Program-made: the position numbers and the translations under genes
The notes under the pieces: generated by a model
The model's database searches: none
What the model was told of the DNA's origin: nothing
What the model saw: only the letters and a program-made list of their open reading frames with translations
Shown here: positions 1 to 64,000 of the stretch, piece after piece
How the letters are laid out: each line of letters starts with the position of its first letter
Position numbering within the stretch: position 1 is the first letter of the stretch
NCBI GenBank assembly: GCA_965369125.1
Contig: CBDUPN010000001.1
Span: forward strand, 118,653-182,652
From: an uncultured Aureibaculum sp.
Lineage (GTDB): Bacteria > Bacteroidota > Bacteroidia > Flavobacteriales > Flavobacteriaceae
Direction: 5' to 3'
DNA: 64,000 nucleotides

Positions 1-1
1 G

Positions 2-391
2 CGTGGCGTACCTTTATTTGACGAAATTATTATCGCTGTGGGTATCAATGCCGATAAAAAGTATATGTTTAGTCTTAAAGAACGCAAACAATTTATAGAG
101 CAAGCCTTTAAGGATGAACCTAAAGTCAAATTGGCGACCTATAAAGGAATGACTGTTGATTTTTGTAAAAAAGTAGATGCCGATTTTATACTTAGGGGGT
201 TAAGAAATCCTGCTGACTTTGAATTTGAAAAGGCCATAGCACATACCAATAGAAAATTATCTAAAATAGAAACTGTATTTCTCTTAACAGCCGCCAACAC
301 GTCTCATATATCTTCTTCTATAGTTCGTGATGTCATTCGAAATAAAGGAAATTATAAAATATTAGTACCAGATAGTGTTCGAATTAAATAG
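2..391 (+). CDS. coaD: Phosphopantetheine adenylyltransferase (5' truncated by window edge)
   Basis: Open frame from position 2 (RGVPLFDEIIIAVGIN); motifs ILRGLRNPADFEFE and ISSSIVR typical of CoaD. Confidence 0.93.
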   Translation, partial: RGVPLFDEIIIAVGINADKKYMFSLKERKQFIEQAFKDEPKVKLATYKGMTVDFCKKVDADFILRGLRNPADFEFEKAIAHTNRKLSKIETVFLLTAANTSHISSSIVRDVIRNKGNYKILVPDSVRIK

Positions 392-392
392 A

Positions 393-1328
393 TCAGGATT
401 TAGGTAAAAACACTTCTGCCATCATACATCTGGCACTGCCACCACCGCAGGTTTCTATGGTGTCTAAAGAACTTGAAATAATTTCACCATGTTTCTCAAT
501 GGACTTAATTTGATTTTTAGAAAGAGATTCAAGGGCAGCCAGGCTCATTATAACAAACTTTTTACCTTTATTGTTAGCTACCTGTAACATGTTACCTGCA
601 AAATTACCAAGTTGTTCTTCGGTGATATCGATGACTTCCTTACCATCGGCCTTTAAATGTTTTACGACGTTTTTTCGTTCACTTTTATCATCTATACTGT
701 TCAAACAAATTACAGAGAATTTTTCCCCTAAACACATCATTACATTGGTATGATAAATAGCCAATCGTTCTCCATTGACGGACTGATTAGCATGAAAAAT
801 TACAGGCTCATAATCGAAATCTTCGCAAAATTCAATGAGCAGTTCTTCATTTGCTCTTGGAGATAATGCACAATAGGCTTTACTATGTTGCCTGTCTAAT
901 ATTAAACTACCTGTACCTTCTAGAAAAACATTTTCAATTTCTGCAGACGTATAATCTATGATATTATGAATTATAAACCCTTCTTTTTCTAACAGATCTA
1001 GAACGCGTTCATCACGCTCCAGACGTCTATTTTCCGCAAACATGGGATATAATACCACATCACCATTTTCGTGAAAAGAGATCCAGTTATTAGGAAAAAT
1101 AGAATCAGGGGTGTCAGGGTTTTTTGTGTCCTGAAAAACAATTACCTGAATACCTTCCGAACGTAATTTCCTTACAAATTCATCGAACTCCTTTAAAGCT
1201 CTGGATTGAACGGCCTCGGGACTAACATCCTCTAAATCCATTTGGTAATAATTATTAACAGCCGTTTGTTCATTCATCCTGAAGTTTACAGGACGAACCA
1301 TCAATATAGTATCGGTAATTTGTCGCAT
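393..1328 (-). CDS. ctlX: Amidinotransferase-superfamily protein, citrulline utilization hydrolase CtlX-like
   Basis: PDSIFPNNW, FLEGTGS, YHTNVMM and C-terminal GGGSARCM (catalytic Cys) motifs. Confidence 0.8.
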   Translation of the reverse strand: MRQITDTILMVRPVNFRMNEQTAVNNYYQMDLEDVSPEAVQSRALKEFDEFVRKLRSEGIQVIVFQDTKNPDTPDSIFPNNWISFHENGDVVLYPMFAENRRLERDERVLDLLEKEGFIIHNIIDYTSAEIENVFLEGTGSLILDRQHSKAYCALSPRANEELLIEFCEDFDYEPVIFHANQSVNGERLAIYHTNVMMCLGEKFSVICLNSIDDKSERKNVVKHLKADGKEVIDITEEQLGNFAGNMLQVANNKGKKFVIMSLAALESLSKNQIKSIEKHGEIISSSLDTIETCGGGSARCMMAEVFLPKS

Positions 1329-1353
1329 TTAAATAATAAGGTTTTTCTTATAC

Positions 1354-1361
1354 CAAAATTA
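1354..1361 (-). promoter_or_regulatory. Bacteroidota -7 promoter element (TAATTTTG) for ctlX
   Basis: Matches TAnnTTTG consensus 25 nt upstream of the ctlX start. Confidence 0.5.
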
Positions 1362-1402
1362 CCATAAAAATATGTGAATTAATCAACTTATAATTATAGA
1401 AA

Positions 1403-3460
1403 TTATATTTCAAATCTTACACCGCCAAAAACGTTAAACCCCGGGGCTGGCTCATAGAATCTGCCGCCAAAAGCATTGATTCTAACATTGTCATTGTACT
1501 TAGTGTTAAACATATTGTTTATTCCTATGAAAGGTGAAATTATAGCATGATTTGTCTTTATTTTATAACCTATATTTAAATTAACAACACTATAATTATC
1601 ATCACTTACAGAATTACTATCATTTGTATATAATTCACCTACATATCGGGACTGTAAACTCGCGGTAAGTCCCGATTTATTGAGATAATCAAAAGAAATT
1701 GTTGCTAAATGCCTTGGAATTCCGGGAAGCATATTATCGTTAAAATTTCCAGAAGAAGTCTCATAATCATCATAAATAAAATCTGAATAGGTATAACTGG
1801 CCTTCAATTTCATGTTTCTTATCAAAGCTTGAGAATAAAAGAATTCAATTCCACTCCTTTTTGTGCTGCCAGCATTTCTGAAAAACGTTCTATCGGGAAA
1901 ATCTTCTAATTCGTATGGTACTAGATCATTATCGGTTTTGATATGAAATATTGCTATTTCGGCCGACATGCTTTCATTCTTAATTTTATATCCTAATTCT
2001 ATATTGCTTGCCTTTTGGGGATTTAATGCTAAATTAAAACCACCTTCTCCGGATGGATTGGCTGAGAGTTCGCTTAATGCCGGTGTTTCAAAACTGGTTG
2101 AAAAATTCGCGAATAAATGATGTTGATGGTTAAGTGAATAATTTATACCAATACTTGGATTGAATGAATGTAAAGAAATATCATCACTACCATCACCATC
2201 GGTAAGAAATTTGTCTTTCGCTTTTAAATGGTTAAGGTCATAACGAATACCTCCGCTTAAAAGAAAATCTCCGGATGAAAAATGATCAACAATAAAAAAC
2301 CCAAGTGATGAGAATGACTCCTTCTGATTGAAAGATCTTTCTCCCTTGATCCCTTCTAAATTATTAAAGCGCAATCTATTATCCTGTTGTATCGCCAGAT
2401 CATAACCAATTTGGACTTTATTTGTGCTGTTAGCAATATGATGTCTAAATGTCAAACTACTGCCATTTCCTGCATAGTTACGCTCAAGATCAACTATTCC
2501 ACCATCTTCAAACGGCAACAACCCATAAAAATCCCTGAATGAATAAAAACTATATGAATTCAATAGTATTCGATGTATTTGATGAGTAAAATTGGCGCCA
2601 ATTTTAAATTGACGTATACTTTCTTGGGTACTATAGTCAATATTACGCTGCCTTGCCTGTCTTCTATCCTCATTTACTTCTTCGAGATTCAATCCACCAG
2701 CATCCTCTGCCAATGGGCTATCTGTATAATTCACTAATATATTTAATTCAGAAGATGGCGTAAACCGATGTTTTAATTTAAAATTAAAATTGTAATTCTC
2801 GAAACCACTTTGTATCCGATATCCGTCTGTGGTTATCCTATTCCCATGAAAAATATAATTAGTACGTTTTCCTTTTAATCCAACTGCAAATTGATATTGT
2901 TGCATATTATAAGTTCCAAAGGTAAATCCGGCTTTTATAAAATTTTCACTAAAATCGTCAATCGTACTTATGCTAATAACACCTCCGGAAGCATTGCCAT
3001 AAAGTGAAGATGAAGGTCCTCTTATAATTTCTAAACTTTTGATGATCGATAAATTTAAATTATCTATTTGACCTTGTCCATCAGGGGTTGTTTCAGGTAT
3101 GCCATCTACTAAAATTTTTATCCCTCTAATACCGAAAGCTGCTCGCGCACCAAAACCACGTATAGAAACCCTAAGGTCTTGAGAATAGTTATTTGCATTT
3201 AAAGCAAATAGCCCCGGTATGCCTGATAAATATTCATTAAATGAAAGTTGTTGATAGATATCTTGTTTTTGTTCGAATTCAATTTTTGAAATAGAAAAAG
3301 GCAGCTTTTCTATGCTTTCTGAAATGCGAGAAACCTTTAAGGTAACAGGTTCTAAGGTTATCGGGCTGAGGCTGTCTTTTTGAGCAAAAATATTATTAAT
3401 TGAACTTATTAATAAAAGGTATAAAATATTCTTAATCATAAAATGGAAGTATTCTTTCAT
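1403..3460 (-). CDS. TonB-dependent receptor, YncD/PqqU (PQQ uptake)-like
   Basis: Plug motif SIRGFGARAAFGIRGIKILVDGIPETTPDGQGQ..LEIIRGPSSSLYGNASGGVI, FETPALSEL, and C-terminal GRFYEPAPG resemble E. coli YncD/PqqU as recalled; N-terminal signal peptide. Confidence 0.75.
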   Translation of the reverse strand: MKEYFHFMIKNILYLLLISSINNIFAQKDSLSPITLEPVTLKVSRISESIEKLPFSISKIEFEQKQDIYQQLSFNEYLSGIPGLFALNANNYSQDLRVSIRGFGARAAFGIRGIKILVDGIPETTPDGQGQIDNLNLSIIKSLEIIRGPSSSLYGNASGGVISISTIDDFSENFIKAGFTFGTYNMQQYQFAVGLKGKRTNYIFHGNRITTDGYRIQSGFENYNFNFKLKHRFTPSSELNILVNYTDSPLAEDAGGLNLEEVNEDRRQARQRNIDYSTQESIRQFKIGANFTHQIHRILLNSYSFYSFRDFYGLLPFEDGGIVDLERNYAGNGSSLTFRHHIANSTNKVQIGYDLAIQQDNRLRFNNLEGIKGERSFNQKESFSSLGFFIVDHFSSGDFLLSGGIRYDLNHLKAKDKFLTDGDGSDDISLHSFNPSIGINYSLNHQHHLFANFSTSFETPALSELSANPSGEGGFNLALNPQKASNIELGYKIKNESMSAEIAIFHIKTDNDLVPYELEDFPDRTFFRNAGSTKRSGIEFFYSQALIRNMKLKASYTYSDFIYDDYETSSGNFNDNMLPGIPRHLATISFDYLNKSGLTASLQSRYVGELYTNDSNSVSDDNYSVVNLNIGYKIKTNHAIISPFIGINNMFNTKYNDNVRINAFGGRFYEPAPGFNVFGGVRFEI

Positions 3461-3549
3461 AGTGACTTAAGCGATACAATATAAAAAATTTAATCATCCC
3501 TTTGAAAGGTTGAACTGTAAAAGAATATTATTCAAATTTTAAAATTTAC

Positions 3550-3605
3550 TTCGGTAAAAAATAATACCCTTTCGGACAATAATTTCACAGTTTCGTCCTA
3601 GGACG
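3550..3605. promoter_or_regulatory. Candidate operator: three TTCG-core direct repeats at 21-bp period plus 12-bp palindrome CGTCCTAGGACG
   Basis: TTCGGT at 3550, TTCGGA at 3571, TTCGTC at 3592; perfect palindrome 3594-3605. Confidence 0.45.
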
Positions 3606-3665
3606 GTTGTTTATTAAAATTTTTCTCGATTACTTCATAAAACAATTATTAAAATCAATTAATTT

Positions 3666-5789
3666 ATGAAAACCAACTCTTATTACTATTTACTCTTGGG
3701 TCTTCTAAGTGTTTTTATGTTTAGCAATTGTACTGGCAAAGATCAAACCGCTAGTTATGACGACAAAGCAATCGCCGATGAAGAACAGGTTTCAGACTGG
3801 CTGGCTTATGGAAGAACCCATAATGAAAGACGATTTAGTCCTGCCCAAGATATTAATACCAATAATGTAGCCAGTTTAAAGGTAGACTGGTTTATGGACT
3901 TACCTTATGATGTCGGGTTGGTCTCTACCCCTTTGGTGGTTGACGGCGTAATCTATTTTACAGGAACTATGAATATTGTGAGGGCTGTAAATGCTGTTAC
4001 TGGTGAATTATTATGGACATTTGACCCCGAAGTAGCCAAGGAAGTTCAAGGTAAAAAGAAAATTGGCTGGTTGCACAATCGTGGAATATCATTTTATGAA
4101 GGAAAAATCTTTGCAGCGACCTGGGATGGCCGACTTATTGCTCTTGATGCAAAAACCGGTAACAAAATATGGTCGGTAAGAACATTTGACATGGAAAGGT
4201 CCCTTTATATAACAGGAGCTCCAAAAGCTTTTAAGGGAAAGGTCTTAATTGGAAACGGAGGTACTGAAAATGGTCCAACAAGAGGATGGGTTACAGCCTA
4301 TGATGCCGATACTGGAAAAGAAGCCTGGAAATTTTATATAGTTCCCGGTAACCCGGCGGACGGATTTGAGAATGAGGCAATGGAAATGGCAGCCAAAACA
4401 TGGACGGGAGAATGGTGGAAACATGGTGGTGGTGGTAATACCTGGCATGGCCTTACCTATGATGCTGAACTAGATGTACTATATATTGGCACCGGAAATG
4501 GATCTCCCTGGAATCGAAAAATAAGAAGTCCCGGTGGAGGGGATAATCTTTTCCTATGTTCAATCGTTGCGCTTAAACCAGATACCGGAGAATACCTTTG
4601 GCATTATCAGACAACCCCGGGGGAAAGTTGGGATTATAATTCTAATATGGATATTGTCTTAACCGATTTAAACATAGACGGCAAAAATATAAAAGCGCTT
4701 TTACATGCACCAAAAAATGGATTCTTTTATGTTATAGACCGCGAAACAGGTAAACTGGTTTCTGCCGAGCCTTTTGCCGAAACCTCATGGGCTTCACATA
4801 TCGATATGGCAACCGGTAGGCCTGTAGAAATTGAAGGAGCAAGATATGAGAATGAACCTGCCTATATAACCCCTGGACCTTGGGGTGCCCATAGTTGGCA
4901 TGCGATGTCTTTTAACCCAAATACCGGATTGGCCTATATTCCGGTAATTCATCAAGCTTTTAACTATTCAGACGAAGGTATTGATCTTGCCAGTTGGCGA
5001 TCTGTCGAATTCGATGGAGGAACAGGTGTTGGTCTTTTAGGCCCTGACAAAGAACCTAGAGAATACCCGGCATCATTATTAGCATGGGACCCTGTGAAGC
5101 AAGAAAAGGTATGGTCTATACCTCAAAACCATTCTCATAATGCCGGCACTTTAACAACAGCGGGCAATCTATTATTCCAAGGAAGACCTGATGGTAAATT
5201 CCTGGCCTATAATGCCACTTCTGGGGAAATCCTTTGGACCTTTGATGTAGGGCTGGGAATTGCAGCTCCTCCTATAACTTATAAGATAGATGGTAAACAG
5301 TATATCTCCCTTTTGGTAGGATGGGGTGGCGGTTATGCCGGCCTCGGTTCCAATAAGGCAGCTGAGCTTGGATGGGCATATGGAGCACAAACGAGAAGGT
5401 TAATTACCTTTTCTTTAGAAGGAACAGCAGATATGCCAAAATTAGCACCACGTTTGATACCTATACCTATAGATTACCCTAATTTTACCATTGACGATGA
5501 CTTAGCATCCGAAGGTGCCAATGTGTATGGCCGATGCAGTGCCTGCCATGGTGGAGGTTTAATTAGTGGAGGAATGGCCCCAGACCTTAGAGCCTCTCCA
5601 ATTCCAATGGATAAGCAGTTGTTTACAGATGTAGTCAAGAATGGTGCAAGGGTGGCAATGGGTATGCCTTCACATCCCGATCTTAATGATGAAAATTTAG
5701 AGGCCCTGCGCCATTATATCCGCCGAACTTCGAGATCTGCTTTACAAAATGACGATAAACAACAAAATAAAAAGTATGATGCAAATTAA
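3666..5789 (+). CDS. PQQ-dependent quinohemoprotein dehydrogenase (type II ADH family) with C-terminal cytochrome c; predicted lipoprotein
   Basis: PQQ beta-propeller Trp-docking repeats, GTENG, GTGNGSPW, WDY, HAPKNGFFY, GWGG; heme-c motif CSACH at 5535-5549 with downstream GMP Met ligand; lipobox MFSN-C22. Confidence 0.9.
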   Translation: MKTNSYYYLLLGLLSVFMFSNCTGKDQTASYDDKAIADEEQVSDWLAYGRTHNERRFSPAQDINTNNVASLKVDWFMDLPYDVGLVSTPLVVDGVIYFTGTMNIVRAVNAVTGELLWTFDPEVAKEVQGKKKIGWLHNRGISFYEGKIFAATWDGRLIALDAKTGNKIWSVRTFDMERSLYITGAPKAFKGKVLIGNGGTENGPTRGWVTAYDADTGKEAWKFYIVPGNPADGFENEAMEMAAKTWTGEWWKHGGGGNTWHGLTYDAELDVLYIGTGNGSPWNRKIRSPGGGDNLFLCSIVALKPDTGEYLWHYQTTPGESWDYNSNMDIVLTDLNIDGKNIKALLHAPKNGFFYVIDRETGKLVSAEPFAETSWASHIDMATGRPVEIEGARYENEPAYITPGPWGAHSWHAMSFNPNTGLAYIPVIHQAFNYSDEGIDLASWRSVEFDGGTGVGLLGPDKEPREYPASLLAWDPVKQEKVWSIPQNHSHNAGTLTTAGNLLFQGRPDGKFLAYNATSGEILWTFDVGLGIAAPPITYKIDGKQYISLLVGWGGGYAGLGSNKAAELGWAYGAQTRRLITFSLEGTADMPKLAPRLIPIPIDYPNFTIDDDLASEGANVYGRCSACHGGGLISGGMAPDLRASPIPMDKQLFTDVVKNGARVAMGMPSHPDLNDENLEALRHYIRRTSRSALQNDDKQQNKKYDAN

Positions 5790-5854
5790 TAAAACGAGAA
5801 GTAAGATATAACCATATTGATTTTAGTTTCTATTTAAGAATTCAACAATTATAT

Positions 5855-5885
5855 AAAGCCCTTTAAAAATAAAGGGCTTTTTTTT
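5855..5885. terminator. Bidirectional intrinsic terminator between convergent dehydrogenase and amidinotransferase genes
   Basis: AAAGCCCTTT-aaaaat-AAAGGGCTTT followed by T run. Confidence 0.75.
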
Positions 5886-5900
5886 CATGAATAATTATAA

Positions 5901-6815
5901 TCAATCTCTTATCAAAGGCATGGTTGAACAACGCAATAGTCCTCCTTGCTTGCCAATTTCGGCATAAGGCACCCTTTCAACGGTAATTCCCTGATCTTCA
6001 AACCACTTATTTAATCTGGTAAAATTAATTTCAGAAATTACCACATTAGGAGAAATTGAGAAAATGTTGCTTTTCATATTATACATTTCGTCTTTATTGA
6101 TCTGGAATACATTTTCCTCACCAAAATAATTCAACAACCACTCATACTCTTCTTTTATTAAAAAGCCATTTTTATGCAAGATGGCTTTGTTATTGCCAAC
6201 GGGTTGGAAACAACAATCCAAATGAAGGGCATTATTGCGCGGATCTGTATTTGATTTTCTCAATTCGAAAGACTTTATTTTTTTATGCGGAAAGAATTCC
6301 TTAATGGCCTCAACAGCTTCATTATTTGTTCTGGCTGTGATGTATTGCGCATAATCGGCGCCTGTATAGGTACCTATAAAAATATATTCGTTGTGTGGAA
6401 TAACATCACCCCCTTCTATATGGGCCTCTTTAGGCAATCTAACAATCTTTGCTGGATCTATCTGATCTATTACGTATCTGATTGCTTCAATCTCCTTTTC
6501 CCTTTCCGGTAAAATATTACAATCAATAATATAATCGTCAATTACCAAGGCAATATCTCGTGCAAAAATTTGATTATAATTTACGATTACTTTCGGACGA
6601 AATACCTGTACACCATATTTCTTGAAAACCTTGCAAACGGCATCCATTTCCCTAATCATATCCTCCTCCTTCGGGTAAGTTCCCGCTAAGAGATGTTCAC
6701 GTGATTTTGGATCGTATGCCTCTTCGACAGTTGGATTAGGCCCAATACTTTCTGCCGTTCCAAGGATAACGGCTCTTAACCTGGAAGTCTCATTTTGAAT
6801 ATTTAATTGTAGCAT
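5901..6815 (-). CDS. Amidinotransferase / dimethylarginine dimethylaminohydrolase (arginine deiminase-like) family protein
   Basis: QIFARD, IEGGD, LHLDC and GGLLRCSTMP motifs of the pentein fold. Confidence 0.8.
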   Translation of the reverse strand: MLQLNIQNETSRLRAVILGTAESIGPNPTVEEAYDPKSREHLLAGTYPKEEDMIREMDAVCKVFKKYGVQVFRPKVIVNYNQIFARDIALVIDDYIIDCNILPEREKEIEAIRYVIDQIDPAKIVRLPKEAHIEGGDVIPHNEYIFIGTYTGADYAQYITARTNNEAVEAIKEFFPHKKIKSFELRKSNTDPRNNALHLDCCFQPVGNNKAILHKNGFLIKEEYEWLLNYFGEENVFQINKDEMYNMKSNIFSISPNVVISEINFTRLNKWFEDQGITVERVPYAEIGKQGGLLRCSTMPLIRD

Positions 6816-6827
6816 ATAAATTCCAAT

Positions 6828-6863
6828 AAAAAAGCTTCATAAAACAGACAATTCATGAAGCTT
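6828..6863 (-). terminator. Intrinsic terminator after gltA
   Basis: AAGCTTCAT...ATGAAGCTT stem with U tract on minus strand. Confidence 0.6.
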
Positions 6864-6881
6864 AATTTTTAATAATGTTAC

Positions 6882-8168
6882 TTATCTTTTATCTATTGTT
6901 TTGAATGGCCTTTGGGTCTCACCTATATAAATTTGACGTGGACGACCAATAGGTTCTTTATTCATCCTCATTTCCTTCCATTGTGCAATCCAACCGGGAA
7001 GTCTTCCCAATGCAAACATAACTGTAAACATTTCGGTAGGAAATCCTAAAGCCTTATAAATAATTCCAGAATAAAAATCGACATTTGGATAAAGTTTGCG
7101 ATCAACAAAATACTTTTCTTCCAATGCTTGTTTCTCAAGACCTTTGGCTATGGTAAGTACAGGATCATCTATTCCCAGATCATCTAATAATTCGTCGGCA
7201 GATTTTTTAATGATCTTTGCTCTAGGATCGAAATTCTTATAAACTCTATGCCCAAATCCCATTAAACGGAATGGGTCATTTTTGTCCTTGGCCTTTTCCA
7301 TATATTTCGCCGTATCTCCATCATCAGCCATTATCGCCTCTAACATTTCAACAACCGCTTGATTAGCGCCACCATGTAATGGTCCCCATAGTGCAGATAT
7401 GCCCGAAGATAAGGAGGCAAATAATCCGGCATGTGATGAACCTACAATCCTAACAGTACTGGTCGAACAATTTTGTTCATGGTCAGCATGAAGAATTAAT
7501 AATTTATCCAAGGCATCAACCACAACTGGATTCATTATATATTTTTCATTAGGCTTTTTAAACATCATCTTTAAGATATTCTCAACATAGCCTAAAGAAC
7601 TATCGCTATACCTTAATGGCAGACCTTGATATTTTCGCATTGTCCAAGCCACCAACACAGGAAATTTTCCCATGATCTTCACAATGGCTTTGTACATAGC
7701 CTCTTCTGAATCAACATTTACGGAGGATGGATTAAAAGAAGTTAATGCGCTTGTTAAGGAAGCAAGTACGCCCATTGGGTGTGCTGCCTTCGGAAATGCG
7801 TCTAATATCTTTTTGAGTTCTTCATCAACTATAGACTGTTTTTTAATATCATTTTCAAATTTTTCTAAAGTCTCAGCATCAGGTAATTCACCAAAAATTA
7901 GTAAGTAAGCAACTTCCAAAAAATCGGCTTTTTCGGCCAATTCTTCAATGGAATAGCCCCTGTAACGTAGGATACCTTTCTCTCCATCTAAAAAAGTAAT
8001 GGCACTCTCACATGATCCTGTATTTTTATATCCGGGGTCAAGGGTTATTATTCCACCTGTATCACTCCTTAATGATTTTATATCTATACCTATTTCACTT
8101 TCAGTACCTTTAACTATTGGCAATTCATAGGAAGATCCATTAACTATAAGTGTTGCTTTATCTGACAT
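6882..8168 (-). CDS. gltA: Citrate synthase, bacterial type II (GltA)
   Basis: DPGYKNT, LHADHEQNCST, GPLHGGAN, GFGHRVYKNFDPR, YPNVDFYSG; probable start MSDKATL at 8168 rather than 8222. Confidence 0.93.
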   Translation of the reverse strand: MSDKATLIVNGSSYELPIVKGTESEIGIDIKSLRSDTGGIITLDPGYKNTGSCESAITFLDGEKGILRYRGYSIEELAEKADFLEVAYLLIFGELPDAETLEKFENDIKKQSIVDEELKKILDAFPKAAHPMGVLASLTSALTSFNPSSVNVDSEEAMYKAIVKIMGKFPVLVAWTMRKYQGLPLRYSDSSLGYVENILKMMFKKPNEKYIMNPVVVDALDKLLILHADHEQNCSTSTVRIVGSSHAGLFASLSSGISALWGPLHGGANQAVVEMLEAIMADDGDTAKYMEKAKDKNDPFRLMGFGHRVYKNFDPRAKIIKKSADELLDDLGIDDPVLTIAKGLEKQALEEKYFVDRKLYPNVDFYSGIIYKALGFPTEMFTVMFALGRLPGWIAQWKEMRMNKEPIGRPRQIYIGETQRPFKTIDKR

Positions 8169-8258
8169 TTTATAATTGAATTTAATTATTATTTGAAAGT
8201 ACGCTAAATTACAAAATTTCAATTAGAAAATAATTATCAAAAGATTTCTATTAAAATG

Positions 8259-8290
8259 AAAAAAAACGACTCCCACAAAAGTGGGAATCG
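8259..8290 (-). terminator. Intrinsic terminator after eukaryotic-type citrate synthase
   Basis: CGACTCCCAC-aaaa-GTGGGAATCG stem with U8 on minus strand. Confidence 0.75.
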
Positions 8291-8321
8291 CTTATTTAAA
8301 TAATTATTAAAGTGTAAATTA

Positions 8322-9653
8322 TTATAAAGAAGAAACGCTTTCTTTTTTATTTTTTTTAGCCATGGCTTCTAACATATCTGTGGTTATGGATTTAGGTCTT
8401 TCTAAAGGATAGCCCAAGGCGCGATCCCATACAATATTTGACAACACACCAATAGATCTGCCAATGGCAAATAGCACTGTATAGAAATCATATTGTGTAA
8501 CACCATAATGCCATTGAAGAACCCCTGATTGGGCATCTACATTGGGCCACGGATTCTTAGCCTTACCCTGTTCCCTTAAAATATCTGGCACAACTTTATA
8601 CAATGCATCTACATATTTAAACAATTCATCATCCTTCATATGCTTGAGGCAGAACTCTCTTTGTACGGTATATCTCGGATCTGTTTTTCTCAAAACCGCA
8701 TGGCCATAACCAGGTATAACCTGACCGTTATTCAAGGTCTCCCAAACGTAATTTTTCATTTCTTCTTCTGTTGGGATCTTACCACCCATTTGTTCTCTAA
8801 GGCCTTGTAACCAGCGAAGCACTTCTTGATTTGCCAAACCGTGCAAAGGACCTGCCAAACCATTAGTCATTGCAGAAATTGCGTAATACACATCAGATAA
8901 TGAACTAGCCACTAAATGACCTGTATGGGCACTAACATTACCACTTTCATGGTCGGCATGAATAATGAAATACATACGGGCAACATCATCATATGGTTTA
9001 TCTTTTCCCATCATATAGGCAAAATTGGCACCGAGATCTAAAGAAGCGTCTGGATAACGGTGACCTTTTTCGGGATGATAAAGTTTATTGTAAATATAGG
9101 CCCCTATTAAAGGCATTTTTGCTAATAAATTCGTTGCGTCCTCATAGGTAGCATCCCAGTAGTCCATTTTATTCAAGCCACGTTCATACATCAAATTAAA
9201 ATGGGATTCTCGTTGTAAGCTCATTACGGCAGCCGACAAAATAGCCATAGGATGACTTTCACTGGGAAAAGAATCAATAACATCCCAAACATAGCGGGGT
9301 ATCACTCTCCTATTCCTTAAATTTGTCATCAGCTCCTCAACTTCCTTTTCTGTGGGCATTTCGCCTGTTAATAATAAATGATACAATCCTTCAACATAAG
9401 GCATTTCAGCATCCTTGGCTTTAGGTAATTTTTCCAAAACTTCCGGTAAGGTGAACCCCCTATATCGTATTCCTTCATTAGGGTCTAAATAAGAAATGTC
9501 TGTAACTAAACTTTTAATACCCCTCATACCACCTATTATTTGGGAAACAGTTACTTTATCAATAACTACATCGCCATACTCTTTCAAAAGTTTTTCAGTG
9601 CGTGGTCTATGTTCTAGAATTTTTTCGTATAACTTATCTTTTAACGTGATCAT
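8322..9653 (-). CDS. Citrate synthase, eukaryotic/mitochondrial type
   Basis: GGMRGIK, HADHESGNVSAHT, GLAGPLHGLANQEV, PGYGHAVLRKTDPRY, NPWPNVDA, ALGYPLERPKS are signatures of the mitochondrial-type enzyme. Confidence 0.88.
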   Translation of the reverse strand: MITLKDKLYEKILEHRPRTEKLLKEYGDVVIDKVTVSQIIGGMRGIKSLVTDISYLDPNEGIRYRGFTLPEVLEKLPKAKDAEMPYVEGLYHLLLTGEMPTEKEVEELMTNLRNRRVIPRYVWDVIDSFPSESHPMAILSAAVMSLQRESHFNLMYERGLNKMDYWDATYEDATNLLAKMPLIGAYIYNKLYHPEKGHRYPDASLDLGANFAYMMGKDKPYDDVARMYFIIHADHESGNVSAHTGHLVASSLSDVYYAISAMTNGLAGPLHGLANQEVLRWLQGLREQMGGKIPTEEEMKNYVWETLNNGQVIPGYGHAVLRKTDPRYTVQREFCLKHMKDDELFKYVDALYKVVPDILREQGKAKNPWPNVDAQSGVLQWHYGVTQYDFYTVLFAIGRSIGVLSNIVWDRALGYPLERPKSITTDMLEAMAKKNKKESVSSL

Positions 9654-9694
9654 AATAATAAACTTTAATTAATAATGCATTTGCCGTAACTTCT

Positions 9695-9702
9695 CAAAGT
9701 TA
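9695..9702 (-). promoter_or_regulatory. -7 promoter element (TAACTTTG) for the eukaryotic-type citrate synthase
   Basis: Exact TAnnTTTG match about 40 nt upstream of the start, downstream of the eno terminator. Confidence 0.55.
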
Positions 9703-9805
9703 GTATCAAAAGAGAATTATTAATATGATATTTATCATTTAAATTACCTGTGTAACATAAATTACCATAAATTATAAAAGAGGCCAATTATAACTTTAAA
9801 AAATA

Positions 9806-9834
9806 AAAAGCCGGATTTTCAAAATCCGGCTTTT
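9806..9834 (-). terminator. Intrinsic terminator after eno
   Basis: Perfect inverted repeat AAAAGCCGGATTTT-C-AAAATCCGGCTTTT. Confidence 0.8.
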
Positions 9835-9860
9835 ATCTATTGATTATTATAATGCTATTG

Positions 9861-11162
<1,302 letters not shown>

Positions 11163-11233
11163 CTATTGGTTAATTTAAACGTGTAAATTTAAGAAATTGT
11201 CACGGTTGTCGCTACTTTATTTAACAAATTGTA

Positions 11234-11247
11234 CGACAACGTTTTCG
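11234..11247. promoter_or_regulatory. LacI-type palindromic operator candidate upstream of eno
   Basis: CGACAACGTTTTCG: 14-bp palindrome with central CG and one mismatched pair. Confidence 0.4.
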
Positions 11248-11266
11248 CCTGTTACGACAAGAAAAT

Positions 11267-12367
11267 TTAATTCTTGATCATGTCAAAAAACTGATCAAAT
11301 AAATATTCTGCATCATGCGGTCCGGGACTAGCTTCTGGATGATATTGCACTGAAAAGCATTTTTTATTCTTTATCCTGATGCCCGCCACTGTATCATCAT
11401 TTAAATGCATATGCGTTATTTCAATATCAGGATGCGCCTCGGTTTCATCTTTTTTAATAGCAAATCCATGGTTTTGAGAAGTTATTTCACCTTTACCTGT
11501 AATTAGGTTTTTAACAGGATGATTTATACCTCTATGCCCGTGATGCATTTTATAAGTTGAAATTCCGTTAGCCAAAGCAATAACCTGATGCCCCAAACAA
11601 ATACCGAATAGCGGTAAATTATTCTCGACGATCTTTTTAGCAACTAACTGTGCTTCTACCAATGGTTTGGGGTCACCCGGTCCATTAGATAAAAAATAAC
11701 CATCCGGATTCCATGCTTTCATCTCTTCGAAGGTGGCATTATATGGGAATACCTTAATATAAGCATCTCTTTTCGAAAGGTTAAGTAATATATTTCTTTT
11801 GATACCTATATCTAATGCGGCTATTTTATAGGCAGCATCTTTATTACCAAAAAAATAAGGCTTATTGGTAGATACCCTACTTGCCAATTCGAGTCCTTCC
11901 ATTTTAGGAACCATAGAAAGCTGTTCTTTAAGAGATTCCATATTTTCTATCTCAGTAGAAATTATGGCATTCATCGCCCCATTTTCGCGTATATATGATA
12001 CAAGGGCTCTCGTATCCACATCAGAGATTGCCACTAAATTATGTTTTATAAACCAGTCTTTTAAAGAACCATCGGCACCTGGGCGCGTAAAATCAAAACT
12101 AAAATTTCTGCAAATTAATCCAGATATTTTTATTCCTTCAGATTCAATTTCGTCATTTTTCACGCCATAATTACCAATATGTGCATTTGTGGCAACCATA
12201 AGCTGACCATAGTAAGAAGGGTCTGTAAAAATCTCTTGATAACCTGTCATGCCGGTATTAAAACAAATTTCACCGGTGGCCGTACCTTCTATCCCTATTG
12301 ATTTTCCAATGAATATTGTTCCGTCTGCTAATAAGATTATGGCTTTTTTTCGTGGTAGGTATTTCAT
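11267..12367 (-). CDS. carA: Carbamoyl-phosphate synthase small subunit
   Basis: FNTGMTGYQE, SNGPGDP, GICLGHQ, TSQNHGF, VQYHPE. Confidence 0.97.
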   Translation of the reverse strand: MKYLPRKKAIILLADGTIFIGKSIGIEGTATGEICFNTGMTGYQEIFTDPSYYGQLMVATNAHIGNYGVKNDEIESEGIKISGLICRNFSFDFTRPGADGSLKDWFIKHNLVAISDVDTRALVSYIRENGAMNAIISTEIENMESLKEQLSMVPKMEGLELASRVSTNKPYFFGNKDAAYKIAALDIGIKRNILLNLSKRDAYIKVFPYNATFEEMKAWNPDGYFLSNGPGDPKPLVEAQLVAKKIVENNLPLFGICLGHQVIALANGISTYKMHHGHRGINHPVKNLITGKGEITSQNHGFAIKKDETEAHPDIEITHMHLNDDTVAGIRIKNKKCFSVQYHPEASPGPHDAEYLFDQFFDMIKN

Positions 12368-12422
12368 TTACTTTGGGTTAGAAATTCTTTATTCTGTTTC
12401 TAAATATGCGTAAAAATAATAT

Positions 12423-12455
12423 AAAAAAAAGGATAATCCATTTCGACTTATCCTT
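12423..12455 (-). terminator. Terminator-like hairpin (AAGGATA..TATCCTT family, copy 3)
   Basis: AAGGATAA...TTATCCTT with A8 run, giving a U tract on the minus strand. Confidence 0.55.
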
Positions 12456-12493
12456 ATTTGTTTACTTTTTATTGACAATTAATCTTATGATAA

Positions 12494-13189
12494 TTATAAG
12501 AGTGAATTATAATAATCAAAAATCTTTTTAAGATCATCATCTGTTTTTATTGACAATTTATTATTAGAAATAAACTTATTTACTTTTTGTGATCTATCAC
12601 CAAATAATTTAAGAATATTTTTCTTTTTTAAAGCAAACTCTGTTAATTTATCATTTTTATTTAAAAAATAACTTTCTTTTAAAATGAGATAATCCGGTTC
12701 TTTCTGCTGTGTTAGACCGTTAGTAATTCCGGTTCTGATCTCTTTTTGGTATCTTTTTAATAATTCAAAATCATTACTATTTGCGATTACTTCATAAAAA
12801 TTAAATGCACCATCTTTTTGATTCATGAATTTCTTAAAAACCCTATTATTGATTATTGCCTTTTCTATATAGGATGGTTTAAATATAAAAACAGAATCTG
12901 TAGTTGTTTTGGTTAAAAAGTAATCAGAATATGCATTATAATTCAGCCCTTGGATCTTATAAACTTTATTATCTGTGGTGAATATTTCTCCATAAATCTT
13001 CCAATTATCAAATAGATAAGGGGAACCTTCTACTTTAGTAGATGAAGAACTACTAACGACATCACGTGATATCCCTCTTATCTCTATAAACTTAGAATCG
13101 CGACTAACTCCGGCTCCGAAGTTATATTGATCTTGAGAATACCCCATTATAGAACAAAACATTGCTATTAAATACATTATTTTTCTCAT
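12494..13189 (-). CDS. Secreted hypothetical protein (GSPYL-motif family), paralog 1
   Basis: Probable start MRKIMYL at 13189, signal peptide ending GYS-Q; similar along its length to the adjacent ORF. Confidence 0.7.
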   Translation of the reverse strand: MRKIMYLIAMFCSIMGYSQDQYNFGAGVSRDSKFIEIRGISRDVVSSSSSTKVEGSPYLFDNWKIYGEIFTTDNKVYKIQGLNYNAYSDYFLTKTTTDSVFIFKPSYIEKAIINNRVFKKFMNQKDGAFNFYEVIANSNDFELLKRYQKEIRTGITNGLTQQKEPDYLILKESYFLNKNDKLTEFALKKKNILKLFGDRSQKVNKFISNNKLSIKTDDDLKKIFDYYNSLL

Positions 13190-13223
13190 AATTACTTTGT
13201 TTAGAATTCTCAATAACAAAGAT

Positions 13224-13255
13224 AAAAAAAGGATAAACTTATTTAGTTTATCCTT
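13224..13255 (-). terminator. Terminator hairpin (AAGGATA..TATCCTT family, copy 2) overlapping a TATCTTTG -7 element at 13217-13224
   Basis: AAGGATAAACT-tattt-AGTTTATCCTT 11-bp stem. Confidence 0.65.
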
Positions 13256-13294
13256 CATGTATAATTTTACTTTGTTTTCAGATCAACTTTTACC

Positions 13295-13996
13295 TTACAT
13301 TAGGGATTCATAATAATTAAAAATCTTTCTAAGATCAATATCTTCTTTAATTGATAGTTTATTATCCGAAATATACTTTTTTACGGTTTGAGATTTATTT
13401 CCAAATAATTTCAGGATGTTTTTCTTTTTTATAGATAATTCTGTCAAGTTCCCATTTTTATTCAAATAATAATCTTCTTTAAGTATAAAATAATCACTTT
13501 CTTTCTCCATTGTCAACCTATTTGTTATACCTATTCGAAGTACCTTTTGATTTCTTTTTAGGATCTCTGTGTCATCATTGGCCGCAATGACTTCATAATA
13601 ATTAAATAAGGCCGTTTCCTGATTTAAATATTTTTTAAATCTTCGGTTGTTAATAGTAACTTCCTTTAAATAGTTAGGTTTGAACATGAAAACAGAATCC
13701 TGAGATATTTTTGCCACAAACAAATCTGATTTTGTATCGTAATTTAAATTTACGATCTTAAATTTTTGATCATCTAGTGTGGTAACAACAGAAATATTGT
13801 TCCAATCATCAAATAAATAGGGTGTGCCTTTTACTTTTGAAATAGTTTTAGACCCACCTATTTTCAAATATGTTCCTGAGTTGTAACTAGTTATGCTCGC
13901 CGAACTGTTATTAATATCTGCTCCAGTCAAAAAATTTGACTGGCTAAATCCCGACAGCGCGCTAATTAAAATAATAAATTGAATAAATTTTTTCAT
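13295..13996 (-). CDS. Secreted hypothetical protein (GTPYL-motif family), paralog 2
   Basis: Probable start MKKFIQF at 13996, signal peptide ending GFS-Q; shares KKKNILKLFG and FIS/YISDNKLSIK..DL.KIF.YY with paralog 1. Confidence 0.7.
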   Translation of the reverse strand: MKKFIQFIILISALSGFSQSNFLTGADINNSSASITSYNSGTYLKIGGSKTISKVKGTPYLFDDWNNISVVTTLDDQKFKIVNLNYDTKSDLFVAKISQDSVFMFKPNYLKEVTINNRRFKKYLNQETALFNYYEVIAANDDTEILKRNQKVLRIGITNRLTMEKESDYFILKEDYYLNKNGNLTELSIKKKNILKLFGNKSQTVKKYISDNKLSIKEDIDLRKIFNYYESLM

Positions 13997-14015
13997 TGCT
14001 AATTTAATATAATAC

Positions 14016-14046
14016 AAAAAGGATATTCCTGAACAGAATATCCTTT
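14016..14046 (-). terminator. Terminator after rplQ (AAGGATA..TATCCTT family, copy 1)
   Basis: AAAGGATATTC-ctgaaca-GAATATCCTTT 11-bp stem. Confidence 0.7.
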
Positions 14047-14073
14047 AATTAATATGCTTCTTATTATACACGT

Positions 14074-14559
14074 TTACTCTTCCTCGTCTTTTGCCTTTGC
14101 TTCTTTCACAGGAACCGGAGGAACAACAACATTATCACTTTTCTTTTTACCGCCTCTTCTTCGCGTTGATTTTTTCTTCTTAGCGTTAGGATTGTAAAGC
14201 TCATTATAATCAACCAACTCTACCATAGCCATATCAGCGTTATCACCTAGTCTGTTACCTAGTTTAATAATTCTTACATAACCACCTGGCCTATCGGCCA
14301 CTTTAGTAGCTACTTCCCTAAACAGCTCAGTAACGGCATATTTATCTCTTAGGTAACTAAACACAATTCTTCTGTTGTGTGTTGAATCAGTTTTAGATTT
14401 TGTAATCAACGGTTCAACAAATTGCCTAACGGCTTTCGCCTTGGCCAATGTTGTGTTGATACGCTTATGTTCTATTAAAGAGCAAGCCATATTCGCCAAC
14501 ATCGCCTTTCTATGGGCTGTTTTACGTCCCAAATGATTAAATTTCTTTCCGTGTCTCAT
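14074..14559 (-). CDS. rplQ: 50S ribosomal protein L17
   Basis: [21 protein letters not shown]; follows rpoA. Confidence 0.97.
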
Positions 14560-14571
14560 CTCTATATATGC

Positions 14572-15564
14572 TTATTCTTTATCTAACTTGTATTTGCTTA
14601 AATCCATCCCGAAGGTTAATCCTTTATTATTCACTAACTCATCCAATTCAGTTAATGATTTTTTACCAAAGTTTCTGAATTTCATTAAGTCATTTTTATT
14701 AAAAGATACCAAATCACCTAAGGTATCTACTTCTGCCGCTTTTAAACAATTCAAAGCCCTAACAGAAAGATCCATATCGATCAATCTTGTTTTTAATAAT
14801 TGACGCATATGTAATGATTCTTCATCATATGATTCAGTTTGGGCAATTTCATCAGCTTCAAGGGTTATTCTTTCATCCGAGAATAACATAAAGTGATGAA
14901 TTAATATTTTAGCAGCTTCTGTTAATGCGTCTTTAGGATTAATTGATCCATCAGTACTGATATCAAAAATTAATTTTTCGTAATCGGTTTTTTGTTCAAC
15001 ACGAAAGTTCTCTACCGCATATTTCACATTTTTAATTGGTGTAAAAATAGCATCCGTAAAGATCGTTCCTAGTGGTGCATTAGATTTCTTATTCTCTTCA
15101 GATAAAACAAATCCTCTTCCCTTTTCAATGGTAATTTCAAAATCAAGTTTAACCGATTTTTCCATATTACAAATAACAAGATCAGGATTCAATACCTGAA
15201 ATCCTGAAATGTAATTTTGAAAATCTCCTGCCGTTAATTGCTCTTTTCCGCTAATCGAAATTGAAACCGTTTCATTGTCTGTATCTTCTATTTGTTGTTT
15301 GAAGCATACTTGTTTTAAATTCAAAACAATTTCTGTAACATCTTCGACAACACCTTTGATCGTTGAAAATTCATGCTCAACTCCTTCTATTCTTAAGGAT
15401 GTAATTGCATATCCTTCCAATGATGATAGGAGAACTCTACGTAATGCATTACCTATTGTTAAACCATAACCTGGTTCTAAAGGTCTGAATTCAAATCTAC
15501 CTTCAAAATCGGTAGATTCTATCATTATTACTTTATCTGGTTTTTGAAAATTTAATATTGCCAT
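14572..15564 (-). CDS. rpoA: RNA polymerase alpha subunit
   Basis: [21 protein letters not shown]; alpha-[19 protein letters not shown]. Confidence 0.98.
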
Positions 15565-15585
15565 AAGTTTAACTAATGTCTTAGA

Positions 15586-16191
15586 TTATTTAGAGTACAA
15601 CTCTACAATAAATTGTTCGTTAATATTTTCTGGAATTTGTATTCTTTCTGGAACCGTAACAAAGGTACCTTGTTTGGTATCATTATTCCAATTTAACCAC
15701 TCATAAACTGCACTGTTATTAGCTAAAGCATCTTCAATTGCAATTAATGATTTAGATTTTTCTCTAACGGCAACCACATCACCAGGTTTTAAAGAATATG
15801 AAGGAATGTTAACGATATTTCCGTTAACTGTTATGTGCCTATGTGAAACCAGCTGACGTGCACCTCTTCTTGAAGAAGAAACCCCTAGTCTATATACTAC
15901 ATTATCTAGACGAGATTCACACAATTGTAATAAGATTTCACCTGTAATACCCTTACTTCTAGAGGCCCTTTCGAATAAATTTCTAAACTGACGTTCTAAA
16001 ATACCATAGGTATATTTTGCTTTTTGCTTCTCCATTAACTGGACTGCATATTCAGACTTTTTACCTCGGCGTCTGTTATTACCGTGTTGCCCCGGAGGGT
16101 AATTTCTTTTTTCGAAAGATTTGTCATCTCCGAAAATTGCCTCGCCAAATTTACGAGCAATTTTAGTTTTTGGACCTGTATATCTTGCCAT
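15586..16191 (-). CDS. rpsD: 30S ribosomal protein S4
   Basis: [23 protein letters not shown]. Confidence 0.98.
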
Positions 16192-16204
16192 CTTTTATTG
16201 ATTA

Positions 16205-16255
16205 GTGAAAGGGATTATGAATTAAGGCTTATCCTTCGATAATCTAATATTCCTT
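16205..16255 (-). ncRNA. Structured leader upstream of rpsD (candidate S4 r-leader)
   Basis: Nested pairing GAAAGG/CCTTTC, GATTAT/ATAATC, AAGG/CCTT on the minus strand immediately 5' of rpsD. Confidence 0.45.
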
Positions 16256-16271
16256 TCTATTAAAAATTTAA

Positions 16272-16655
16272 TTATACTCTTCTGCGTTTCGGAGGACGAC
16301 AACCATTATGTGGTAAAGGCGTAACATCTACAATTTCTGTTACTTCAATACCTGCATTGTGAATTGTTCTAATGGCAGATTCTCTACCATTACCCGGACC
16401 TTTTACATAAACTTTAACTTTTCTAAGGCCTGCTTCATGTGCTACTTTAGCACAGTCTTCTGCAGCTGTTTGAGCTGCATATGGTGTATTCTTCTTTGAA
16501 CCTCTAAAACCTTGTTTTCCAGCTGATGACCATGAGATCACATCACCTTTTTTATTAGTTAAAGATATTATGATATTATTAAAAGAAGCTGTAATATGAG
16601 CTTCTCCAATAGCATCAACAACTACTTTACGTTTCTTTGAACTTGTTTTCGCCAT
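16272..16655 (-). CDS. rpsK: 30S ribosomal protein S11
   Basis: [34 protein letters not shown]. Confidence 0.98.
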
Positions 16656-16660
16656 ATTCT

Positions 16661-16757
16661 TTAGTATTTAGATTTTAGTACTTAGCAGTGAGATAAATAG
16701 ATCTTAAATTAAAGATCGGGGTATCTAACATCTAGATACTAATTACTAACTTCTACT
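16661..16757. repeat. Inverted arrays of degenerate heptamers (TTAGnnn x5 / nnnCTAA x5) around a central GATCTT..AAGATC hairpin
   Basis: TTAGTAT TTAGATT TTAGTAC TTAGCAG TGAGATA at 16661-16695; TATCTAA CATCTAG ATACTAA TTACTAA CTTCTAC at 16722-16756. Confidence 0.55.
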
Positions 16758-16763
16758 TAATTA

Positions 16764-17138
16764 TTATTTAGTTGCTTTCTTTTTGTTAGCAACAGTTTTT
16801 CTTTTACCTTTTCTTGTTCTAGAATTATTCTTAGTTCTTTGACCTCTTAATGGCAATCCTGATCTATGACGGATTCCTCTATAACAGCCAATATCCATTA
16901 AACGTTTTATGTTTAATTGGGTTTCAGAACGCAGTTCACCCTCTATGGTATAAGAACCAACTTGTTCTCTAATTCTGTTTATTTCATCATCTGTCCAGTC
17001 TTGTACTTTCGTACTTTCTTCAACTTTCGCATTCGCTAAAACTTCTTTGGCTCTATTTCTACCAATACCGTAGATATAAGTTAATGAAATAACACCTCTC
17101 TTATTTTTTGGTATATCTATACCTGCTATTCTTGCCAT
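16764..17138 (-). CDS. rpsM: 30S ribosomal protein S13
   Basis: [26 protein letters not shown]. Confidence 0.98.
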
Positions 17139-17140
17139 AA

Positions 17141-17257
17141 TTATCCTTGTCTTTGTTTAAATCTAGGATTCTTTTTGTTGATTACATATAATCGGCCTTT
17201 TCTACGTACAATTTTGCAGTCGGCACTTCTTTTCTTTACTGATGCTCTAACTTTCAT
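17141..17257 (-). CDS. rpmJ: 50S ribosomal protein L36 (not in ORF track)
   Basis: Translated by hand: [38 protein letters not shown]. Confidence 0.95.
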
Positions 17258-17267
17258 CGTTATATTT

Positions 17268-17483
17268 TTAGTATCTGTAAGTTATACGAGCCTTTGACAA
17301 ATCATAAGGACTCATTTCTAATTTAACTTTATCTCCCGGTAATAATTTTATATAATGCATCCGCATTTTACCAGAAATATGTGCGGTAACAATATGGCCA
17401 TTTTCTAGCTCAACGCGAAACATAGCGTTAGATAATGCTTCGCTAATTGTTCCATCTTGTTCTATTGCTTGTTGTTTTGCCAT
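17268..17483 (-). CDS. infA: Translation initiation factor IF-1
   Basis: [25 protein letters not shown]. Confidence 0.98.
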
Positions 17484-17485
17484 AA

Positions 17486-18823
17486 TTAAGCTACTGATTT
17501 TCTTTTTGTTCCTGTTTTCATTAATCCATCATAATGACGATTCAATAAATGGGAATTTATTTGTTGTATTGTATCTATTGCAACTCCAACCATGATCAAC
17601 AAAGATGTACCACCATAAAACATGGCCCACCCAGGCTGTACCCCCGCCTGTACAACCAAAGCCGGTAAGATGGCTAAGATCGCTAAGAATATTGATCCCG
17701 GTAAGGTTATCCTTGATAACACAGTATCTAAATAATCTGCTGTTTCTTTACCCGGTCTAATTCCCGGTAAAAATCCACCACTCCTTTTCAAATCGTCTGC
17801 CATTTTGTTCGTAGGAATTGTAATAGCCGTATAGAAATAGCTAAATATTATGATCAATACAGCGAACAAAATATTATACCATAAACCAAACATGTTGGTA
17901 AAGGCAATTCCGATTGCTTTGATAGTTCCGTTCTCACTACTTGCTAATAACCCAGGTACAAACATCAATGCTTGGGCAAAGATTATTGGCATTACACCCG
18001 ATGAATTTAGTTTTAATGGAATATACTGTCTGGCTCCTGCTACATCTTTAATATTACCCGCCACTGTTCTTCTAGCATATTGAACTGCAATTCTTCTTAC
18101 AGCAGTAACCAATAAAACAGAAGCTAGAATTACTACTAACCAAATAATGACTTCTATTAAGATCATCAAAGCACCACCGTTCGATTGTGTTACTCTTGAA
18201 GTAAACTCTTGCATAAATGTTGATGGTAATGTGGCTATAATACCGATCATGATCAACAATGAAATACCATTACCAATACCCTTATCTGTTATTTTTTCAC
18301 CTAACCACATGGCAAATATTGTACCTGTAGTTAATAATAATATAGAGGAGAACCAGAATAATGGGCCGTTACCCAACAAAAATGCACTTGCTGGAATACC
18401 TAAACTTGGTAAGCTACCAATATAAGCTGGTGCTTGAATAATTAATATACCTACAGTTAACCATCTTGTTATCTGGTTTATTTTTTTTCGACCGCTTTCT
18501 CCTTCTTTTTGAAGTTTTTGCAAATACGGAACCGCAATTCCCATTAACTGAACTACAATTGAGGCAGAAATATAAGGCATGATACCCAGTGCCATAACCG
18601 ATGCTCTTGCAAAAGCCCCACCTGTAAAAGCATTTAACAAACCTAATAAATTATTATCGCTCGTTGTACTTTGAAGATTTGATAATTGTGTTGGATCTAT
18701 TCCTGGTAAAGGTACTTGTGCCGCTAAACGATACACCACCATCAAACCAAGGGTGAGTATGATCTTATTTCTAAGGTCCTCAATTTTCCAAATATCTTGT
18801 ATGGTATTTATAAATTTTTTCAT
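17486..18823 (-). CDS. secY: Preprotein translocase subunit SecY
   Basis: [39 protein letters not shown]. Confidence 0.98.
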
Positions 18824-18839
18824 TTACCTTTTATGGTCT

Positions 18840-19292
18840 TTATAATGTGACGGCTTTACCACCAGCTTTTTCAATAGCATCTTTAGCCGTTGCCGTAAAT
18901 TTATGAACTGTAATATCTAATTTAGCTTTTAGTTCACCTCTACCTAATATTTTAATCAGGTCGTTTTTTCTGGCCAAGCGATTTTCAACAAGAACATCCA
19001 TTGTTACGGTATCTTTTATTCTACCGTTATCTACCATTTCTTGTAACTTATCTAAATTTATACCCACATATTCTTTACGATTAATATTCGTAAACCCAAA
19101 TTTAGGAACACGTCTTTGTAAGGGCATTTGACCACCTTCAAATCCTATTTTCTTAGAATATCCTGAACGAGATTTTGCTCCTTTATGACCTCTTGTAGCA
19201 GTACCTCCTTTACCGGATCCTTGACCTCTACCTATTCTTTTACCTTGATTTTTAACCGAACCTTCTGCAGGTTTTAAGTTATTTAATTCCAT
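18840..19292 (-). CDS. rplO: 50S ribosomal protein L15
   Basis: RIGRGQGSGKG, FEGGQMPL. Confidence 0.97.
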   Translation of the reverse strand: MELNNLKPAEGSVKNQGKRIGRGQGSGKGGTATRGHKGAKSRSGYSKKIGFEGGQMPLQRRVPKFGFTNINRKEYVGINLDKLQEMVDNGRIKDTVTMDVLVENRLARKNDLIKILGRGELKAKLDITVHKFTATAKDAIEKAGGKAVTL

Positions 19293-19301
19293 AACTTTAT
19301 C

Positions 19302-19484
19302 TTATTTTACTTCTTCAACAGAAAGTAAGTGTTTAACTTTATTAACCATTCCTAGTATTTCTGGTGTAGCATTATGCTCCACCACCTGATTCAATTTACG
19401 CAAACCAAGAGCTTCCAACGTTCTTTTTTGATTCTGAGGACGTCTTATTTTACTTTTTACTTGTTTAACTCTAATTTTTTTCAT
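19302..19484 (-). CDS. rpmD: 50S ribosomal protein L30
   Basis: True start MKKIRVKQVKS at 19484; LEALGLRK, GMVNKVKHL. Confidence 0.95.
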   Translation of the reverse strand: MKKIRVKQVKSKIRRPQNQKRTLEALGLRKLNQVVEHNATPEILGMVNKVKHLLSVEEVK

Positions 19485-19497
19485 CCTTATTCCTCTT

Positions 19498-20022
19498 TTA
19501 GCCGTTAAATACTTTTTGTAAAGAAATTCCTCTTTGTTTAGCAACGGTATTGGCATCTCGCATTTGTAACAGCGCATCGAAAGTAGCTTTTACCACATTA
19601 TGTGAATTAGAAGATCCCTGTGATTTTGACAATACGTCATGTACCCCAACTGATTCTAATACCGCACGTACGGCTCCACCTGCAATAACTCCTGTACCAT
19701 GAGAGGCTGGTTTTAAAAACACCTTGGCACCACCATATTTACCTTTTTGTTCGTGAGGTATTGTTTGGTTGATTATAGGTATCCTAACCAGGTTTTTCTT
19801 AGCGTCTTCGATGGCTTTGGCAATTGCTGAAGCAACATCCTTAGATTTTCCAAGACCATGACCTACAACTCCATTTTCATTACCAACAACAACAATTGCA
19901 GAAAAACCAAAGGTTCTACCACCCTTCGTTACTTTAGTAACTCTTTGTACTCCAACCAAATGATCTTTTAACTCTAAGCCGCTTGGTTTTACTCGTTCAA
20001 CGTTTCCGTATTTTTGATACAT
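19498..20022 (-). CDS. rpsE: 30S ribosomal protein S5
   Basis: [18 protein letters not shown]. Confidence 0.97.
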
Positions 20023-20029
20023 AATCTTA

Positions 20030-20383
20030 TTAAAATTTTAATCCAGCTTCTCTTGCTCCGTCAGCCAGTGCTTTTACTCTACCGTGATATAAATAACCAT
20101 TTCTGTCAAAGGCTATATTTTCTATTCCTGCCTTTGCAGCCTTTTCGGCTAAAGCCTTGCCAACTAAAGCAGCTATTTCAATTTTAGTTCCTTTAGAAGC
20201 AATACCTTTTTCTCTTGATGAAACTGAAACCAACGTTGTTCCAGTAATATCATCGATTAATTGAGCATCGATTTCCTTGTTGCTTCTAAATACTGATAGC
20301 CTAGGCTTTTGAGCATTCCCAGAAACAATTTTTCTAATTCTTTGCTTTATTCTATGTCTTCTTTCAAGCTTTGATAATGCCAT
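20030..20383 (-). CDS. rplR: 50S ribosomal protein L18
   Basis: [25 protein letters not shown]. Confidence 0.97.
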
Positions 20384-20395
20384 AACACTTACTTA

Positions 20396-20938
20396 TTATG
20401 CAGATTTACCTGCTTTTCTTCTTAATTCTTCTCCTACAAACTTAATTCCTTTACCTTTATATGGCTCCGGTTTACGGAATGAACGAATCTTTGCCGCAAC
20501 TTGACCTACCAACTGTTTATCAAAAGAGGTAAGTTTAATGATAGGGTTTTTACCTTTTTCGGAAATGGTTTCTACTTTAACTTCAGGCGCGATGTCCAAA
20601 ACGATGTTATGAGAGAAACCTAGAGCCAAATCTAATTTTTGTCCTTGATTACTTGCTCTGTATCCAACTCCTACCAATTCCAATTCCTTAGTCCACCCTT
20701 TCGAAACTCCTTCCATCATATTAAACATAAGGGATCTGTAAAGACCATGTTTAGCCTTATCGTCCTTACTATCAGAAGGTCGAGTAACCATAATATTTCC
20801 GTCTTCAACTTTTATAGTGACGTTAGAATACTCCTGGGTTAACTCTCCAATCTTTCCTTTTACCGTAACAACATTGTCTTTAACATCAACGGTTACGCCT
20901 TCTGGAATTACTACTGGGTTATTTCCTATTCTTGACAT
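20396..20938 (-). CDS. rplF: 50S ribosomal protein L6
   Basis: MSRIG, PEPYKGKGI. Confidence 0.97.
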   Translation of the reverse strand: MSRIGNNPVVIPEGVTVDVKDNVVTVKGKIGELTQEYSNVTIKVEDGNIMVTRPSDSKDDKAKHGLYRSLMFNMMEGVSKGWTKELELVGVGYRASNQGQKLDLALGFSHNIVLDIAPEVKVETISEKGKNPIIKLTSFDKQLVGQVAAKIRSFRKPEPYKGKGIKFVGEELRRKAGKSA

Positions 20939-20951
20939 TTCTTATTCTTTA

Positions 20952-21350
20952 TTAATAAACGTAACATAAAACTTCACCACCAACGTTTTCTTGACGCGCT
21001 TTTTTGTTAGTCATCACCCCGCGAGAGGTTGAAACTATCGCAATTCCAAGTCCGTTTAAAACTCTTGGCATTTCAGAAGCATTCACATACTTACGTAAAC
21101 CTGGTTTACTAACTCTTTGTAATTTTTTAATAGTAGGCTGCTTTGTTTCTCTATCATACTTCAAAGCAATCTTAATATTATCTTGAACTTTATTCTCCTC
21201 AAACTTATAACTTAAGATATAACCTTGTTCAAACAAAATCTTGGTCATTTCTTTTTTTAAGTTAGAAGCTGGTATTTCAACAACTCTAAGTCCTGCATTC
21301 GCTGCATTTCTTATTCTTGTTAGATAATCTGCTATAGGATCTGAATACAT
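20952..21350 (-). CDS. rpsH: 30S ribosomal protein S8
   Basis: DPIADYLTRIRN, SKPGLRKY, GGEVLCYV. Confidence 0.97.
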   Translation of the reverse strand: MYSDPIADYLTRIRNAANAGLRVVEIPASNLKKEMTKILFEQGYILSYKFEENKVQDNIKIALKYDRETKQPTIKKLQRVSKPGLRKYVNASEMPRVLNGLGIAIVSTSRGVMTNKKARQENVGGEVLCYVY

Positions 21351-21411
21351 ATATATTAATTTGCGGTTTTGGTTTTTAACAACTAGTTAAACCTGAAACC
21401 CATTTATAATT

Positions 21412-21681
21412 TTACCAACTTGCTTTTTTAACACCTGGTATTAAACCTTGATTCGCCATTTCCCTAAATGTAACCCGACATAAACCAAACTGGCGCATAT
21501 AACCTTTTGGCCGGCCTGTTAATTTACAACGGTTATGCATACGAATAGGTGATGCATTTTTAGGTAACTTTTGTAATGCTTCGTAGTCGCCAGCTTCTTT
21601 TAAAGCCTTTCTCTTTTCTGCATATTTAGCTACAGTTTTTGCTCGTTTTACCTCACGGGCTTTCATTGATTCTTTAGCCAT
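21412..21681 (-). CDS. rpsN: 30S ribosomal protein S14 (89-aa form)
   Basis: [22 protein letters not shown]. Confidence 0.97.
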
Positions 21682-21684
21682 CTT

Positions 21685-22236
21685 TTAATTCTTTTTAAAT
21701 GGTAAACCTAATTCGTTTAATAGTGATTTTGCCTCCTTGTCGGTATTGGCCGAAGTTACAAAAGTGATATCCATACCACTAATTTTGTTAATCTTGTCAA
21801 TATCGATCTCAGGGAAAATAATTTGCTCTGTAATACCCAGGTTATAATTACCTCTGCCATCAAAACCATTTGGTTTTACACCTCTAAAGTCTCTAACCCT
21901 TGGCAATGACGCTGTAACTAATCTGTCTAAAAATTCGTACATCTTATTTCCTCGTAAAGTCACTTTAGCACCAATAGGCATTCCTTTACGCAACTTAAAA
22001 GATGCAACATCCTTTTTAGATATGGTAGATATTGCTTTTTGACCAGTAATTTTAGTTAACTCGTCAACTGCATATTCTATGAGTTTTTTATCTGTAACAG
22101 CAGCGCCTACTCCTTTACTTATTACAATTTTTTGCAATTTAGGAACCTGCATTACATTCTTATAACCGAATTCTTCAGTTAATGCGGCTTTTATTCTGCC
22201 GGTATATTCTTCTTTAAGTCTTGGTACGTATGCCAT
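21685..22236 (-). CDS. rplE: 50S ribosomal protein L5
   Basis: [25 protein letters not shown]. Confidence 0.97.
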
Positions 22237-22238
22237 CA

Positions 22239-22547
22239 CTAAATAATTTCTTTAGATTTTTTCGAAAACCTAACTTTTTTATCCCCTTCAATTCTAAATC
22301 CAACTCTGGTAGTATCACCTTTTTCCACTAACATTAAGTTAGAGATATGTATAGGTGCTTCAAATTTTGAAATTCCACCTTGTGGATTTTGAGCGCTAGG
22401 TTTGGTATGCTTAGATACCATATTAATTCCTTCTACTATTGCTTTACTCTTATCTCTAAGAATTTTAACTACTTTTCCTTCCTGACCTTTATCATCTCCA
22501 GCCATTACCTTTACTGTATCGCCAGTTTTAATTTTGAACTTTGTCAT
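22239..22547 (-). CDS. rplX: 50S ribosomal protein L24
   Basis: [17 protein letters not shown]. Confidence 0.96.
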
Positions 22548-22560
22548 AATTTCTTTACTA

Positions 22561-22929
22561 TTAAAGCACTTCTGGTGCTAATGATACAATTTTCATGAAT
22601 TGTTTTTCACGAAGTTCTCTAGCCACAGGACCAAATACACGTGTACCACGCATCTCTTCAGTTGGATTTAATAATACACATGCATTATCATCAAATCTTA
22701 TATAAGAACCATCTTTACGGCGTACTTCTTTCTTAGTACGAACTACAACAGCTCTAGAAACTTGTCCTTTTTTTACTTGGCCATTAGGTGTAGCATCTTT
22801 TACAGATACTACAATTTTATCACCTAAAGAAGCATAACGCCTTTTAGTTCCGCCAAGCACGCGAATAACAAGAACTTCTTTAGCTCCTGTATTATCTGCC
22901 ACCTTTAATCTTGATTCTTGTTGTAACAT
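22561..22929 (-). CDS. rplN: 50S ribosomal protein L14
   Basis: [22 protein letters not shown]. Confidence 0.98.
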
Positions 22930-22931
22930 AA

Positions 22932-23189
22932 TTATTTAGCTCTTTCTAAGATTTCTACTAATCTCCAACGTTTGGTTCTACTTAATGGACGTGTCTCCAT
23001 AATTTTAACCGTGTCACCAATATTGCAATCGTTCTTTTCGTCGTGTGCAACGTATTTTTTCGTTTTCAAAACGAACTTACCGTACATAGGGTGTTTTGCT
23101 CTTGTAACCTCATTTACTACGATAGATTTCTCCATCTTGTTACTAGATACTATTCCTATTCTTTCTTTTCTAAGATTTCTTTTTTCCAT
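22932..23189 (-). CDS. rpsQ: 30S ribosomal protein S17
   Basis: Start MEKRNLRK at 23189; [18 protein letters not shown]. Confidence 0.96.
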
Positions 23190-23207
23190 CTTGTAATACG
23201 AATACAA

Positions 23208-23399
23208 TTATTGTAATTCTCTTTTAGTTAATTCTGTAGCAAGTCTGGCAACAGTCCTTCTCATGTCTCTCAATTGAATTGGATTTTCTAAAGGAGATAT
23301 AGAATGGGCCATTTTAAGATCTGTATGATTCTTTTTTAACGCTATTATTTTTTCCTGTAATTCTGCTACAGTTAATTCTTTAATCTCTGATTGTTTCAT
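23208..23399 (-). CDS. rpmC: 50S ribosomal protein L29
   Basis: LENP..RRTVARL; position between rplP and rpsQ. Confidence 0.95.
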   Translation of the reverse strand: MKQSEIKELTVAELQEKIIALKKNHTDLKMAHSISPLENPIQLRDMRRTVARLATELTKRELQ

Positions 23400-23410
23400 T
23401 ATCTATATTA

Positions 23411-23839
23411 TTAAGCGTTATCGTAATCAGGTGCTATAACAAATTTTGTTTTAACCGGTAACTTTTGAGCTGCAAGTCGCAATGCTTCTCTGGCAACTTC
23501 AATTGGTACACCACCTATCTCGAATAAAATTCTACCAGGTTTTACAACAGCCACAAAATATTCTGGGGCTCCTTTACCTTTACCCATCCGAACCTCTAAT
23601 GGCTTTTTCGTAATAGGCTTATCCGGAAATATTTTAATCCAAATACTCCCTTGTCTTTTCATATAACGAGTTGCAGCGATCCGCGCTGCTTCAATTTGTC
23701 GTGAAGTAAGTAAGTTTTGATCTAAAGATTTTATTCCAAATACTCCATTAGAAAGCCTGTGACCTCTTCCTGAGATCCCGGTCATATTACCTTTACCTTT
23801 CTGTACTTTACGATATTTTACTCTCTTCGGTTGTAACAT
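23411..23839 (-). CDS. rplP: 50S ribosomal protein L16
   Basis: [23 protein letters not shown]. Confidence 0.97.
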
Positions 23840-23857
23840 TATCTAAATTTTAAAAAC

Positions 23858-24574
23858 TTATTTTCTTCTTTGAGGTTTTCTTGGTCCGCCTTTACCTGGT
23901 TTTCCACCTTGTTTTTTCGACAAACCAACTAATGGTGATAATTCTCTCTTACCATAAACCTCACCTTTCATAATCCATACTTTCACACCTATTCTTCCAT
24001 AGGTAGTATGTGACTCAACAAGTGCATAATCAATATCAGCTCTAAATGTTGAAAGCGGAATTCTACCCTCTTTATATGATTCAGAACGCGCCATTTCAGC
24101 ACCGTTCAGTCGGCCAGAAATTTGCACTTTAATACCTTCTGCATTCATTCTTATCGATGCTGCAATTGCCATTTTAATAGCGCGTCGGTAAGAAATTCTA
24201 TTTTCAATTTGACGTGCAATACTTGAAGCAACTAAAAAGGCATCTAATTCTGGTCTCTTAATTTCGAAAATATTAATCTGTACTTCTTTCCCCGTAATTT
24301 TTTTAAGCTCTTCCTTTAATTTGTCAACCTCTTGACCACCTTTTCCAATAATGATTCCAGGACGGGCAGTCGTAATGGTAATGGTGACTATTTTAAGGGT
24401 GCGCTCAATAATTACTCTAGACACACTCGCTTTGGCCAACCTCGTGTGAATATATTTTCTTATTTTATCGTCTTCAGCAATTTTATCGCCATAGTTTCTT
24501 CCACCATACCAGTTAGATTCCCATCCTCTGATAATTCCTAAACGATTTCCTATTGGATTAGTCTTTTGTCCCAT
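23858..24574 (-). CDS. rpsC: 30S ribosomal protein S3
   Basis: [26 protein letters not shown]. Confidence 0.97.
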
Positions 24575-24579
24575 ACTAT

Positions 24580-24990
24580 TTACGAATTGCTTTCATTATT
24601 TTTTGAACCTAATACCATAGTCACATGATTAGATCTTTTTCTAATTCTATGAGCACGTCCTTGTGGTGCAGGTCTTAATCTTTTTAACATTGTTGCACTA
24701 TCAACATAAATTTCCTTAACGAACAAACCTGCATCTTCAATATTAGCATCTTCATTCTTAGCTTGCCAGTTGGCAATAGCTGATAAGGTTAACTTCTCCA
24801 AACTACGTGCTGCTTCTTTTGAACTGAATTTTAAAATAGCCAAGGCTTTTTCAACTTCAACTCCTCTAATTAAATCAGCAACTAAGCGCATTTTTCTTGG
24901 CGATGTAGGACAGCCATTTAATTTGGCAAAAAACTTGTTTTTGCGTTCCTCTTTAAGCTGCTGTGCTCTTACTTTTTTTCGAACTCCCAT
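24580..24990 (-). CDS. rplV: 50S ribosomal protein L22
   Basis: [21 protein letters not shown]. Confidence 0.97.
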
Positions 24991-25000
24991 GATTTCCTAC

Positions 25001-25279
25001 TTATTTTTTTCCTTTATTTTTCGCACCTGCATGTCCTCTAAAAGAACGTGTTGGTGAAAATTCTCCCAATTTATGACCTACCATGTTTTCGGTGATATAT
25101 ACAGGAACAAATTGACGGCCATTATGAACACCAATCGTTTGTCCTACAAAATCCGGAGTTATCATAGATGACCTTGACCAAGTCTTAATGACACTTTTCT
25201 TACCAGATTCAATATTAGTCTGTACTTTCTTTTCCAATTTATGGAAAACATAAGGTCCTTTTTTTAATGAACGAGCCAT
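25001..25279 (-). CDS. rpsS: 30S ribosomal protein S19
   Basis: [17 protein letters not shown]. Confidence 0.98.
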
Positions 25280-25289
25280 ACTTCTTTAA

Positions 25290-26114
25290 TTATTTTTTTC
25301 TACGTTCTAAAATATACTTATTACTTGCTTTCGATTTAGAACGCGTTTTAAATCCTTTTGCAGGAATTCCGTTTCTAGATCTTGGATGACCCCCTGAAGC
25401 TTTACCTTCACCACCACCCATTGGATGATCTACAGGGTTCATAACCACAGGTCTTGTTCGTGGTCTTCTACCTTTCCATCTGCTTCTTCCTGCTTTACCA
25501 GAAACTAATAACTGATGATCAGAATTTGAAACAACCCCGATAGTCGCCTTACATGTAACCAAAATCATTCTGGTTTCACCTGATGGCATTTTTACTGTGG
25601 CATATTTCCCTTCTCTAGCCATTAATTGTGCAAATGAACCTGCACTTCTAGCCATCACAGCACCTTGACCTGGATGTAATTCAATACAAGAAATAACAGT
25701 ACCTAATGGTATATCACTCAAAGGCATTGAGTTACCAATTTCAGGTGCAACTTTTTCTCCGGATATGATCGTTTGACCAACTTTTAAACCTCCAAGAGCA
25801 ACGATATATCGTTTCTCACCATCAGCATAATTCAATAAGGCAATAAACGCTGTTCGGTTTGGATCGTATTCGATTGTTTTAACAGTTGCAGGAACACCAT
25901 CTTTATCTCTCTTAAAGTCAATAATACGGTATCGTTTTTTATGACCACCACCTAAATAGCGCATTGTCATTTTACCTGTGCTGTTTCTTCCCCCAGATCT
26001 CTTTTTAGAAGCTAATAAACTTTTTTCAGGTTTATCAGTAGTAACAACGTCAAAGTCATTTACAACTCTAAATCGCTGACCGGGTGTTATTGGTTTTAAT
26101 TTTCTTAATGACAT
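25290..26114 (-). CDS. rplB: 50S ribosomal protein L2
   Basis: [20 protein letters not shown]. Confidence 0.98.
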
Positions 26115-26125
26115 CTTTTTTTGTC

Positions 26126-26416
26126 TTAGATATTGCTATAAAAATCAATGTTATCTCCTTCTGCTAACTCTACAATTGCTTTTTTGAAAGCTCCTGTTTT
26201 ACCAGTAACTACTCCTTTTTTCGTAAACTTAGTTTTACGTTTTACAGGGTAATTCATGGTTCTAACTTTATTCACAGAAACTCCATAAGCCTTTTCAATA
26301 GCTTCCTTTATCTCAATCTTGTTAGCTTTCATATCGACTACAAAACCGTATCGATTATACAACTCACTATGGTCAGTTGCTTTTTCTGTAATAATTGGTT
26401 TTACTAAAATACTCAT
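26126..26416 (-). CDS. rplW: 50S ribosomal protein L23
   Basis: [18 protein letters not shown]. Confidence 0.96.
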
Positions 26417-26421
26417 GACTA

Positions 26422-27051
26422 TTACTTGCTAAGATTTGATTCAATTTCTTCTAAATACGCTTCAGAAATAACAATTTTATTTGCATTTAAAACGTTGTAA
26501 GTATTTAATTTTGAAGTACTTATAACGTCAGCGCCTTTTAAATTACGTGATGACAAATATACATTTTTATTTGACGGCTCCAACACAAATAAAGATTTTT
26601 TGTTTTCCAGCTCTAAAGCCTTTAAAACATTGGTAAAATTCTTTGTTTTCGGAGCATCAAAATTAAAATTCTCAACCACCACAATATTATCCTCTTTTGC
26701 CTTTAATGACAATGCAGAAAGACGTGCTAATTTTTTTAAATTTTTATTTAATTTAAAGCCGTAATTTCTCGGTCTAGGGCCAAAAATTCTTCCACCACCT
26801 CTAAATACACCTGATTTAATACTTCCTGCACGGGCAGTTCCGGTTCCTTTTTGTTTCTTGATTTTTCTCGTACTACCTACAATTTCTGCTCTTTCTTTAG
26901 CTTTATGAGTTCCTTGTCTTTGATTTGCCAAGAATTGTTTCACATCTAAATAAACCGCATGCTTATTCGGCTCTATCGCAAAAATAGCATCTGAAAGTTC
27001 AACTTTTCTCCCAGTATTTTTCCCGTTGATATCTACTACTGCTACTTTCAT
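26422..27051 (-). CDS. rplD: 50S ribosomal protein L4
   Basis: [25 protein letters not shown]. Confidence 0.97.
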
Positions 27052-27668
27052 TATTTCTCAATGATTATATAAGAATTCTTATGGCCTGGTACTGCACCTT
27101 TTACTACTAAAAGATTCTTTTCAGGTACTACTTTAAGCACTCTTAAGTTTTGAACTTTCACATTTTCTCCACCCATTCTTCCGGCCATCTTCATGCCTTT
27201 AAAAACACGAGCAGGATAAGAGGCAGCTCCAATAGAGCCAGGAGCTCTTAATCGGTTATGCTGACCATGAGTTGCTTGACCAACACCTGCAAAACCATGT
27301 CTTTTTACAACGCCTTGAAATCCTTTCCCTTTGGATGTACCTAATACATCAACAAACTCACCTTCTTCAAACTGATCTACAGTTATAAGATCACCTAATT
27401 TGTAATCTTTTTTAAATCCTTGGAATTCAACAACACGTTTTTTAGCAGAAGTTCCAGCTTTTTTAAAGTGTCCATTCAACGCTTTATTAGACTGTTTTTC
27501 TGATTTGTCATCGAAACCAAGTTGTAACGCTTCATACCCGTCAACCTCTTTGGTTCTGACTTGGGTAACTACACAAGGACCTGCTTCAATGACGGTACAT
27601 GGAATATTTTTTCCATTGTCGTCAAAAATACTGGTCATTCCTATTTTTCTTCCTATTAACCCAGACAT
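27051..27668 (-). CDS. rplC: 50S ribosomal protein L3
   Basis: [22 protein letters not shown]. Confidence 0.97.
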
Positions 27669-27702
27669 TCTTATTTATTTATTATTAATCTTTTTTTTAT
27701 TT

Positions 27703-27800
27703 AAAAAAACAGGGTTAAAATACTTCAACCCTGATGTATTTTTACCGCTTTTCCCTCGTCAATCGCTCAGGACATGTTATCGAAAGAATACCCTTTCGAT
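27703..27800 (-). ncRNA. Structured rpsJ-rplC leader with intrinsic terminator (candidate L4-type r-leader/attenuator)
   Basis: Minus strand: hairpin AUCGAAAG/CUUUCGAU, then CAGGGUUGAA-GUAU-UUUAACCCUG followed by U7; upstream CCUGA can pair with UCAGG of the terminator stem. Confidence 0.55.
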
Positions 27801-27810
27801 TTTAATTTCA

Positions 27811-28116
27811 TTATACTTTGATCTCTACCTCAACGCCACTTGGCAACTCCAATTTCATCAAAGCATCAATAGTTTTCGATGAAGAACTATAAATATCCAA
27901 TAGCCTTTTATAAGAGCTTAATTGAAATTGTTCTCTTGATTTCTTATTTACATGCGGAGAGCGCAATACAGTAAATATTTTTTTATGTGTAGGTAAAGGA
28001 ATTGGTCCGTTAATAACTGCACCAGTACTTTTTACCGTTTTTACGATTTTCTCAGCAGATTTATCTACTAAATTATGATCGTAAGATTTTAATTTTATTC
28101 TAATTTTTTGACTCAT
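27811..28116 (-). CDS. rpsJ: 30S ribosomal protein S10
   Basis: [30 protein letters not shown]. Confidence 0.98.
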
Positions 28117-28134
28117 CTTTACTTATTTAGTAAA

Positions 28135-30255
28135 TTAACCTTGTACATTTTTAATAACCTCATCGGCAATACTAGAAGGGGTTTCTGCATAATGAGAAAA
28201 CTCCATAGTCGATGTAGCTCTACCAGAAGACAATGTTCTTAACGAAGTTACATATCCAAACATTTCAGATAACGGCACTTCGGCCTTCACAACTTTAGCT
28301 CCAGCTCTATCAGACATATTATATACATGACCTCTTCGGCGGTTTAAATCACCAACGATATCACCCATATTCTCTTCGGGAGTCAATACTTCCATTTTCA
28401 TAATTGGCTCCATCAATACTGCTTTTGCAGCTTTTGCAGCCGCCTTGTAACCGATCTTTGCCGCGAGTTCAAAAGATAAAGAGTCAGAATCCACCGGGTG
28501 GAATGACCCATCCTTTAATGTAATCTTCATACTATCCATTTCGAATCCGGCCAATGGACCATTTTGCATGGCTATTTTAAATCCTTTTTCTATAGCAGGA
28601 ATATATTCTTTAGGAACATTACCTCCTTTAATTAAATTTACAAATTCAAGACCTTGCTTTCCTTCTTCTGCAGGCTCCATGGTAAATACGATATCGGCAA
28701 ACTTACCACGTCCACCAGATTGTTTTTTATAAATTTCTCTGTGATCGGCAGCTTGTGTAATCGCTTCTTTGTACTCAACTTGGGGTTGACCTTGGTTTAC
28801 TTCAACCTTAAATTCACGTCTCAACCTGTCTACAATAATATCCAAGTGAAGTTCTCCCATCCCAGATATAATTGTTTGGCCTGATGCCTCATCTGTCTTT
28901 ACTGTAAATGTCGGATCCTCTTCTGCCAATTTCGACAGCGCCATTCCTAACTTATCTACATCAGCCTTCGTTTTCGGTTCAACAGCAATACCAATTACCG
29001 GATCGGGAAAATCCATGCTCTCTAAAACAATTGGATGTTTCTCATCAGACAATGTATCTCCAGTCTTAATATCTTTAAATCCTACTGCGGCACCAATATC
29101 TCCGGCTTCAATAAAATCAATAGCATTTTGTTTATTGGAATGCATTTGATAGATCCTTGAAATTCGCTCTTTTTTTCCAGAACGATTGTTCAATACATAG
29201 GATCCGGCATCTAAACGGCCAGAATAAACTCTAAAGAATGCCAAACGACCTACAAAGGGGTCGGTAGCGATTTTAAAAGCCAAGGCAGCAAAAGGTTCTG
29301 TCACATTTGGCTTGCGGGCAATTTCGGCACCTGTGTCAGGATGCGTTCCTATAATAGCTTCCTTGTCTAAAGGAGAAGGTAAATATCTACAAACGGCATC
29401 TAACAAGAACTGAACGCCTTTATTTTTAAAAGCAGAACCACAGATCATTGGTATGATCGACATATCCATAACGGCAGCCCTTAATGCAGCATGCACTTCG
29501 TCTTCTGTAATAGAATCTTCATCTTCCATGAATTTCTCCAAAAGATTTTCGTCATAACCAGCAACTTCCTCTATAAGTAAAGCTCTATATTTACGAGTTT
29601 CTTCTTTCATGTCTTCCGGAATATCGACTACATCAAAAGTAGCTCCCAGGGTTTCTTCATGCCAGATTACTGCTCTGTTCTTAACTAAATTTATGATACC
29701 TCTAAAGTCGCCTTCATCACCTATAGGTAATACAATAGGCACAGCATTCGAACCTAACATCTCTTTTACTTGTTGACAAACGGCCAAAAAATTCGACCCT
29801 TGACGGTCCATTTTATTGACAAATCCCATTCTTGGAACCTTATAATTGTCTGCCAATCTCCAGTTAGTTTCTGATTGAGGCTCTACGCCATCTACCGCTG
29901 AAAATAGAAAAACCAATCCGTCAAGCACTCTTAACGATCGGTTAACCTCTACGGTAAAATCAACGTGACCGGGGGTATCTATGATATTAAAATGGTATCC
30001 ATGAGCATCTGCTGTTGGCGCACCATTTTCGGTAGGAAACTGCCAAGTACATGTTGTAGCAGCAGAAGTAATGGTAATACCACGTTCTTGCTCTTGCTCC
30101 ATCCAATCCATTGTCGCAGCGCCATCATGCACTTCTCCAATTTTATGACTTACACCTGTATAATATAATATACGCTCTGTTGTTGTAGTTTTACCTGCAT
30201 CAATATGAGCCGCAATTCCAATATTCCTTGTATATTTTAAATCTCTTTGTGCCAT
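28135..30255 (-). CDS. fusA: Elongation factor G
   Basis: [27 protein letters not shown]. Confidence 0.98.
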
Positions 30256-30263
30256 GCTAATTC

Positions 30264-30740
30264 TTAAAATCTAAAGTGTGAAAATGCTTTATTTGCTTCT
30301 GCCATTTTATGGACATCAGTTTTTTTCTTAAAAGCAGCTCCTTCTTCTTTAGCAGCGGCAATTACTTCGCCAGCTAAACGTTGAGCCATTGACTTCTCAT
30401 TACGTTTTCTAGCATATAAAATCAACCACTTTATTGCCATTGAGACCTTTCTGTCAGGTCTAATTTGCATTGGAATTTGAAAAGTTGCTCCTCCTACCCT
30501 TCTGCTACGCACCTCAACATGAGGCATCACATTAGATAAGGCATCTTTCCATAATTCTAGTGCTGTTTTTTCTTCGTTTTGGTTTCTTTCCTCTACGATG
30601 TCCATCGCATCATAGAATACTTTAAAAGCTACAGATTTTTTACCATCGTGCATTAAGTTATTTACAAACCTTGTAACTAACTGATCGTTAAATTTCGGAT
30701 CCGGTAAAAGAAATCTTTTTTTTGCGCTTCTTTTTCTCAT
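30264..30740 (-). CDS. rpsG: 30S ribosomal protein S7
   Basis: [19 protein letters not shown]. Confidence 0.98.
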
Positions 30741-30765
30741 TTCTCTTTACATTAAAGTGTTTAAA

Positions 30766-31140
30766 TTACTTCTTAGGTCGTTTAGTGCCGTATTTTGAAC
30801 GGCGCTGAGTTCTACCTTCAACTCCTGCGGTATCTAAGGCACCACGAACAACGTGATACTTCACCCCAGGCAAATCTTTTACTCTTCCTCCTCTAACTAA
30901 TACTATCGAGTGCTCTTGCAGGTTATGTCCTTCTCCAGGGATGTAAGCATTTACTTCATTACCATTGGTTAACCTTACCCTGGCTACTTTACGCATAGCA
31001 GAATTTGGTTTCTTTGGTGTTGTAGTGTAAACACGTGTACATACGCCTCTTCTCTGTGGACAAGATGTCAATGCAGCCGATTTATTCTTCTTAGTTATTT
31101 GGGTTCTTCCCTTGCGTACTAATTGCTGTATAGTTGGCAT
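30766..31140 (-). CDS. rpsL: 30S ribosomal protein S12
   Basis: [18 protein letters not shown]. Confidence 0.98.
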
Positions 31141-31191
31141 ATTAATTAATTATTATCTATTTTTTTGTAAACCTCTATTTTTAAGAGTGTG

Positions 31192-31222
31192 CAAATGTAT
31201 AAATAATTTCCGTTTATTCAAA
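31192..31222 (-). promoter_or_regulatory. Bacteroidota sigma70 promoter for the str operon
   Basis: TTTG (31219-31222), 19-nt spacer, TACATTTG (31192-31199): full -33/-7 consensus. Confidence 0.75.
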
Positions 31223-31309
31223 TAGGTATTGACTAATTTTTATCCCCAATTAAAAAATAGAGGGAAAGCGCATTTTTTTAATAAGTATTTCTGCTATTTT
31301 TGAAAAGTT

Positions 31310-33001
31310 TTGAAAAGCATATTTACACCATATATATATATAGCATTTTTTTTATTGAATGTCGGATCTGCGATTGGTCAAAAATTGGTATTAAAAATAT
31401 CTTCAAAGGATAGCCTAAATACTGTTTTTGTTAATTCCGTAAAATTTCAAAAAATTCATAATACAGAATCTACTTTATTCCAAACTATCGACTCTGTTAA
31501 AAATCAAATCGAACAAAAGGGTTTTATAAATGCCGCCTTGGATACTATTGTTAAAATAGATTCAATATATAATGTTTATTTTTCTTTGGGTAATATAAGC
31601 AACATTGTTAAAATATTTTATAATAATAAAGATATTAGTGAAGCGCAATTAAAAAGAATGCATTCATCTACGACCGATCAATATTTCATTGTGGAGTCAA
31701 AGAAACTATCCCGCAGTCTCGATCAAATTGTAGGAATATTTGAAAAGCAAGGAAATGCTTTTACCCAGGTTTATTTAAAGGATATCCGTATACATCGTGA
31801 TACCATTGAAGCGTTTTTACATATAAAAGAAGCTAAACCTCGAAAAATCGATAAAGTAATAATTAACGGATATACAGATTTTCCACCAGCCTATCTGAAA
31901 CATTATTTAAAACTAAAGAATAACACATTGTTTAGCAGCAGCAAATTAGAAAGGATATCGGCCAATGTAAAGAATCTAACCTATGTAAGAGAAATAAAAC
32001 CTCCCGAAGTATTATTTACACCTGATTCTACCATGGTGTATTTATATCTAAAAAAGAAAGAGTCGAATAAATTCGATGGATTAATAGGGTTTTCTTCCAA
32101 AGAAACTGGCGGCGGCATTCAGTTTAACGGATATTTAGACCTATCATTAAATAATGTATTTAACAGGGGTGAATCTATAGCCTTTTATTGGAAGAACAAC
32201 GGTAATGAACGACAGGTTTTTAATTTAAATACTTCGGTGCCCTATATTTTTAATTCTCGACTCTCACCTAAGGCAGAACTCAATATTTACAAACAAGATT
32301 CATCGTTCATTAATACAAATTTCAGATTTAATTTACCATATGCATTGAACGAAAGGAACAGCTTGGGTATATCCTTTCAATCTTTATCATCTTCAGATCT
32401 CCTAACAAACAATACCAATACAGCCATTTCTAATTTCAGCAACCTATTTTATGGACTTAATTATGAATATCAAATTCTAAGTGAGCACGCTATTTTCCCC
32501 TCGAGATTTCATATGTTCAGTGAAATTCTCAGAGGGAATAGAAAAACAGAAGGGAATCATACAACTCAAACTAAATTATATCTGAGAACCCATTATTTAT
32601 GGAGTTTAAATTATAGGAATCATATATTCGTTCAGAACGCAAGCAGCACCTTGCTATCTGATGATTTGCTTTTAAATAACGAATTGTTTCGAATTGGAGG
32701 GTCTAATAGCATGCGGGGCTTTAACGAGGAAAGTATATTAACGTCGACGTATAGTTATTTCAATCTAGAATACCGGATCCTTACGAATAACACTTCCTAT
32801 TTGTATTCAATAACCGATGCTGGCTATATTGAAAATAATGTCATTGATAAAGCCTCAAAACTTTATGCCATTGGTGTTGGATATGCTTTTACCACGAAAT
32901 TTGGATTCTTAGATCTCAGCTATGCATTTGGTGGCATCTCGAATGAACCTTTTAATCTAGATAATTCTCGATTTCATTTAAAAATTATCAGTTTTTTTTA
33001 A
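31310..33001 (+). CDS. Omp85/BamA-TamA-like outer membrane protein with POTRA-like N-terminus
   Basis: TTG start after a TATTTTTG element (31295-31302); signal peptide; LFRIGG..MRGFNE loop-6-like motif; amphipathic strands; C-terminal Phe. Confidence 0.65.
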   Translation: MKSIFTPYIYIAFFLLNVGSAIGQKLVLKISSKDSLNTVFVNSVKFQKIHNTESTLFQTIDSVKNQIEQKGFINAALDTIVKIDSIYNVYFSLGNISNIVKIFYNNKDISEAQLKRMHSSTTDQYFIVESKKLSRSLDQIVGIFEKQGNAFTQVYLKDIRIHRDTIEAFLHIKEAKPRKIDKVIINGYTDFPPAYLKHYLKLKNNTLFSSSKLERISANVKNLTYVREIKPPEVLFTPDSTMVYLYLKKKESNKFDGLIGFSSKETGGGIQFNGYLDLSLNNVFNRGESIAFYWKNNGNERQVFNLNTSVPYIFNSRLSPKAELNIYKQDSSFINTNFRFNLPYALNERNSLGISFQSLSSSDLLTNNTNTAISNFSNLFYGLNYEYQILSEHAIFPSRFHMFSEILRGNRKTEGNHTTQTKLYLRTHYLWSLNYRNHIFVQNASSTLLSDDLLLNNELFRIGGSNSMRGFNEESILTSTYSYFNLEYRILTNNTSYLYSITDAGYIENNVIDKASKLYAIGVGYAFTTKFGFLDLSYAFGGISNEPFNLDNSRFHLKIISFF

Positions 33002-33209
33002 TCTATCTATTGTTAAATTAATTGATATTGCAAAATATAGATAAAAAACATGTTCTATACTTATATTTTTAACATTTTATTTATTTATAACATATTATAT
33101 GTAGCATTTTAATAAAAATAATTTAATAAATCTTTAAATTAACACCTAATTCTTGTTTTATTAACATTTTATTTAGATTTTTGTTTCTTATAATTCAAAT
33201 AAAGATAAC

Positions 33210-36200
33210 ATGAAAACAAAGTTACATGGATTTTTAACGCTATTATTGGCGTTTTTGGTGCAATTAACCTTTGCACAAGAAAAAACTATCACGGGTACGG
33301 TTACTGATGAATCAGGACCATTACCAGGTGTGAGTATATTGATTAAAGGTACCACAACCGGTGCCGAAACCGATTTTGACGGTAATTACACCATTCAAGC
33401 AAATACAGGTGATGTTCTTGTATTTAGTTTTATTGGAATGTCAACTCAAGAAAGAGTGGTTGGTGCTGCTAACACAATTAATGTTGTATTGGTTGCCGAT
33501 AATATTCTTGAAGAGGTTGTAGTTACAGGGTATGCTTCTGTAAGAAAAACGGAGGTAACCGGTTCTACGGTGCAACTTAAATCAGAAGAATTTGATATGG
33601 TGCCTGTGGCGTCAGTAGATCAAGCACTTCAAGGAAAAGTTGCCGGATTACAATTTAGTGGTAATTCTGGTACACCTGGTTCTACAACTAATATTAGAAT
33701 TAGGGGTAGAAGTTCTATTACAGCAGGTAATGAACCTTTATATGTGATTGACGGTGTTCCTATGGTTAACACAAATACTTCTGCAACTACATCAGGTTCA
33801 TCATTATCTCCACTAGCCAGTATAAACAGTAATAATATAGAAAGTATAACTGTTTTAAAGGATGCATCTGCAACTGCTGCTTATGGTGCCAGAGGTGCCA
33901 ACGGGGTAATTGTTATTACCACCAAAAGTGGACGTTCAGGAAAAACGACTTTTAACTTTAGTTCATCTTATGGTTTTGCCAATGATGCTACTAAGGGGCC
34001 AGATCCTTTAACAGGTGCCGAAAGGGAGGAACTTTTTTATGAAGCCCTTTTTAATACTTATGGAGCAGATTTTGGATTTACAATAGATGGAGCACAGGAC
34101 TTTTATGAAAGTTATCCGGGTTCTTTTGGTACAGATTATACTACTTGGAATGCTGCTGGTAGGCCAGAAGCAAATTGGAAAAAAGTGATTACCAATAATG
34201 ATGCACCAATAATGGATTATAACTTTTCTGCCAGTGGTGGAACTGAAGATTATAATTTTTATGCGTCTTTAGGTTATTTTGATCAAGAAGCTACCGTTAT
34301 AGGTAGTAATTTCGACAGAATTACAGGTCAACTTAATTTTAGTAAAAACCTGTCGGATAAGTTAAAATTCAGTACGATTAATTCTGCTGCACATTCCTTT
34401 CAAGATGGTTTGTTGGAAACTAGTGCCTATTTTTCTTCACCCCGTTCGGTAGTATATTTTATGCCTCCGATCGATCAGCCATATACTGATGATGGTGAAA
34501 TTAATGTGCTTGATCCTGGTACATCATTACCAAATCCATTATGGATAGCACAGGAAGATATAGATGATTCTAAATTAACTAGAATTTTATCAAATCAATC
34601 ACTCGACTGGGAAACTCCGATTAAAAACCTAAGTCTTAGTAGTAAAATAACTATAGATTATCAAGTTTATAATTACAAGCGTTATAGAAATAGAATAAGA
34701 GGTGATGGTGCTAGTTCTGATGGTTATGGATGGCAAGCGCACAGTAACAGAGCAAATTATGTGTTTCAAAACGCTATAGATTATACCTGGGAATTAAATG
34801 ACGATCATACTTTCGATTTTAAATTATTACAGGAATATCAAAAAAATAGATTTTACTATTTAGAGGCCGATGGTGACTCTTTTCCAACTGATGGTTTAAC
34901 AAACCTCGCTTCAGCGGGTAACCCAACTACAGCAAATTCGTTCTATACTGACTGGTCTATTGCCTCTTATTTGGGTATCATGCATTATACGGCATTTGAC
35001 GCCAGATATGTATTCGATGCGACCTTTAGAAGAGAAGGTAGTTCTCGTTTTGCTCCTGATGAAAGATGGGGTAATTTTTGGTCTGTAGGTGCAGCATGGA
35101 ATATGCACAAAGAAAGCTTCTTAGAAAATAGTGACTTCTTAAATAATTTAAAATTAAGAGGTTCTTATGGTGTTACTGGTAATGCTTCAATAAATTTAAA
35201 TCAATATCAGGCTTTGTTTGCATTTGATTCGAATTATGCCGGTGAAGGAGCTGCATACCCAAGTACTTTTGGTAATGATAAATTATCGTGGGAAACATCC
35301 TATACTTTAGACTTAGGTCTTGACTTTGGATTATTCAATAACAGGGTTAACGGTTCTCTTGCTTATTATCGAAGAGAATCTAAAGACCTGCTTCTTGATG
35401 TACCACTATCTTTAACAACTGGTTTTACTTCTCAAACAAGAAATATTGGTAGAATGGAGAATAAAGGTTTGGAAGCTGAGTTAAACTTTGATATCATTAA
35501 AACAGAAGATTTTAACTTGTCTCTTGGAGGTAATGTAGCTACGAATGATAATGAAGTGTTAGAATTGGCTAAAGATGCGAATGGTGAAGAGATCAATATT
35601 TCTGGCGGAACTCAACGAGTAGAAACCGGTCATCCTGTTTATGGATGGTATTTGAGAGAGTGGGCAGGTGTCGATCCTGATAATGGAGACGAATTATATT
35701 ACACCGAAGGTGCAGGTAGTGAAACTACTAACAATTGGAATGACGCAGAACAAGTTTGGATGGGCGGCAGTGCCTTACCAACGATAACTGCAGGATTGAA
35801 TTTCCATGTTGATTTTAAAGGGTTCTTTTTAGATGCCAATGCATATTATGCAGGAGGCCATAAAGTTTATGAAGACTGGCATCGTTATACCGCCGGTAGA
35901 GACTTGTTTTCTCTGTTATATTACCAAGGTACAGATGCCATGTTAGACAGATGGCAACAACCTGGTGACGTTGCAAGATTTGGTAGAATGCAGGCAACAA
36001 CATTCCCATGGCAACTTAATTCGAAATTTTTATACGATGGTGATTATATGAGAATCAAAAATCTTACTTTTGGTTATGACTTTAATTATAATTTCCTTGA
36101 AACCATAAAAGTAGACGGATTTAGAGTATTCGTTCGCGGTACAAATCTATTCACATGGGTAAAAGACGATCGTTTGGAATATGACCCTGAAGTTGACACA

Positions 36201-36269
36201 AGTGGATTTACATCCTTAACTACTCCTCCTGTTAAGTCGATCATTTTAGGAATTAATATTAAATTTTAA
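33210..36269 (+). CDS. SusC/RagA-family TonB-linked outer membrane transporter
   Basis: CarboxypepD-reg-like N-domain, EEVVVTGY TonB box, VLKDASATAAYGARGANGVIVITTK plug motif. Confidence 0.93.
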   Translation: MKTKLHGFLTLLLAFLVQLTFAQEKTITGTVTDESGPLPGVSILIKGTTTGAETDFDGNYTIQANTGDVLVFSFIGMSTQERVVGAANTINVVLVADNILEEVVVTGYASVRKTEVTGSTVQLKSEEFDMVPVASVDQALQGKVAGLQFSGNSGTPGSTTNIRIRGRSSITAGNEPLYVIDGVPMVNTNTSATTSGSSLSPLASINSNNIESITVLKDASATAAYGARGANGVIVITTKSGRSGKTTFNFSSSYGFANDATKGPDPLTGAEREELFYEALFNTYGADFGFTIDGAQDFYESYPGSFGTDYTTWNAAGRPEANWKKVITNNDAPIMDYNFSASGGTEDYNFYASLGYFDQEATVIGSNFDRITGQLNFSKNLSDKLKFSTINSAAHSFQDGLLETSAYFSSPRSVVYFMPPIDQPYTDDGEINVLDPGTSLPNPLWIAQEDIDDSKLTRILSNQSLDWETPIKNLSLSSKITIDYQVYNYKRYRNRIRGDGASSDGYGWQAHSNRANYVFQNAIDYTWELNDDHTFDFKLLQEYQKNRFYYLEADGDSFPTDGLTNLASAGNPTTANSFYTDWSIASYLGIMHYTAFDARYVFDATFRREGSSRFAPDERWGNFWSVGAAWNMHKESFLENSDFLNNLKLRGSYGVTGNASINLNQYQALFAFDSNYAGEGAAYPSTFGNDKLSWETSYTLDLGLDFGLFNNRVNGSLAYYRRESKDLLLDVPLSLTTGFTSQTRNIGRMENKGLEAELNFDIIKTEDFNLSLGGNVATNDNEVLELAKDANGEEINISGGTQRVETGHPVYGWYLREWAGVDPDNGDELYYTEGAGSETTNNWNDAEQVWMGGSALPTITAGLNFHVDFKGFFLDANAYYAGGHKVYEDWHRYTAGRDLFSLLYYQGTDAMLDRWQQPGDVARFGRMQATTFPWQLNSKFLYDGDYMRIKNLTFGYDFNYNFLETIKVDGFRVFVRGTNLFTWVKDDRLEYDPEVDTSGFTSLTTPPVKSIILGINIKF

Positions 36270-36275
36270 GAAATC

Positions 36276-37640
36276 ATGAAAAAAATAAATATCTTATATA
36301 CATTATTATTTATATTTTTTATTTCATTTACTGCATGTTCAACCGATGATTTAGAACCTAGCTTGGAACAAAATCAGTCTGTTGAGGGTAGTATCGTAGA
36401 TGTAAATAATTTATATAGTGTTCTAAAAGGAGCATACAGCCAAATGACAGTTTCCGGTTATTATGGCAGAGATCTAATTGCAACAAATGAAGTTCGTACC
36501 GACAATTGTTTTTCGAATGGTAATTCCGGACGATTTACTACACAGGCTTCATTTACCTATACCGAGAATACCGGATATTTTTGGGACGAAGCTTATAGCA
36601 CTATTGCTGATGTAAATATTATCATAAATACTGATGTAACTACCCTAACGGGAGATCAAGAATATGGGAAACATTTACAAGGTCAGGCTTATGCTATTAG
36701 AGCATTGGTACATTTTGATCTTTTAAAGCAATATGGCCAGGTAAATACCGGTGGAACCCTAGGTGTACCTTATGTTACAGAATTTAAAGGTGAGGATCTG
36801 TTTCCAGCGAGAAATACGGTTGCAGAAGTGAAAACCTTTATAATGGATGACCTGACAAATGCTTTTAACCTTATGAGCGATAGTTTTTTCGATGCTAGTA
36901 AAGAGTTTATGTCAAAATATACTGCCAAAGCTTTAGAATCCAGAGTAGCTATCTATTTTGGTGATTGGCCAACGGCAAGAACTGCTGCAGAAGATGTTAT
37001 AAATTCAGGGCTATATTCTATTATTAGTGCCGATAATTTTGTTGGCAGTTGGGCAGGAAAAGGAAATTCGAATTCAATTTTCGAACTTGCCTATAGCGCT
37101 ACCGATAACCAGGGAATTAATGGCCTTGCATATATATATAGACAAGGTGCGACAGGAAGTTATGGTGATGTGCAAGTTCTAGCAAATGTAGAAGACCTTT
37201 ACGAAGATGGTGATGTTAGAGCAGGAATTTTAGGATATGAAGGTGATAAATTGAGAAATTTAGGCAAATATCCTGATCTTCAAGGTTATGATAATGTACC
37301 TATTATTAGATATGAGGAGGTTATTTTAAACTATGCTGAAGCTTTGTTTGAAACAAGTGGGGACGCATTAACGCAATTAAACTTAATCACATCAAATAGA
37401 GGAGCTACTGCTTATACATCTGTAACAAAAGAGGATATTCTTAACGAAAGACGAAAAGAACTAATGTTTGAAGGTTTCCGTTTTGATGATCTAATGAGAA
37501 CAGGTAGCGATATCGAAAAGATCGATTTTAACCAAAACTTTGCAAGCACCATTCCTTATGGCGATTTTAGATTAGCCTGGGCAATTCCTAGGGCCGAAAT
37601 TGACGCCAATTCGAATATGGTTCAAAACGATGGTTATTAA
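36276..37640 (+). CDS. RagB/SusD-family nutrient-binding lipoprotein
   Basis: Lipobox FTA-C, RALVHFDLL, IRYEEVILNYAEA, ERRKELMFEG.RFDDL, QNDGY. Confidence 0.9.
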   Translation: MKKINILYTLLFIFFISFTACSTDDLEPSLEQNQSVEGSIVDVNNLYSVLKGAYSQMTVSGYYGRDLIATNEVRTDNCFSNGNSGRFTTQASFTYTENTGYFWDEAYSTIADVNIIINTDVTTLTGDQEYGKHLQGQAYAIRALVHFDLLKQYGQVNTGGTLGVPYVTEFKGEDLFPARNTVAEVKTFIMDDLTNAFNLMSDSFFDASKEFMSKYTAKALESRVAIYFGDWPTARTAAEDVINSGLYSIISADNFVGSWAGKGNSNSIFELAYSATDNQGINGLAYIYRQGATGSYGDVQVLANVEDLYEDGDVRAGILGYEGDKLRNLGKYPDLQGYDNVPIIRYEEVILNYAEALFETSGDALTQLNLITSNRGATAYTSVTKEDILNERRKELMFEGFRFDDLMRTGSDIEKIDFNQNFASTIPYGDFRLAWAIPRAEIDANSNMVQNDGY

Positions 37641-37657
37641 TAATATTAATTTTTAAT

Positions 37658-37687
37658 AAAAAACCACCTTAAAAAAGGTGGTTTTTT
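37658..37687 (+). terminator. Intrinsic terminator after the first SusC/D pair
   Basis: AAAAAACCACCTT-aaaa-AAGGTGGTTTTTT. Confidence 0.8.
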
Positions 37688-38104
37688 ATTTTATATACTT
37701 TTAAAAATCGGAATGCCAGTTGCGAATAGTTCTTGCTTTAGATTTATATGGTAAAGTTAATCTTTATATTAGATGGTGATTATGGTACAGGCATAGTTTT
37801 ACCAATCAATTAAAATAAAAATACTTGATATAATTAAATAAACAAGGATTTAACCGCTGCCAAGAAATATAAAATTGTTTTTTTACTACTCATACTGTAC
37901 CTTCCTCAAATAAAAGGTTTTTAAAAAATTTATATTTTTATTTAGAATTAACGCAACTAAAATTATATCAATGCATCTAAGTTTAAATATACCATCATCT
38001 TCTTAAGATTTATTTAACAATTTTATAAATATTTTATGTTAAAAAATAGGATTTTTAACTAATTATTAAGACTTTTGGCTCAAATTAATTCAAATAATTA
38101 TACA

Positions 38105-41100
38105 ATGAAAACAAAGTTTAGTGGAATTTTAACGCTATTACTGGCGTTTATGGTGCAAATAACATTTGCACAGGAAAAAACTATCACTGGTACTGTGACT
38201 GATGAATCAGGGCCATTGCCAGGCGTTAGTATAATAATTAAAGGAACTACATCTGGTACAGAAACCGACTTTGATGGGAAATATACCCTTCAAGCTAGTG
38301 TTGGTGATGTACTTGTATACAGTTTTGTAGGTATGTCTAGTCAAGAGGCTACGGTTGGCGTTTCAAATACTATCAATATAGTGTTGAAAGCCGATAACGT
38401 TCTTGAAGAGGTTGTAGTTACTGCTGTAGGTATTTCCAGAAGAGAAAAAGAACTTGGATACAATGTTCAAAGTGTGAGTGCTGAAGAAATAAGCGCAAAA
38501 CCAAATGCCGATATTGTTAACTCATTGGCAGGAGCAACATCTGGTGTGCAAGTTGTTAGTTCATCTGGTGAAGCCGGGGCTTCTACATTTATTACTATTA
38601 GGGGTTCATCTTCTATTACTGGTAATAACCAACCTTTATTTGTGGTGAACGGTATGCCTATCATCTCAGGTGGTGGATCAAGTGATGTTGGAGGAACAAA
38701 TACATCCAGCAGATCTATTGACATCAACCCTGATGATATCGAATCGCTTTCAGTACTAAAGGGTGGTGCTGCAACAGCATTATATGGTGTAAGAGCGGCA
38801 AACGGTGCGGTTATTATTACAACTAAAAGTGGTAAGAATCTAACAGCAAGAAAAATTGAATTCCATAGTTCTTATGCAATTGATATGGTATCTCAATTAC
38901 CGGAAAGACAAAAGAAATATGCACAAGGAAGTGGCGGTGTCTGGTCAAGTGGAAATGCGGCTTCTTGGGGGCCTGAAATCTCTAGCTTAGAATATGACGG
39001 AGATACTTCTTATAAATGGGATCCATTCGGACGTTTAGTTCCAGCCGGAACAGGAAATGGGAATCCTGCGAGATATTACGATCCTTACGAATTCTTCCAA
39101 CATGGAGCACAGAGCAATAATCGCTTTAGTATAGCGAATGGAAGTGATCAAGGAAATTACTTTTTCTCACTTTCTAATCTAGAACAAGATGGTATCATAC
39201 CAAATAACCAATATGGTAGAACAACGGTTCGTTTAAATGCTTCAACAAAATTATCAGAGAATGCTACTTTTGGAGCTGATATGTCTTATACCAATTCAAG
39301 AGCCGTTCAAATTCAAAAAGGTTCGAATGTTTCTGGTATTATGCTAGGTCTATTAAGAACAGCTACTACTTTTGATAACAGTGCTGGTTATGAATTTGCA
39401 GACGGTACTCAAAGAAACTACCGAAATGGTGGTGGTTATGATAACCCTTATTGGACAGCAAATAATATCAAATTTGATGAAGATATAAACCGTTTTGTAG
39501 GTGGCGTGAATTTGAATATGAAATTTACAGATTGGTTTAGTTTAGGTTATAATGCCGGTATCGACTGGTATAACAGAAGATATGTTGATCAATTTAAAAT
39601 TGGATCAAGAGGTAATCCAACTGGTTACCTAGGTGAATATTCTAATTTCTCCAGTGTTGTGAATTCCGATTTATTATTGAATTTCCAAACTGACATTACT
39701 GATGACTTTAATGCAAAATTAACATTAGGTAATAACTTTTATTCTCAATATAATAAATGGTTATTTGGTGATGCCACAGGTTTATCAATTCCAGATTTCT
39801 ATCAATTGAATAATACGAGTAATAATACTACTGCAACGAATGTCTATGGTCGTTATAAAACAATGGCTGTATTTGCAGATCTTCAATTGTCATTTATGGA
39901 TATGATCTTCTTAGGTGTAACCGGAAGAAATGACTGGTCAACTACGATGCCAGAACAAAATCGTTCTGCATTCTATCCTTCTGCAAGTTTAGGTTTTGTA
40001 TTTTCACAACTTGAAGGCATGAAAGGTGGCTTTTTATCATTTGGTAAATTAAGAGCCTCTGCTGCAAGAACTGCAAACATTGCTCCTGCATTTAATACTG
40101 ACAATTATTTCTTTGCTGCCGGAACTGCCGATGGTTGGACAAATGGGGTGAATTTCCCTTTCCAAGGTCAAACAGGATTCCAGGTAGGAAATCAGTTAGG
40201 AAATCCAGATCTTAAACACGAAACTCAAGATTCTTGGGAAGTTGGTGCAGATCTAAGATTTTTCAAAAATAGATTAGGTGTTGATTTTACCTATTTTAAC
40301 AATGTAAATAGCGACCTTTTAATGGCTGTGCCAATTGCAGCTTCTTCTGGGTTTACATCTTCATTCTTAAATGCAGCCTCCATGGAGTCTAAGGGTATTG
40401 AAGTTAGCTTAAATGCTACTCCTTTAAAATCTGAAGATTTCCAGTGGGATTTTGTGGTTAACTTTACAAAATTCACAAACATCGTAACAGAATTAGCTGA
40501 AGGTGTTGATAATATATTCTTAGGTGGATTTACAACGCCTCAAGTGCGAGCAGTTGTTGGTGAAGAATACAGAAGTATCTTCGGTGAAGACTGGTACAGA
40601 GACGGTGATGGAAACATATTGATCAATGACGATCCTACAGATTCATATAGAGATGGATATCCTATGACCAATACTGTTCAAGGGTTGGTTCCAATAGGTA
40701 ACTTTAATCCTGATTGGACTGCCAATATGACCAATAATATTAAATACAAAGACCTGTCATTATCATTCTTAATTGATGTGAAATCTGGTGGAGTTATGTA
40801 TAATGGTACTGCTTTTGCGATGAATTTCTTTGGTGTACACGGTCGTACAGTAAACAGAGAAGTGTATTATAATACTGATGGTAGTATTAATTTCGATCTT
40901 ACCCCAGCTGAAAACCTTAGAGTATTTGATGGCGTATATGGGCATGTAGTTAATGGTGTAGGTGTTTCAAGTGGAGAACAAAATGTAACTCCAGTAGTTG
41001 AAGACGAAGCTTGGTTTACAGGACAAGGTAGTAACTTTGGTGGCGGACCATCATCTGCCGCTATGGAGCCTGCTGATTGGGTTCGTTTGAGAGATATTAC

Positions 41101-41305
41101 ATTGGCATATGATTTACCAAAAATTGCTGACTTCATTAAAGAAGGTCAAATATATTTCACAGGTAGAAACTTATGGATAAGTACTCCTTATACCGGCATT
41201 GACCCTGAAACCAGTTTACTTGGAGCAGATAATGCACAAGGGATGGATTATTTTAACAGCCCGGGTACAAAAACCATATTGATGGGTATTAAATTGACAT
41301 TTTAA
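38105..41305 (+). CDS. SusC/RagA-family TonB-linked outer membrane transporter
   Basis: Probable start MKTKF at 38105; DINPDDIESLSVLKGGAATALYG plug motif; C-terminal Phe. Confidence 0.93.
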   Translation: MKTKFSGILTLLLAFMVQITFAQEKTITGTVTDESGPLPGVSIIIKGTTSGTETDFDGKYTLQASVGDVLVYSFVGMSSQEATVGVSNTINIVLKADNVLEEVVVTAVGISRREKELGYNVQSVSAEEISAKPNADIVNSLAGATSGVQVVSSSGEAGASTFITIRGSSSITGNNQPLFVVNGMPIISGGGSSDVGGTNTSSRSIDINPDDIESLSVLKGGAATALYGVRAANGAVIITTKSGKNLTARKIEFHSSYAIDMVSQLPERQKKYAQGSGGVWSSGNAASWGPEISSLEYDGDTSYKWDPFGRLVPAGTGNGNPARYYDPYEFFQHGAQSNNRFSIANGSDQGNYFFSLSNLEQDGIIPNNQYGRTTVRLNASTKLSENATFGADMSYTNSRAVQIQKGSNVSGIMLGLLRTATTFDNSAGYEFADGTQRNYRNGGGYDNPYWTANNIKFDEDINRFVGGVNLNMKFTDWFSLGYNAGIDWYNRRYVDQFKIGSRGNPTGYLGEYSNFSSVVNSDLLLNFQTDITDDFNAKLTLGNNFYSQYNKWLFGDATGLSIPDFYQLNNTSNNTTATNVYGRYKTMAVFADLQLSFMDMIFLGVTGRNDWSTTMPEQNRSAFYPSASLGFVFSQLEGMKGGFLSFGKLRASAARTANIAPAFNTDNYFFAAGTADGWTNGVNFPFQGQTGFQVGNQLGNPDLKHETQDSWEVGADLRFFKNRLGVDFTYFNNVNSDLLMAVPIAASSGFTSSFLNAASMESKGIEVSLNATPLKSEDFQWDFVVNFTKFTNIVTELAEGVDNIFLGGFTTPQVRAVVGEEYRSIFGEDWYRDGDGNILINDDPTDSYRDGYPMTNTVQGLVPIGNFNPDWTANMTNNIKYKDLSLSFLIDVKSGGVMYNGTAFAMNFFGVHGRTVNREVYYNTDGSINFDLTPAENLRVFDGVYGHVVNGVGVSSGEQNVTPVVEDEAWFTGQGSNFGGGPSSAAMEPADWVRLRDITLAYDLPKIADFIKEGQIYFTGRNLWISTPYTGIDPETSLLGADNAQGMDYFNSPGTKTILMGIKLTF

Positions 41306-41322
41306 AAAGTAAAAATTAAATC

Positions 41323-42708
41323 ATGAAAAATATCAAAAAATTTAATATTAAAAACTTAGTGTTGGCATTTTCGCTCATACTAGTTTCGGCATCGTGTGAC
41401 GGATGGATCGATTCGGATTTAAACGTTGAACCGGATTCACCATCAGATGTGCCAATGAGTTTATTATTACCAGCCATCCAACAGGATATGGGCTATAACT
41501 TACTAGGTAATAATAGTGTTAGAACTAATAATATTTGGATGCAACAATTTGATGGAACAGACCGTCAGTCGTTTACAGAAGCCAGGTATCAACATACCCC
41601 TGCCGATGTGAATAACCTTTGGGGCTCCATTTATGCATCAGAACTGATCAATTCTAAAATTATTTTAGATAAAGCCACAGTTGAGGGTTCAGAATCTGAT
41701 AATTTTGCTGGTGTTGCCCAGGTCTTAATAGCTACAACCTTAGGAATTACAACAGATCTATTTGGTGATATTCCTTATTCTGAAGCACTAGAAGGATCTA
41801 ATAATGTATTAAAACCTGTGTACGATTCGCAAGAGTCTATATATAATAGCATATTTGGTCTGTTAGACGAGGCTGTTGTTAATTTAAACAGTTCGAGAAA
41901 TGCTGTTCCTGTTAGTGGTGATGTTACTTATGGTGGCAATATTAGTAAATGGATAAAAGCTGCCAATTCTATTAAGGCAAGACATGCGTTACAATTGTCT
42001 AACAGAAATGGTAATGCAGCTTATACGCAAGCGTTAGCAGCTGTTGCCGGTGGGTTTACTTCAAATGCAGATGACTTTTATGTGCCTTTTGAAGATGCAA
42101 ACCGTAATCCTATCTTCCAATTTATGGAGCAAAGAACAGATATACGTATGTCATCAACCTTTGTAAATGCGTTGATAGCAGCGGATGATCCAAGGCTTCC
42201 ATTTTATGTAGCCGAAGATGGTGATGGTAATTACACTGGTAGTGATCCTGGAACGCAAAATAACAATGCCTCTAAGCCAGGAGATTATGTTGCTGCATTT
42301 GATGCTCCTACCTATTTAATGACCTATTCGGAATTGAAATTTATCGAAGCAGAAGCTTTATTGATGACTACAGGTGCGGCATCCGCTCAGGCTGCCTATG
42401 AAGCTGCTGTTGCGGCCTCTGTATTAAGGGTAACCGGAGATGCGAATACTGCATGGTTAGATGCTAACATTAATGGCGTTGCTGTTACCATGGCAACTTT
42501 AATGGAGCAAAAATATATTGATAGCTTCGGTACAAATCAAGCTTATGCAGACTGGAGAAGAACAGGCATGCCTACTATAAATGTTGTACCTGGTGCTGTA
42601 ATACCAAATATCCCAACAAGATTTCCTTATCCACAACAGGAGTTAGATTATAATGGGGATAATGTACCATCGTTTACTATCTCAGATAAACTTTGGTGGG
42701 ATAATTAA
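41323..42708 (+). CDS. SusD/RagB-family lipoprotein (SusD-like_2 type)
   Basis: Lipobox SAS-C, TDLFGDIPYSEAL, PVYDSQESIY, AYADWRRTGMP, LWWD end. Confidence 0.9.
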   Translation: MKNIKKFNIKNLVLAFSLILVSASCDGWIDSDLNVEPDSPSDVPMSLLLPAIQQDMGYNLLGNNSVRTNNIWMQQFDGTDRQSFTEARYQHTPADVNNLWGSIYASELINSKIILDKATVEGSESDNFAGVAQVLIATTLGITTDLFGDIPYSEALEGSNNVLKPVYDSQESIYNSIFGLLDEAVVNLNSSRNAVPVSGDVTYGGNISKWIKAANSIKARHALQLSNRNGNAAYTQALAAVAGGFTSNADDFYVPFEDANRNPIFQFMEQRTDIRMSSTFVNALIAADDPRLPFYVAEDGDGNYTGSDPGTQNNNASKPGDYVAAFDAPTYLMTYSELKFIEAEALLMTTGAASAQAAYEAAVAASVLRVTGDANTAWLDANINGVAVTMATLMEQKYIDSFGTNQAYADWRRTGMPTINVVPGAVIPNIPTRFPYPQQELDYNGDNVPSFTISDKLWWDN

Positions 42709-42729
42709 TAAATAAAAAATTATAAAATA

Positions 42730-43656
42730 ATGAAAAATATATTAAAATTTTTAACTTTAATCGCAGTTGTTTGTTTAGTAGCCGTTTCATGCGACTATGA
42801 TGATACAAACTTTGAACTGCTTACAAATGATGTGGATCCTAACGCTACCTTTTACGTTCAGTTAAAAAATAATGCTTTAACTGCTCAAACCGATGTAGCG
42901 TCTAATGGTGATCTGATAAATGTGGAATCTACAATTCTTATTTCACTTATGGGGCTACCTCAAGACCAGGATATTACAGCGACGTTAACACACGATCCTT
43001 CTAGTACTTTAACAGAAAGTATGTATACGCTATCCGCAAATACGGTTACTATTCCTGCAGGAGAAAGTACCGCATCTGTTGATTTTAGTACAGTTGCTGA
43101 AAACTTACCAGAATGTGATCCAGTTACTTTAATTGTAAATTTAAATGCCGGAGAAAATACTACTCCTAGCGATCGAGGTAATAAACTTGTTTATAATATT
43201 AGAAGAATAGTATCTTTACCATTAGACAATGGATTTGAAGACCTTGCCGGTGGTTGGGGAATAGAAGAAAGTTTAACCAATGGTGTATATTATGATGAAG
43301 GTAATTTTACTGCTCAATGGGATGGTACTGACATGATTGTCTCTGGACTTGGGGCACAGATGATTGTTGATTTCTGGGGTGAACCTGTTGTAGCTGGTGG
43401 CACTTGTAAAATGCAAGTTGCTGAAGATGGCTCTATTACAATTCCAAGACAATATATTTTTACTACCATCTATAATGGTGTAAACTATGATTATGAAATT
43501 GAAGGGACTGGTATATGGGGTAATTATTGTGGTGAAGCTCCAGTAATAAAGATTACTTATGATATTTATTATCCTGGTGACGCCGTAGGTCTTGCTGGAA
43601 GTTATTCTAGTTATTTTGGCAATTCTGTCTTTGGTGGTACATTTGTATTACAATAA
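42730..43656 (+). CDS. SusE-position surface lipoprotein (Ig-like/DUF1735-like N-domain)
   Basis: Lipobox AVS-C with acidic export signal DYDD; VTIPAGESTASV Ig-like motif; follows susD. Confidence 0.6.
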   Translation: MKNILKFLTLIAVVCLVAVSCDYDDTNFELLTNDVDPNATFYVQLKNNALTAQTDVASNGDLINVESTILISLMGLPQDQDITATLTHDPSSTLTESMYTLSANTVTIPAGESTASVDFSTVAENLPECDPVTLIVNLNAGENTTPSDRGNKLVYNIRRIVSLPLDNGFEDLAGGWGIEESLTNGVYYDEGNFTAQWDGTDMIVSGLGAQMIVDFWGEPVVAGGTCKMQVAEDGSITIPRQYIFTTIYNGVNYDYEIEGTGIWGNYCGEAPVIKITYDIYYPGDAVGLAGSYSSYFGNSVFGGTFVLQ

Positions 43657-43674
43657 TAGTAAAATAATAGTATT

Positions 43675-43705
43675 AAAAAGGCTATCAATATGATAGCCTT
43701 TTTTT
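43675..43705 (+). terminator. Intrinsic terminator after the second SusC/D locus
   Basis: AAAAAGGCTATCA-ata-TGATAGCCTTTTTTT. Confidence 0.8.
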
Positions 43706-43851
43706 ATGCAATTAAAACCCGTTTTATTAATCATAAGTTCGTTAAATCTGCAATGAGGTAACATTTAAAATTTTGTATCCTTATTAACATCACGCGGTTT
43801 GGATATAGAAAAGTGACTATTTTTTTTACATAAAAGCTATACCTTTGTATC

Positions 43852-44595
43852 ATGAACAACAATTCAAACCTTGTCTTTGGCATCCGCGCCATCATAGAAG
43901 CCATCGATGCCGGTAAAACCATCGAAAAAGTTTATATCCAGAAAGGAATTAGTGGCCCTTTATTTTCTGAATTGAACAGTCTTATTAAAAAGAATTCCAT
44001 TTCAACAAGCCATGTTCCGGTTGAAAAATTAAATACCTTATCAAAGCATCAGAATCATCAAGGCGTGGTTGCAAAAATATCTGCTATTGATTTTTTTGAA
44101 TTAGAAAATATTATTGAAGATAATATAAGCCCGCTTCCACTCTATCTTTTATTAGACCAGATCACCGATGTACGAAATTTTGGTGCTATACTACGAACAG
44201 CAGAATGTACCGGTGTTGATGCCGTTATCGTTCCAAATCAAGGCAGTGCTCCATTGAATGCAGACGCTATTAAGACCTCAGCCGGTGCCGCATTTAAAAT
44301 ACCCATCTGTAAAGTAAATCATTTGTTAGATGCCATTTATGAGCTTCAGGCGGCAGGCATACAAATAGTTGCCATAACCGAAAAAACCGAAGATCGTATT
44401 TATGATGTAGATCTAAATAAACCAACAGCACTTATTATGGGATCTGAACATAAAGGAATTTCTCCCTCAATACTTAAAATAGCAGATGCCAAGGTAAAAT
44501 TACCTTTACTTGGTGAGATAGAAAGCTTAAACGTATCTGTAGCTTGTGGGGTGGCACTATACGAGGTTGTTAGACAAAGGCAAGTTCAGTCCTGA
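43852..44595 (+). CDS. rlmB: 23S rRNA (guanosine-2251-2'-O)-methyltransferase
   Basis: HQGVVA, DQITDVRNFGAILRTA, MGSEHKG, ESLNVSVA SPOUT motifs. Confidence 0.93.
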   Translation: MNNNSNLVFGIRAIIEAIDAGKTIEKVYIQKGISGPLFSELNSLIKKNSISTSHVPVEKLNTLSKHQNHQGVVAKISAIDFFELENIIEDNISPLPLYLLLDQITDVRNFGAILRTAECTGVDAVIVPNQGSAPLNADAIKTSAGAAFKIPICKVNHLLDAIYELQAAGIQIVAITEKTEDRIYDVDLNKPTALIMGSEHKGISPSILKIADAKVKLPLLGEIESLNVSVACGVALYEVVRQRQVQS

Positions 44596-45269
44596 TTTAT
44601 TGTATCATCATTTTCAATGAGACTATTTTCTTCTTCTAATACATACGGCTGGCCATCTAAATAATCTTCATCTTCCCATTCATATTTTTGTGGTTTTGGC
44701 CCGTGCTTTCGAAAATTAAAAGCAAAAAGTAATCCAACAATAAAACCAGACAAATGGCCTTCCCACGATATTTCTTCCTTAACCGGTAAGATATACCAGA
44801 TCATACTACCATATAAAAATATAACAATCAATGACACGGCAATTAATCTTTTGTTTTTACTGATAATACCGCTAAAAAGAATAAAGCTAAATAGTAAATA
44901 TACAATACCACTGGCCCCGATGTGATATGAATCCCTCGCAATGATCCATGTTGTGAGGCCACTTAGCAAGGTGCCATAGATCAATACTTTCATGGCTATC
45001 TTCCGGTAAAAATATAATAAGGACATCAATAAAATAAGCAGCGGAATGGAATTATTAAACAAATGCTTTACACCACTGTGTATAAAAGGAGATAATACTA
45101 TGCCGCGTAATCCTGTGAAGGTTCTTGGGTACAACCCGTATTTTGTAAAATATAGACCATAGTTGCCTTCAATCCAAAATATAATCCACAAAAAGAGTAC
45201 AAAATATAATGGAAACGCAACGATAAACGGAGAAAATGAAAATTGTTTATGCTCTTCCTGTGCTTTCAT
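44586..45269 (-). CDS. Rhomboid-family intramembrane serine protease
   Basis: Multiple TM segments; HLFNN, HIGASG, WEGHLSG. Confidence 0.88.
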   Translation of the reverse strand: MKAQEEHKQFSFSPFIVAFPLYFVLFLWIIFWIEGNYGLYFTKYGLYPRTFTGLRGIVLSPFIHSGVKHLFNNSIPLLILLMSLLYFYRKIAMKVLIYGTLLSGLTTWIIARDSYHIGASGIVYLLFSFILFSGIISKNKRLIAVSLIVIFLYGSMIWYILPVKEEISWEGHLSGFIVGLLFAFNFRKHGPKPQKYEWEDEDYLDGQPYVLEEENSLIENDDTINQD

Positions 45270-45375
45270 GTTGGCTGTGATTACAAAAATATAACCAAAG
45301 GTCTAAAATTACACAAATTGTCATCATTTCATAAAAAGGATACCAATTAAGTCATGAATTAGCTATTTTTGTGAC

Positions 45376-46650
45376 ATGAATACGCCATTAGCCGAACGCA
45401 TAAGACCTAAAAAACTGGATGATTTTATAAGTCAGCAACATCTGGTAGGTGCTCATGGTGCACTTACCGAACATATAAAAAGAGGCGTTATTCCTTCACT
45501 GATATTATGGGGCCCGCCCGGTATTGGTAAAACCACACTGGCGCATATTATTGCCAATGAATCTAAAAGGCCATTTTACACTTTAAGTGCCATTAATTCT
45601 GGCGTAAAAGATGTAAGAGAGGTGATTGAAAAAGCAAAACAAAGTGGCGGCCTGTTTACCACAAAGAATCCTATTTTATTCATCGATGAGATCCATCGTT
45701 TTAGTAAATCTCAGCAAGATTCCTTATTGGCAGCCGTAGAAAAAGGATGGGTTACCTTAATTGGAGCAACTACCGAAAATCCCAGTTTTGAGGTAATTCC
45801 GGCCTTGTTGTCACGCTGCCAGGTTTATATTTTGAATTCATTTGATAAGGACGATTTGATCTCCCTATTAGACAGGGCCATTAAAAAAGATGAAATTATA
45901 TCAAAAAGGAAGATCAATCTAAAAGAAACGGATGCACTCCTGCAATTATCGGGAGGTGATGCCCGTAAACTTTTGAACATTTTTGAACTCATCGTAAGTT
46001 CTGAAGATGACCCTGTGATCATCACTAATGATAAAGTAATAGAAAAAGTTCAAAAAAATACGGTACGATATGATAAAACAGGAGAGCAACATTACGATAT
46101 CATTTCAGCATTTATTAAATCTATACGCGGCAGCGATCCGAATGCCGCGGTTTATTGGCTGGCAAGAATGATAGAGGGAGGCGAAGATGTTAAATTCATT
46201 GCCAGGCGTATGTTAATATTGGCTTCGGAAGATATTGGTAATGCGAATCCAACTGCTTTGATCATGGCCAACTCTACCTTCCAGGCAGTCGCTATCATTG
46301 GATATCCAGAATCAAGAATCATATTGAGCCAATGTGCTATTTACCTGGCAAATTCTCCTAAAAGTAATGCCTCTTATAAAGCCATTGGTGACGCCCAACA
46401 AAAAGTGAAGGAAACGGGCGACCTATCGGTACCATTGCATTTAAGGAACGCTCCAACTAAATTAATGAAGGAGCTCGATTATGGTGCCAATTACCAATAC
46501 GCCCACGATTTTGATCAAAATTTTATAAACCAGGAATTCCTGCCTGACGAAATTTCCAACACCAAATTCTATGAACCGGGAAACAACAGCAGGGAAAATA
46601 ATTTTAGAGAATTACTAAAAAAACGCTGGAAAGATAAATATGGGTATTAG
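45376..46650 (+). CDS. rarA: Replication-associated recombination protein A (MgsA/RarA AAA+ ATPase)
   Basis: [44 protein letters not shown]. Confidence 0.95.
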
Positions 46651-47483
46651 AATTTAATAATTACTTCTTTTTTTATCAAACGATCCTCCTCATAATATTC
46701 AATAAACCATTTATCATTTGATTTTAATAAAATTCCATCCCTATTTTTTAAGATAAAAACATCCTCCCTACTCGATCTTAACAACACATAAACAACTTTG
46801 GGTGTACTATCTACTAATTGATATCCAAGTTCATTCGATTGTGCATATAACAGGTCTTCAGTAGCATCCTCGGTGTCTTTTACGTCACTTTTATCTACTT
46901 GTATCAACTCAGCGCCCATTGCGGGTATTTTTTCAGTAAAGTCTTCCGTAATCTGAACTTTTTCTGTCTTAACAATAATTTCTTCAACCAACTCGGGTTC
47001 TTGAACCTTAGCTTCCTCCTTTTTAATTTGATCCTGGATTTTAACATAAGGATCATAGGCGTAATTTAATTCAGAAATAGATTGAAAGGCGTCTCGAAGG
47101 GCCTCATGATATGCTTTTTTATACTCTTTTTCTTTACTCTTCCCTTCCTTGCTTGTAAAAACGATTTCATTATTACAATTCGAAAGCACAATAATTAATT
47201 TCGTGGTAAACAAACTTGAATTATTCTGAACTTCTGAACGTAAACCCAAACATTGATCATTTAAGAGTTCTTGTGGCTTGCTATCAGTATTAAACAGGGT
47301 TTTAAAACCCTCCTTCATAAATAAAAAATCTGTGAGTGAGTTTAATTGATACTGATCTTCTGATTTCAGAAAATCAAACTTTTTCGGAATCGTTACGTAT
47401 TTATAATTGTTCAATGAAACCTGACTCATTAAGCTGCTTGAGATTGCAAGAAAGGCGATTATTATTAAATTATGAATTTTCAT
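46647..47483 (-). CDS. Secreted hypothetical protein
   Basis: 278-aa ORF with signal peptide; no recognised motif. Confidence 0.65.
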   Translation of the reverse strand: MKIHNLIIIAFLAISSSLMSQVSLNNYKYVTIPKKFDFLKSEDQYQLNSLTDFLFMKEGFKTLFNTDSKPQELLNDQCLGLRSEVQNNSSLFTTKLIIVLSNCNNEIVFTSKEGKSKEKEYKKAYHEALRDAFQSISELNYAYDPYVKIQDQIKKEEAKVQEPELVEEIIVKTEKVQITEDFTEKIPAMGAELIQVDKSDVKDTEDATEDLLYAQSNELGYQLVDSTPKVVYVLLRSSREDVFILKNRDGILLKSNDKWFIEYYEEDRLIKKEVIIKF

Positions 47484-47538
47484 GATAAGAATATCTTAAG
47501 TTTAAAATTGTTAACTGATTTAAGCTATGACCGGTTCT

Positions 47539-48219
47539 CTACAAATGATTTTTGATATCGAGGAGTTTAGTAATTCTAATGGTATTGTTATTAGTACTTT
47601 CATTACTACCGTTAAAATAAATAGTTCGCATTCCTATTTGTTGTGCTCCTAAAATATCGGCTTCGTAATTATCACCAATCATAATACTTTTCTCTGGCGT
47701 GGTACTAGCTAGAGATAAAGCATGTTTAAATATTATTGGATTCGGCTTTTTAACACCTACACTTTCAGAGGTAATAACCCTATCAAAAAAATGCAAAATT
47801 TCAGATTTTTTAAGTTTCTTGACTTGAACTTCTTCAAATCCATTAGTGATAATATGTAATTTATACTTTAACAATAAATATTCTAAAATCTCAACCGCAC
47901 CATCGAATAAATTATTATAATTTGGTAAGTTGTCGATATATATTTTTGCCAGATGATTTATTTTGTCGTCTGATATTTTATAGTCTAAACCATCGAACGT
48001 TTCTTTTAATCGATTATATCTCAGCACGGGTTTGCTAACCTTTTCTTCCCTGTATAATTTCCAATATTTTTTATTGATGGGCGTATAAAGTGATAAAAAA
48101 TTATCCAGATCGACATCTATTTTATTTACATTAAATATATAGTGAAATGCTTTAGCAGAATTCATTTCGAAATCCCAAAGAGTATGATCGAGGTCAAAAA
48201 ATATATGTTCTATTTTCAT
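47539..48219 (-). CDS. yjjG: YjjG-family noncanonical pyrimidine nucleotidase (HAD)
   Basis: FDLDHTLWDF, ITNGF, KKPNP, MIGDNYEADI. Confidence 0.88.
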   Translation of the reverse strand: MKIEHIFFDLDHTLWDFEMNSAKAFHYIFNVNKIDVDLDNFLSLYTPINKKYWKLYREEKVSKPVLRYNRLKETFDGLDYKISDDKINHLAKIYIDNLPNYNNLFDGAVEILEYLLLKYKLHIITNGFEEVQVKKLKKSEILHFFDRVITSESVGVKKPNPIIFKHALSLASTTPEKSIMIGDNYEADILGAQQIGMRTIYFNGSNESTNNNTIRITKLLDIKNHL

Positions 48220-48336
48220 TCTTGATTTTATTTTTAAATTAAATATAGAACGAGTCTTTTATCCAACATCTAGTTTTAAATATACTTTCCGAAAGTAATA
48301 ATTTAAATCTATATTTGATATCAAATAATCTTTAAG

Positions 48337-49593
48337 TTGAAATTAAATTTCAAGTCTTTTATTCTAAATCCTTTTCAAAAAAATATCGCTACTCTTTTTA
48401 GCGGTACTTTAATAGCGCAACTCATCAACGTTTTAGGGGCCTTGTTTTTAGCAAAAATTTATGCGCCGGAACTATATGGTAATTATAGTGTTTTTTTAAG
48501 TTTTGTGGGCATATTAACGCTTATAAACAGTGTTAAGTTAGAGTATGTTATTATAACCGATAAATCTGAAGATAAAAGTAAAAACATGGTCAATGCTTTA
48601 CTTTTTATAATATTTATAATTAGTTTTTTGATCTTTGGATTATTTGTTTTATTCAGAGATGAATTTTTAAAAAATGGAATTGTCTTTACCATTTTACTAT
48701 TTAGTAGTTTGGCTTCATTATTTGTTTCAAATTCAAAAGTATTTGAATCGTATGCCACACGAAAATCATTGTTCAAAAGCATTGCCAATGCAAGAATAAT
48801 TATGGCCGGAAGCACTATACTATTTCAGTTTTTTTTATTTTATATAAGTAAAAACGGGCTAATTTATGGATATGTAATTTCTATGATAATAACAATGATA
48901 TTTTTTGTAATTATCTCAAAAAACATAATTCAGGTTCCCGATATGCAATTATTTAAAACTACACTTAAAAATCATAAAAATATCTTGCGTTTCGCTTTTC
49001 CGTCAGGGGTTATAAATGGGATTGCCAACAACATTATGCCTATACTGTTATTAAGTTACTTTTCTGCCGCTTCCTCGGGTATTTATGCTCTGAGTTTAAA
49101 AGTAGTTTCGGTTCCTATGTTTATTATTTCATCGTCCATTTCTCAGGTTTACTTTCAAAAAGCTTCCGAATACTTTAATCATTCTAAAGAGAAATTATAC
49201 GACCTAACAAAACAGGTAGCGTTCACAAATATTTTAATAATGTTTATTATATTGATTGTTATCAATACTTTGGGTATTTTCCTTTTAGATTTATTTTTCG
49301 ATAAAGATTGGGAAAATATGAACCTTTATATTATTATTCTTTCCTTTTTTGTATTAGGACAAGTGGCCTTTTCACCAGTAAGCTCTTTAATTGTAATTAT
49401 CAATAAAATGCATGTTGGACTCATTTTTAATATATGCCTGGCTTTAATTAATTTTATTGCCATATATATTGGAAATATTTATCAAAATATTGTATATACA
49501 GTATTAATATTATCAATAGTTGGAGGACTTAGTTATATAGTATTATTATTCTATTTTTTATCAATACTTAAAAACTATAAAAATGAAAGATAA
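48337..49593 (+). CDS. Wzx-type oligosaccharide flippase
   Basis: About 12 hydrophobic segments; LFSGTLIAQ..Y.PE.YG.YS; ISQVYFQ; TTG start after TATATTTG (48310-48317). Confidence 0.8.
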   Translation: MKLNFKSFILNPFQKNIATLFSGTLIAQLINVLGALFLAKIYAPELYGNYSVFLSFVGILTLINSVKLEYVIITDKSEDKSKNMVNALLFIIFIISFLIFGLFVLFRDEFLKNGIVFTILLFSSLASLFVSNSKVFESYATRKSLFKSIANARIIMAGSTILFQFFLFYISKNGLIYGYVISMIITMIFFVIISKNIIQVPDMQLFKTTLKNHKNILRFAFPSGVINGIANNIMPILLLSYFSAASSGIYALSLKVVSVPMFIISSSISQVYFQKASEYFNHSKEKLYDLTKQVAFTNILIMFIILIVINTLGIFLLDLFFDKDWENMNLYIIILSFFVLGQVAFSPVSSLIVIINKMHVGLIFNICLALINFIAIYIGNIYQNIVYTVLILSIVGGLSYIVLLFYFLSILKNYKNER

Positions 49594-50212
49594 AATCACT
49601 TTCACAAAAAAATTAGATTTCTTTCTTTTCGGATGGATTATTAATCTCGCCTATCCTCAATATTATAGACCTAAATTTAACTATTTAACTTATTATAAAT
49701 TATTTTTTCATTATTTCATACCTCAAAAAATATTAAGATTAAATGGTTCAGTAGCATGGCCCGTTCATTTTACTTCAACTATAATTAATGCCAATAATAT
49801 TAAAAAAGGGATCTTATGCGACCCAGGAGATAATCCAAATATTTATATCGAAGCTAATAACGGAATACAATTTGGATCGAATGTAGGCATTGGTTCAGGA
49901 GCTAAAATACTTTCGTCAATTCATTCCCACCACGACCATACTAAGCATGATCATAGTGAGCCAATTATAATTGGTAATAATGTATTTATAGGGTCAAATA
50001 GTGTTGTATTGCCTGGAGTTCAAATTGGGAATAATGTTGTTATTGGTGCAGGGAGCATCGTTGTTAAAGATATACCCCCTAATTCTATTGCCGTAGGAAA
50101 TCCCTGTAAAGCAATCAAGAATAAAAATGCCTATACCGAAGACTTTTCTCAGATTGTTTTCAATAAAATGATTCCAAAACAATATGCAGCTTTTTTGCAG
50201 AAAAAAAATTAA
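49583..50212 (+). CDS. Hexapeptide-repeat (LbH) O-acyltransferase
   Basis: IGNNVFIGSNSVVLPGVQIGNNVVIGAGSIVVKDIP..AVGNPC. Confidence 0.85.
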   Translation: MKDKITFTKKLDFFLFGWIINLAYPQYYRPKFNYLTYYKLFFHYFIPQKILRLNGSVAWPVHFTSTIINANNIKKGILCDPGDNPNIYIEANNGIQFGSNVGIGSGAKILSSIHSHHDHTKHDHSEPIIIGNNVFIGSNSVVLPGVQIGNNVVIGAGSIVVKDIPPNSIAVGNPCKAIKNKNAYTEDFSQIVFNKMIPKQYAAFLQKKN

Positions 50213-50219
50213 CTATTAA

Positions 50220-52151
50220 ATGTGTGGAATAGCGGGAATCATCGAATTTAAACATGAAGAATATCATGTTTCTGCCCTAAAAAACATGACCGAAAGCATG
50301 AAGAACCGTGGGCCAGATGACGAAGGGTTTTTGTTGAGCAACAATTCTGTACAAACATTTTTTGGAAATAATTCTGCGAAAAATATAAATAAGGTCAAAT
50401 TACCCTATTCCCCTAAAGATCATATTAATACAGCCGAGAATATTAAAAGCAAAATTGCTTTTGGGTTTAAACGACTTTCTATTTTAGATTTAACCTATAA
50501 CGCACATCAGCCAATGTGTGATTCAGAACAAAGATTTTGGATAATTTTTAATGGTGAAATATATAATTATAAGGAAATAAGAAAAGAATTAGTTTCATTG
50601 AAACATTCTTTTTATTCGAATTCTGACACCGAAGTTGTGTTAAAAGCATACATGCAATGGGGCGAAAAATCTTTACAGAAATTTAATGGCATGTTCGCTT
50701 TCTCAATTTTCGATACAACTAAAAAGGAAGTTTTTTTAGCAAGAGATCGAATGGGAATTAAACCTTTGTACTTTTATCATGATCGTAACCGATTTATTTT
50801 TGCGAGCACTATCAAGGCAATTATTGATTCAAAATTATATACCCCAGAAATACATTGGGAAGGGTTATGGCAGAACTATAATTTTTCTATAGCACAAAGG
50901 CCAAATACTTGCTTTTTGAATATATCCGCCTTAGAGCCATCTAATTTCTTAAAAATAAATATTGAATCAACTAAAATTACCAAATCACAATACTGGGATA
51001 TTCCTACCGGAACACAAGATTTTTCGTTAACTGAAAAAAAGGCGGCCAACCTCCTGGAAGAAGCCCTATATAAATCCATTGACTATAGATTACAAGCTGA
51101 TGTAGAGGTTGGAACATTTATGAGTGGGGGTATTGATTCAACTTTAGTATCAGCAATAGCGTCTAAAATTCAGCCTAATATTAAGGCTTTTACCTTGGGG
51201 TTTGATAAGGAATTCTCGGAATATAGCGAAGTAACCCAGGCTCGAGACACTGCGAGTTTAAATGCCATAGATCATATTGTGCATTATGCCAATCCTAACA
51301 TAGTTATTGATAATATTGAAGATATTATAACAGGTTACGAGGAACCTTACCATCATTTACCTGCAAATTATGTTATATCAAATATAGTTGCTGAACACAA
51401 AGTCAAAGTTATTTTAAACGGTTTAGGGGGCGATGAATTATTTGCAGGATATCACTTTTATAAAAAATTAAAATGGTGGCCAGCATTGAAAAATTTAAAT
51501 CCTTTGTTTAAACTTTTGCCAGGCCATTTTAATAATAGATTAGATGTTGCTAAAAGATTAGCATCTTATCAAAATATTTCTCAGTATTATGCGCATTTCA
51601 ATACTACCTTTAATGATACCGATAATCGAAGACTTTTTATTAATAAGGAATATAATACCTTAAATATTATTGAAAATCTATATGAGGATCATCATAAATT
51701 TACTGACGGAATTGAAGCTTTAAGTTATTATAATCTTAAATCTTACATAAGTAATCACCAAACTAGAACAATTGATCAATTTACTATGAATTTTTCAATA
51801 GAAGGCAGATTTCCCTTATTGGATCATAAATTCATTGAATTAGCCTTTAGAATTCCTTCTAAATATAAAATTAAAAATGGTGTTCAAAAGCATATCTTAA
51901 GACAAGTTGCTAAAAAATACATTGCCCCTTCTTGCCTAGAAATGAACAAAAAAGGCTTCGGTTTACCTTTAGAATATTGGTATAAGCATGAATTAAAAGA
52001 CTTTATACGGGATAAGATTAATTTACTTAAAAACAGACATTTTTTTAATAATAACGAAATAGACAATATCATAAAAAATGATAATGTTAGAAAAATTTGG
52101 CAGCTGGTAACTACCGAAATTTGGCTGCAAAAATTCTTTAAATCCCATTAG
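50220..52151 (+). CDS. asnB: Asparagine synthase (glutamine-hydrolysing) family amidotransferase, glycan-locus type
   Basis: N-terminal MCGIAG, RGPDDEG, FNGEIYN, RDRMGIKPL, SGGIDS, GLGGDELFAGY. Confidence 0.85.
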   Translation: MCGIAGIIEFKHEEYHVSALKNMTESMKNRGPDDEGFLLSNNSVQTFFGNNSAKNINKVKLPYSPKDHINTAENIKSKIAFGFKRLSILDLTYNAHQPMCDSEQRFWIIFNGEIYNYKEIRKELVSLKHSFYSNSDTEVVLKAYMQWGEKSLQKFNGMFAFSIFDTTKKEVFLARDRMGIKPLYFYHDRNRFIFASTIKAIIDSKLYTPEIHWEGLWQNYNFSIAQRPNTCFLNISALEPSNFLKINIESTKITKSQYWDIPTGTQDFSLTEKKAANLLEEALYKSIDYRLQADVEVGTFMSGGIDSTLVSAIASKIQPNIKAFTLGFDKEFSEYSEVTQARDTASLNAIDHIVHYANPNIVIDNIEDIITGYEEPYHHLPANYVISNIVAEHKVKVILNGLGGDELFAGYHFYKKLKWWPALKNLNPLFKLLPGHFNNRLDVAKRLASYQNISQYYAHFNTTFNDTDNRRLFINKEYNTLNIIENLYEDHHKFTDGIEALSYYNLKSYISNHQTRTIDQFTMNFSIEGRFPLLDHKFIELAFRIPSKYKIKNGVQKHILRQVAKKYIAPSCLEMNKKGFGLPLEYWYKHELKDFIRDKINLLKNRHFFNNNEIDNIIKNDNVRKIWQLVTTEIWLQKFFKSH

Positions 52152-53029
52152 AACAACCTATATCTTTTTAAATGAAAATAAGTTTCCTGTTCTGCTCCAA
52201 AACTTTTAAAAAAGGAAGCCAATTCATCAATTACCGACCCTTCAAAATCAAATAAAAGATCTTTTTGGGCATTTTTCTTAATTATATGATCTATTAAAAA
52301 TGACATCGCTTGTTTATCCCGGCCTTCTTTATTTATAGCAGAAAAAAGATAGGTGATCCTATGTTGATCTTTTAATAAAAAAGCACCTCCAATAAGTTCC
52401 TTATCAAGATTAATGATCCCTATACTTTCAGCAAAACCGATAGATAAGGCTTTTGCCATCAGCCTATTCAAAACCAAATAATCTGCTTCATCTCTTTTTA
52501 ATTTATCCCCTTTATTCCTTCTAAAAAATTCAATGATCTTCTCTGATTCATAATTCTCACTGATCATTAATCCTTCTTTCACTCCCTTTTTAATACTGCT
52601 ACGTCTACCTTTGTTAAACTGATCATATATAGCTTTATAAGGTCTATTTAATGATAAAATATAATTTCTTCTGGCTTTGATTTCTTTCTGCGTAAACGAA
52701 TTTTCACTATTAAAAAAAATGTCGATCATTTTGAATTTTTTAGGAATCCCTTTTATAAATTCATCGATTAACGATGCCGTTATTACATCTTTCGAGAATA
52801 TCCCCAACTGTTGAACCCATGGAGGAAGATAAATATAATTGATACCATATTTTTTTCTTTTGGGTAATGGCATCACTGCTTTATAATTATCCAAGATCAG
52901 TATATCCCAATCATCACAAACAATATCTAAATACCAACTATAGGCGTAAATACGTGTATTACCAGCGTTTGCAACACAATGATCGTACTTGGTTATGTCT
53001 AACTCCTTTCTTGTTAAATACTTTATCAT
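52148..53029 (-). CDS. GNAT/FemAB-like fold hypothetical protein
   Basis: YAYSWYLDIV, PPWVQQLG, C-terminal FDFEGS..LASFFKSFGA characteristic of FemAB-like/GNAT_6 proteins. Confidence 0.6.
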   Translation of the reverse strand: MIKYLTRKELDITKYDHCVANAGNTRIYAYSWYLDIVCDDWDILILDNYKAVMPLPKRKKYGINYIYLPPWVQQLGIFSKDVITASLIDEFIKGIPKKFKMIDIFFNSENSFTQKEIKARRNYILSLNRPYKAIYDQFNKGRRSSIKKGVKEGLMISENYESEKIIEFFRRNKGDKLKRDEADYLVLNRLMAKALSIGFAESIGIINLDKELIGGAFLLKDQHRITYLFSAINKEGRDKQAMSFLIDHIIKKNAQKDLLFDFEGSVIDELASFFKSFGAEQETYFHLKRYRLF

Positions 53030-53050
53030 TTCAAAGAAATTCTACCTTGC

Positions 53051-54367
53051 TTAATCTCCTCTCATTAAAACTAATTGTTTACATATATCTATGTAGAGTT
53101 TTTTCCAGCGTCGCCATCTGCCTCTATTGCTTAATGTTTCGTTATGAAAAAGCATTATAAAGGTCCCTTCTACTTTTTTAACTTCCTTGGCTAAATTAAT
53201 AATGATCTCGTAGGAAGGTTTAATCGAAAGATTCAAGTAATCACGCAATGTTCCATCCATCACAGCAAATGGAAATACCCTTAATGGGGTTTGAATTTCA
53301 TAATCTAGATCATAGAAATAGAAAGGTGTACAGGTACTCGCTCTAAATCCATAATGTTTTGCATAACCCATGGTATAATCTTCTTTAATTTCTAAATTAA
53401 TCAAGTTATGATACGTATCCGGCATATCTAATCTCAAATAATGTTGTCTGGATTTTTCTGCAGGCCGGTTTAGAATACTTTCAAACCTTTGTTTTTCCTT
53501 TTTTAATATCATTTCATTCTTCATAGTAAAATAAGATGGGTGCAAGCCAACATCGGCATAATCTGAAATTGATTTGATCAACGATCGATATCTTGCATTT
53601 CCAGATGAAATGTTTTTATCGTAGGTTGTATAATCGCCCAACAAAAAGAAAAAAATGGTTTTAATATTATATTGCTTTTGGAAACCAAGTAAATCGCCAA
53701 ATGTATCAAAAGGGTCTTTTCGAAAGCCTAGAATTACCATGGTGCGATACCATATATCGAACATTCTAAATTTAGCTAAGTCTCGAAAATATCCTCCTAT
53801 GGTCCTTACCACACCCTTAAGTTTGTAACTGTATGCTATATCTACGTCAATAGTTGAGATACATTCAAACTTTCTATCACTAAATTGATATTCAGGAAAT
53901 TTTTCTTTTAATAAATTTCTAAATTTAAATGCCCAAATATCGATTAGAGGTTTATCCAGGAAATTATTATGATAGGCTAGGCTTTCCTCCGCAGGGTAAC
54001 GATCGTATTCGTCTTTAACATGAGGTAAATATTCTTCATATCTGCTCAACAGATAAAAACTTGCTGCAAATACATCGAATGAAAGGTTAGCGGCCTGTCG
54101 CGATTGAAAAAAACAATCTATATCATCCCATTTACCCATAACTATCTCTACATCATTAATTCCCTGTTCAAACAATAGCTCGTGGCTCCTGATAAAAAAT
54201 TCGTTACCTAATGGTTGTTTTGTATATGATAATTTTAAATCATTATAGGCCACAAACTCCTCTACTTTTAAAGTAAATTTTACCGGAATGCCCAATATCC
54301 TTGTAAAAAATTGTTTAAATATATAAGTTAATCTCGGAGTTATCTTATGGGTGTAAACTAAAAGCAT
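53051..54367 (-). CDS. Polysaccharide deacetylase-family protein (DUF7033-type N-domain)
   Basis: STIDVDIAY, VGLHPSY, SRQHYLR, GFRASTC, LFHNE NodB-like motifs. Confidence 0.75.
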   Translation of the reverse strand: MLLVYTHKITPRLTYIFKQFFTRILGIPVKFTLKVEEFVAYNDLKLSYTKQPLGNEFFIRSHELLFEQGINDVEIVMGKWDDIDCFFQSRQAANLSFDVFAASFYLLSRYEEYLPHVKDEYDRYPAEESLAYHNNFLDKPLIDIWAFKFRNLLKEKFPEYQFSDRKFECISTIDVDIAYSYKLKGVVRTIGGYFRDLAKFRMFDIWYRTMVILGFRKDPFDTFGDLLGFQKQYNIKTIFFFLLGDYTTYDKNISSGNARYRSLIKSISDYADVGLHPSYFTMKNEMILKKEKQRFESILNRPAEKSRQHYLRLDMPDTYHNLINLEIKEDYTMGYAKHYGFRASTCTPFYFYDLDYEIQTPLRVFPFAVMDGTLRDYLNLSIKPSYEIIINLAKEVKKVEGTFIMLFHNETLSNRGRWRRWKKLYIDICKQLVLMRGD

Positions 54368-55065
54368 TATATCAAATTACTATCGGCAAAGCTAAAGTAC
54401 GCTTTTTCGGTAATTATTAAATGATCGAGAATTTTAATATCCAGGGTTTTCCCTGCTTCAATTATTTTTTGGGTCAAATCTTTATCAGAATGACTCGGTT
54501 TTAAATTTCCCGATGGATGATTATGACATAATATAATTCCAACTGCCGATAGCTCTAAGGCTTTTTTGAATAGTAATCTAATATCTACCAATGTGCCCGT
54601 AATGCCACCACTGCTCAATTGATTTTTATAGATAATTTTGTTTGAATTATTAAGATATAATATCCAAAATTCTTCATGATTTAACTCCCCGATAATAGGC
54701 TGCATTATATCAAATGCTGCCTGACTACTGGTTATTTTTGGCCTTTCAAGTGCTTCTTCAAGGCGTCTTCTTCGGCCAAGTTCGAGGGCAGTGATTATTG
54801 ATATCGCTTTTGCTTCCCCTATCCCTTTGAATTGGGTTAAATCATTTACAGATAATCTGCCTATTTCGTTTAAATTATTCTGATTAGTTATTAAAATTCT
54901 CTTTGCCAGATCAAGGGCACTTTCCTGTCTGTTTCCCGAACCTATTAATATGGCTATTAATTCAGCATCCGAAAGGGTGCTTTTTCCTTTAAGTAATAAC
55001 TTTTCGCGTGGCCTGTCGTCTTCCTTCCAATTTTTTATGGAAGTTGATGTCCGCTCTTTACTCAT
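54367..55065 (-). CDS. radC: RadC-family JAB-domain protein
   Basis: DDRPREKL, GIGEAKA, HNHPSG..PS..D, LDHLII. Confidence 0.93.
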   Translation of the reverse strand: MSKERTSTSIKNWKEDDRPREKLLLKGKSTLSDAELIAILIGSGNRQESALDLAKRILITNQNNLNEIGRLSVNDLTQFKGIGEAKAISIITALELGRRRRLEEALERPKITSSQAAFDIMQPIIGELNHEEFWILYLNNSNKIIYKNQLSSGGITGTLVDIRLLFKKALELSAVGIILCHNHPSGNLKPSHSDKDLTQKIIEAGKTLDIKILDHLIITEKAYFSFADSNLI

Positions 55066-55134
55066 TAATTAAAATTTGTTTAAAGATATAAAAGAAAAAA
55101 TAATACTTTTGTTAGTGCTTTCAAACAAAATTAA

Positions 55135-56484
55135 ATGAGAATAGTTATTGCCGGTGCCGGTGAAGTTGGATTTCATTTAGCTAAGTTACTTTCTTACGAA
55201 TCTCACGATATCACACTAATTGATGAAAAAAAAGACAGATTAACTTATGCGGATACAAGACTCGATATTAAAGTTTTAAAAGGTAATGCCACATCTATTG
55301 CAATACTGAAAGAAGCTAATATTGCCGCAACCGATCTCGTGATAGCCGTTACTTCTGACGAAACCGTAAATATTACCATTTGTGTAATTGCCAAAAGACT
55401 CGGTGCCAGCCAAACCATTGCGAGAATTAATAATTCTGAATTTATAGATAATAAAGATGAAATAAATTTTGCAGAATTTGGGATCGATGAACTGATATCT
55501 ACCGAAGAACTCGCTTCCATTGAAATAAAAATGTTATTAGATCAGGCCGCATTTAACCATATGCATGAGTTTGATGATGGTGAATTAAGTATGTTAGGTA
55601 TCATTTTATCTAAATCTGCTCCTTTCGTTGGCATGACCGTTAAAGAAGCCGCAGCTACTTTTCCTGAGATCCATTTTATGCCAATTGCCATTCAAAATGA
55701 AAATTCTGATGAAGTTATAATTCCACGTGGAGATACTATTTTCAAAAGAGGAGACCTTGCCTATTTTATTACCCTAAAGGAAGGCGTAAATGAATTATAT
55801 AAACTCACGGGTAAAACAAAAAAAAAGGTTCACAATGTGATGATATTGGGAGGTAGCTCCATAGGAAAAAGAACTGCTAAAGATCTTTGCGACAGAAAGT
55901 TAAATGTAAAAATAATTGAAAAAAATAAATCAAAAGCACTTGAGTTAGCAGATGAATTACCGTATGCATTAGTTGTTCATGGTGATGGAAGGGATGTAGA
56001 ATTGTTATTAGAAGAAAATATACGTGAAATGGATGTTTTTATAGCGGCAACAGAAAGTCCGGAAACAAATATCATGACCTGCCTGGTCGCTAAGTCTAAA
56101 AATGTAAAAAAAACAATAGCCTTAGCAGAAAACGTAGATTATTCCAAACTTTCACATTCAATCGGAATAGATACCATCATCAACAAAAAATTGCTTGCGG
56201 CAAATAGTATTTTTAAATTTGTTAGAAAAGGTGATGTCCTCGAAATTGCGACACTAAACAACCTGAATGCTGAAATTTTAGAATTCCATGTAAGAGAAAA
56301 CTCTAAAATAACCAAAAAGCCTATCAAAGAATTGAACTTCCCACGAGATGCCACTATTGGTGGCGTAATTAGAGATGAGAAAGGGTTCATCGCTCTTGGG
56401 GGATTCCGCATTCAACCCGGGGATAAAGTAGTCGTAAGCTGTTTAGCAGATGCCGTTAAAAGAGTTGAGAAGTTTTTCGACTAG
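55135..56484 (+). CDS. trkA: Trk potassium uptake NAD-binding subunit
   Basis: GAGEVG and GGSSIG Rossmann motifs, two RCK pairs; TACTTTTG -7 element at 55104-55111. Confidence 0.93.
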   Translation: MRIVIAGAGEVGFHLAKLLSYESHDITLIDEKKDRLTYADTRLDIKVLKGNATSIAILKEANIAATDLVIAVTSDETVNITICVIAKRLGASQTIARINNSEFIDNKDEINFAEFGIDELISTEELASIEIKMLLDQAAFNHMHEFDDGELSMLGIILSKSAPFVGMTVKEAAATFPEIHFMPIAIQNENSDEVIIPRGDTIFKRGDLAYFITLKEGVNELYKLTGKTKKKVHNVMILGGSSIGKRTAKDLCDRKLNVKIIEKNKSKALELADELPYALVVHGDGRDVELLLEENIREMDVFIAATESPETNIMTCLVAKSKNVKKTIALAENVDYSKLSHSIGIDTIINKKLLAANSIFKFVRKGDVLEIATLNNLNAEILEFHVRENSKITKKPIKELNFPRDATIGGVIRDEKGFIALGGFRIQPGDKVVVSCLADAVKRVEKFFD

Positions 56485-56507
56485 TTCTATTATAAATTTT
56501 TCTATTA

Positions 56508-58025
56508 ATGAGAAAATTAAATATTAAAATCATTTTTCAAATGATGGGTTTTTTACTCATTTTTAATGGTTTTTTTATGTTCATTTCTGGAATAATTAGC
56601 CTGAATTATAATGATGGTGCAGCGCGAGGAATTTTTCTTTCCGGTTTACTCACGATAATAACCGGAGTAATTTTTAGATTCGTTACGAAGGGCTTTAAAA
56701 AAGAAATAAAAAAACGGGAAGGATATATAGTGGTTACCCTAGGTTGGGTTTTGATGTCATTATCAGGATCATTACCCTATTTATTAACAGGATCGATTCC
56801 TTCCTTTACCAACGCCTTTTTTGAAACTATATCCGGTTATACAACCACGGGCGCCTCTATTTTAGACAATATAGAAATTATGCCCCAAGGCATTTTATTT
56901 TGGCGCAGTACAACGCATTGGATTGGCGGAATGGGTATTATTGTTTTGACCATTGCAGTCTTACCATTATTAGGAATTGGTGGTATGCAACTTTTTGCGG
57001 CAGAAGCACCGGGACCCTCGGCCGATAAGTTACATCCAAGAATTACAGATACTGCGAAAAGATTGTGGTATATCTATTTGGGTTTGACCGTTGCTGAAGC
57101 CCTATTTTTAAATCTTGCTGGCATGAGTGTATTTGATGCTGCTAATCACGCTATGAGTACCCTGTCGACAGGCGGATTCTCAACCAAAAATGCAAGCATA
57201 GCATATTGGAATGACCGACCTTTGATTCAGTATATCATTATTATTTTTATGTTTTTAGCAGGAACGAACTTCGTGTTGAGTTATTTCGCATTTAAAGGTA
57301 AAATTAAAAAAGTTTTACACGACGAAGAGTTTAAGGTCTACTTCTTTAATATAGTAGGCATTGCCTTAATCGTTGCCCTGATTATTTATTTTAAGGCTAA
57401 TGTTTCCCAAATACCCACCGAAACGCAACTAATAGCACATCCAATGGTATATGGTGAATTCGAAAGTTCTCTTAGACATGCCTTATTTCAAGTAGCTTCT
57501 ATTATTACCACAACCGGGTTTGTTACGGCCGATTTTACAATATGGACGCCCTTATTGACCATACTGTTTTTTATCTTGATGTTTTTTGGGGCATCGGCAG
57601 GTTCTACGGCAGGAGGTGTAAAAATCGTTCGACATATCATTATGATTAGAAATGGAATTTTAGAATTTAAACGAACAATTCATCCAAATGCCATCATTCC
57701 CGTAAGGTATAATAATAAAACTGTGGCTCAAGATATTGTGTTTAATATCATGGCATTTTTCATTCTTTATTTAATAGTTTTCGCACTAGGCGCATTGGTA
57801 TTTGGTTTACTAGGATTAGATTTTGTAACTTCACTCGGCGGATCGGCTTCTTCATTAGGAAACGTCGGACCTGCATTTGGCAAGTTAAGCCCGGTAAACA
57901 ATTTTAATAGTTTACCAATGTTGGGTAAATGGTGGTCGGCATTTTTGATGTTATTGGGTAGACTAGAGTTATTTACTGTTTTGATATTATTTACACCTTA
58001 CTTTTGGAAATCTCATAAATTTTGA
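56508..58025 (+). CDS. trkH: Trk potassium uptake membrane subunit
   Basis: FETISGYTTTGAS, WIGGMG, STGGFS, TTTGF, GSTAGG, LGNVGP, GRLE. Confidence 0.93.
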   Translation: MRKLNIKIIFQMMGFLLIFNGFFMFISGIISLNYNDGAARGIFLSGLLTIITGVIFRFVTKGFKKEIKKREGYIVVTLGWVLMSLSGSLPYLLTGSIPSFTNAFFETISGYTTTGASILDNIEIMPQGILFWRSTTHWIGGMGIIVLTIAVLPLLGIGGMQLFAAEAPGPSADKLHPRITDTAKRLWYIYLGLTVAEALFLNLAGMSVFDAANHAMSTLSTGGFSTKNASIAYWNDRPLIQYIIIIFMFLAGTNFVLSYFAFKGKIKKVLHDEEFKVYFFNIVGIALIVALIIYFKANVSQIPTETQLIAHPMVYGEFESSLRHALFQVASIITTTGFVTADFTIWTPLLTILFFILMFFGASAGSTAGGVKIVRHIIMIRNGILEFKRTIHPNAIIPVRYNNKTVAQDIVFNIMAFFILYLIVFALGALVFGLLGLDFVTSLGGSASSLGNVGPAFGKLSPVNNFNSLPMLGKWWSAFLMLLGRLELFTVLILFTPYFWKSHKF

Positions 58026-58813
58026 AAATTAAAGATCAATTACATAGAGAAATCATCTTGGAAAAAATCCCTCTGCGGATTATTTCACTGGTTCCCTCAC
58101 ATACCGAATCATTATTTGATCTTGGATTAGGAGACAACATAGTTGGCATTACTAAATTTTGTGTGCATCCAAAACACCTCAGTTCAGAAAAAACGATTGT
58201 TGGTGGTACTAAAAAAGTAAATTACAAGAAAATTAAAGATTTACAAGCAGATCTTATCATTGCCAATAAAGAAGAAAATACTGAAAACATGGTGTATGAA
58301 CTCGAAGATATAGCACCTACTTATGTTTCTAACGTATATTCTATTGGTGATACATTGAAGTTTATTCTAGATATGGGTAAGCTATGTGATAAATTAGAAA
58401 ATGCTAAAAAATTAGTTGAAGAAATTGAAAATTCTGTAAAAAAATTTAAAAATAATATAGAGGAATACCCATCCAGAAAAGTCGTTTATTTTGTTTGGAC
58501 AAAACCATGGATGGTTGTAGGTGGAAATAATTATATCAACGAAATACTTGAGTTAAATAAGTTCGAAAATATATTCGATAGTGCCGACAGGTATCCGGAA
58601 ATATATGTCGAATATTTATCCGACCTAAATCCTGAACTCATTTTACTACCTTCAGAGCCGTTTCCTTTTAAAAAGTCGCATATTAAAGAATTAAAAGAAC
58701 ACATAGACGCGAAGTTTCTTCTCGTAGACGGCGAGATGTTTAGCTGGCATGGATCTCGATTATTAAAAGCCCTCCCATACTTTGAATCTTTACATAAGAT
58801 ACTCAATAATTAA
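58022..58813 (+). CDS. Helical-backbone metal receptor / BtuF-like (cobalamin or iron-siderophore binding) protein without signal peptide
   Basis: RIISLVPSHTE, GITKFCVHP, GGTK, NKEEN, SEPFPF, DGEMFSWHG. Confidence 0.75.
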   Translation: MKIKDQLHREIILEKIPLRIISLVPSHTESLFDLGLGDNIVGITKFCVHPKHLSSEKTIVGGTKKVNYKKIKDLQADLIIANKEENTENMVYELEDIAPTYVSNVYSIGDTLKFILDMGKLCDKLENAKKLVEEIENSVKKFKNNIEEYPSRKVVYFVWTKPWMVVGGNNYINEILELNKFENIFDSADRYPEIYVEYLSDLNPELILLPSEPFPFKKSHIKELKEHIDAKFLLVDGEMFSWHGSRLLKALPYFESLHKILNN

Positions 58814-58958
58814 TTACTATTAAGACATTGATTCAAAGAACCTGCTATGTTGATAAACTTAAAATATCATCCTAAAGGACTGTTAAATAAATATTTAGTA
58901 AATTAGCAATTAAGACCGATACAGGTACCTTTTCAACCCCTAGAACCTCTATCTTGCT

Positions 58959-59285
58959 ATGATATTAATATCAAAATTTTTAATACCTAAAAATTATAAT
59001 GGATTGGCCATTTATCCATTTATTTTTATTAAAAACAAGTCATTGTCGAGTAATTCGGTATTGATCAACCATGAACGCATTCATTTAAGACAGCAATTAG
59101 AACTGCTATGGGTTTTCTTTTTTTTATGGTATATTATTGAGTTCTTGGTTCGGTTAATGGTTCTACGAAATTGGAATAAAGCATACCATGCCATTAGTTT
59201 TGAAAGGGAGGCATATCAAAATGAAAGCAATTCTTCATACTTGAACGACCGTAAATTCTGGACCTTTTTAAAATACTTCAATTAA
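58959..59285 (+). CDS. Small hypothetical membrane protein with HExxH motif
   Basis: INHERIHLRQQ followed by a hydrophobic segment and ISFEREAY. Confidence 0.65.
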   Translation: MILISKFLIPKNYNGLAIYPFIFIKNKSLSSNSVLINHERIHLRQQLELLWVFFFLWYIIEFLVRLMVLRNWNKAYHAISFEREAYQNESNSSYLNDRKFWTFLKYFN

Positions 59286-59336
59286 ATTAAATCGATTTAT
59301 AATTGTAAATTGCATCTATAATTTCTTAGAGATAAA

Positions 59337-62300
59337 ATGGAGCAAATTCAGGCCTATATTCCCAAAAATAAAATTAGAATTGTAACTGCAGCCTCACTCT
59401 TCGATGGCCATGATGCGGCTATTAATATCATGAGGCGTATCATACAGGCTACCGGAGTTGAAGTGATTCATTTAGGGCACGACAGAAGCGTAGAAGAAGT
59501 TGTAAATACTGCTATTCAAGAAGATGCCAATGCCATTGCCATGACATCCTATCAAGGTGGACATAACGAATATTTTAAATATATGTTTGATTTGTTGAAT
59601 GAAAAAGGAGCTTCACAAATTAAAATATTTGGCGGTGGTGGCGGTGTAATTTTACCTGAAGAAATAAAAGCCTTAGAAAAGTATGGTATTACGAAGATCT
59701 ATTCACCTGATGATGGTAGGAAAATGGGTCTACAGGGAATGATTAATGATATGATCAAACAATGTGATTTTCCTACGGGAAATCAAATAATATCATCCAT
59801 TGCTGATCTGCCAAAAAAACATAATGCCGACCTTGCCAACTTAATTTCAGCAGCAGAAAACTTTCCAGATAAGCATAAAGAACTCTTAGAATCCATAAAA
59901 AAATCTGCATCGAAAAGTAAAATTCCGGTATTGGGAATTACAGGTACTGGAGGTTCTGGGAAATCATCACTTGTCGATGAATTGGTTCGAAGGTATTTGG
60001 TTGATTTTAAAAATAAAACCATAGCGATCGTTTCTGTAGATCCATCTAAAAGAAAAACTGGTGGTGCATTACTGGGTGATAGAATTCGGATGAATGCCAT
60101 CAAGAACAATAGAGTTTATATGCGCTCTCTAGCTACAAGGCAATCAAATTTAGCATTATCAAAACATGTAAGTTCTGCTATTAATATTTTGAAAGTCGCG
60201 CAGTTTGATCTTATTATCTTAGAGACATCCGGTATCGGTCAGTCAGATACAGAAATATTAGATCACTCTGATGTTTCACTATATGTGATGACTCCTGAAT
60301 ATGGCGCCGCAACACAGCTGGAAAAAATAGATATGATCGATTTTGCCGATGTTATCGCCTTGAACAAATTTGATAAAAGAGGCGCTTTAGATGCATTGCG
60401 CGATGTTAAAAAACAATACCAGCGCAATCATAATTTATGGGAAACAAAGGTTGATGAGATGCCTGTATTCGGAACCATAGCATCTCAATTTAATGATCCC
60501 GGGGCAAATACCTTATACAGTGTTTTAATTAATAAGATCAATCAAAAGACAGGGGCAAATTTTAAAAGCAATTTTCAAATTACCAATGAATTATCTGAGA
60601 AACAATTTATTATTCCCCCTAATAGAACGCGTTATTTATCAGAAATAACCGAAGGTAACAGAGCCTATGACAAATGGTGTTTTGAACAAAAAACCATCGC
60701 CCAAACCTTATTTGGAATTTATAAAAGCATTGAATCTTTTTCAGGTTTTATTATAAAAGATATTAAGAATTTTGATGAGGAAATCGATAAAATTCTAGAT
60801 AAAACGAATAAGGATAAACAAGATATTATTAAAATTCTTAAAGCTGAGTTTGACAAGGTTAAAATGGATCTAAATCCCCATAATTGGGAGTTGATCATAC
60901 ATTGGGAAAACAAAAAGCAATCATATAAAGATGGGGTTTATTCGTTTAAGGTTCGTAATAAAGAGATCAGCATCGAGACCCATACCGAATCATTATCACA
61001 TTTAAAAATCCCTAAAATTTCCATGCCGAAATATGAAGCATGGGGTGATATTTTATTATGGAGTTTACAAGAAAATGTACCGGGAGAATTTCCGTTTTCC
61101 GCTGGAATTTATCCCTTTAAAAGAACAGGTGAAGATCCTGCACGGATGTTTGCTGGCGAAGGTGGACCAGAACGTACAAACCGGCGATTTCACTATGTGA
61201 GTTTAGGATTGGATGCGAAACGCCTTTCAACGGCATTCGACTCGGTTACGCTTTATGGAAATGATCCGCATAAAAGACCTGATATCTATGGAAAAATTGG
61301 TAATGCCGGTGTTTCTATATGTTGTTTAGATGATGCCAAAAAATTGTATTCAGGTTTTGAATTAACAAACCCTTTGACATCGGTATCCATGACAATTAAC
61401 GGTCCGGCCCCGATGCTCCTCGGCTTTTTTATGAATGCCGCGATAGATCAGGAATGTGAAAAATATATAAAAGAAAAAGGTCTTGTTAAGGAAGTTGAGA
61501 GAAAAATTGAGGAAATTTATAAGGATAAAGGTATTGCCCGCCCACTATACCAAGGTAATTTACCACAAGGGAATAATGGCCTGGGGTTAATGTTACTTGG
61601 TGTTACGGGCGACGAAGTCTTACCTGCTGACAAATATCAAAAGATAAAGACAGAAACAATTGCCAAGGTACGCGGTACCGTTCAAGCTGATATCTTAAAA
61701 GAAGACCAGGCACAAAATACATGTATCTTTTCCACCGAGTTCGCCTTAAGGTTAATGGGTGATGTTCAGGAATACTTTATCGAGCATAATGTGCGAAATT
61801 TCTATTCGGTTTCCATTTCCGGATATCATATTGCCGAAGCCGGTGCGAATCCTATTTCCCAATTAGCTTTCACCCTGGCTAACGGTTTTACCTACGTTGA
61901 ATATTATTTATCACGGGGCATGGATATAAATAAATTCGGGCCTAATTTATCATTTTTCTTTTCAAATGGTGTCGATCCGGAATATGCGGTGATAGGTCGC
62001 GTAGCCCGTAAGATCTGGGCCAAAGCAATGAAGTTAAAATATGGAGCCAATACCAGGGCTCAAATGCTAAAATATCATATCCAGACCTCAGGTCGATCAT
62101 TGCATGCACAAGAAATAGATTTTAATGATATTAGAACAACATTACAGGCCTTGTATGCCATTTATGATAATTGCAATTCCTTACATACCAACGCTTATGA
62201 TGAAGCCATTACAACCCCTACAGAAGAGTCTGTTAGGAGAGCCATGGCCATACAATTGATCATAAATAAAGAACTTGGGTTGGCAAAAAACGAGAACCCC

Positions 62301-62771
62301 ATTCAAGGCGCTTTTATCATCGAAGAATTGACCGATCTCGTAGAACAAGCGGTGTACGCTGAATTTGACAGGATCACAGAACGTGGCGGCGTTTTAGGAG
62401 CTATGGAAACCATGTATCAACGATCTAAAATACAGGAGGAAAGTTTATATTATGAAACATTGAAACACAACGGAGAGTTTCCAATTGTTGGAGTTAACAC
62501 CTTTTTAAGCAGTAAAGGTTCTCCAACCATTATACCTAAAGAAGTTATCCGCGCTACAGAAAAGGAAAAGAAATATCAGATTAAGGTTGTGGAAAATTTA
62601 AATAAAAGGAATGCCAACAAGGTAGCTGAACAAATTACACTTCTGCAGCAAAAGGCCATTCACAATGAAAATATTTTTGAACAATTGATGGAAGCAACTA
62701 AGGTATGTTCTTTAGGTCAAATTACACATGCACTCTTCGAAGTTGGCGGGCAGTATAGAAGGAACATGTAG
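59337..62771 (+). CDS. icmF: Fused B12-dependent isobutyryl-CoA mutase / MeaB-like GTPase (IcmF)
   Basis: N-terminal B12 domain DGHDAAIN, P-loop [13 protein letters not shown], mutase domain ARMFAGEG (Phe specificity residue), LHTNAYDEA. Confidence 0.88.
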
Positions 62772-63021
62772 ATATTTCTAGTTTTAGAACCTATAAAAAA
62801 TATGACGGCCTATGAATTCCTTCTATCTTAGTAATTTAAATCTTTAATGTGAGCTAAGAAGATTTTTATATTCTAAGCTAAATATATTGCGCTCTTCATT
62901 TTTTAATAATGCCTTAGATACAAATTTCGAATGGGCTAAATATTTATTAATTCAATTTTAAAATTGAAATTATCCGTTTTATTAAGAATTTTCCTATTTT
63001 AGAAGAAGTAATCCTATCGTT

Positions 63022-64000
63022 TTGAAACCAATCATTTATATATTCTTATTCTGCTGTTATTTGTCTTCATTTTCTCAAGAATTAAAATTTAATAGGGGTG
63101 AAATTATAGATTCAGTTTTAGTTAGCGCTAATTCAAACGAATCATTCGCACTTTATCTTCCCATGCAAATTAATCTTTCAGAATTTTCACCGATAATTTT
63201 CATTTATGAGCCTATGGGCAGAGGGGAAATTGGCATCCTTCCATTTATAAAAACTGCTGATACATATGGATATATATTAGTTTGCTCTAATAATTCGAAA
63301 AACGGACCTTATGAACAAAACTTTGAAGTGGCAAATAGGTTATTCAGTAAAATATTTTCTGATTTCAATATCCATAAAAACAGAATTTATACCTCCGGAT
63401 TTTCGGGTGGTGCACGACTGGCCTCTAAAATTGCAAATTTAACTCAACAGATTCAAGGTGTAGTTGCCTGCGGTGCAGGGTTTTCTTCAATCAATGGTGA
63501 ATTACCAAATTCTGGCAATTTCTCCTATGCAGCCATTGTAGGTGATGAAGATATGAATTTTAAGGATCTGTATACTACCAAAGGTATTTTAGATAGATTA
63601 AAAATGTCAAATGAACTATTCGTATATGAAATGAATCATAAATGGCCTGATCAAGAACAAATTCTAAGGGCATTTGATTGGATGCAATTGGAAGCCTATA
63701 ACAAAGGAATTATACCCACAGATCATCAAAATATAAGAAAAATATATTCCAAATATTACATCAAGGCTAAAATGTATGAAAATGAGAACAAACTTCTTTC
63801 AGCATTTAATGAGTATAACAGAATTCGGAAAAACTTCTCAAAATATTATAAATTAGATAGTATCATTAATAAAATAACACTCTTAAAAAATAATAAAAAT
63901 TATAAAAGAGAAAAGAAGAATTTAATTTCAAATTTCGAAAAAGAAACAGCTTATACCGAATCACTATTAGAACAATTTAAAAAAGATATTAAAAAGATGG
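63022..64000 (+). CDS. Secreted alpha/beta-hydrolase-fold protein (3' truncated; not in ORF track)
   Basis: Hand translation from TTG: MKPIIYIFLFCCYLSSFSQ..FALYLP..IYTSGFSGGARLAS (GxSxG nucleophile elbow); no stop seen before the window end. Confidence 0.7.
   Translation, partial: MKPIIYIFLFCCYLSSFSQELKFNRGEIIDSVLVSANSNESFALYLPMQINLSEFSPIIFIYEPMGRGEIGILPFIKTADTYGYILVCSNNSKNGPYEQNFEVANRLFSKIFSDFNIHKNRIYTSGFSGGARLASKIANLTQQIQGVVACGAGFSSINGELPNSGNFSYAAIVGDEDMNFKDLYTTKGILDRLKMSNELFVYEMNHKWPDQEQILRAFDWMQLEAYNKGIIPTDHQNIRKIYSKYYIKAKMYENENKLLSAFNEYNRIRKNFSKYYKLDSIINKITLLKNNKNYKREKKNLISNFEKETAYTESLLEQFKKDIKKM

Follow-up and report, generated by a model that had tools for sequence, protein, structure and literature searches.

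The closest described relative of the receptor discussed here is the PQQ importer PqqU of E. coli (YncD; PDB 6V81 and 9C4O). PqqU-based scavenging of PQQ has already been published for the Flavobacteriaceae (Munder et al. 2025, Sci Adv, PMC12124388); the family is named 142 times in data S2 of that study, Dokdonia and Muricauda included. Synteny was treated there only for pqq biosynthesis genes, whereas the present locus has a PqqU-type gene divergent from a PQQ enzyme gene. In P. aeruginosa, PqqU (PA2289) serves the periplasmic PQQ dehydrogenases Gcd (PA2290) and ExaA (bioRxiv 10.64898/2026.04.27.721047). To judge by their consecutive numbers, PA2289 and PA2290, importer and dehydrogenase genes may be neighbours in this species. 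P. aeruginosa differs from the present case in that it also synthesises PQQ and pairs its importer with the membrane glucose dehydrogenase rather than with a quinohemoprotein ADH.

Type II ADHs such as ADH IIB (1KV9) and ADH IIG (1YIQ) of P. putida HK5 and qhEDH of C. testosteroni (1KB0) are single polypeptides with an eight-bladed PQQ propeller and a C-terminal cytochrome c domain; those of Pseudomonas and Comamonas are soluble. They carry a vicinal Cys-Cys disulfide ring, which is reported to be essential for electron transfer in ExaA (PMC12997753). Lanthanide LutH-like TBDTs fall in the same broad subfamily as the receptor, are linked to XoxF/ExaF-type dehydrogenases and supply an active-site need of these enzymes; they lack the PQQ-contact residues (10.64898/2026.07.10.737718).

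The window, i.e. the whole stretch analysed, comprises 64 kb of DNA from an uncultured flavobacterium of marine sediment. It contains a PqqU-family TonB-dependent receptor gene (1403..3460, minus strand, 685 aa) and a PQQ/heme-c dehydrogenase gene (3666..5789, plus strand, 707 aa). The two are divergent and head-to-head, with an AT-rich 205-bp spacer between them (3461..3665); these ORF positions match exactly the arrangement described in the first-pass annotation. Chance can be set aside, as both genes are long and intact, with E-values between 1e-46 and 1e-203. A Pfam scan of the window's complete set of non-overlapping ORFs (60 with 90 aa or more) found no PqqB, PqqC, PqqD or PqqE type domain (0/60), in agreement with the earlier claim that pqq biosynthesis genes are absent from the 64 kb; no second PQQ enzyme was found among these ORFs either.

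The minus-strand receptor is a PqqU-type TonB-dependent transporter, for which PqqU is far ahead of all other matches. It has a signal peptide ending ..NIFA/QK, a plug and a 22-strand barrel (Plug and TonB_dep_Rec_b-barrel domains). It shares the plug and barrel with E. coli PqqU, to which it aligns end to end (residues 47-684 to 39-697, identity 32%, hhalign probability 100%). The best NCBIfam match is PqqU, NF041535, at 387 bits, which is far under the equivalog cutoff of 1200 bits; the next family scores 168 bits. Among PDB sequences, the PqqU/YncD entries 6v81 (340 bits) and 9c4o (338 bits) reach an E-value of 1e-100, against 67 bits and 1e-17 for the next match. The AF2 model, which has low confidence in the plug region including F109, matches 9c4o and 6v81 at TM 0.82-0.86 (Foldseek), compared with 0.74 or less for other folds. 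By HMM, PDB and fold comparison, the receptor belongs with PqqU/YncD rather than with receptors for iron or B12. All four motifs quoted in the first-pass annotation are present: VDGIPETTPDGQGQ (118-131), YGNASGGV (154-161), FETPALSEL (457-465) and RFYEPAPG (667-674) align with GIPATMPDGQGQ, YGNASGGV, FETPTINEL and RYYEPSPG of E. coli PqqU.

The PQQ-contact residues of E. coli PqqU were mapped onto the receptor by hhalign. Gln84, Arg304, Arg365 and Arg536 are conserved as Q94 (3179-3181, minus strand, as are all receptor codons given here), R309 (2534-2536), R362 (2375-2377) and R524 (1889-1891); Tyr99 is replaced by F109 (3134-3136). The receptor therefore carries, as F109, R309 and R362, the contact signature Y/F/W99, R304 and R365 used by Munder et al. 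2025 (PMC12124388). Conservation does not extend to Gln308, Gln310, Asn477 and Tyr481, which are non-critical contacts. Lys274 is replaced by glutamate (E280; 2621-2623), which makes the receptor a Lys274-to-Glu variant of PqqU. F109, R309, R362 and E280 are invariant across 86 Bacteroidota relatives, and R524 is invariant or nearly so. Mutation of Lys274 to Glu abolished the activity of E. coli PqqU; glutamate is found at this position in a 'considerable fraction' of PqqU homologues (PMC12124388).

The dehydrogenase combines a PQQ beta-propeller, which is eight-bladed, with a C-terminal cytochrome c domain (Cytochrome_CBB3). It scores 563 bits against TIGR03075 (cutoff 480) and matches 1kv9 (679 bits), 1yiq (591 bits), 1kb0 (573 bits) and 8gy2 in the PDB; the proposal that the receptor's partner is a quinohemoprotein PQQ dehydrogenase is borne out by TIGR03075 and 1kv9. 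The Ca2+ ligands E201 and N278, catalytic D323, PQQ-stacking W260, heme site C624-S-A-C-H628 (CSACH; 5535-5549, plus strand) and heme-axial M667 are common to it and the type II ADHs. Unlike these enzymes, it has I133-G134-W135 (4062-4070, plus strand) in place of the vicinal Cys-Cys, and an Asn two positions after the catalytic Asp (D323-Y-N325; 4632-4640, plus strand), where the lanthanide Asp would be. The type II label given earlier is thus right for the architecture, the Ca2+ and catalytic residues and the heme site; it does not extend to the Cys-Cys ring. A further difference is a lipobox at the N-terminus (..FSNC22; 3729-3731, plus strand); N-terminal alignment shows a lipoprotein-type signal in Bacteroidota members of the clade. 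Comparison of 84 clade members shows conservation of E201, N278, D323, W260, CxxCH and the Met, and the Cys-Cys position reads x-[GMSA]-[WF] throughout. No characterised member of this clade was found in the searchable literature; the enzyme is of type II quinohemoprotein ADH architecture and comes from a large uncharacterised clade.

Both promoters must lie in the 205-bp spacer, which aligns in full with the spacers of the related contigs L161 and L164 and in part with that of L162. In L162, the more distant contig, conservation is confined to a block at 3569..3604 (plus strand), CTTTCGGACAATAATTTCACAGTTTCGTCCTAGGAC, which is a candidate operator. It contains a direct repeat, TTTCGGAC and TTTCGTCC, about 21 bp apart, and a palindrome, CGTCCTAGGACG. 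L161, L162 and L164 have the block core TTTCGGACAAT in their intergenic regions; the core is absent from L163, L165 and L166 and was not found upstream of 80 other ADH loci. After the dehydrogenase, a strong hairpin with an 11 bp stem (AAAGCCCTTT..AAAGGGCTTT) and a T-run behind it (5855..5880, plus strand) probably serves as a terminator where the ADH and ADI-like genes converge.

The head-to-head arrangement persists in six related contigs, which represent two genus-level groups. L161, L164, L162, L168 and L169 have the same pair in the same backbone, with identities of 76-97% for the ADH, 62-90% for the TBDR and 73-96% for the ADI-like neighbour. In L163 the two genes stand in tandem (ADH->TBDR) in another gene context, and the Saprospiraceae loci L027 and L017 have a cluster of XoxF-like ADH, MoxJ-like, TBDR, PqqU-like and MFS genes. 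L165, L166 and L002 have the TBDR in the same backbone position but lack the ADH; the L166 TBDR is 94% identical to that of ADH-bearing L162, and in Aureibaculum L002 an MFS transporter fills the slot held elsewhere by the ADH. Wider linkage is rare. Among 80 PqqU-like loci from GTDB species-representative Bacteroidota, a PQQ-ADH-family gene lies within 7 kb in one case and not in the other 79; among 80 related ADH-clade metagenome loci, none has a TBDR within 5 kb. Neither survey revealed a conserved neighbour of either gene. The first-pass annotation described a self-contained two-gene unit. Its conservation holds within one flavobacterial clade, but the pair is not general or self-contained, and at the level of adjacency the rarity of co-occurrence speaks against such a unit. 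The adjacency is lineage-specific; it goes back to the ancestor of both genus-level groups, and some members have lost it. The two genes do not form a mobile cassette, nor a universal one.

The favoured explanation, with a probability of roughly 0.68, is that the PqqU importer supplies PQQ to the adjacent quinohemoprotein dehydrogenase in a PQQ non-producer. At the cell surface, the receptor would bind free PQQ from the environment, perhaps complexed with a metal, and bring it into the periplasm in a TonB-powered step. The dehydrogenase would be made as an apo-protein, a periplasmic, membrane-anchored lipoprotein, and activated on binding imported PQQ and Ca2+. It may then oxidise some alcohol or aldehyde, its own heme-c domain relaying the electrons to a terminal oxidase or a c-type cytochrome. 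Points that speak against this explanation are the rarity of the adjacency, the ADH-less loci, the receptor's NCBIfam score below the equivalog cutoff, its Lys274-to-Glu change and the low confidence of the AF2 model around F109.

Two other readings concern the ligand. Annotation of JGI homologues as 'iron complex outermembrane receptor protein' and weak matches to siderophore, heme and B12 models could indicate an ordinary receptor of those kinds that is only superficially PqqU-like. This is highly improbable: those models reach 168 bits or less, FoxA, FhuA and CntO 67 bits or less and a TM of 0.74, and identity to them is 13-20%, while PqqU scores higher on each count (30-31% for identity) and the PQQ-contact signature is conserved. 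Import of a metal or a PQQ-metal complex (Ca2+ or lanthanide) instead of free PQQ is less far-fetched but still unlikely. The receptor might be a TBDT of the lanthanide type that is mistaken for YncD/PqqU, since such transporters are annotated YncD and have PqqU as top PDB match (2026 preprint, 10.64898/2026.07.10.737718), or a Glu274-variant co-transporter, given that E280 is invariant in the relatives and that modelling by Munder et al. placed a bound metal between PQQ and this Glu (PMC12124388). The L027 and L017 cluster also joins a PqqU-like gene with a lanthanide-type (D-Y-D) ADH; a second, separate TBDR in L027 could, however, serve metal uptake. The PQQ-binding residues missing from the preprint's lanthanide TBDTs are all in the receptor, and the adjacent ADH has Asn in place of the lanthanide-coordinating Asp. 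Co-transport of PQQ and metal would refine the PQQ-supply explanation, not contradict it.

The remaining readings concern the need for import and the meaning of adjacency. PQQ could be made from genes elsewhere in the genome, and PqqU, as in Pseudomonas, would only recover cofactor that has leaked; PQQ biosynthesis is also encoded by 23% of the genomes with PqqU (PMC12124388), P. aeruginosa has both, and the view of this genome is 64 kb. This is very unlikely, as the pathway is present in 0/206 PqqU-encoding Bacteroidota (PMC12124388) and pqq-type domains are absent from the window ORFs. A stronger contender, if somewhat short of even odds, is that the genes are neighbours by history: the PqqU-like gene would be a housekeeping importer fixed at its site, with the ADH in a variable adjoining slot. 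On this reading, the ADH would have its own promoter or operator and terminator, with no co-regulation and no specific mutual dependence. The ADH-less loci, the MFS transporter in the ADH slot, the rarity of wider linkage, the restriction of the conserved intergenic block to ADH-bearing loci and the terminator hairpin all favour such a history. Against this, the pair survives TBDR divergence to 62-67% identity in two genus-level groups, and two more independent architectures place a PqqU-like gene beside a PQQ dehydrogenase. Moreover, a PQQ enzyme needs a supply of PQQ whether or not the genes are co-regulated.

Most likely the organism cannot make PQQ; like the hosts of the PqqU homologues of Munder et al., it has a PQQ enzyme and is probably a non-producer. 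A scavenging lifestyle was described for this bacterial group in 2025; consequently, the locus is a tidy example of it and not a new system, and its novelty was overestimated in the first-pass annotation. The receptor/dehydrogenase pair fits this cofactor-scavenging lifestyle, in which the importer would be a cofactor supply line for the dehydrogenase and for any other quinoproteins of the genome.

The locus contains two long, intact and divergent ORFs: a TonB-dependent receptor (TBDR) of 685 aa at 1403..3460 on the minus strand, and a quinohemoprotein alcohol dehydrogenase (ADH) of 707 aa at 3666..5789 on the plus strand. An AT-rich spacer of 205 bp lies between them. The first-pass annotation read the pair as a module for scavenging PQQ and saw no pqq biosynthesis genes in the 64 kb. 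Both the gene positions and this second observation hold; a Pfam scan of all 60 non-overlapping ORFs in the window finds no PqqB-, PqqC-, PqqD- or PqqE-like protein, and no PQQ enzyme besides the ADH. The window also carries coaD, ctlX, an ADI/DDAH-like amidinotransferase gene, two citrate synthase genes, enolase, carA, the S10-spc-alpha ribosomal block, two SusC/SusD pairs, an IcmF-like mutase gene and housekeeping genes. Since near-intact copies of the region are found in marine-sediment metagenomes and the homologues come from marine Flavobacteriaceae, the source organism is an uncultured marine-sediment flavobacterium.

The citrate synthase genes are arranged in tandem (6882-8222 and 8322-9653) and differ in type: one is bacterial hexameric (NF004126, 604 bits), the other a eukaryote-like citrate (Si)-synthase (PRK09569, 685 bits). 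Two are likewise found in comparison loci L165 and L166, and one only in L168. The IcmF-like gene (59337-62771) encodes a 1144-aa fusion of a B12-binding domain, a MeaB GTPase and methylmalonyl-CoA mutase; members of this family lie directly upstream of a PqqU-like gene in five other flavobacterial loci (e.g. Winogradskyella L008, 3394-6810). The two SusC/SusD-like pairs (33210-42708; 1019 + 454 aa and 1066 + 461 aa) are consecutive, and the 308-aa ORF after them matches no Pfam family. The region is PUL-like; there is no recognisable glycoside hydrolase in the window. A 174-aa ORF at 58289-58813 matches the Peripla_BP_2 profile at the C-terminal part only (positions 77-211 of 235) and may be a truncated gene or have a mis-called start.

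Of the characterised families of TonB-dependent transporters (TBDTs), PqqU is the one nearest to the receptor. The receptor has the Pfam domains Plug (residues 51-161) and TonB_dep_Rec_b-barrel (217-649), in keeping with the TBDT architecture of an N-terminal plug and a 22-strand beta-barrel; barrel strands are found throughout its AlphaFold2 model. The best of 18,950 NCBIfam models is NF041535 'TonB-dependent receptor PqqU', with 387 bits over the whole length, against 168 bits for the second-best family, generic siderophore receptors; FhuA, BtuB, FecA and the remaining models score below 95 bits. The score lies under the NF041535 equivalog cutoff of 1200 bits; we infer that this cutoff, which is near the maximum for a 676-position model, admits only near-identical sequences of the enterobacterial type. 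In a PDB search the E. coli structures YncD (6V81, 340 bits) and PqqU-PQQ complex (9C4O, 338 bits) are far ahead of the next match, CntO/FoxA (67 bits). With the AlphaFold2 model (20 homologues as input; pLDDT 72.8, pTM 0.76, plug region weak), Foldseek also ranks 9C4O and 6V81 best (TM 0.82-0.86, identity 30-31%), with FoxA and FhuA behind (TM at most 0.74, identity 16-18%).

The first-pass annotation matched four receptor motifs to the PqqU family; all four are present and align with their E. coli equivalents. A PqqU homologue is defined by its PQQ contacts at three sites, Tyr99 (with Phe or Trp allowed), Arg304 and Arg365, while Lys274 and Arg536 are important and less conserved (Munder et al. 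2025, PMC12124388). When the flavobacterial family is aligned as a profile with PqqU of E. coli K-12 MG1655 (L167; probability 100%, 633 columns), F109, R309 and R362 are the equivalents of the three contacts, so the receptor passes the published signature test. Arg536 corresponds to R524, Gln84 to Q94 and Lys274 to E280. F109, E280, R309 and R362 are invariant among 86 Bacteroidota relatives; counting E. coli PqqU as well, R524 is kept in 82 of 87 sequences. According to a 2026 preprint, lanthanide TBDTs are often mis-annotated as YncD (10.64898/2026.07.10.737718); in contrast to the window receptor, they lack the PQQ contacts.

With E280 at the Lys274 site, the receptor is of the Glu274 subtype. 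Glu at this site is a common natural variant; the K274E substitution impaired E. coli PqqU, and metal co-binding with PQQ has been speculated for the subtype (Munder et al. 2025, PMC12124388). A motif search of the PqqU alignment from that study for flavobacterial sequences finds at least two more distant sequences with PETTPDG; both have the same Arg304 context, QRDF.

The ADH consists of a PQQ beta-propeller and a Cytochrome_CBB3 domain (Pfam; the latter at residues 615-685). It scores 563 bits against TIGR03075 (cutoff 480), as an 8-bladed PQQ propeller of the methanol/ethanol family. Its nearest solved relatives are type II quinohemoprotein ADHs, with P. putida ADH IIB (1KV9) at 679 bits; it also matches ADH IIG (1YIQ) and C. 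testosteroni qhEDH (1KB0), then the type III ADH subunit 8GY2. The propeller, the fused heme-c and the Ca2+ and catalytic residues are those of a type II quinohemoprotein ADH; the vicinal Cys-Cys ring is where the ADH departs from the type. E201, N278 and D323 of the ADH correspond to E173, N250 and D295 of 1KV9, which serve there as Ca2+ ligands and catalytic base; W260 is the PQQ-stacking Trp. The heme site is C624-S-A-C-H628, and M667 aligns with the axial Met region of the 1KV9 heme domain.

The vicinal Cys-Cys ring over PQQ is present in 1KB0, 1YIQ, 1KV9 and 8GY2 but absent from the ADH: I133-G134, followed by W135 (4062-4070), aligns with C105-C106 of 1KV9 with no gaps nearby. A passage in PMC12997753, citing Mennenga 2009, reports the ring of ExaA as essential for electron transfer. 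At D323-Y324-N325 (4632-4640), an Asn stands two residues after the catalytic Asp; unlike the lanthanide-dependent XoxF/PedH/ExaF type, the ADH does not have the extra Asp (D-x-D) and carries Asn325 instead.

By its sequence, the ADH is a member of a large environmental clade. Among the 84 related loci collected (L081-L164; 49-97% identity, several phyla), the vicinal Cys-Cys is missing from every one and replaced by x-[GMSA]-[WF]; 79 of about 84-85 have D-[YF]-N following the catalytic Asp. Clade members come from Flavobacteriaceae, Cyclobacteriaceae, Saprospiraceae, Balneolaceae and one verrucomicrobial MAG. Their database annotation is generic only, and no specific account of a characterised clade member, a Cys-less quinohemoprotein or a flavobacterial quinohemoprotein turned up in the searchable literature. 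A search for RNA runs with the ADH gene found none, and hence no RNA-seq coverage of it.

The N-terminal signal of the ADH ends in a lipobox-like ..FSNC; in the alignment, those of Bacteroidota homologues end in ..[ST]C. Type II ADHs are soluble periplasmic proteins, and this putative lipoprotein signal, along with the absent ring and the absent lanthanide Asp, sets the ADH apart from the characterised enzymes. In several homologues the lipobox Cys precedes a K-(D/E)(D/E)-like stretch (CVKKEE, CSTKEE, CKKDDP), similar to the Bacteroidetes lipoprotein surface-export signal. The equivalent stretch of the ADH itself, CTGKDQ, is a partial match to this pattern. If the ADH were surface-exposed, the logic of needing PQQ import would change.

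The proposal that receptor and ADH form a conserved two-gene unit did not survive a synteny survey. The receptor alignment, run against GTDB species representatives, gave at least 80 Bacteroidota loci (44-73% identity), and the ADH alignment, run against metagenomes, gave at least 80 loci (49-76% identity); each set is a sample, not a census. Among the matches listed, a PQQ-ADH-family gene lies within 7 kb of the PqqU-like gene in one of 80 loci (L027) and is missing from the other 79, and a TBDR lies within 5 kb of a related ADH in none of 80. At that scale, linkage is about at chance level. Neighbour clustering of the 80 TBDR and 80 ADH loci among the matches listed gives no dominant or conserved neighbour that would hint at the substrate; the neighbours are heterogeneous, with SufB, TauE, pirin, SDR and aldehyde dehydrogenase each found in few loci.

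Adjacency is kept only in one flavobacterial clade (L161, L162, L164, L168 and L169) and in two other architectures. L161 and L164 repeat the window order coaD-ctlX-TBDR<>ADH-ADIlike-citrate synthase, with 95-97% identity to the window for the ADH and 85-90% for the TBDR; the head-to-head pair is also kept in L162 (ADH 84%, TBDR 67%). L168 and L169 have the pair in the same backbone (ADH 76%, TBDR 64%); the ADI-like gene puts these two loci nearer Aureibaculum. L165 and L166 share the backbone, with the TBDR straight after the ADI-like gene and the ADH missing; the L166 TBDR is 94% identical to that of the ADH-bearing L162. In Aureibaculum locus L002, an MFS transporter takes the place of the ADH beside the TBDR. 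ADH relatives of 75-77% identity in L170 and L171 are located elsewhere, with no TBDR beside them.

Insertion of the ADH next to a resident TBDR was considered and dropped when the same pair was found in a second genus-level group (L168, L169). This occurrence makes ancestral presence with losses the more parsimonious history, and gain of the ADH beside the TBDR by recombination the less parsimonious one. Recent horizontal transfer of the ADH is also rejected. The gene has a GC content of 0.426 against 0.344 for the window; its GC3 of 0.319 is only 1.3 sd above the window mean, within the window range. The excess lies at codon positions 1 and 2 (0.48) and thus reflects the amino-acid composition of the ADH. 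The ADH and the adjacent ADI-like gene diverge in parallel, as vertical descent would have it. The pair looks ancestral to the flavobacterial clade and is kept across considerable divergence; it is dispensable, and neither mobile nor general.

In L162 (1374-2109), the TBDR is separated from a conserved 232-aa neighbour by a 68-aa Xre-type HTH gene and a 179-aa gene that overlaps it. Both are missing in L166, which has the TBDR of 94% identity, and they have the appearance of a small accessory insertion into this locus.

L161 and L164 conserve the spacer (3461..3665) from end to end. In L162, which is more distant, the sole surviving stretch is a block at 3569-3604; it contains TTTCGGAC and TTTCGTCC as direct repeats at a spacing of about 21 bp, and also the palindromic CGTCCTAGGACG. 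The block core is restricted to ADH-bearing loci of the close lineage (L161, L162, L164) and is missing from loci without the ADH; the block is a possible operator. A regulatory motif common to ADH genes in general was rejected, as the TTCG[GT][AC]C repeat does not extend beyond the close lineage. A sigma-70 promoter scan gave matches that are of no informative value for promoters in Bacteroidota. Downstream of the ADH, at 5855-5880, there is a strong hairpin with a T-run.

PqqU-like genes and PQQ dehydrogenases are arranged differently elsewhere. L163 has a tandem ADH->TBDR in an unrelated context. In L027, from a Saprospiraceae MAG, five co-directional genes (1692-10345) encode a PQQ-ADH with Cys-Cys and D-Y-D, a 256-aa MoxJ-like periplasmic protein, two TBDRs (one of 766 aa; the other PqqU-like, 701 aa, 358 bits against NF041535) and an MFS transporter; part of this cluster is also present in L017, from another Saprospiraceae MAG. 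The L027 ADH is XoxF-like, and its lanthanide-type D-Y-D sets it apart from the window ADH with D-Y-N. This cluster is a candidate for combined metal-plus-PQQ supply to the XoxF-like enzyme.

The MFS transporter gene adjoins the PqqU-like gene in L002 (5675-6868), L017 (5677-6849) and L027 (9164-10345). It has no NCBIfam match and is 67% identical between the orders of Aureibaculum and Saprospiraceae. In E. coli, pqqU (yncD) is divergent from yncE, whose annotation reads 'PQQ-like domain-containing protein' (L167, 1964-5369); this head-to-head layout is superficially like the window pair.

The reading we prefer, at a probability of about 0.68 for the whole chain, is capture of PQQ by a PqqU-type receptor, loading of the apo-ADH, oxidation of an alcohol or aldehyde and transfer of electrons to respiration. 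Environmental PQQ would be captured by the TonB-dependent receptor and delivered to the periplasm. The apo-ADH, Sec-exported, heme-c-matured and probably lipid-anchored, would be loaded there with PQQ and Ca2+; it would then oxidise an alcohol or aldehyde and pass the electrons via its fused heme to the respiratory chain. What the sequences establish is the family of each protein and the conservation of its residues; PQQ transport by the receptor, reliance of the ADH on imported PQQ, the substrate and the electron acceptor are predictions. The genome as a whole probably does not encode pqq genes, given that the biosynthesis pathway is found in 0/206 PqqU-encoding Bacteroidota (PMC12124388).

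A distinct Bacteroidota PQQ economy, in which PQQ would be imported as a metal chelate by the Glu-for-Lys274 PqqU and used by an altered, membrane-tethered ADH, seems improbable. Its two halves would be the importer with the invariant E280 and the Cys-less, Asn-bearing lipoprotein ADH, in which W135 would stand in for the disulfide ring that electron transfer from PQQH2 to heme is believed to require. If true, the ADH clade would be mechanistically new, and the importer would take a co-substrate that has yet to be demonstrated in a PqqU.

The central idea of PqqU-based scavenging is already known, since PqqU has been published in 206 Bacteroidota, Flavobacteriaceae included. The name Flavobacteriaceae occurs 142 times in data S2, the PqqU table of Munder et al. 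2025 (Dokdonia, Muricauda, MS024-2A and others). That study also modelled PQQ with one flavobacterial PqqU; synteny was examined there only with PQQ biosynthesis genes (PMC12124388). Three modest points are new: the physical linkage, specific to one clade, between pqqU and a gene for a quinohemoprotein ADH, the membership of this ADH in a widespread, uncharacterised Cys-less clade, and the occasional clustering of PqqU-like genes with PQQ enzymes in three architectures. The value of the locus therefore lies in the example and in the enzyme variant, not in a new system. If scavenging by capture and loading is correct, the locus would illustrate cofactor cross-feeding clearly at the genome level: a flavobacterium from sediment, unable to make PQQ, would keep a high-affinity importer beside a PQQ-consuming enzyme. 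It is also a convenient natural test case for the Glu274 variant of PqqU, which dominates in Bacteroidota, and for the large clade of quinohemoprotein dehydrogenases that have no disulfide ring.

Follow-up and report, generated by a model that had tools for sequence, protein, structure and literature searches.

A quinohemoprotein dehydrogenase without the vicinal disulfide, encoded beside a PqqU-type receptor in a flavobacterium

Quinohemoprotein alcohol dehydrogenases of type II, such as ADH-IIB of Pseudomonas putida HK5 (PDB 1kv9), ADH-IIG (1yiq) and the QH-EDH of Comamonas testosteroni (1kb0), are single polypeptides in which an eight-bladed PQQ propeller is combined with a C-terminal cytochrome c. 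These enzymes bear a vicinal Cys-Cys ring over PQQ and, in the motif G-x-E-A-T-P, a Glu that contacts the PQQ carboxylates. ExaA/PedE, PedH, MxaF and XoxF, members of the same propeller family (TIGR03075), carry the ring and the Glu as well but have no fused heme domain. The disulfide between adjacent cysteines is treated as a signature of the methanol/ethanol-family quinoproteins and has been connected with the transfer of electrons from reduced PQQ and, in the dehydrogenases without a fused heme, onwards to cytochrome c550 (PMC12997753). Another enzyme with a PQQ propeller and a C-terminal heme c is lupanine 17-hydroxylase, a Pseudomonas quinocytochrome c similar in length to the protein described here, with its CGACH at 613-617 (PMC6208669).

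In E. coli, the outer-membrane receptor for PQQ is PqqU (YncD), the PQQ-contact residues of which are Q84, Y99, Q121, K274, R304, R365 and R536 (PMC12124388). Such receptors are common in Bacteroidota, where none of the 206 PqqU-encoding members is equipped for PQQ biosynthesis (PMC12124388). Here, we describe a gene pair of a likely Aureibaculum, a marine-sediment flavobacterium, in which a receptor of this type stands next to a quinohemoprotein dehydrogenase that has lost the disulfide.

The dehydrogenase and its active site

The window, that is, the whole 64-kb stretch of DNA that was analysed, contains at 3666-5789 on the forward strand (the strand of all features below unless stated otherwise) a gene for a 707-aa quinohemoprotein PQQ dehydrogenase that belongs to a Cys-Cys-less 'Trp-loop' subfamily. 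The product possesses the Pfam PQQ propeller and cytochrome c domains (PF01011, E=1e-75), and at 563 bits it passes the cut-off of 480 for TIGR03075, the PQQ-dependent dehydrogenases of the methanol/ethanol family. Its match to ADH-IIB reaches E=7e-203 with 49% identity, and to the three solved type II enzymes it shows 43-49% identity over about 660 residues with TM scores of 0.80-0.89; identity to ExaA/PedE, PedH, MxaF and XoxF is 27-33% (Foldseek). The AF2 model has a pLDDT of 82, falling to about 56-72 in the loops of the active site, and aligns to 1kv9 with Foldseek TM scores of 0.84/0.89. In fold and domain order the protein matches the type II quinohemoprotein alcohol dehydrogenases: an eight-bladed PQQ propeller is followed by a C-terminal heme c domain (5508-5729; residues 615-688, Pfam PF13442/PF00034). 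With a dN/dS of 0.055 against a 95% relative (locus L003), the gene is intact and under strong purifying selection.

The gene is monocistronic, and a sequence scan reveals at 5855-5880 a hairpin resembling an intrinsic terminator, in which a T run comes after a stem of 11 bp. Its GC content, 0.43 versus 0.34 for the window, is raised in codon positions 1 and 2 and so reflects amino-acid composition; recent horizontal transfer was considered and rejected, given that GC3 (0.32) lies within the range of the window (0.19-0.35). The DNA datasets in which the gene was found are marine sediment metagenomes, and a search for RNA sequencing runs containing it returned none.

What sets the enzyme apart lies around the cofactor. 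Where ADH-IIB reads SCCDAVNRG, the dehydrogenase reads KIGWLHNRG, within the loop KKIGWLHNRG (residues 131-140; 4056-4085): in the HMMER alignment to 1kv9, the C105-C106 ring is replaced by I133-G134, D107 by W135 and V109 by H137, while Arg139 is kept. As the protein has just four cysteines (22, 298, 624 and 627), there is no vicinal pair anywhere in it. The motif GLVSTP (84-89; 3915-3932) stands for GLEATP of 1kv9, Val86 occupying the position of E59, the PQQ-carboxylate Glu. Both departures had been read from the translation in the earlier note and are borne out by the alignment.

The rest of the catalytic machinery is that of the canonical enzymes, as had been claimed for the Ca ligands and the heme site. 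GGTENG (198-203; 4257-4274), aligned to GGAEYG of 1kv9, provides the Ca-ligand Glu201 (E173), with Thr200, in place of Ala, and a one-residue insertion after the ligand as markers of the clade; GTGNG (275-279; 4488-4502) provides the Ca-ligand Asn278 (N250). The catalytic Asp323 (D295) lies in WDYN (322-325; 4629-4640), Lys350 corresponds to K322, and the PQQ-contact Arg, Thr, Lys and Trp residues of type II enzymes are kept. In the cytochrome domain, C591/C594/H595/M633 of 1kv9 align to C624/C627/H628/M667, the CXXCH and axial Met, in CSACH (624-628; 5535-5549) and GMP (666-668; 5661-5669), respectively. Thus, the Ca ligands Glu and Asn, the catalytic Asp and a cytochrome c on the same polypeptide are retained, while the ring and the Glu of G-x-E-A-T-P are gone. 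At the +2 metal-selectivity position, lanthanide forms of quinoprotein ethanol/methanol dehydrogenases have Asp and ADH-IIB has Thr, whereas the dehydrogenase has Asn325; reading W-D-Y-N rather than D-x-D, it is predicted by that rule to be of the Ca type.

A conserved subfamily spread over several phyla

The unusual residues recur among homologues. In an alignment of 54 sequences at 67-84% identity, V86, G134, R139, T183, E201, W260, N278, D323, K350, W411 and W474 are invariant, together with the heme-site residues C624/C627/H628/M667; within GLVSTP, this holds for G84, L85, V86, S87 and P89. W135 (52/54), H137 (53/54) and N325 (52/54) are nearly so. Judging by this alignment, the altered loop and Val86 are conserved traits rather than chance or one-off defects.

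A wider table of 86 sequences (P0001, 75 loci and 10 representatives) distinguishes what belongs to the clade from what belongs to its branches. Almost all of them have Trp135; His137 is confined to one subclade, the others having S, Q, N or W, and the position of Val86 is taken by V, L, I or T. The +2 metal position mostly reads DYN or DFN, with Thr in a few sequences, including some from deeper branches. GNGGTE is kept in 80/80 loci, and a Cys-Cys pair is present in 0/80. In the tree, the Cys-Cys-less sequences form a monophyletic group that arises from inside the type II enzymes with Cys-Cys, close to 1kv9 and 1kb0. By these sequence criteria it is a distinct subfamily, as first proposed, with its own conserved loop, which has lost both the Cys-Cys ring and the PQQ-carboxylate Glu.

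Members were found in at least 588 species genomes from Bacteroidota, Gammaproteobacteria, Acidobacteriota, Gemmatimonadota and Myxococcota, and a tractable homologue occurs in Stutzerimonas stutzeri. The search turned up no member that has been characterised or whose structure has been solved; the nearest solved structures that it gave were 1kv9, 1yiq and 1kb0, all with Cys-Cys. There is also a second, more distant Cys-Cys-less group, a member of which best matches the same four Cys-Cys-type structures. Clustering of 498 neighbouring ORFs from 80 loci revealed no recurrent operon partner beyond within-lineage synteny, so gene context gave no clue to the substrate; no evidence was found that bears on the earlier suggestion of a bulky non-ethanol substrate.

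The proposal that the enzyme is tethered to a membrane fared better, in part. The signal peptide (3666-3731) ends in a putative lipobox Cys22 (3729-3731), preceded by a hydrophobic h-region; the lipobox reads F-S-N-C, Asn being an uncommon residue at -1, and the Cys column is kept in at least 90% of the 54 homologues, after L/F-x-S/A. Among Bacteroidota this Cys is a conserved feature, and it occurs in some members from Woeseiaceae and Gemmatimonadota, whereas members from Pseudomonadales, Stutzerimonas, Hydrogenophaga and Acidobacteriota have plain signal peptides without it. Lipidation would therefore be a habit of lineages rather than a trait of the subfamily, and the enzyme would be a putative lipoprotein in Bacteroidota, in contrast to the soluble proteobacterial enzymes of the ADH-IIB type.

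The PqqU-type receptor next door

Divergent from the dehydrogenase gene, on the reverse strand at 1403-3460, lies a gene for a 685-aa PqqU-type TonB-dependent outer-membrane receptor, recognised by phmmer against PDB and by NCBIfam; this neighbour was absent from the earlier note. The similarity to E. coli PqqU is full-length, at E=2.5e-100 for 6v81 and 1.2e-99 for 9c4o, the latter annotated as 'PQQ transporter', and the next-best TonB-dependent transporter follows at 1e-17. The best NCBIfam match, by a wide margin, is likewise PqqU (NF041535), at 387 bits, which is far below the equivalog cut-off of 1200 and leaves the receptor outside that family as defined. Five of the seven PQQ-contact residues are kept or conservatively changed: Q84, Q121, R365 and R536 are identical and Y99 is replaced by F, while K274 has become E and R304 falls in an alignment gap. 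No pqq genes are present in the 64-kb window.

The two genes share a divergent intergenic region of 205 bp (3461-3665), 96% identical to that of L003, in which promoter-like hexamers were seen in a consensus scan only. A 12-bp palindrome, CGTCCTAGGACG, at 3594-3605 was considered as a regulatory element and dropped, its outer pairs not being kept in L003.

The pairing of receptor and dehydrogenase is lineage-specific. It occurs also in L003, and a receptor gene lies within 10 kb in 0/81 other distinct subfamily loci; the idea of a conserved PqqU-dehydrogenase module was abandoned after a tblastn comparison with 85 loci, in which the receptor matched only the 95% relative. The slot is variable, and in a related contig PqqU occupies it while the dehydrogenase is missing. 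The adjacency could therefore be incidental; on the other hand, a PqqU-type importer next door argues that the dehydrogenase uses scavenged PQQ.

Proposed function, alternatives and implications

The most probable reading, to which we give about 0.7, is that of an intact Ca/PQQ/heme enzyme of this subfamily, acting in the periplasm on PQQ imported by the neighbouring PqqU-type receptor. The organism probably makes no PQQ itself and would take it up through the receptor, so that the two adjacent genes would work as a pair, one scavenging the cofactor and the other using it. Probably tethered by an N-terminal lipid, the dehydrogenase would bind PQQ and Ca2+ in the periplasm and oxidise an alcohol, aldehyde or polyol, with electrons passing from PQQ to its own heme c and on to the respiratory chain. 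As to how PQQ is held without the ring, alignment and strand geometry offer a possible answer: the invariant Gly134 may allow the main chain to lie against PQQ on the side that canonical enzymes cover with the disulfide ring; Trp135 may serve as a cap and possibly as an electron relay towards the heme; and, in this subclade, His137, which points to the same side of the strand as Arg139, may take over at the PQQ carboxylates from the Glu that is gone. A broader proposal, put forward tentatively and with odds that lean somewhat against it, is that the whole subfamily represents a natural and widespread way to run a quinohemoprotein without the vicinal disulfide. The invariant Gly-Trp, together with His in this subclade, would then cover PQQ and hand electrons on to the fused heme c, and the carboxylate contact would have been rebuilt without Glu.

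The most serious competitor, unlikely though it appears, is an ordinary type II alcohol dehydrogenase in which the loop change is neutral and whose substrates, although it has no disulfide, are those of ADH-IIB and ADH-IIG: short-chain alcohols, primary and secondary, and diols. The resemblance to ADH-IIB (49% identity, TM 0.84-0.89), the retention of all catalytic and metal residues, and occasional neighbours of the SDR, aldo-keto reductase and aldehyde dehydrogenase kinds, which fit general alcohol and aldehyde metabolism, agree with it. However, V86, G134, W135, T200 with its insertion and N325 were altered jointly and have since stayed fixed, a pattern that speaks for a reshaped pocket and not for drift, and the operon context of ethanol oxidation (cytochrome c550, aldehyde dehydrogenase, pqq genes) is missing.

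Departures further from the canonical chemistry have also to be considered. That the protein no longer uses PQQ, having no cofactor or another one like the 'acido-empty-quinoprotein' groups of organisms without PQQ synthesis, might be supposed from the loss of two canonical PQQ-site features, from the absence of PQQ biosynthesis in these Bacteroidota (PMC12124388) and from a secondary match to TIGR04528 (acido_non_PQQ). Yet that match, at 342 bits, is far below its cut-off of 650, whereas the TIGR03075 cut-off is passed; the other residues that contact PQQ, bind Ca or serve in catalysis show no variation among the 54 homologues, and dN/dS is 0.055; and the adjoining PqqU-type importer is the strongest contextual argument against a degenerate protein that cannot bind PQQ, all of which renders this supposition very improbable. 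Hardly more credible is a lanthanide enzyme despite the missing D-x-D, with Asn325 as an extra oxygen ligand and the receptor, through Glu at the K274 position, co-importing a PQQ-metal complex. N325 is conserved in 52/54 homologues, unlike the Ala, Ser or Thr typical of Ca enzymes, and the K274->E variant of PqqU has been modelled as forming a metal site, although the authors' own confidence in their metal models is low (PMC12124388). Against it, the accepted marker of lanthanide enzymes is Asp at +2 (PMC11996626; PMC12997753), and in deeper branches of the clade this position is taken by Thr.

What is new is a variant within a known kind of enzyme, a quinohemoprotein dehydrogenase without the disulfide. 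A large clade spanning several phyla does without a feature regarded as a signature of the family, while its catalytic residues stay under strong selection, and the study of one member would reveal what covers PQQ, and by which route electrons get to the heme, when the ring is absent; it would also give a function to a gene now labelled generically in databases as 'quinohemoprotein ethanol dehydrogenase'. If the broader proposal is correct, the subfamily would offer a direct comparative test of the long-debated function of the Cys-Cys ring in PQQ dehydrogenases, and perhaps point to a class of substrates new to the periplasmic oxidations of marine Bacteroidota living on scavenged PQQ. In a phylum unable to make the cofactor, the pairing with a PqqU-type importer would be a small, self-contained case in which uptake of a cofactor is joined to the enzyme that uses it.

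A type II quinohemoprotein without the disulfide ring

The dehydrogenase gene at 3666-5789 (+) translates to 707 aa, and all motifs listed in the earlier note, including the missing Cys pair and the altered PQQ-binding Glu, were found in place. The protein has Pfam matches to the PQQ propeller and to a C-terminal cytochrome c domain, and passes NCBIfam TIGR03075 (PQQ dehydrogenases of the methanol/ethanol family) with 563 bits against a cut-off of 480. Its closest solved structures, 1kv9 (ADH-IIB, E=7e-203, 49% identity), 1yiq (ADH-IIG) and 1kb0 (Comamonas), are all type II quinohemoprotein alcohol dehydrogenases. The structure predicted by AlphaFold2 (mean pLDDT 82, pTM 0.85) matches 1kv9 with TM 0.84/0.89; its confidence falls in the active-site loops, which is expected when the cofactor is absent.

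The Cys-Cys ring of canonical enzymes lies over one PQQ face and has been linked to electron transfer (PMC12997753, citing Mennenga 2009). In the HMMER alignment, S-C105-C106-D-A-V-N-R-G of ADH-IIB is replaced by K-I133-G134-W135-L-H137-N-R139-G, and G-L-E59-A-T-P by G-L-V86-S-T-P. The dehydrogenase contains four cysteines, namely Cys22 of the lipobox, Cys298 and the two heme cysteines, and a disulfide ring is impossible at any site. 1kv9 has aligned counterparts of the Ca ligands E201 and N278, catalytic Asp323, Lys350, Arg139, Thr183, Trp260 (the stacking residue), Trp411, Trp474 and the heme site CXXCH/Met667.

Almost all of the best 120 homologues (67-95% identity) carry G-[KR]-[KR]-x-[IV]-G-W-x-H-N-R-G together with G-L-V-S-T-P. 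Across an alignment of 54 sequences, no change is seen at V86, G134, R139 or any catalytic, metal, PQQ-contact or heme position, and W135 (52/54), H137 (53/54) and N325 (52/54) are nearly invariant. Comparison with the 95%-identical orthologue on the related contig L003 gives dS 0.43 and dN 0.024 (dN/dS 0.055). Such sequence conservation is evidence for Cys-Cys loss and the altered loop being a conserved trait, rather than a degenerate one-off.

Place in the family and distribution

A search of 1.84 billion representatives was followed by a maximum-likelihood tree of 82 full-length sequences, including three PDB enzymes, in which the Cys-Cys-less clade is monophyletic, with P0122, P0123 and P0124 as deeper branches and two small Cys-Cys-less groups, P0130/P0131 and P0132/P0140, as sisters. 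The clade and its sisters are nested inside the Cys-Cys-bearing type II radiation, adjoining the 1kv9 and 1kb0 lineages, and the disulfide was therefore lost secondarily. Another Cys-Cys-less quinohemoprotein group, larger and more distant, is also present, and thus ring loss is not unique among PQQ/heme fusion proteins; for neither group did PDB comparison yield a structure nearer than the type II enzymes that carry Cys-Cys. The distinct subfamily proposed earlier is supported and extended, forming a monophyletic clade with a conserved replaced loop.

Type II enzymes have been portrayed as proteobacterial (PMC12137402), with the Cys-Cys pair conserved in almost all orthologues (PMC8561711). 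A species scan with one genome each yielded at least 588 confirmed loci, whose hosts include Flavobacteriaceae, Cyclobacteriaceae, Saprospiraceae, Chitinophagales and Balneolales, as well as Woeseiaceae, Steroidobacteraceae, Pseudomonadales, Vicinamibacterales, Gemmatimonadota and Myxococcota. Among named cultured hosts are Lutimonas vermicola, Algoriphagus lacus, Namhaeicola litoreus, Fulvivirga sedimenti and Stutzerimonas stutzeri, and the source names of clade members are generic in every case. GNGGTE is kept and Cys-Cys absent in 80/80 retrieved loci, nearly all of which have W-D-[YF]-N and Trp at position 135. His137 marks a subclade, with Ser, Gln, Asn or Trp in others; position 86 is non-acidic throughout the clade, Glu still being present in sister group P0130/P0131. 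The nearest orthologue cluster comes from Aureibaculum MAGs, and the DNA occurs in marine sediment metagenomes. A second dehydrogenase paralogue lies within 4 kb at five clade loci (L029, L039, L050, L059 and L064), hosted by Acidobacteriota, Pseudomonadales, Pseudohongiella and a gammaproteobacterium.

Putative mechanism, metal and membrane tether

In this enzyme family, PQQ and Ca2+ lie on the propeller axis. Asp323 would serve as the base, and electrons would pass from PQQH2 through the fused heme c to the respiratory chain. With Gly invariant in the clade where the second Cys would be, the backbone may pack on the cofactor; Trp135, present almost throughout, would be the obvious residue to form a cap and a relay towards the heme. 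His137, two residues ahead of Arg139 on the same strand face, could hold a PQQ carboxylate in place of the lost Glu. Metal type is commonly assigned by the D-x-D rule, lanthanide enzymes having Asp and others usually Ala, Ser or Thr; by this rule the dehydrogenase is predicted to be Ca-type, and its conserved Asn325 differs both from the Asp of lanthanide enzymes and from the usual residues. For the suggestion of a bulky non-ethanol substrate, no support was found.

The Cys22 column is conserved within a lipobox in members from Bacteroidota, Woeseiaceae, Steroidobacteraceae and some Gemmatimonadota, and ordinary signal peptides occur in those from Pseudomonadales, Stutzerimonas, Hydrogenophaga, Panacagrimonas and Acidobacteriota; tethering therefore tracks host lineage, not subfamily. 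The membrane anchor claimed earlier is thus plausible in this host, whose lipobox has an unusual Asn at -1, but does not extend to the whole clade.

The adjacent PqqU-type receptor and the locus

Divergent from the dehydrogenase lies a TonB-dependent receptor of 685 aa (1403-3460, -). Among solved structures it is strongly related only to E. coli YncD/PqqU (6v81, E=2.5e-100) and to the complex of PqqU with PQQ (9c4o, 1.2e-99); no other receptor scores better than 1e-17. Its top NCBIfam match is NF041535 (PqqU), yet under the equivalog cut-off. Seven PQQ-contact residues of PqqU have been named (PMC12124388); Q84, Q121, R365 and R536 are identical in the receptor, Y99 is replaced by Phe and K274 by Glu (receptor residue 280), and R304 falls in an alignment gap. 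A K274-to-Glu variant has been described and modelled as a metal site that might permit PQQ-metal co-transport (PMC12124388). PqqU occurs in 206 Bacteroidota genomes, with PQQ biosynthesis in 0/206 (PMC12124388). The strongest present case for the dehydrogenase being loaded with scavenged PQQ comes from the PqqU-type neighbour.

The receptor adjoins the dehydrogenase only in the window and the 95% relative L003; at 81 other distinct loci no copy lies within 10 kb. Related flavobacterial contigs keep the backbone gltA - DDAH-like gene - ctlX - coaD, in which the interval from the DDAH-like amidinotransferase gene to ctlX (393-6815 in the window; also in L088, L089, L091, L093 and L109) is a variable insertion slot. 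In L109 it spans 47 bp, in L088/L089 about 0.9 kb; L093 has two permease genes there, L091 a PqqU-like gene and an unknown lipoprotein, and the window the PqqU-like gene and dehydrogenase. The 232-aa L091 lipoprotein (1857-2555, -), which has no Pfam family and stands divergent from the receptor in the dehydrogenase's stead, might likewise be a periplasmic protein connected with PQQ. The pairing is therefore specific to the lineage, functionally sensible but neither tight nor a conserved operon.

A perfect 12-bp palindrome, CGTCCTAGGACG, lies at 3594-3605, 60 nt upstream of the dehydrogenase start, only its core being kept in the 95% relative, and a strong terminator-like hairpin (5855-5880) follows the 3' end of the gene. 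No recurrent partner genes were found in 80 loci, and no pqq genes or other cytochromes in the rest of the 64-kb window, which holds housekeeping genes and SusC/D pairs. Size and N-terminal sequence, the sole criteria used, mark two consecutive gene pairs at 33210-37640 and 38075-42708 (+) as SusC/SusD-like. Tandem citrate synthase genes (6882-8222 and 8322-9653, -) are of two kinds, one a type I bacterial gltA and the other best matched by eukaryotic-like citrate (Si)-synthase models. Tandem paralogues at 12494-13258, which has no Pfam family, and 13295-14017 (-) encode secreted proteins of ~250 aa at very low GC (0.26-0.27).

The dehydrogenase is a real, widespread and uncharacterised form of a well-known kind of enzyme, here beside a candidate PQQ importer.
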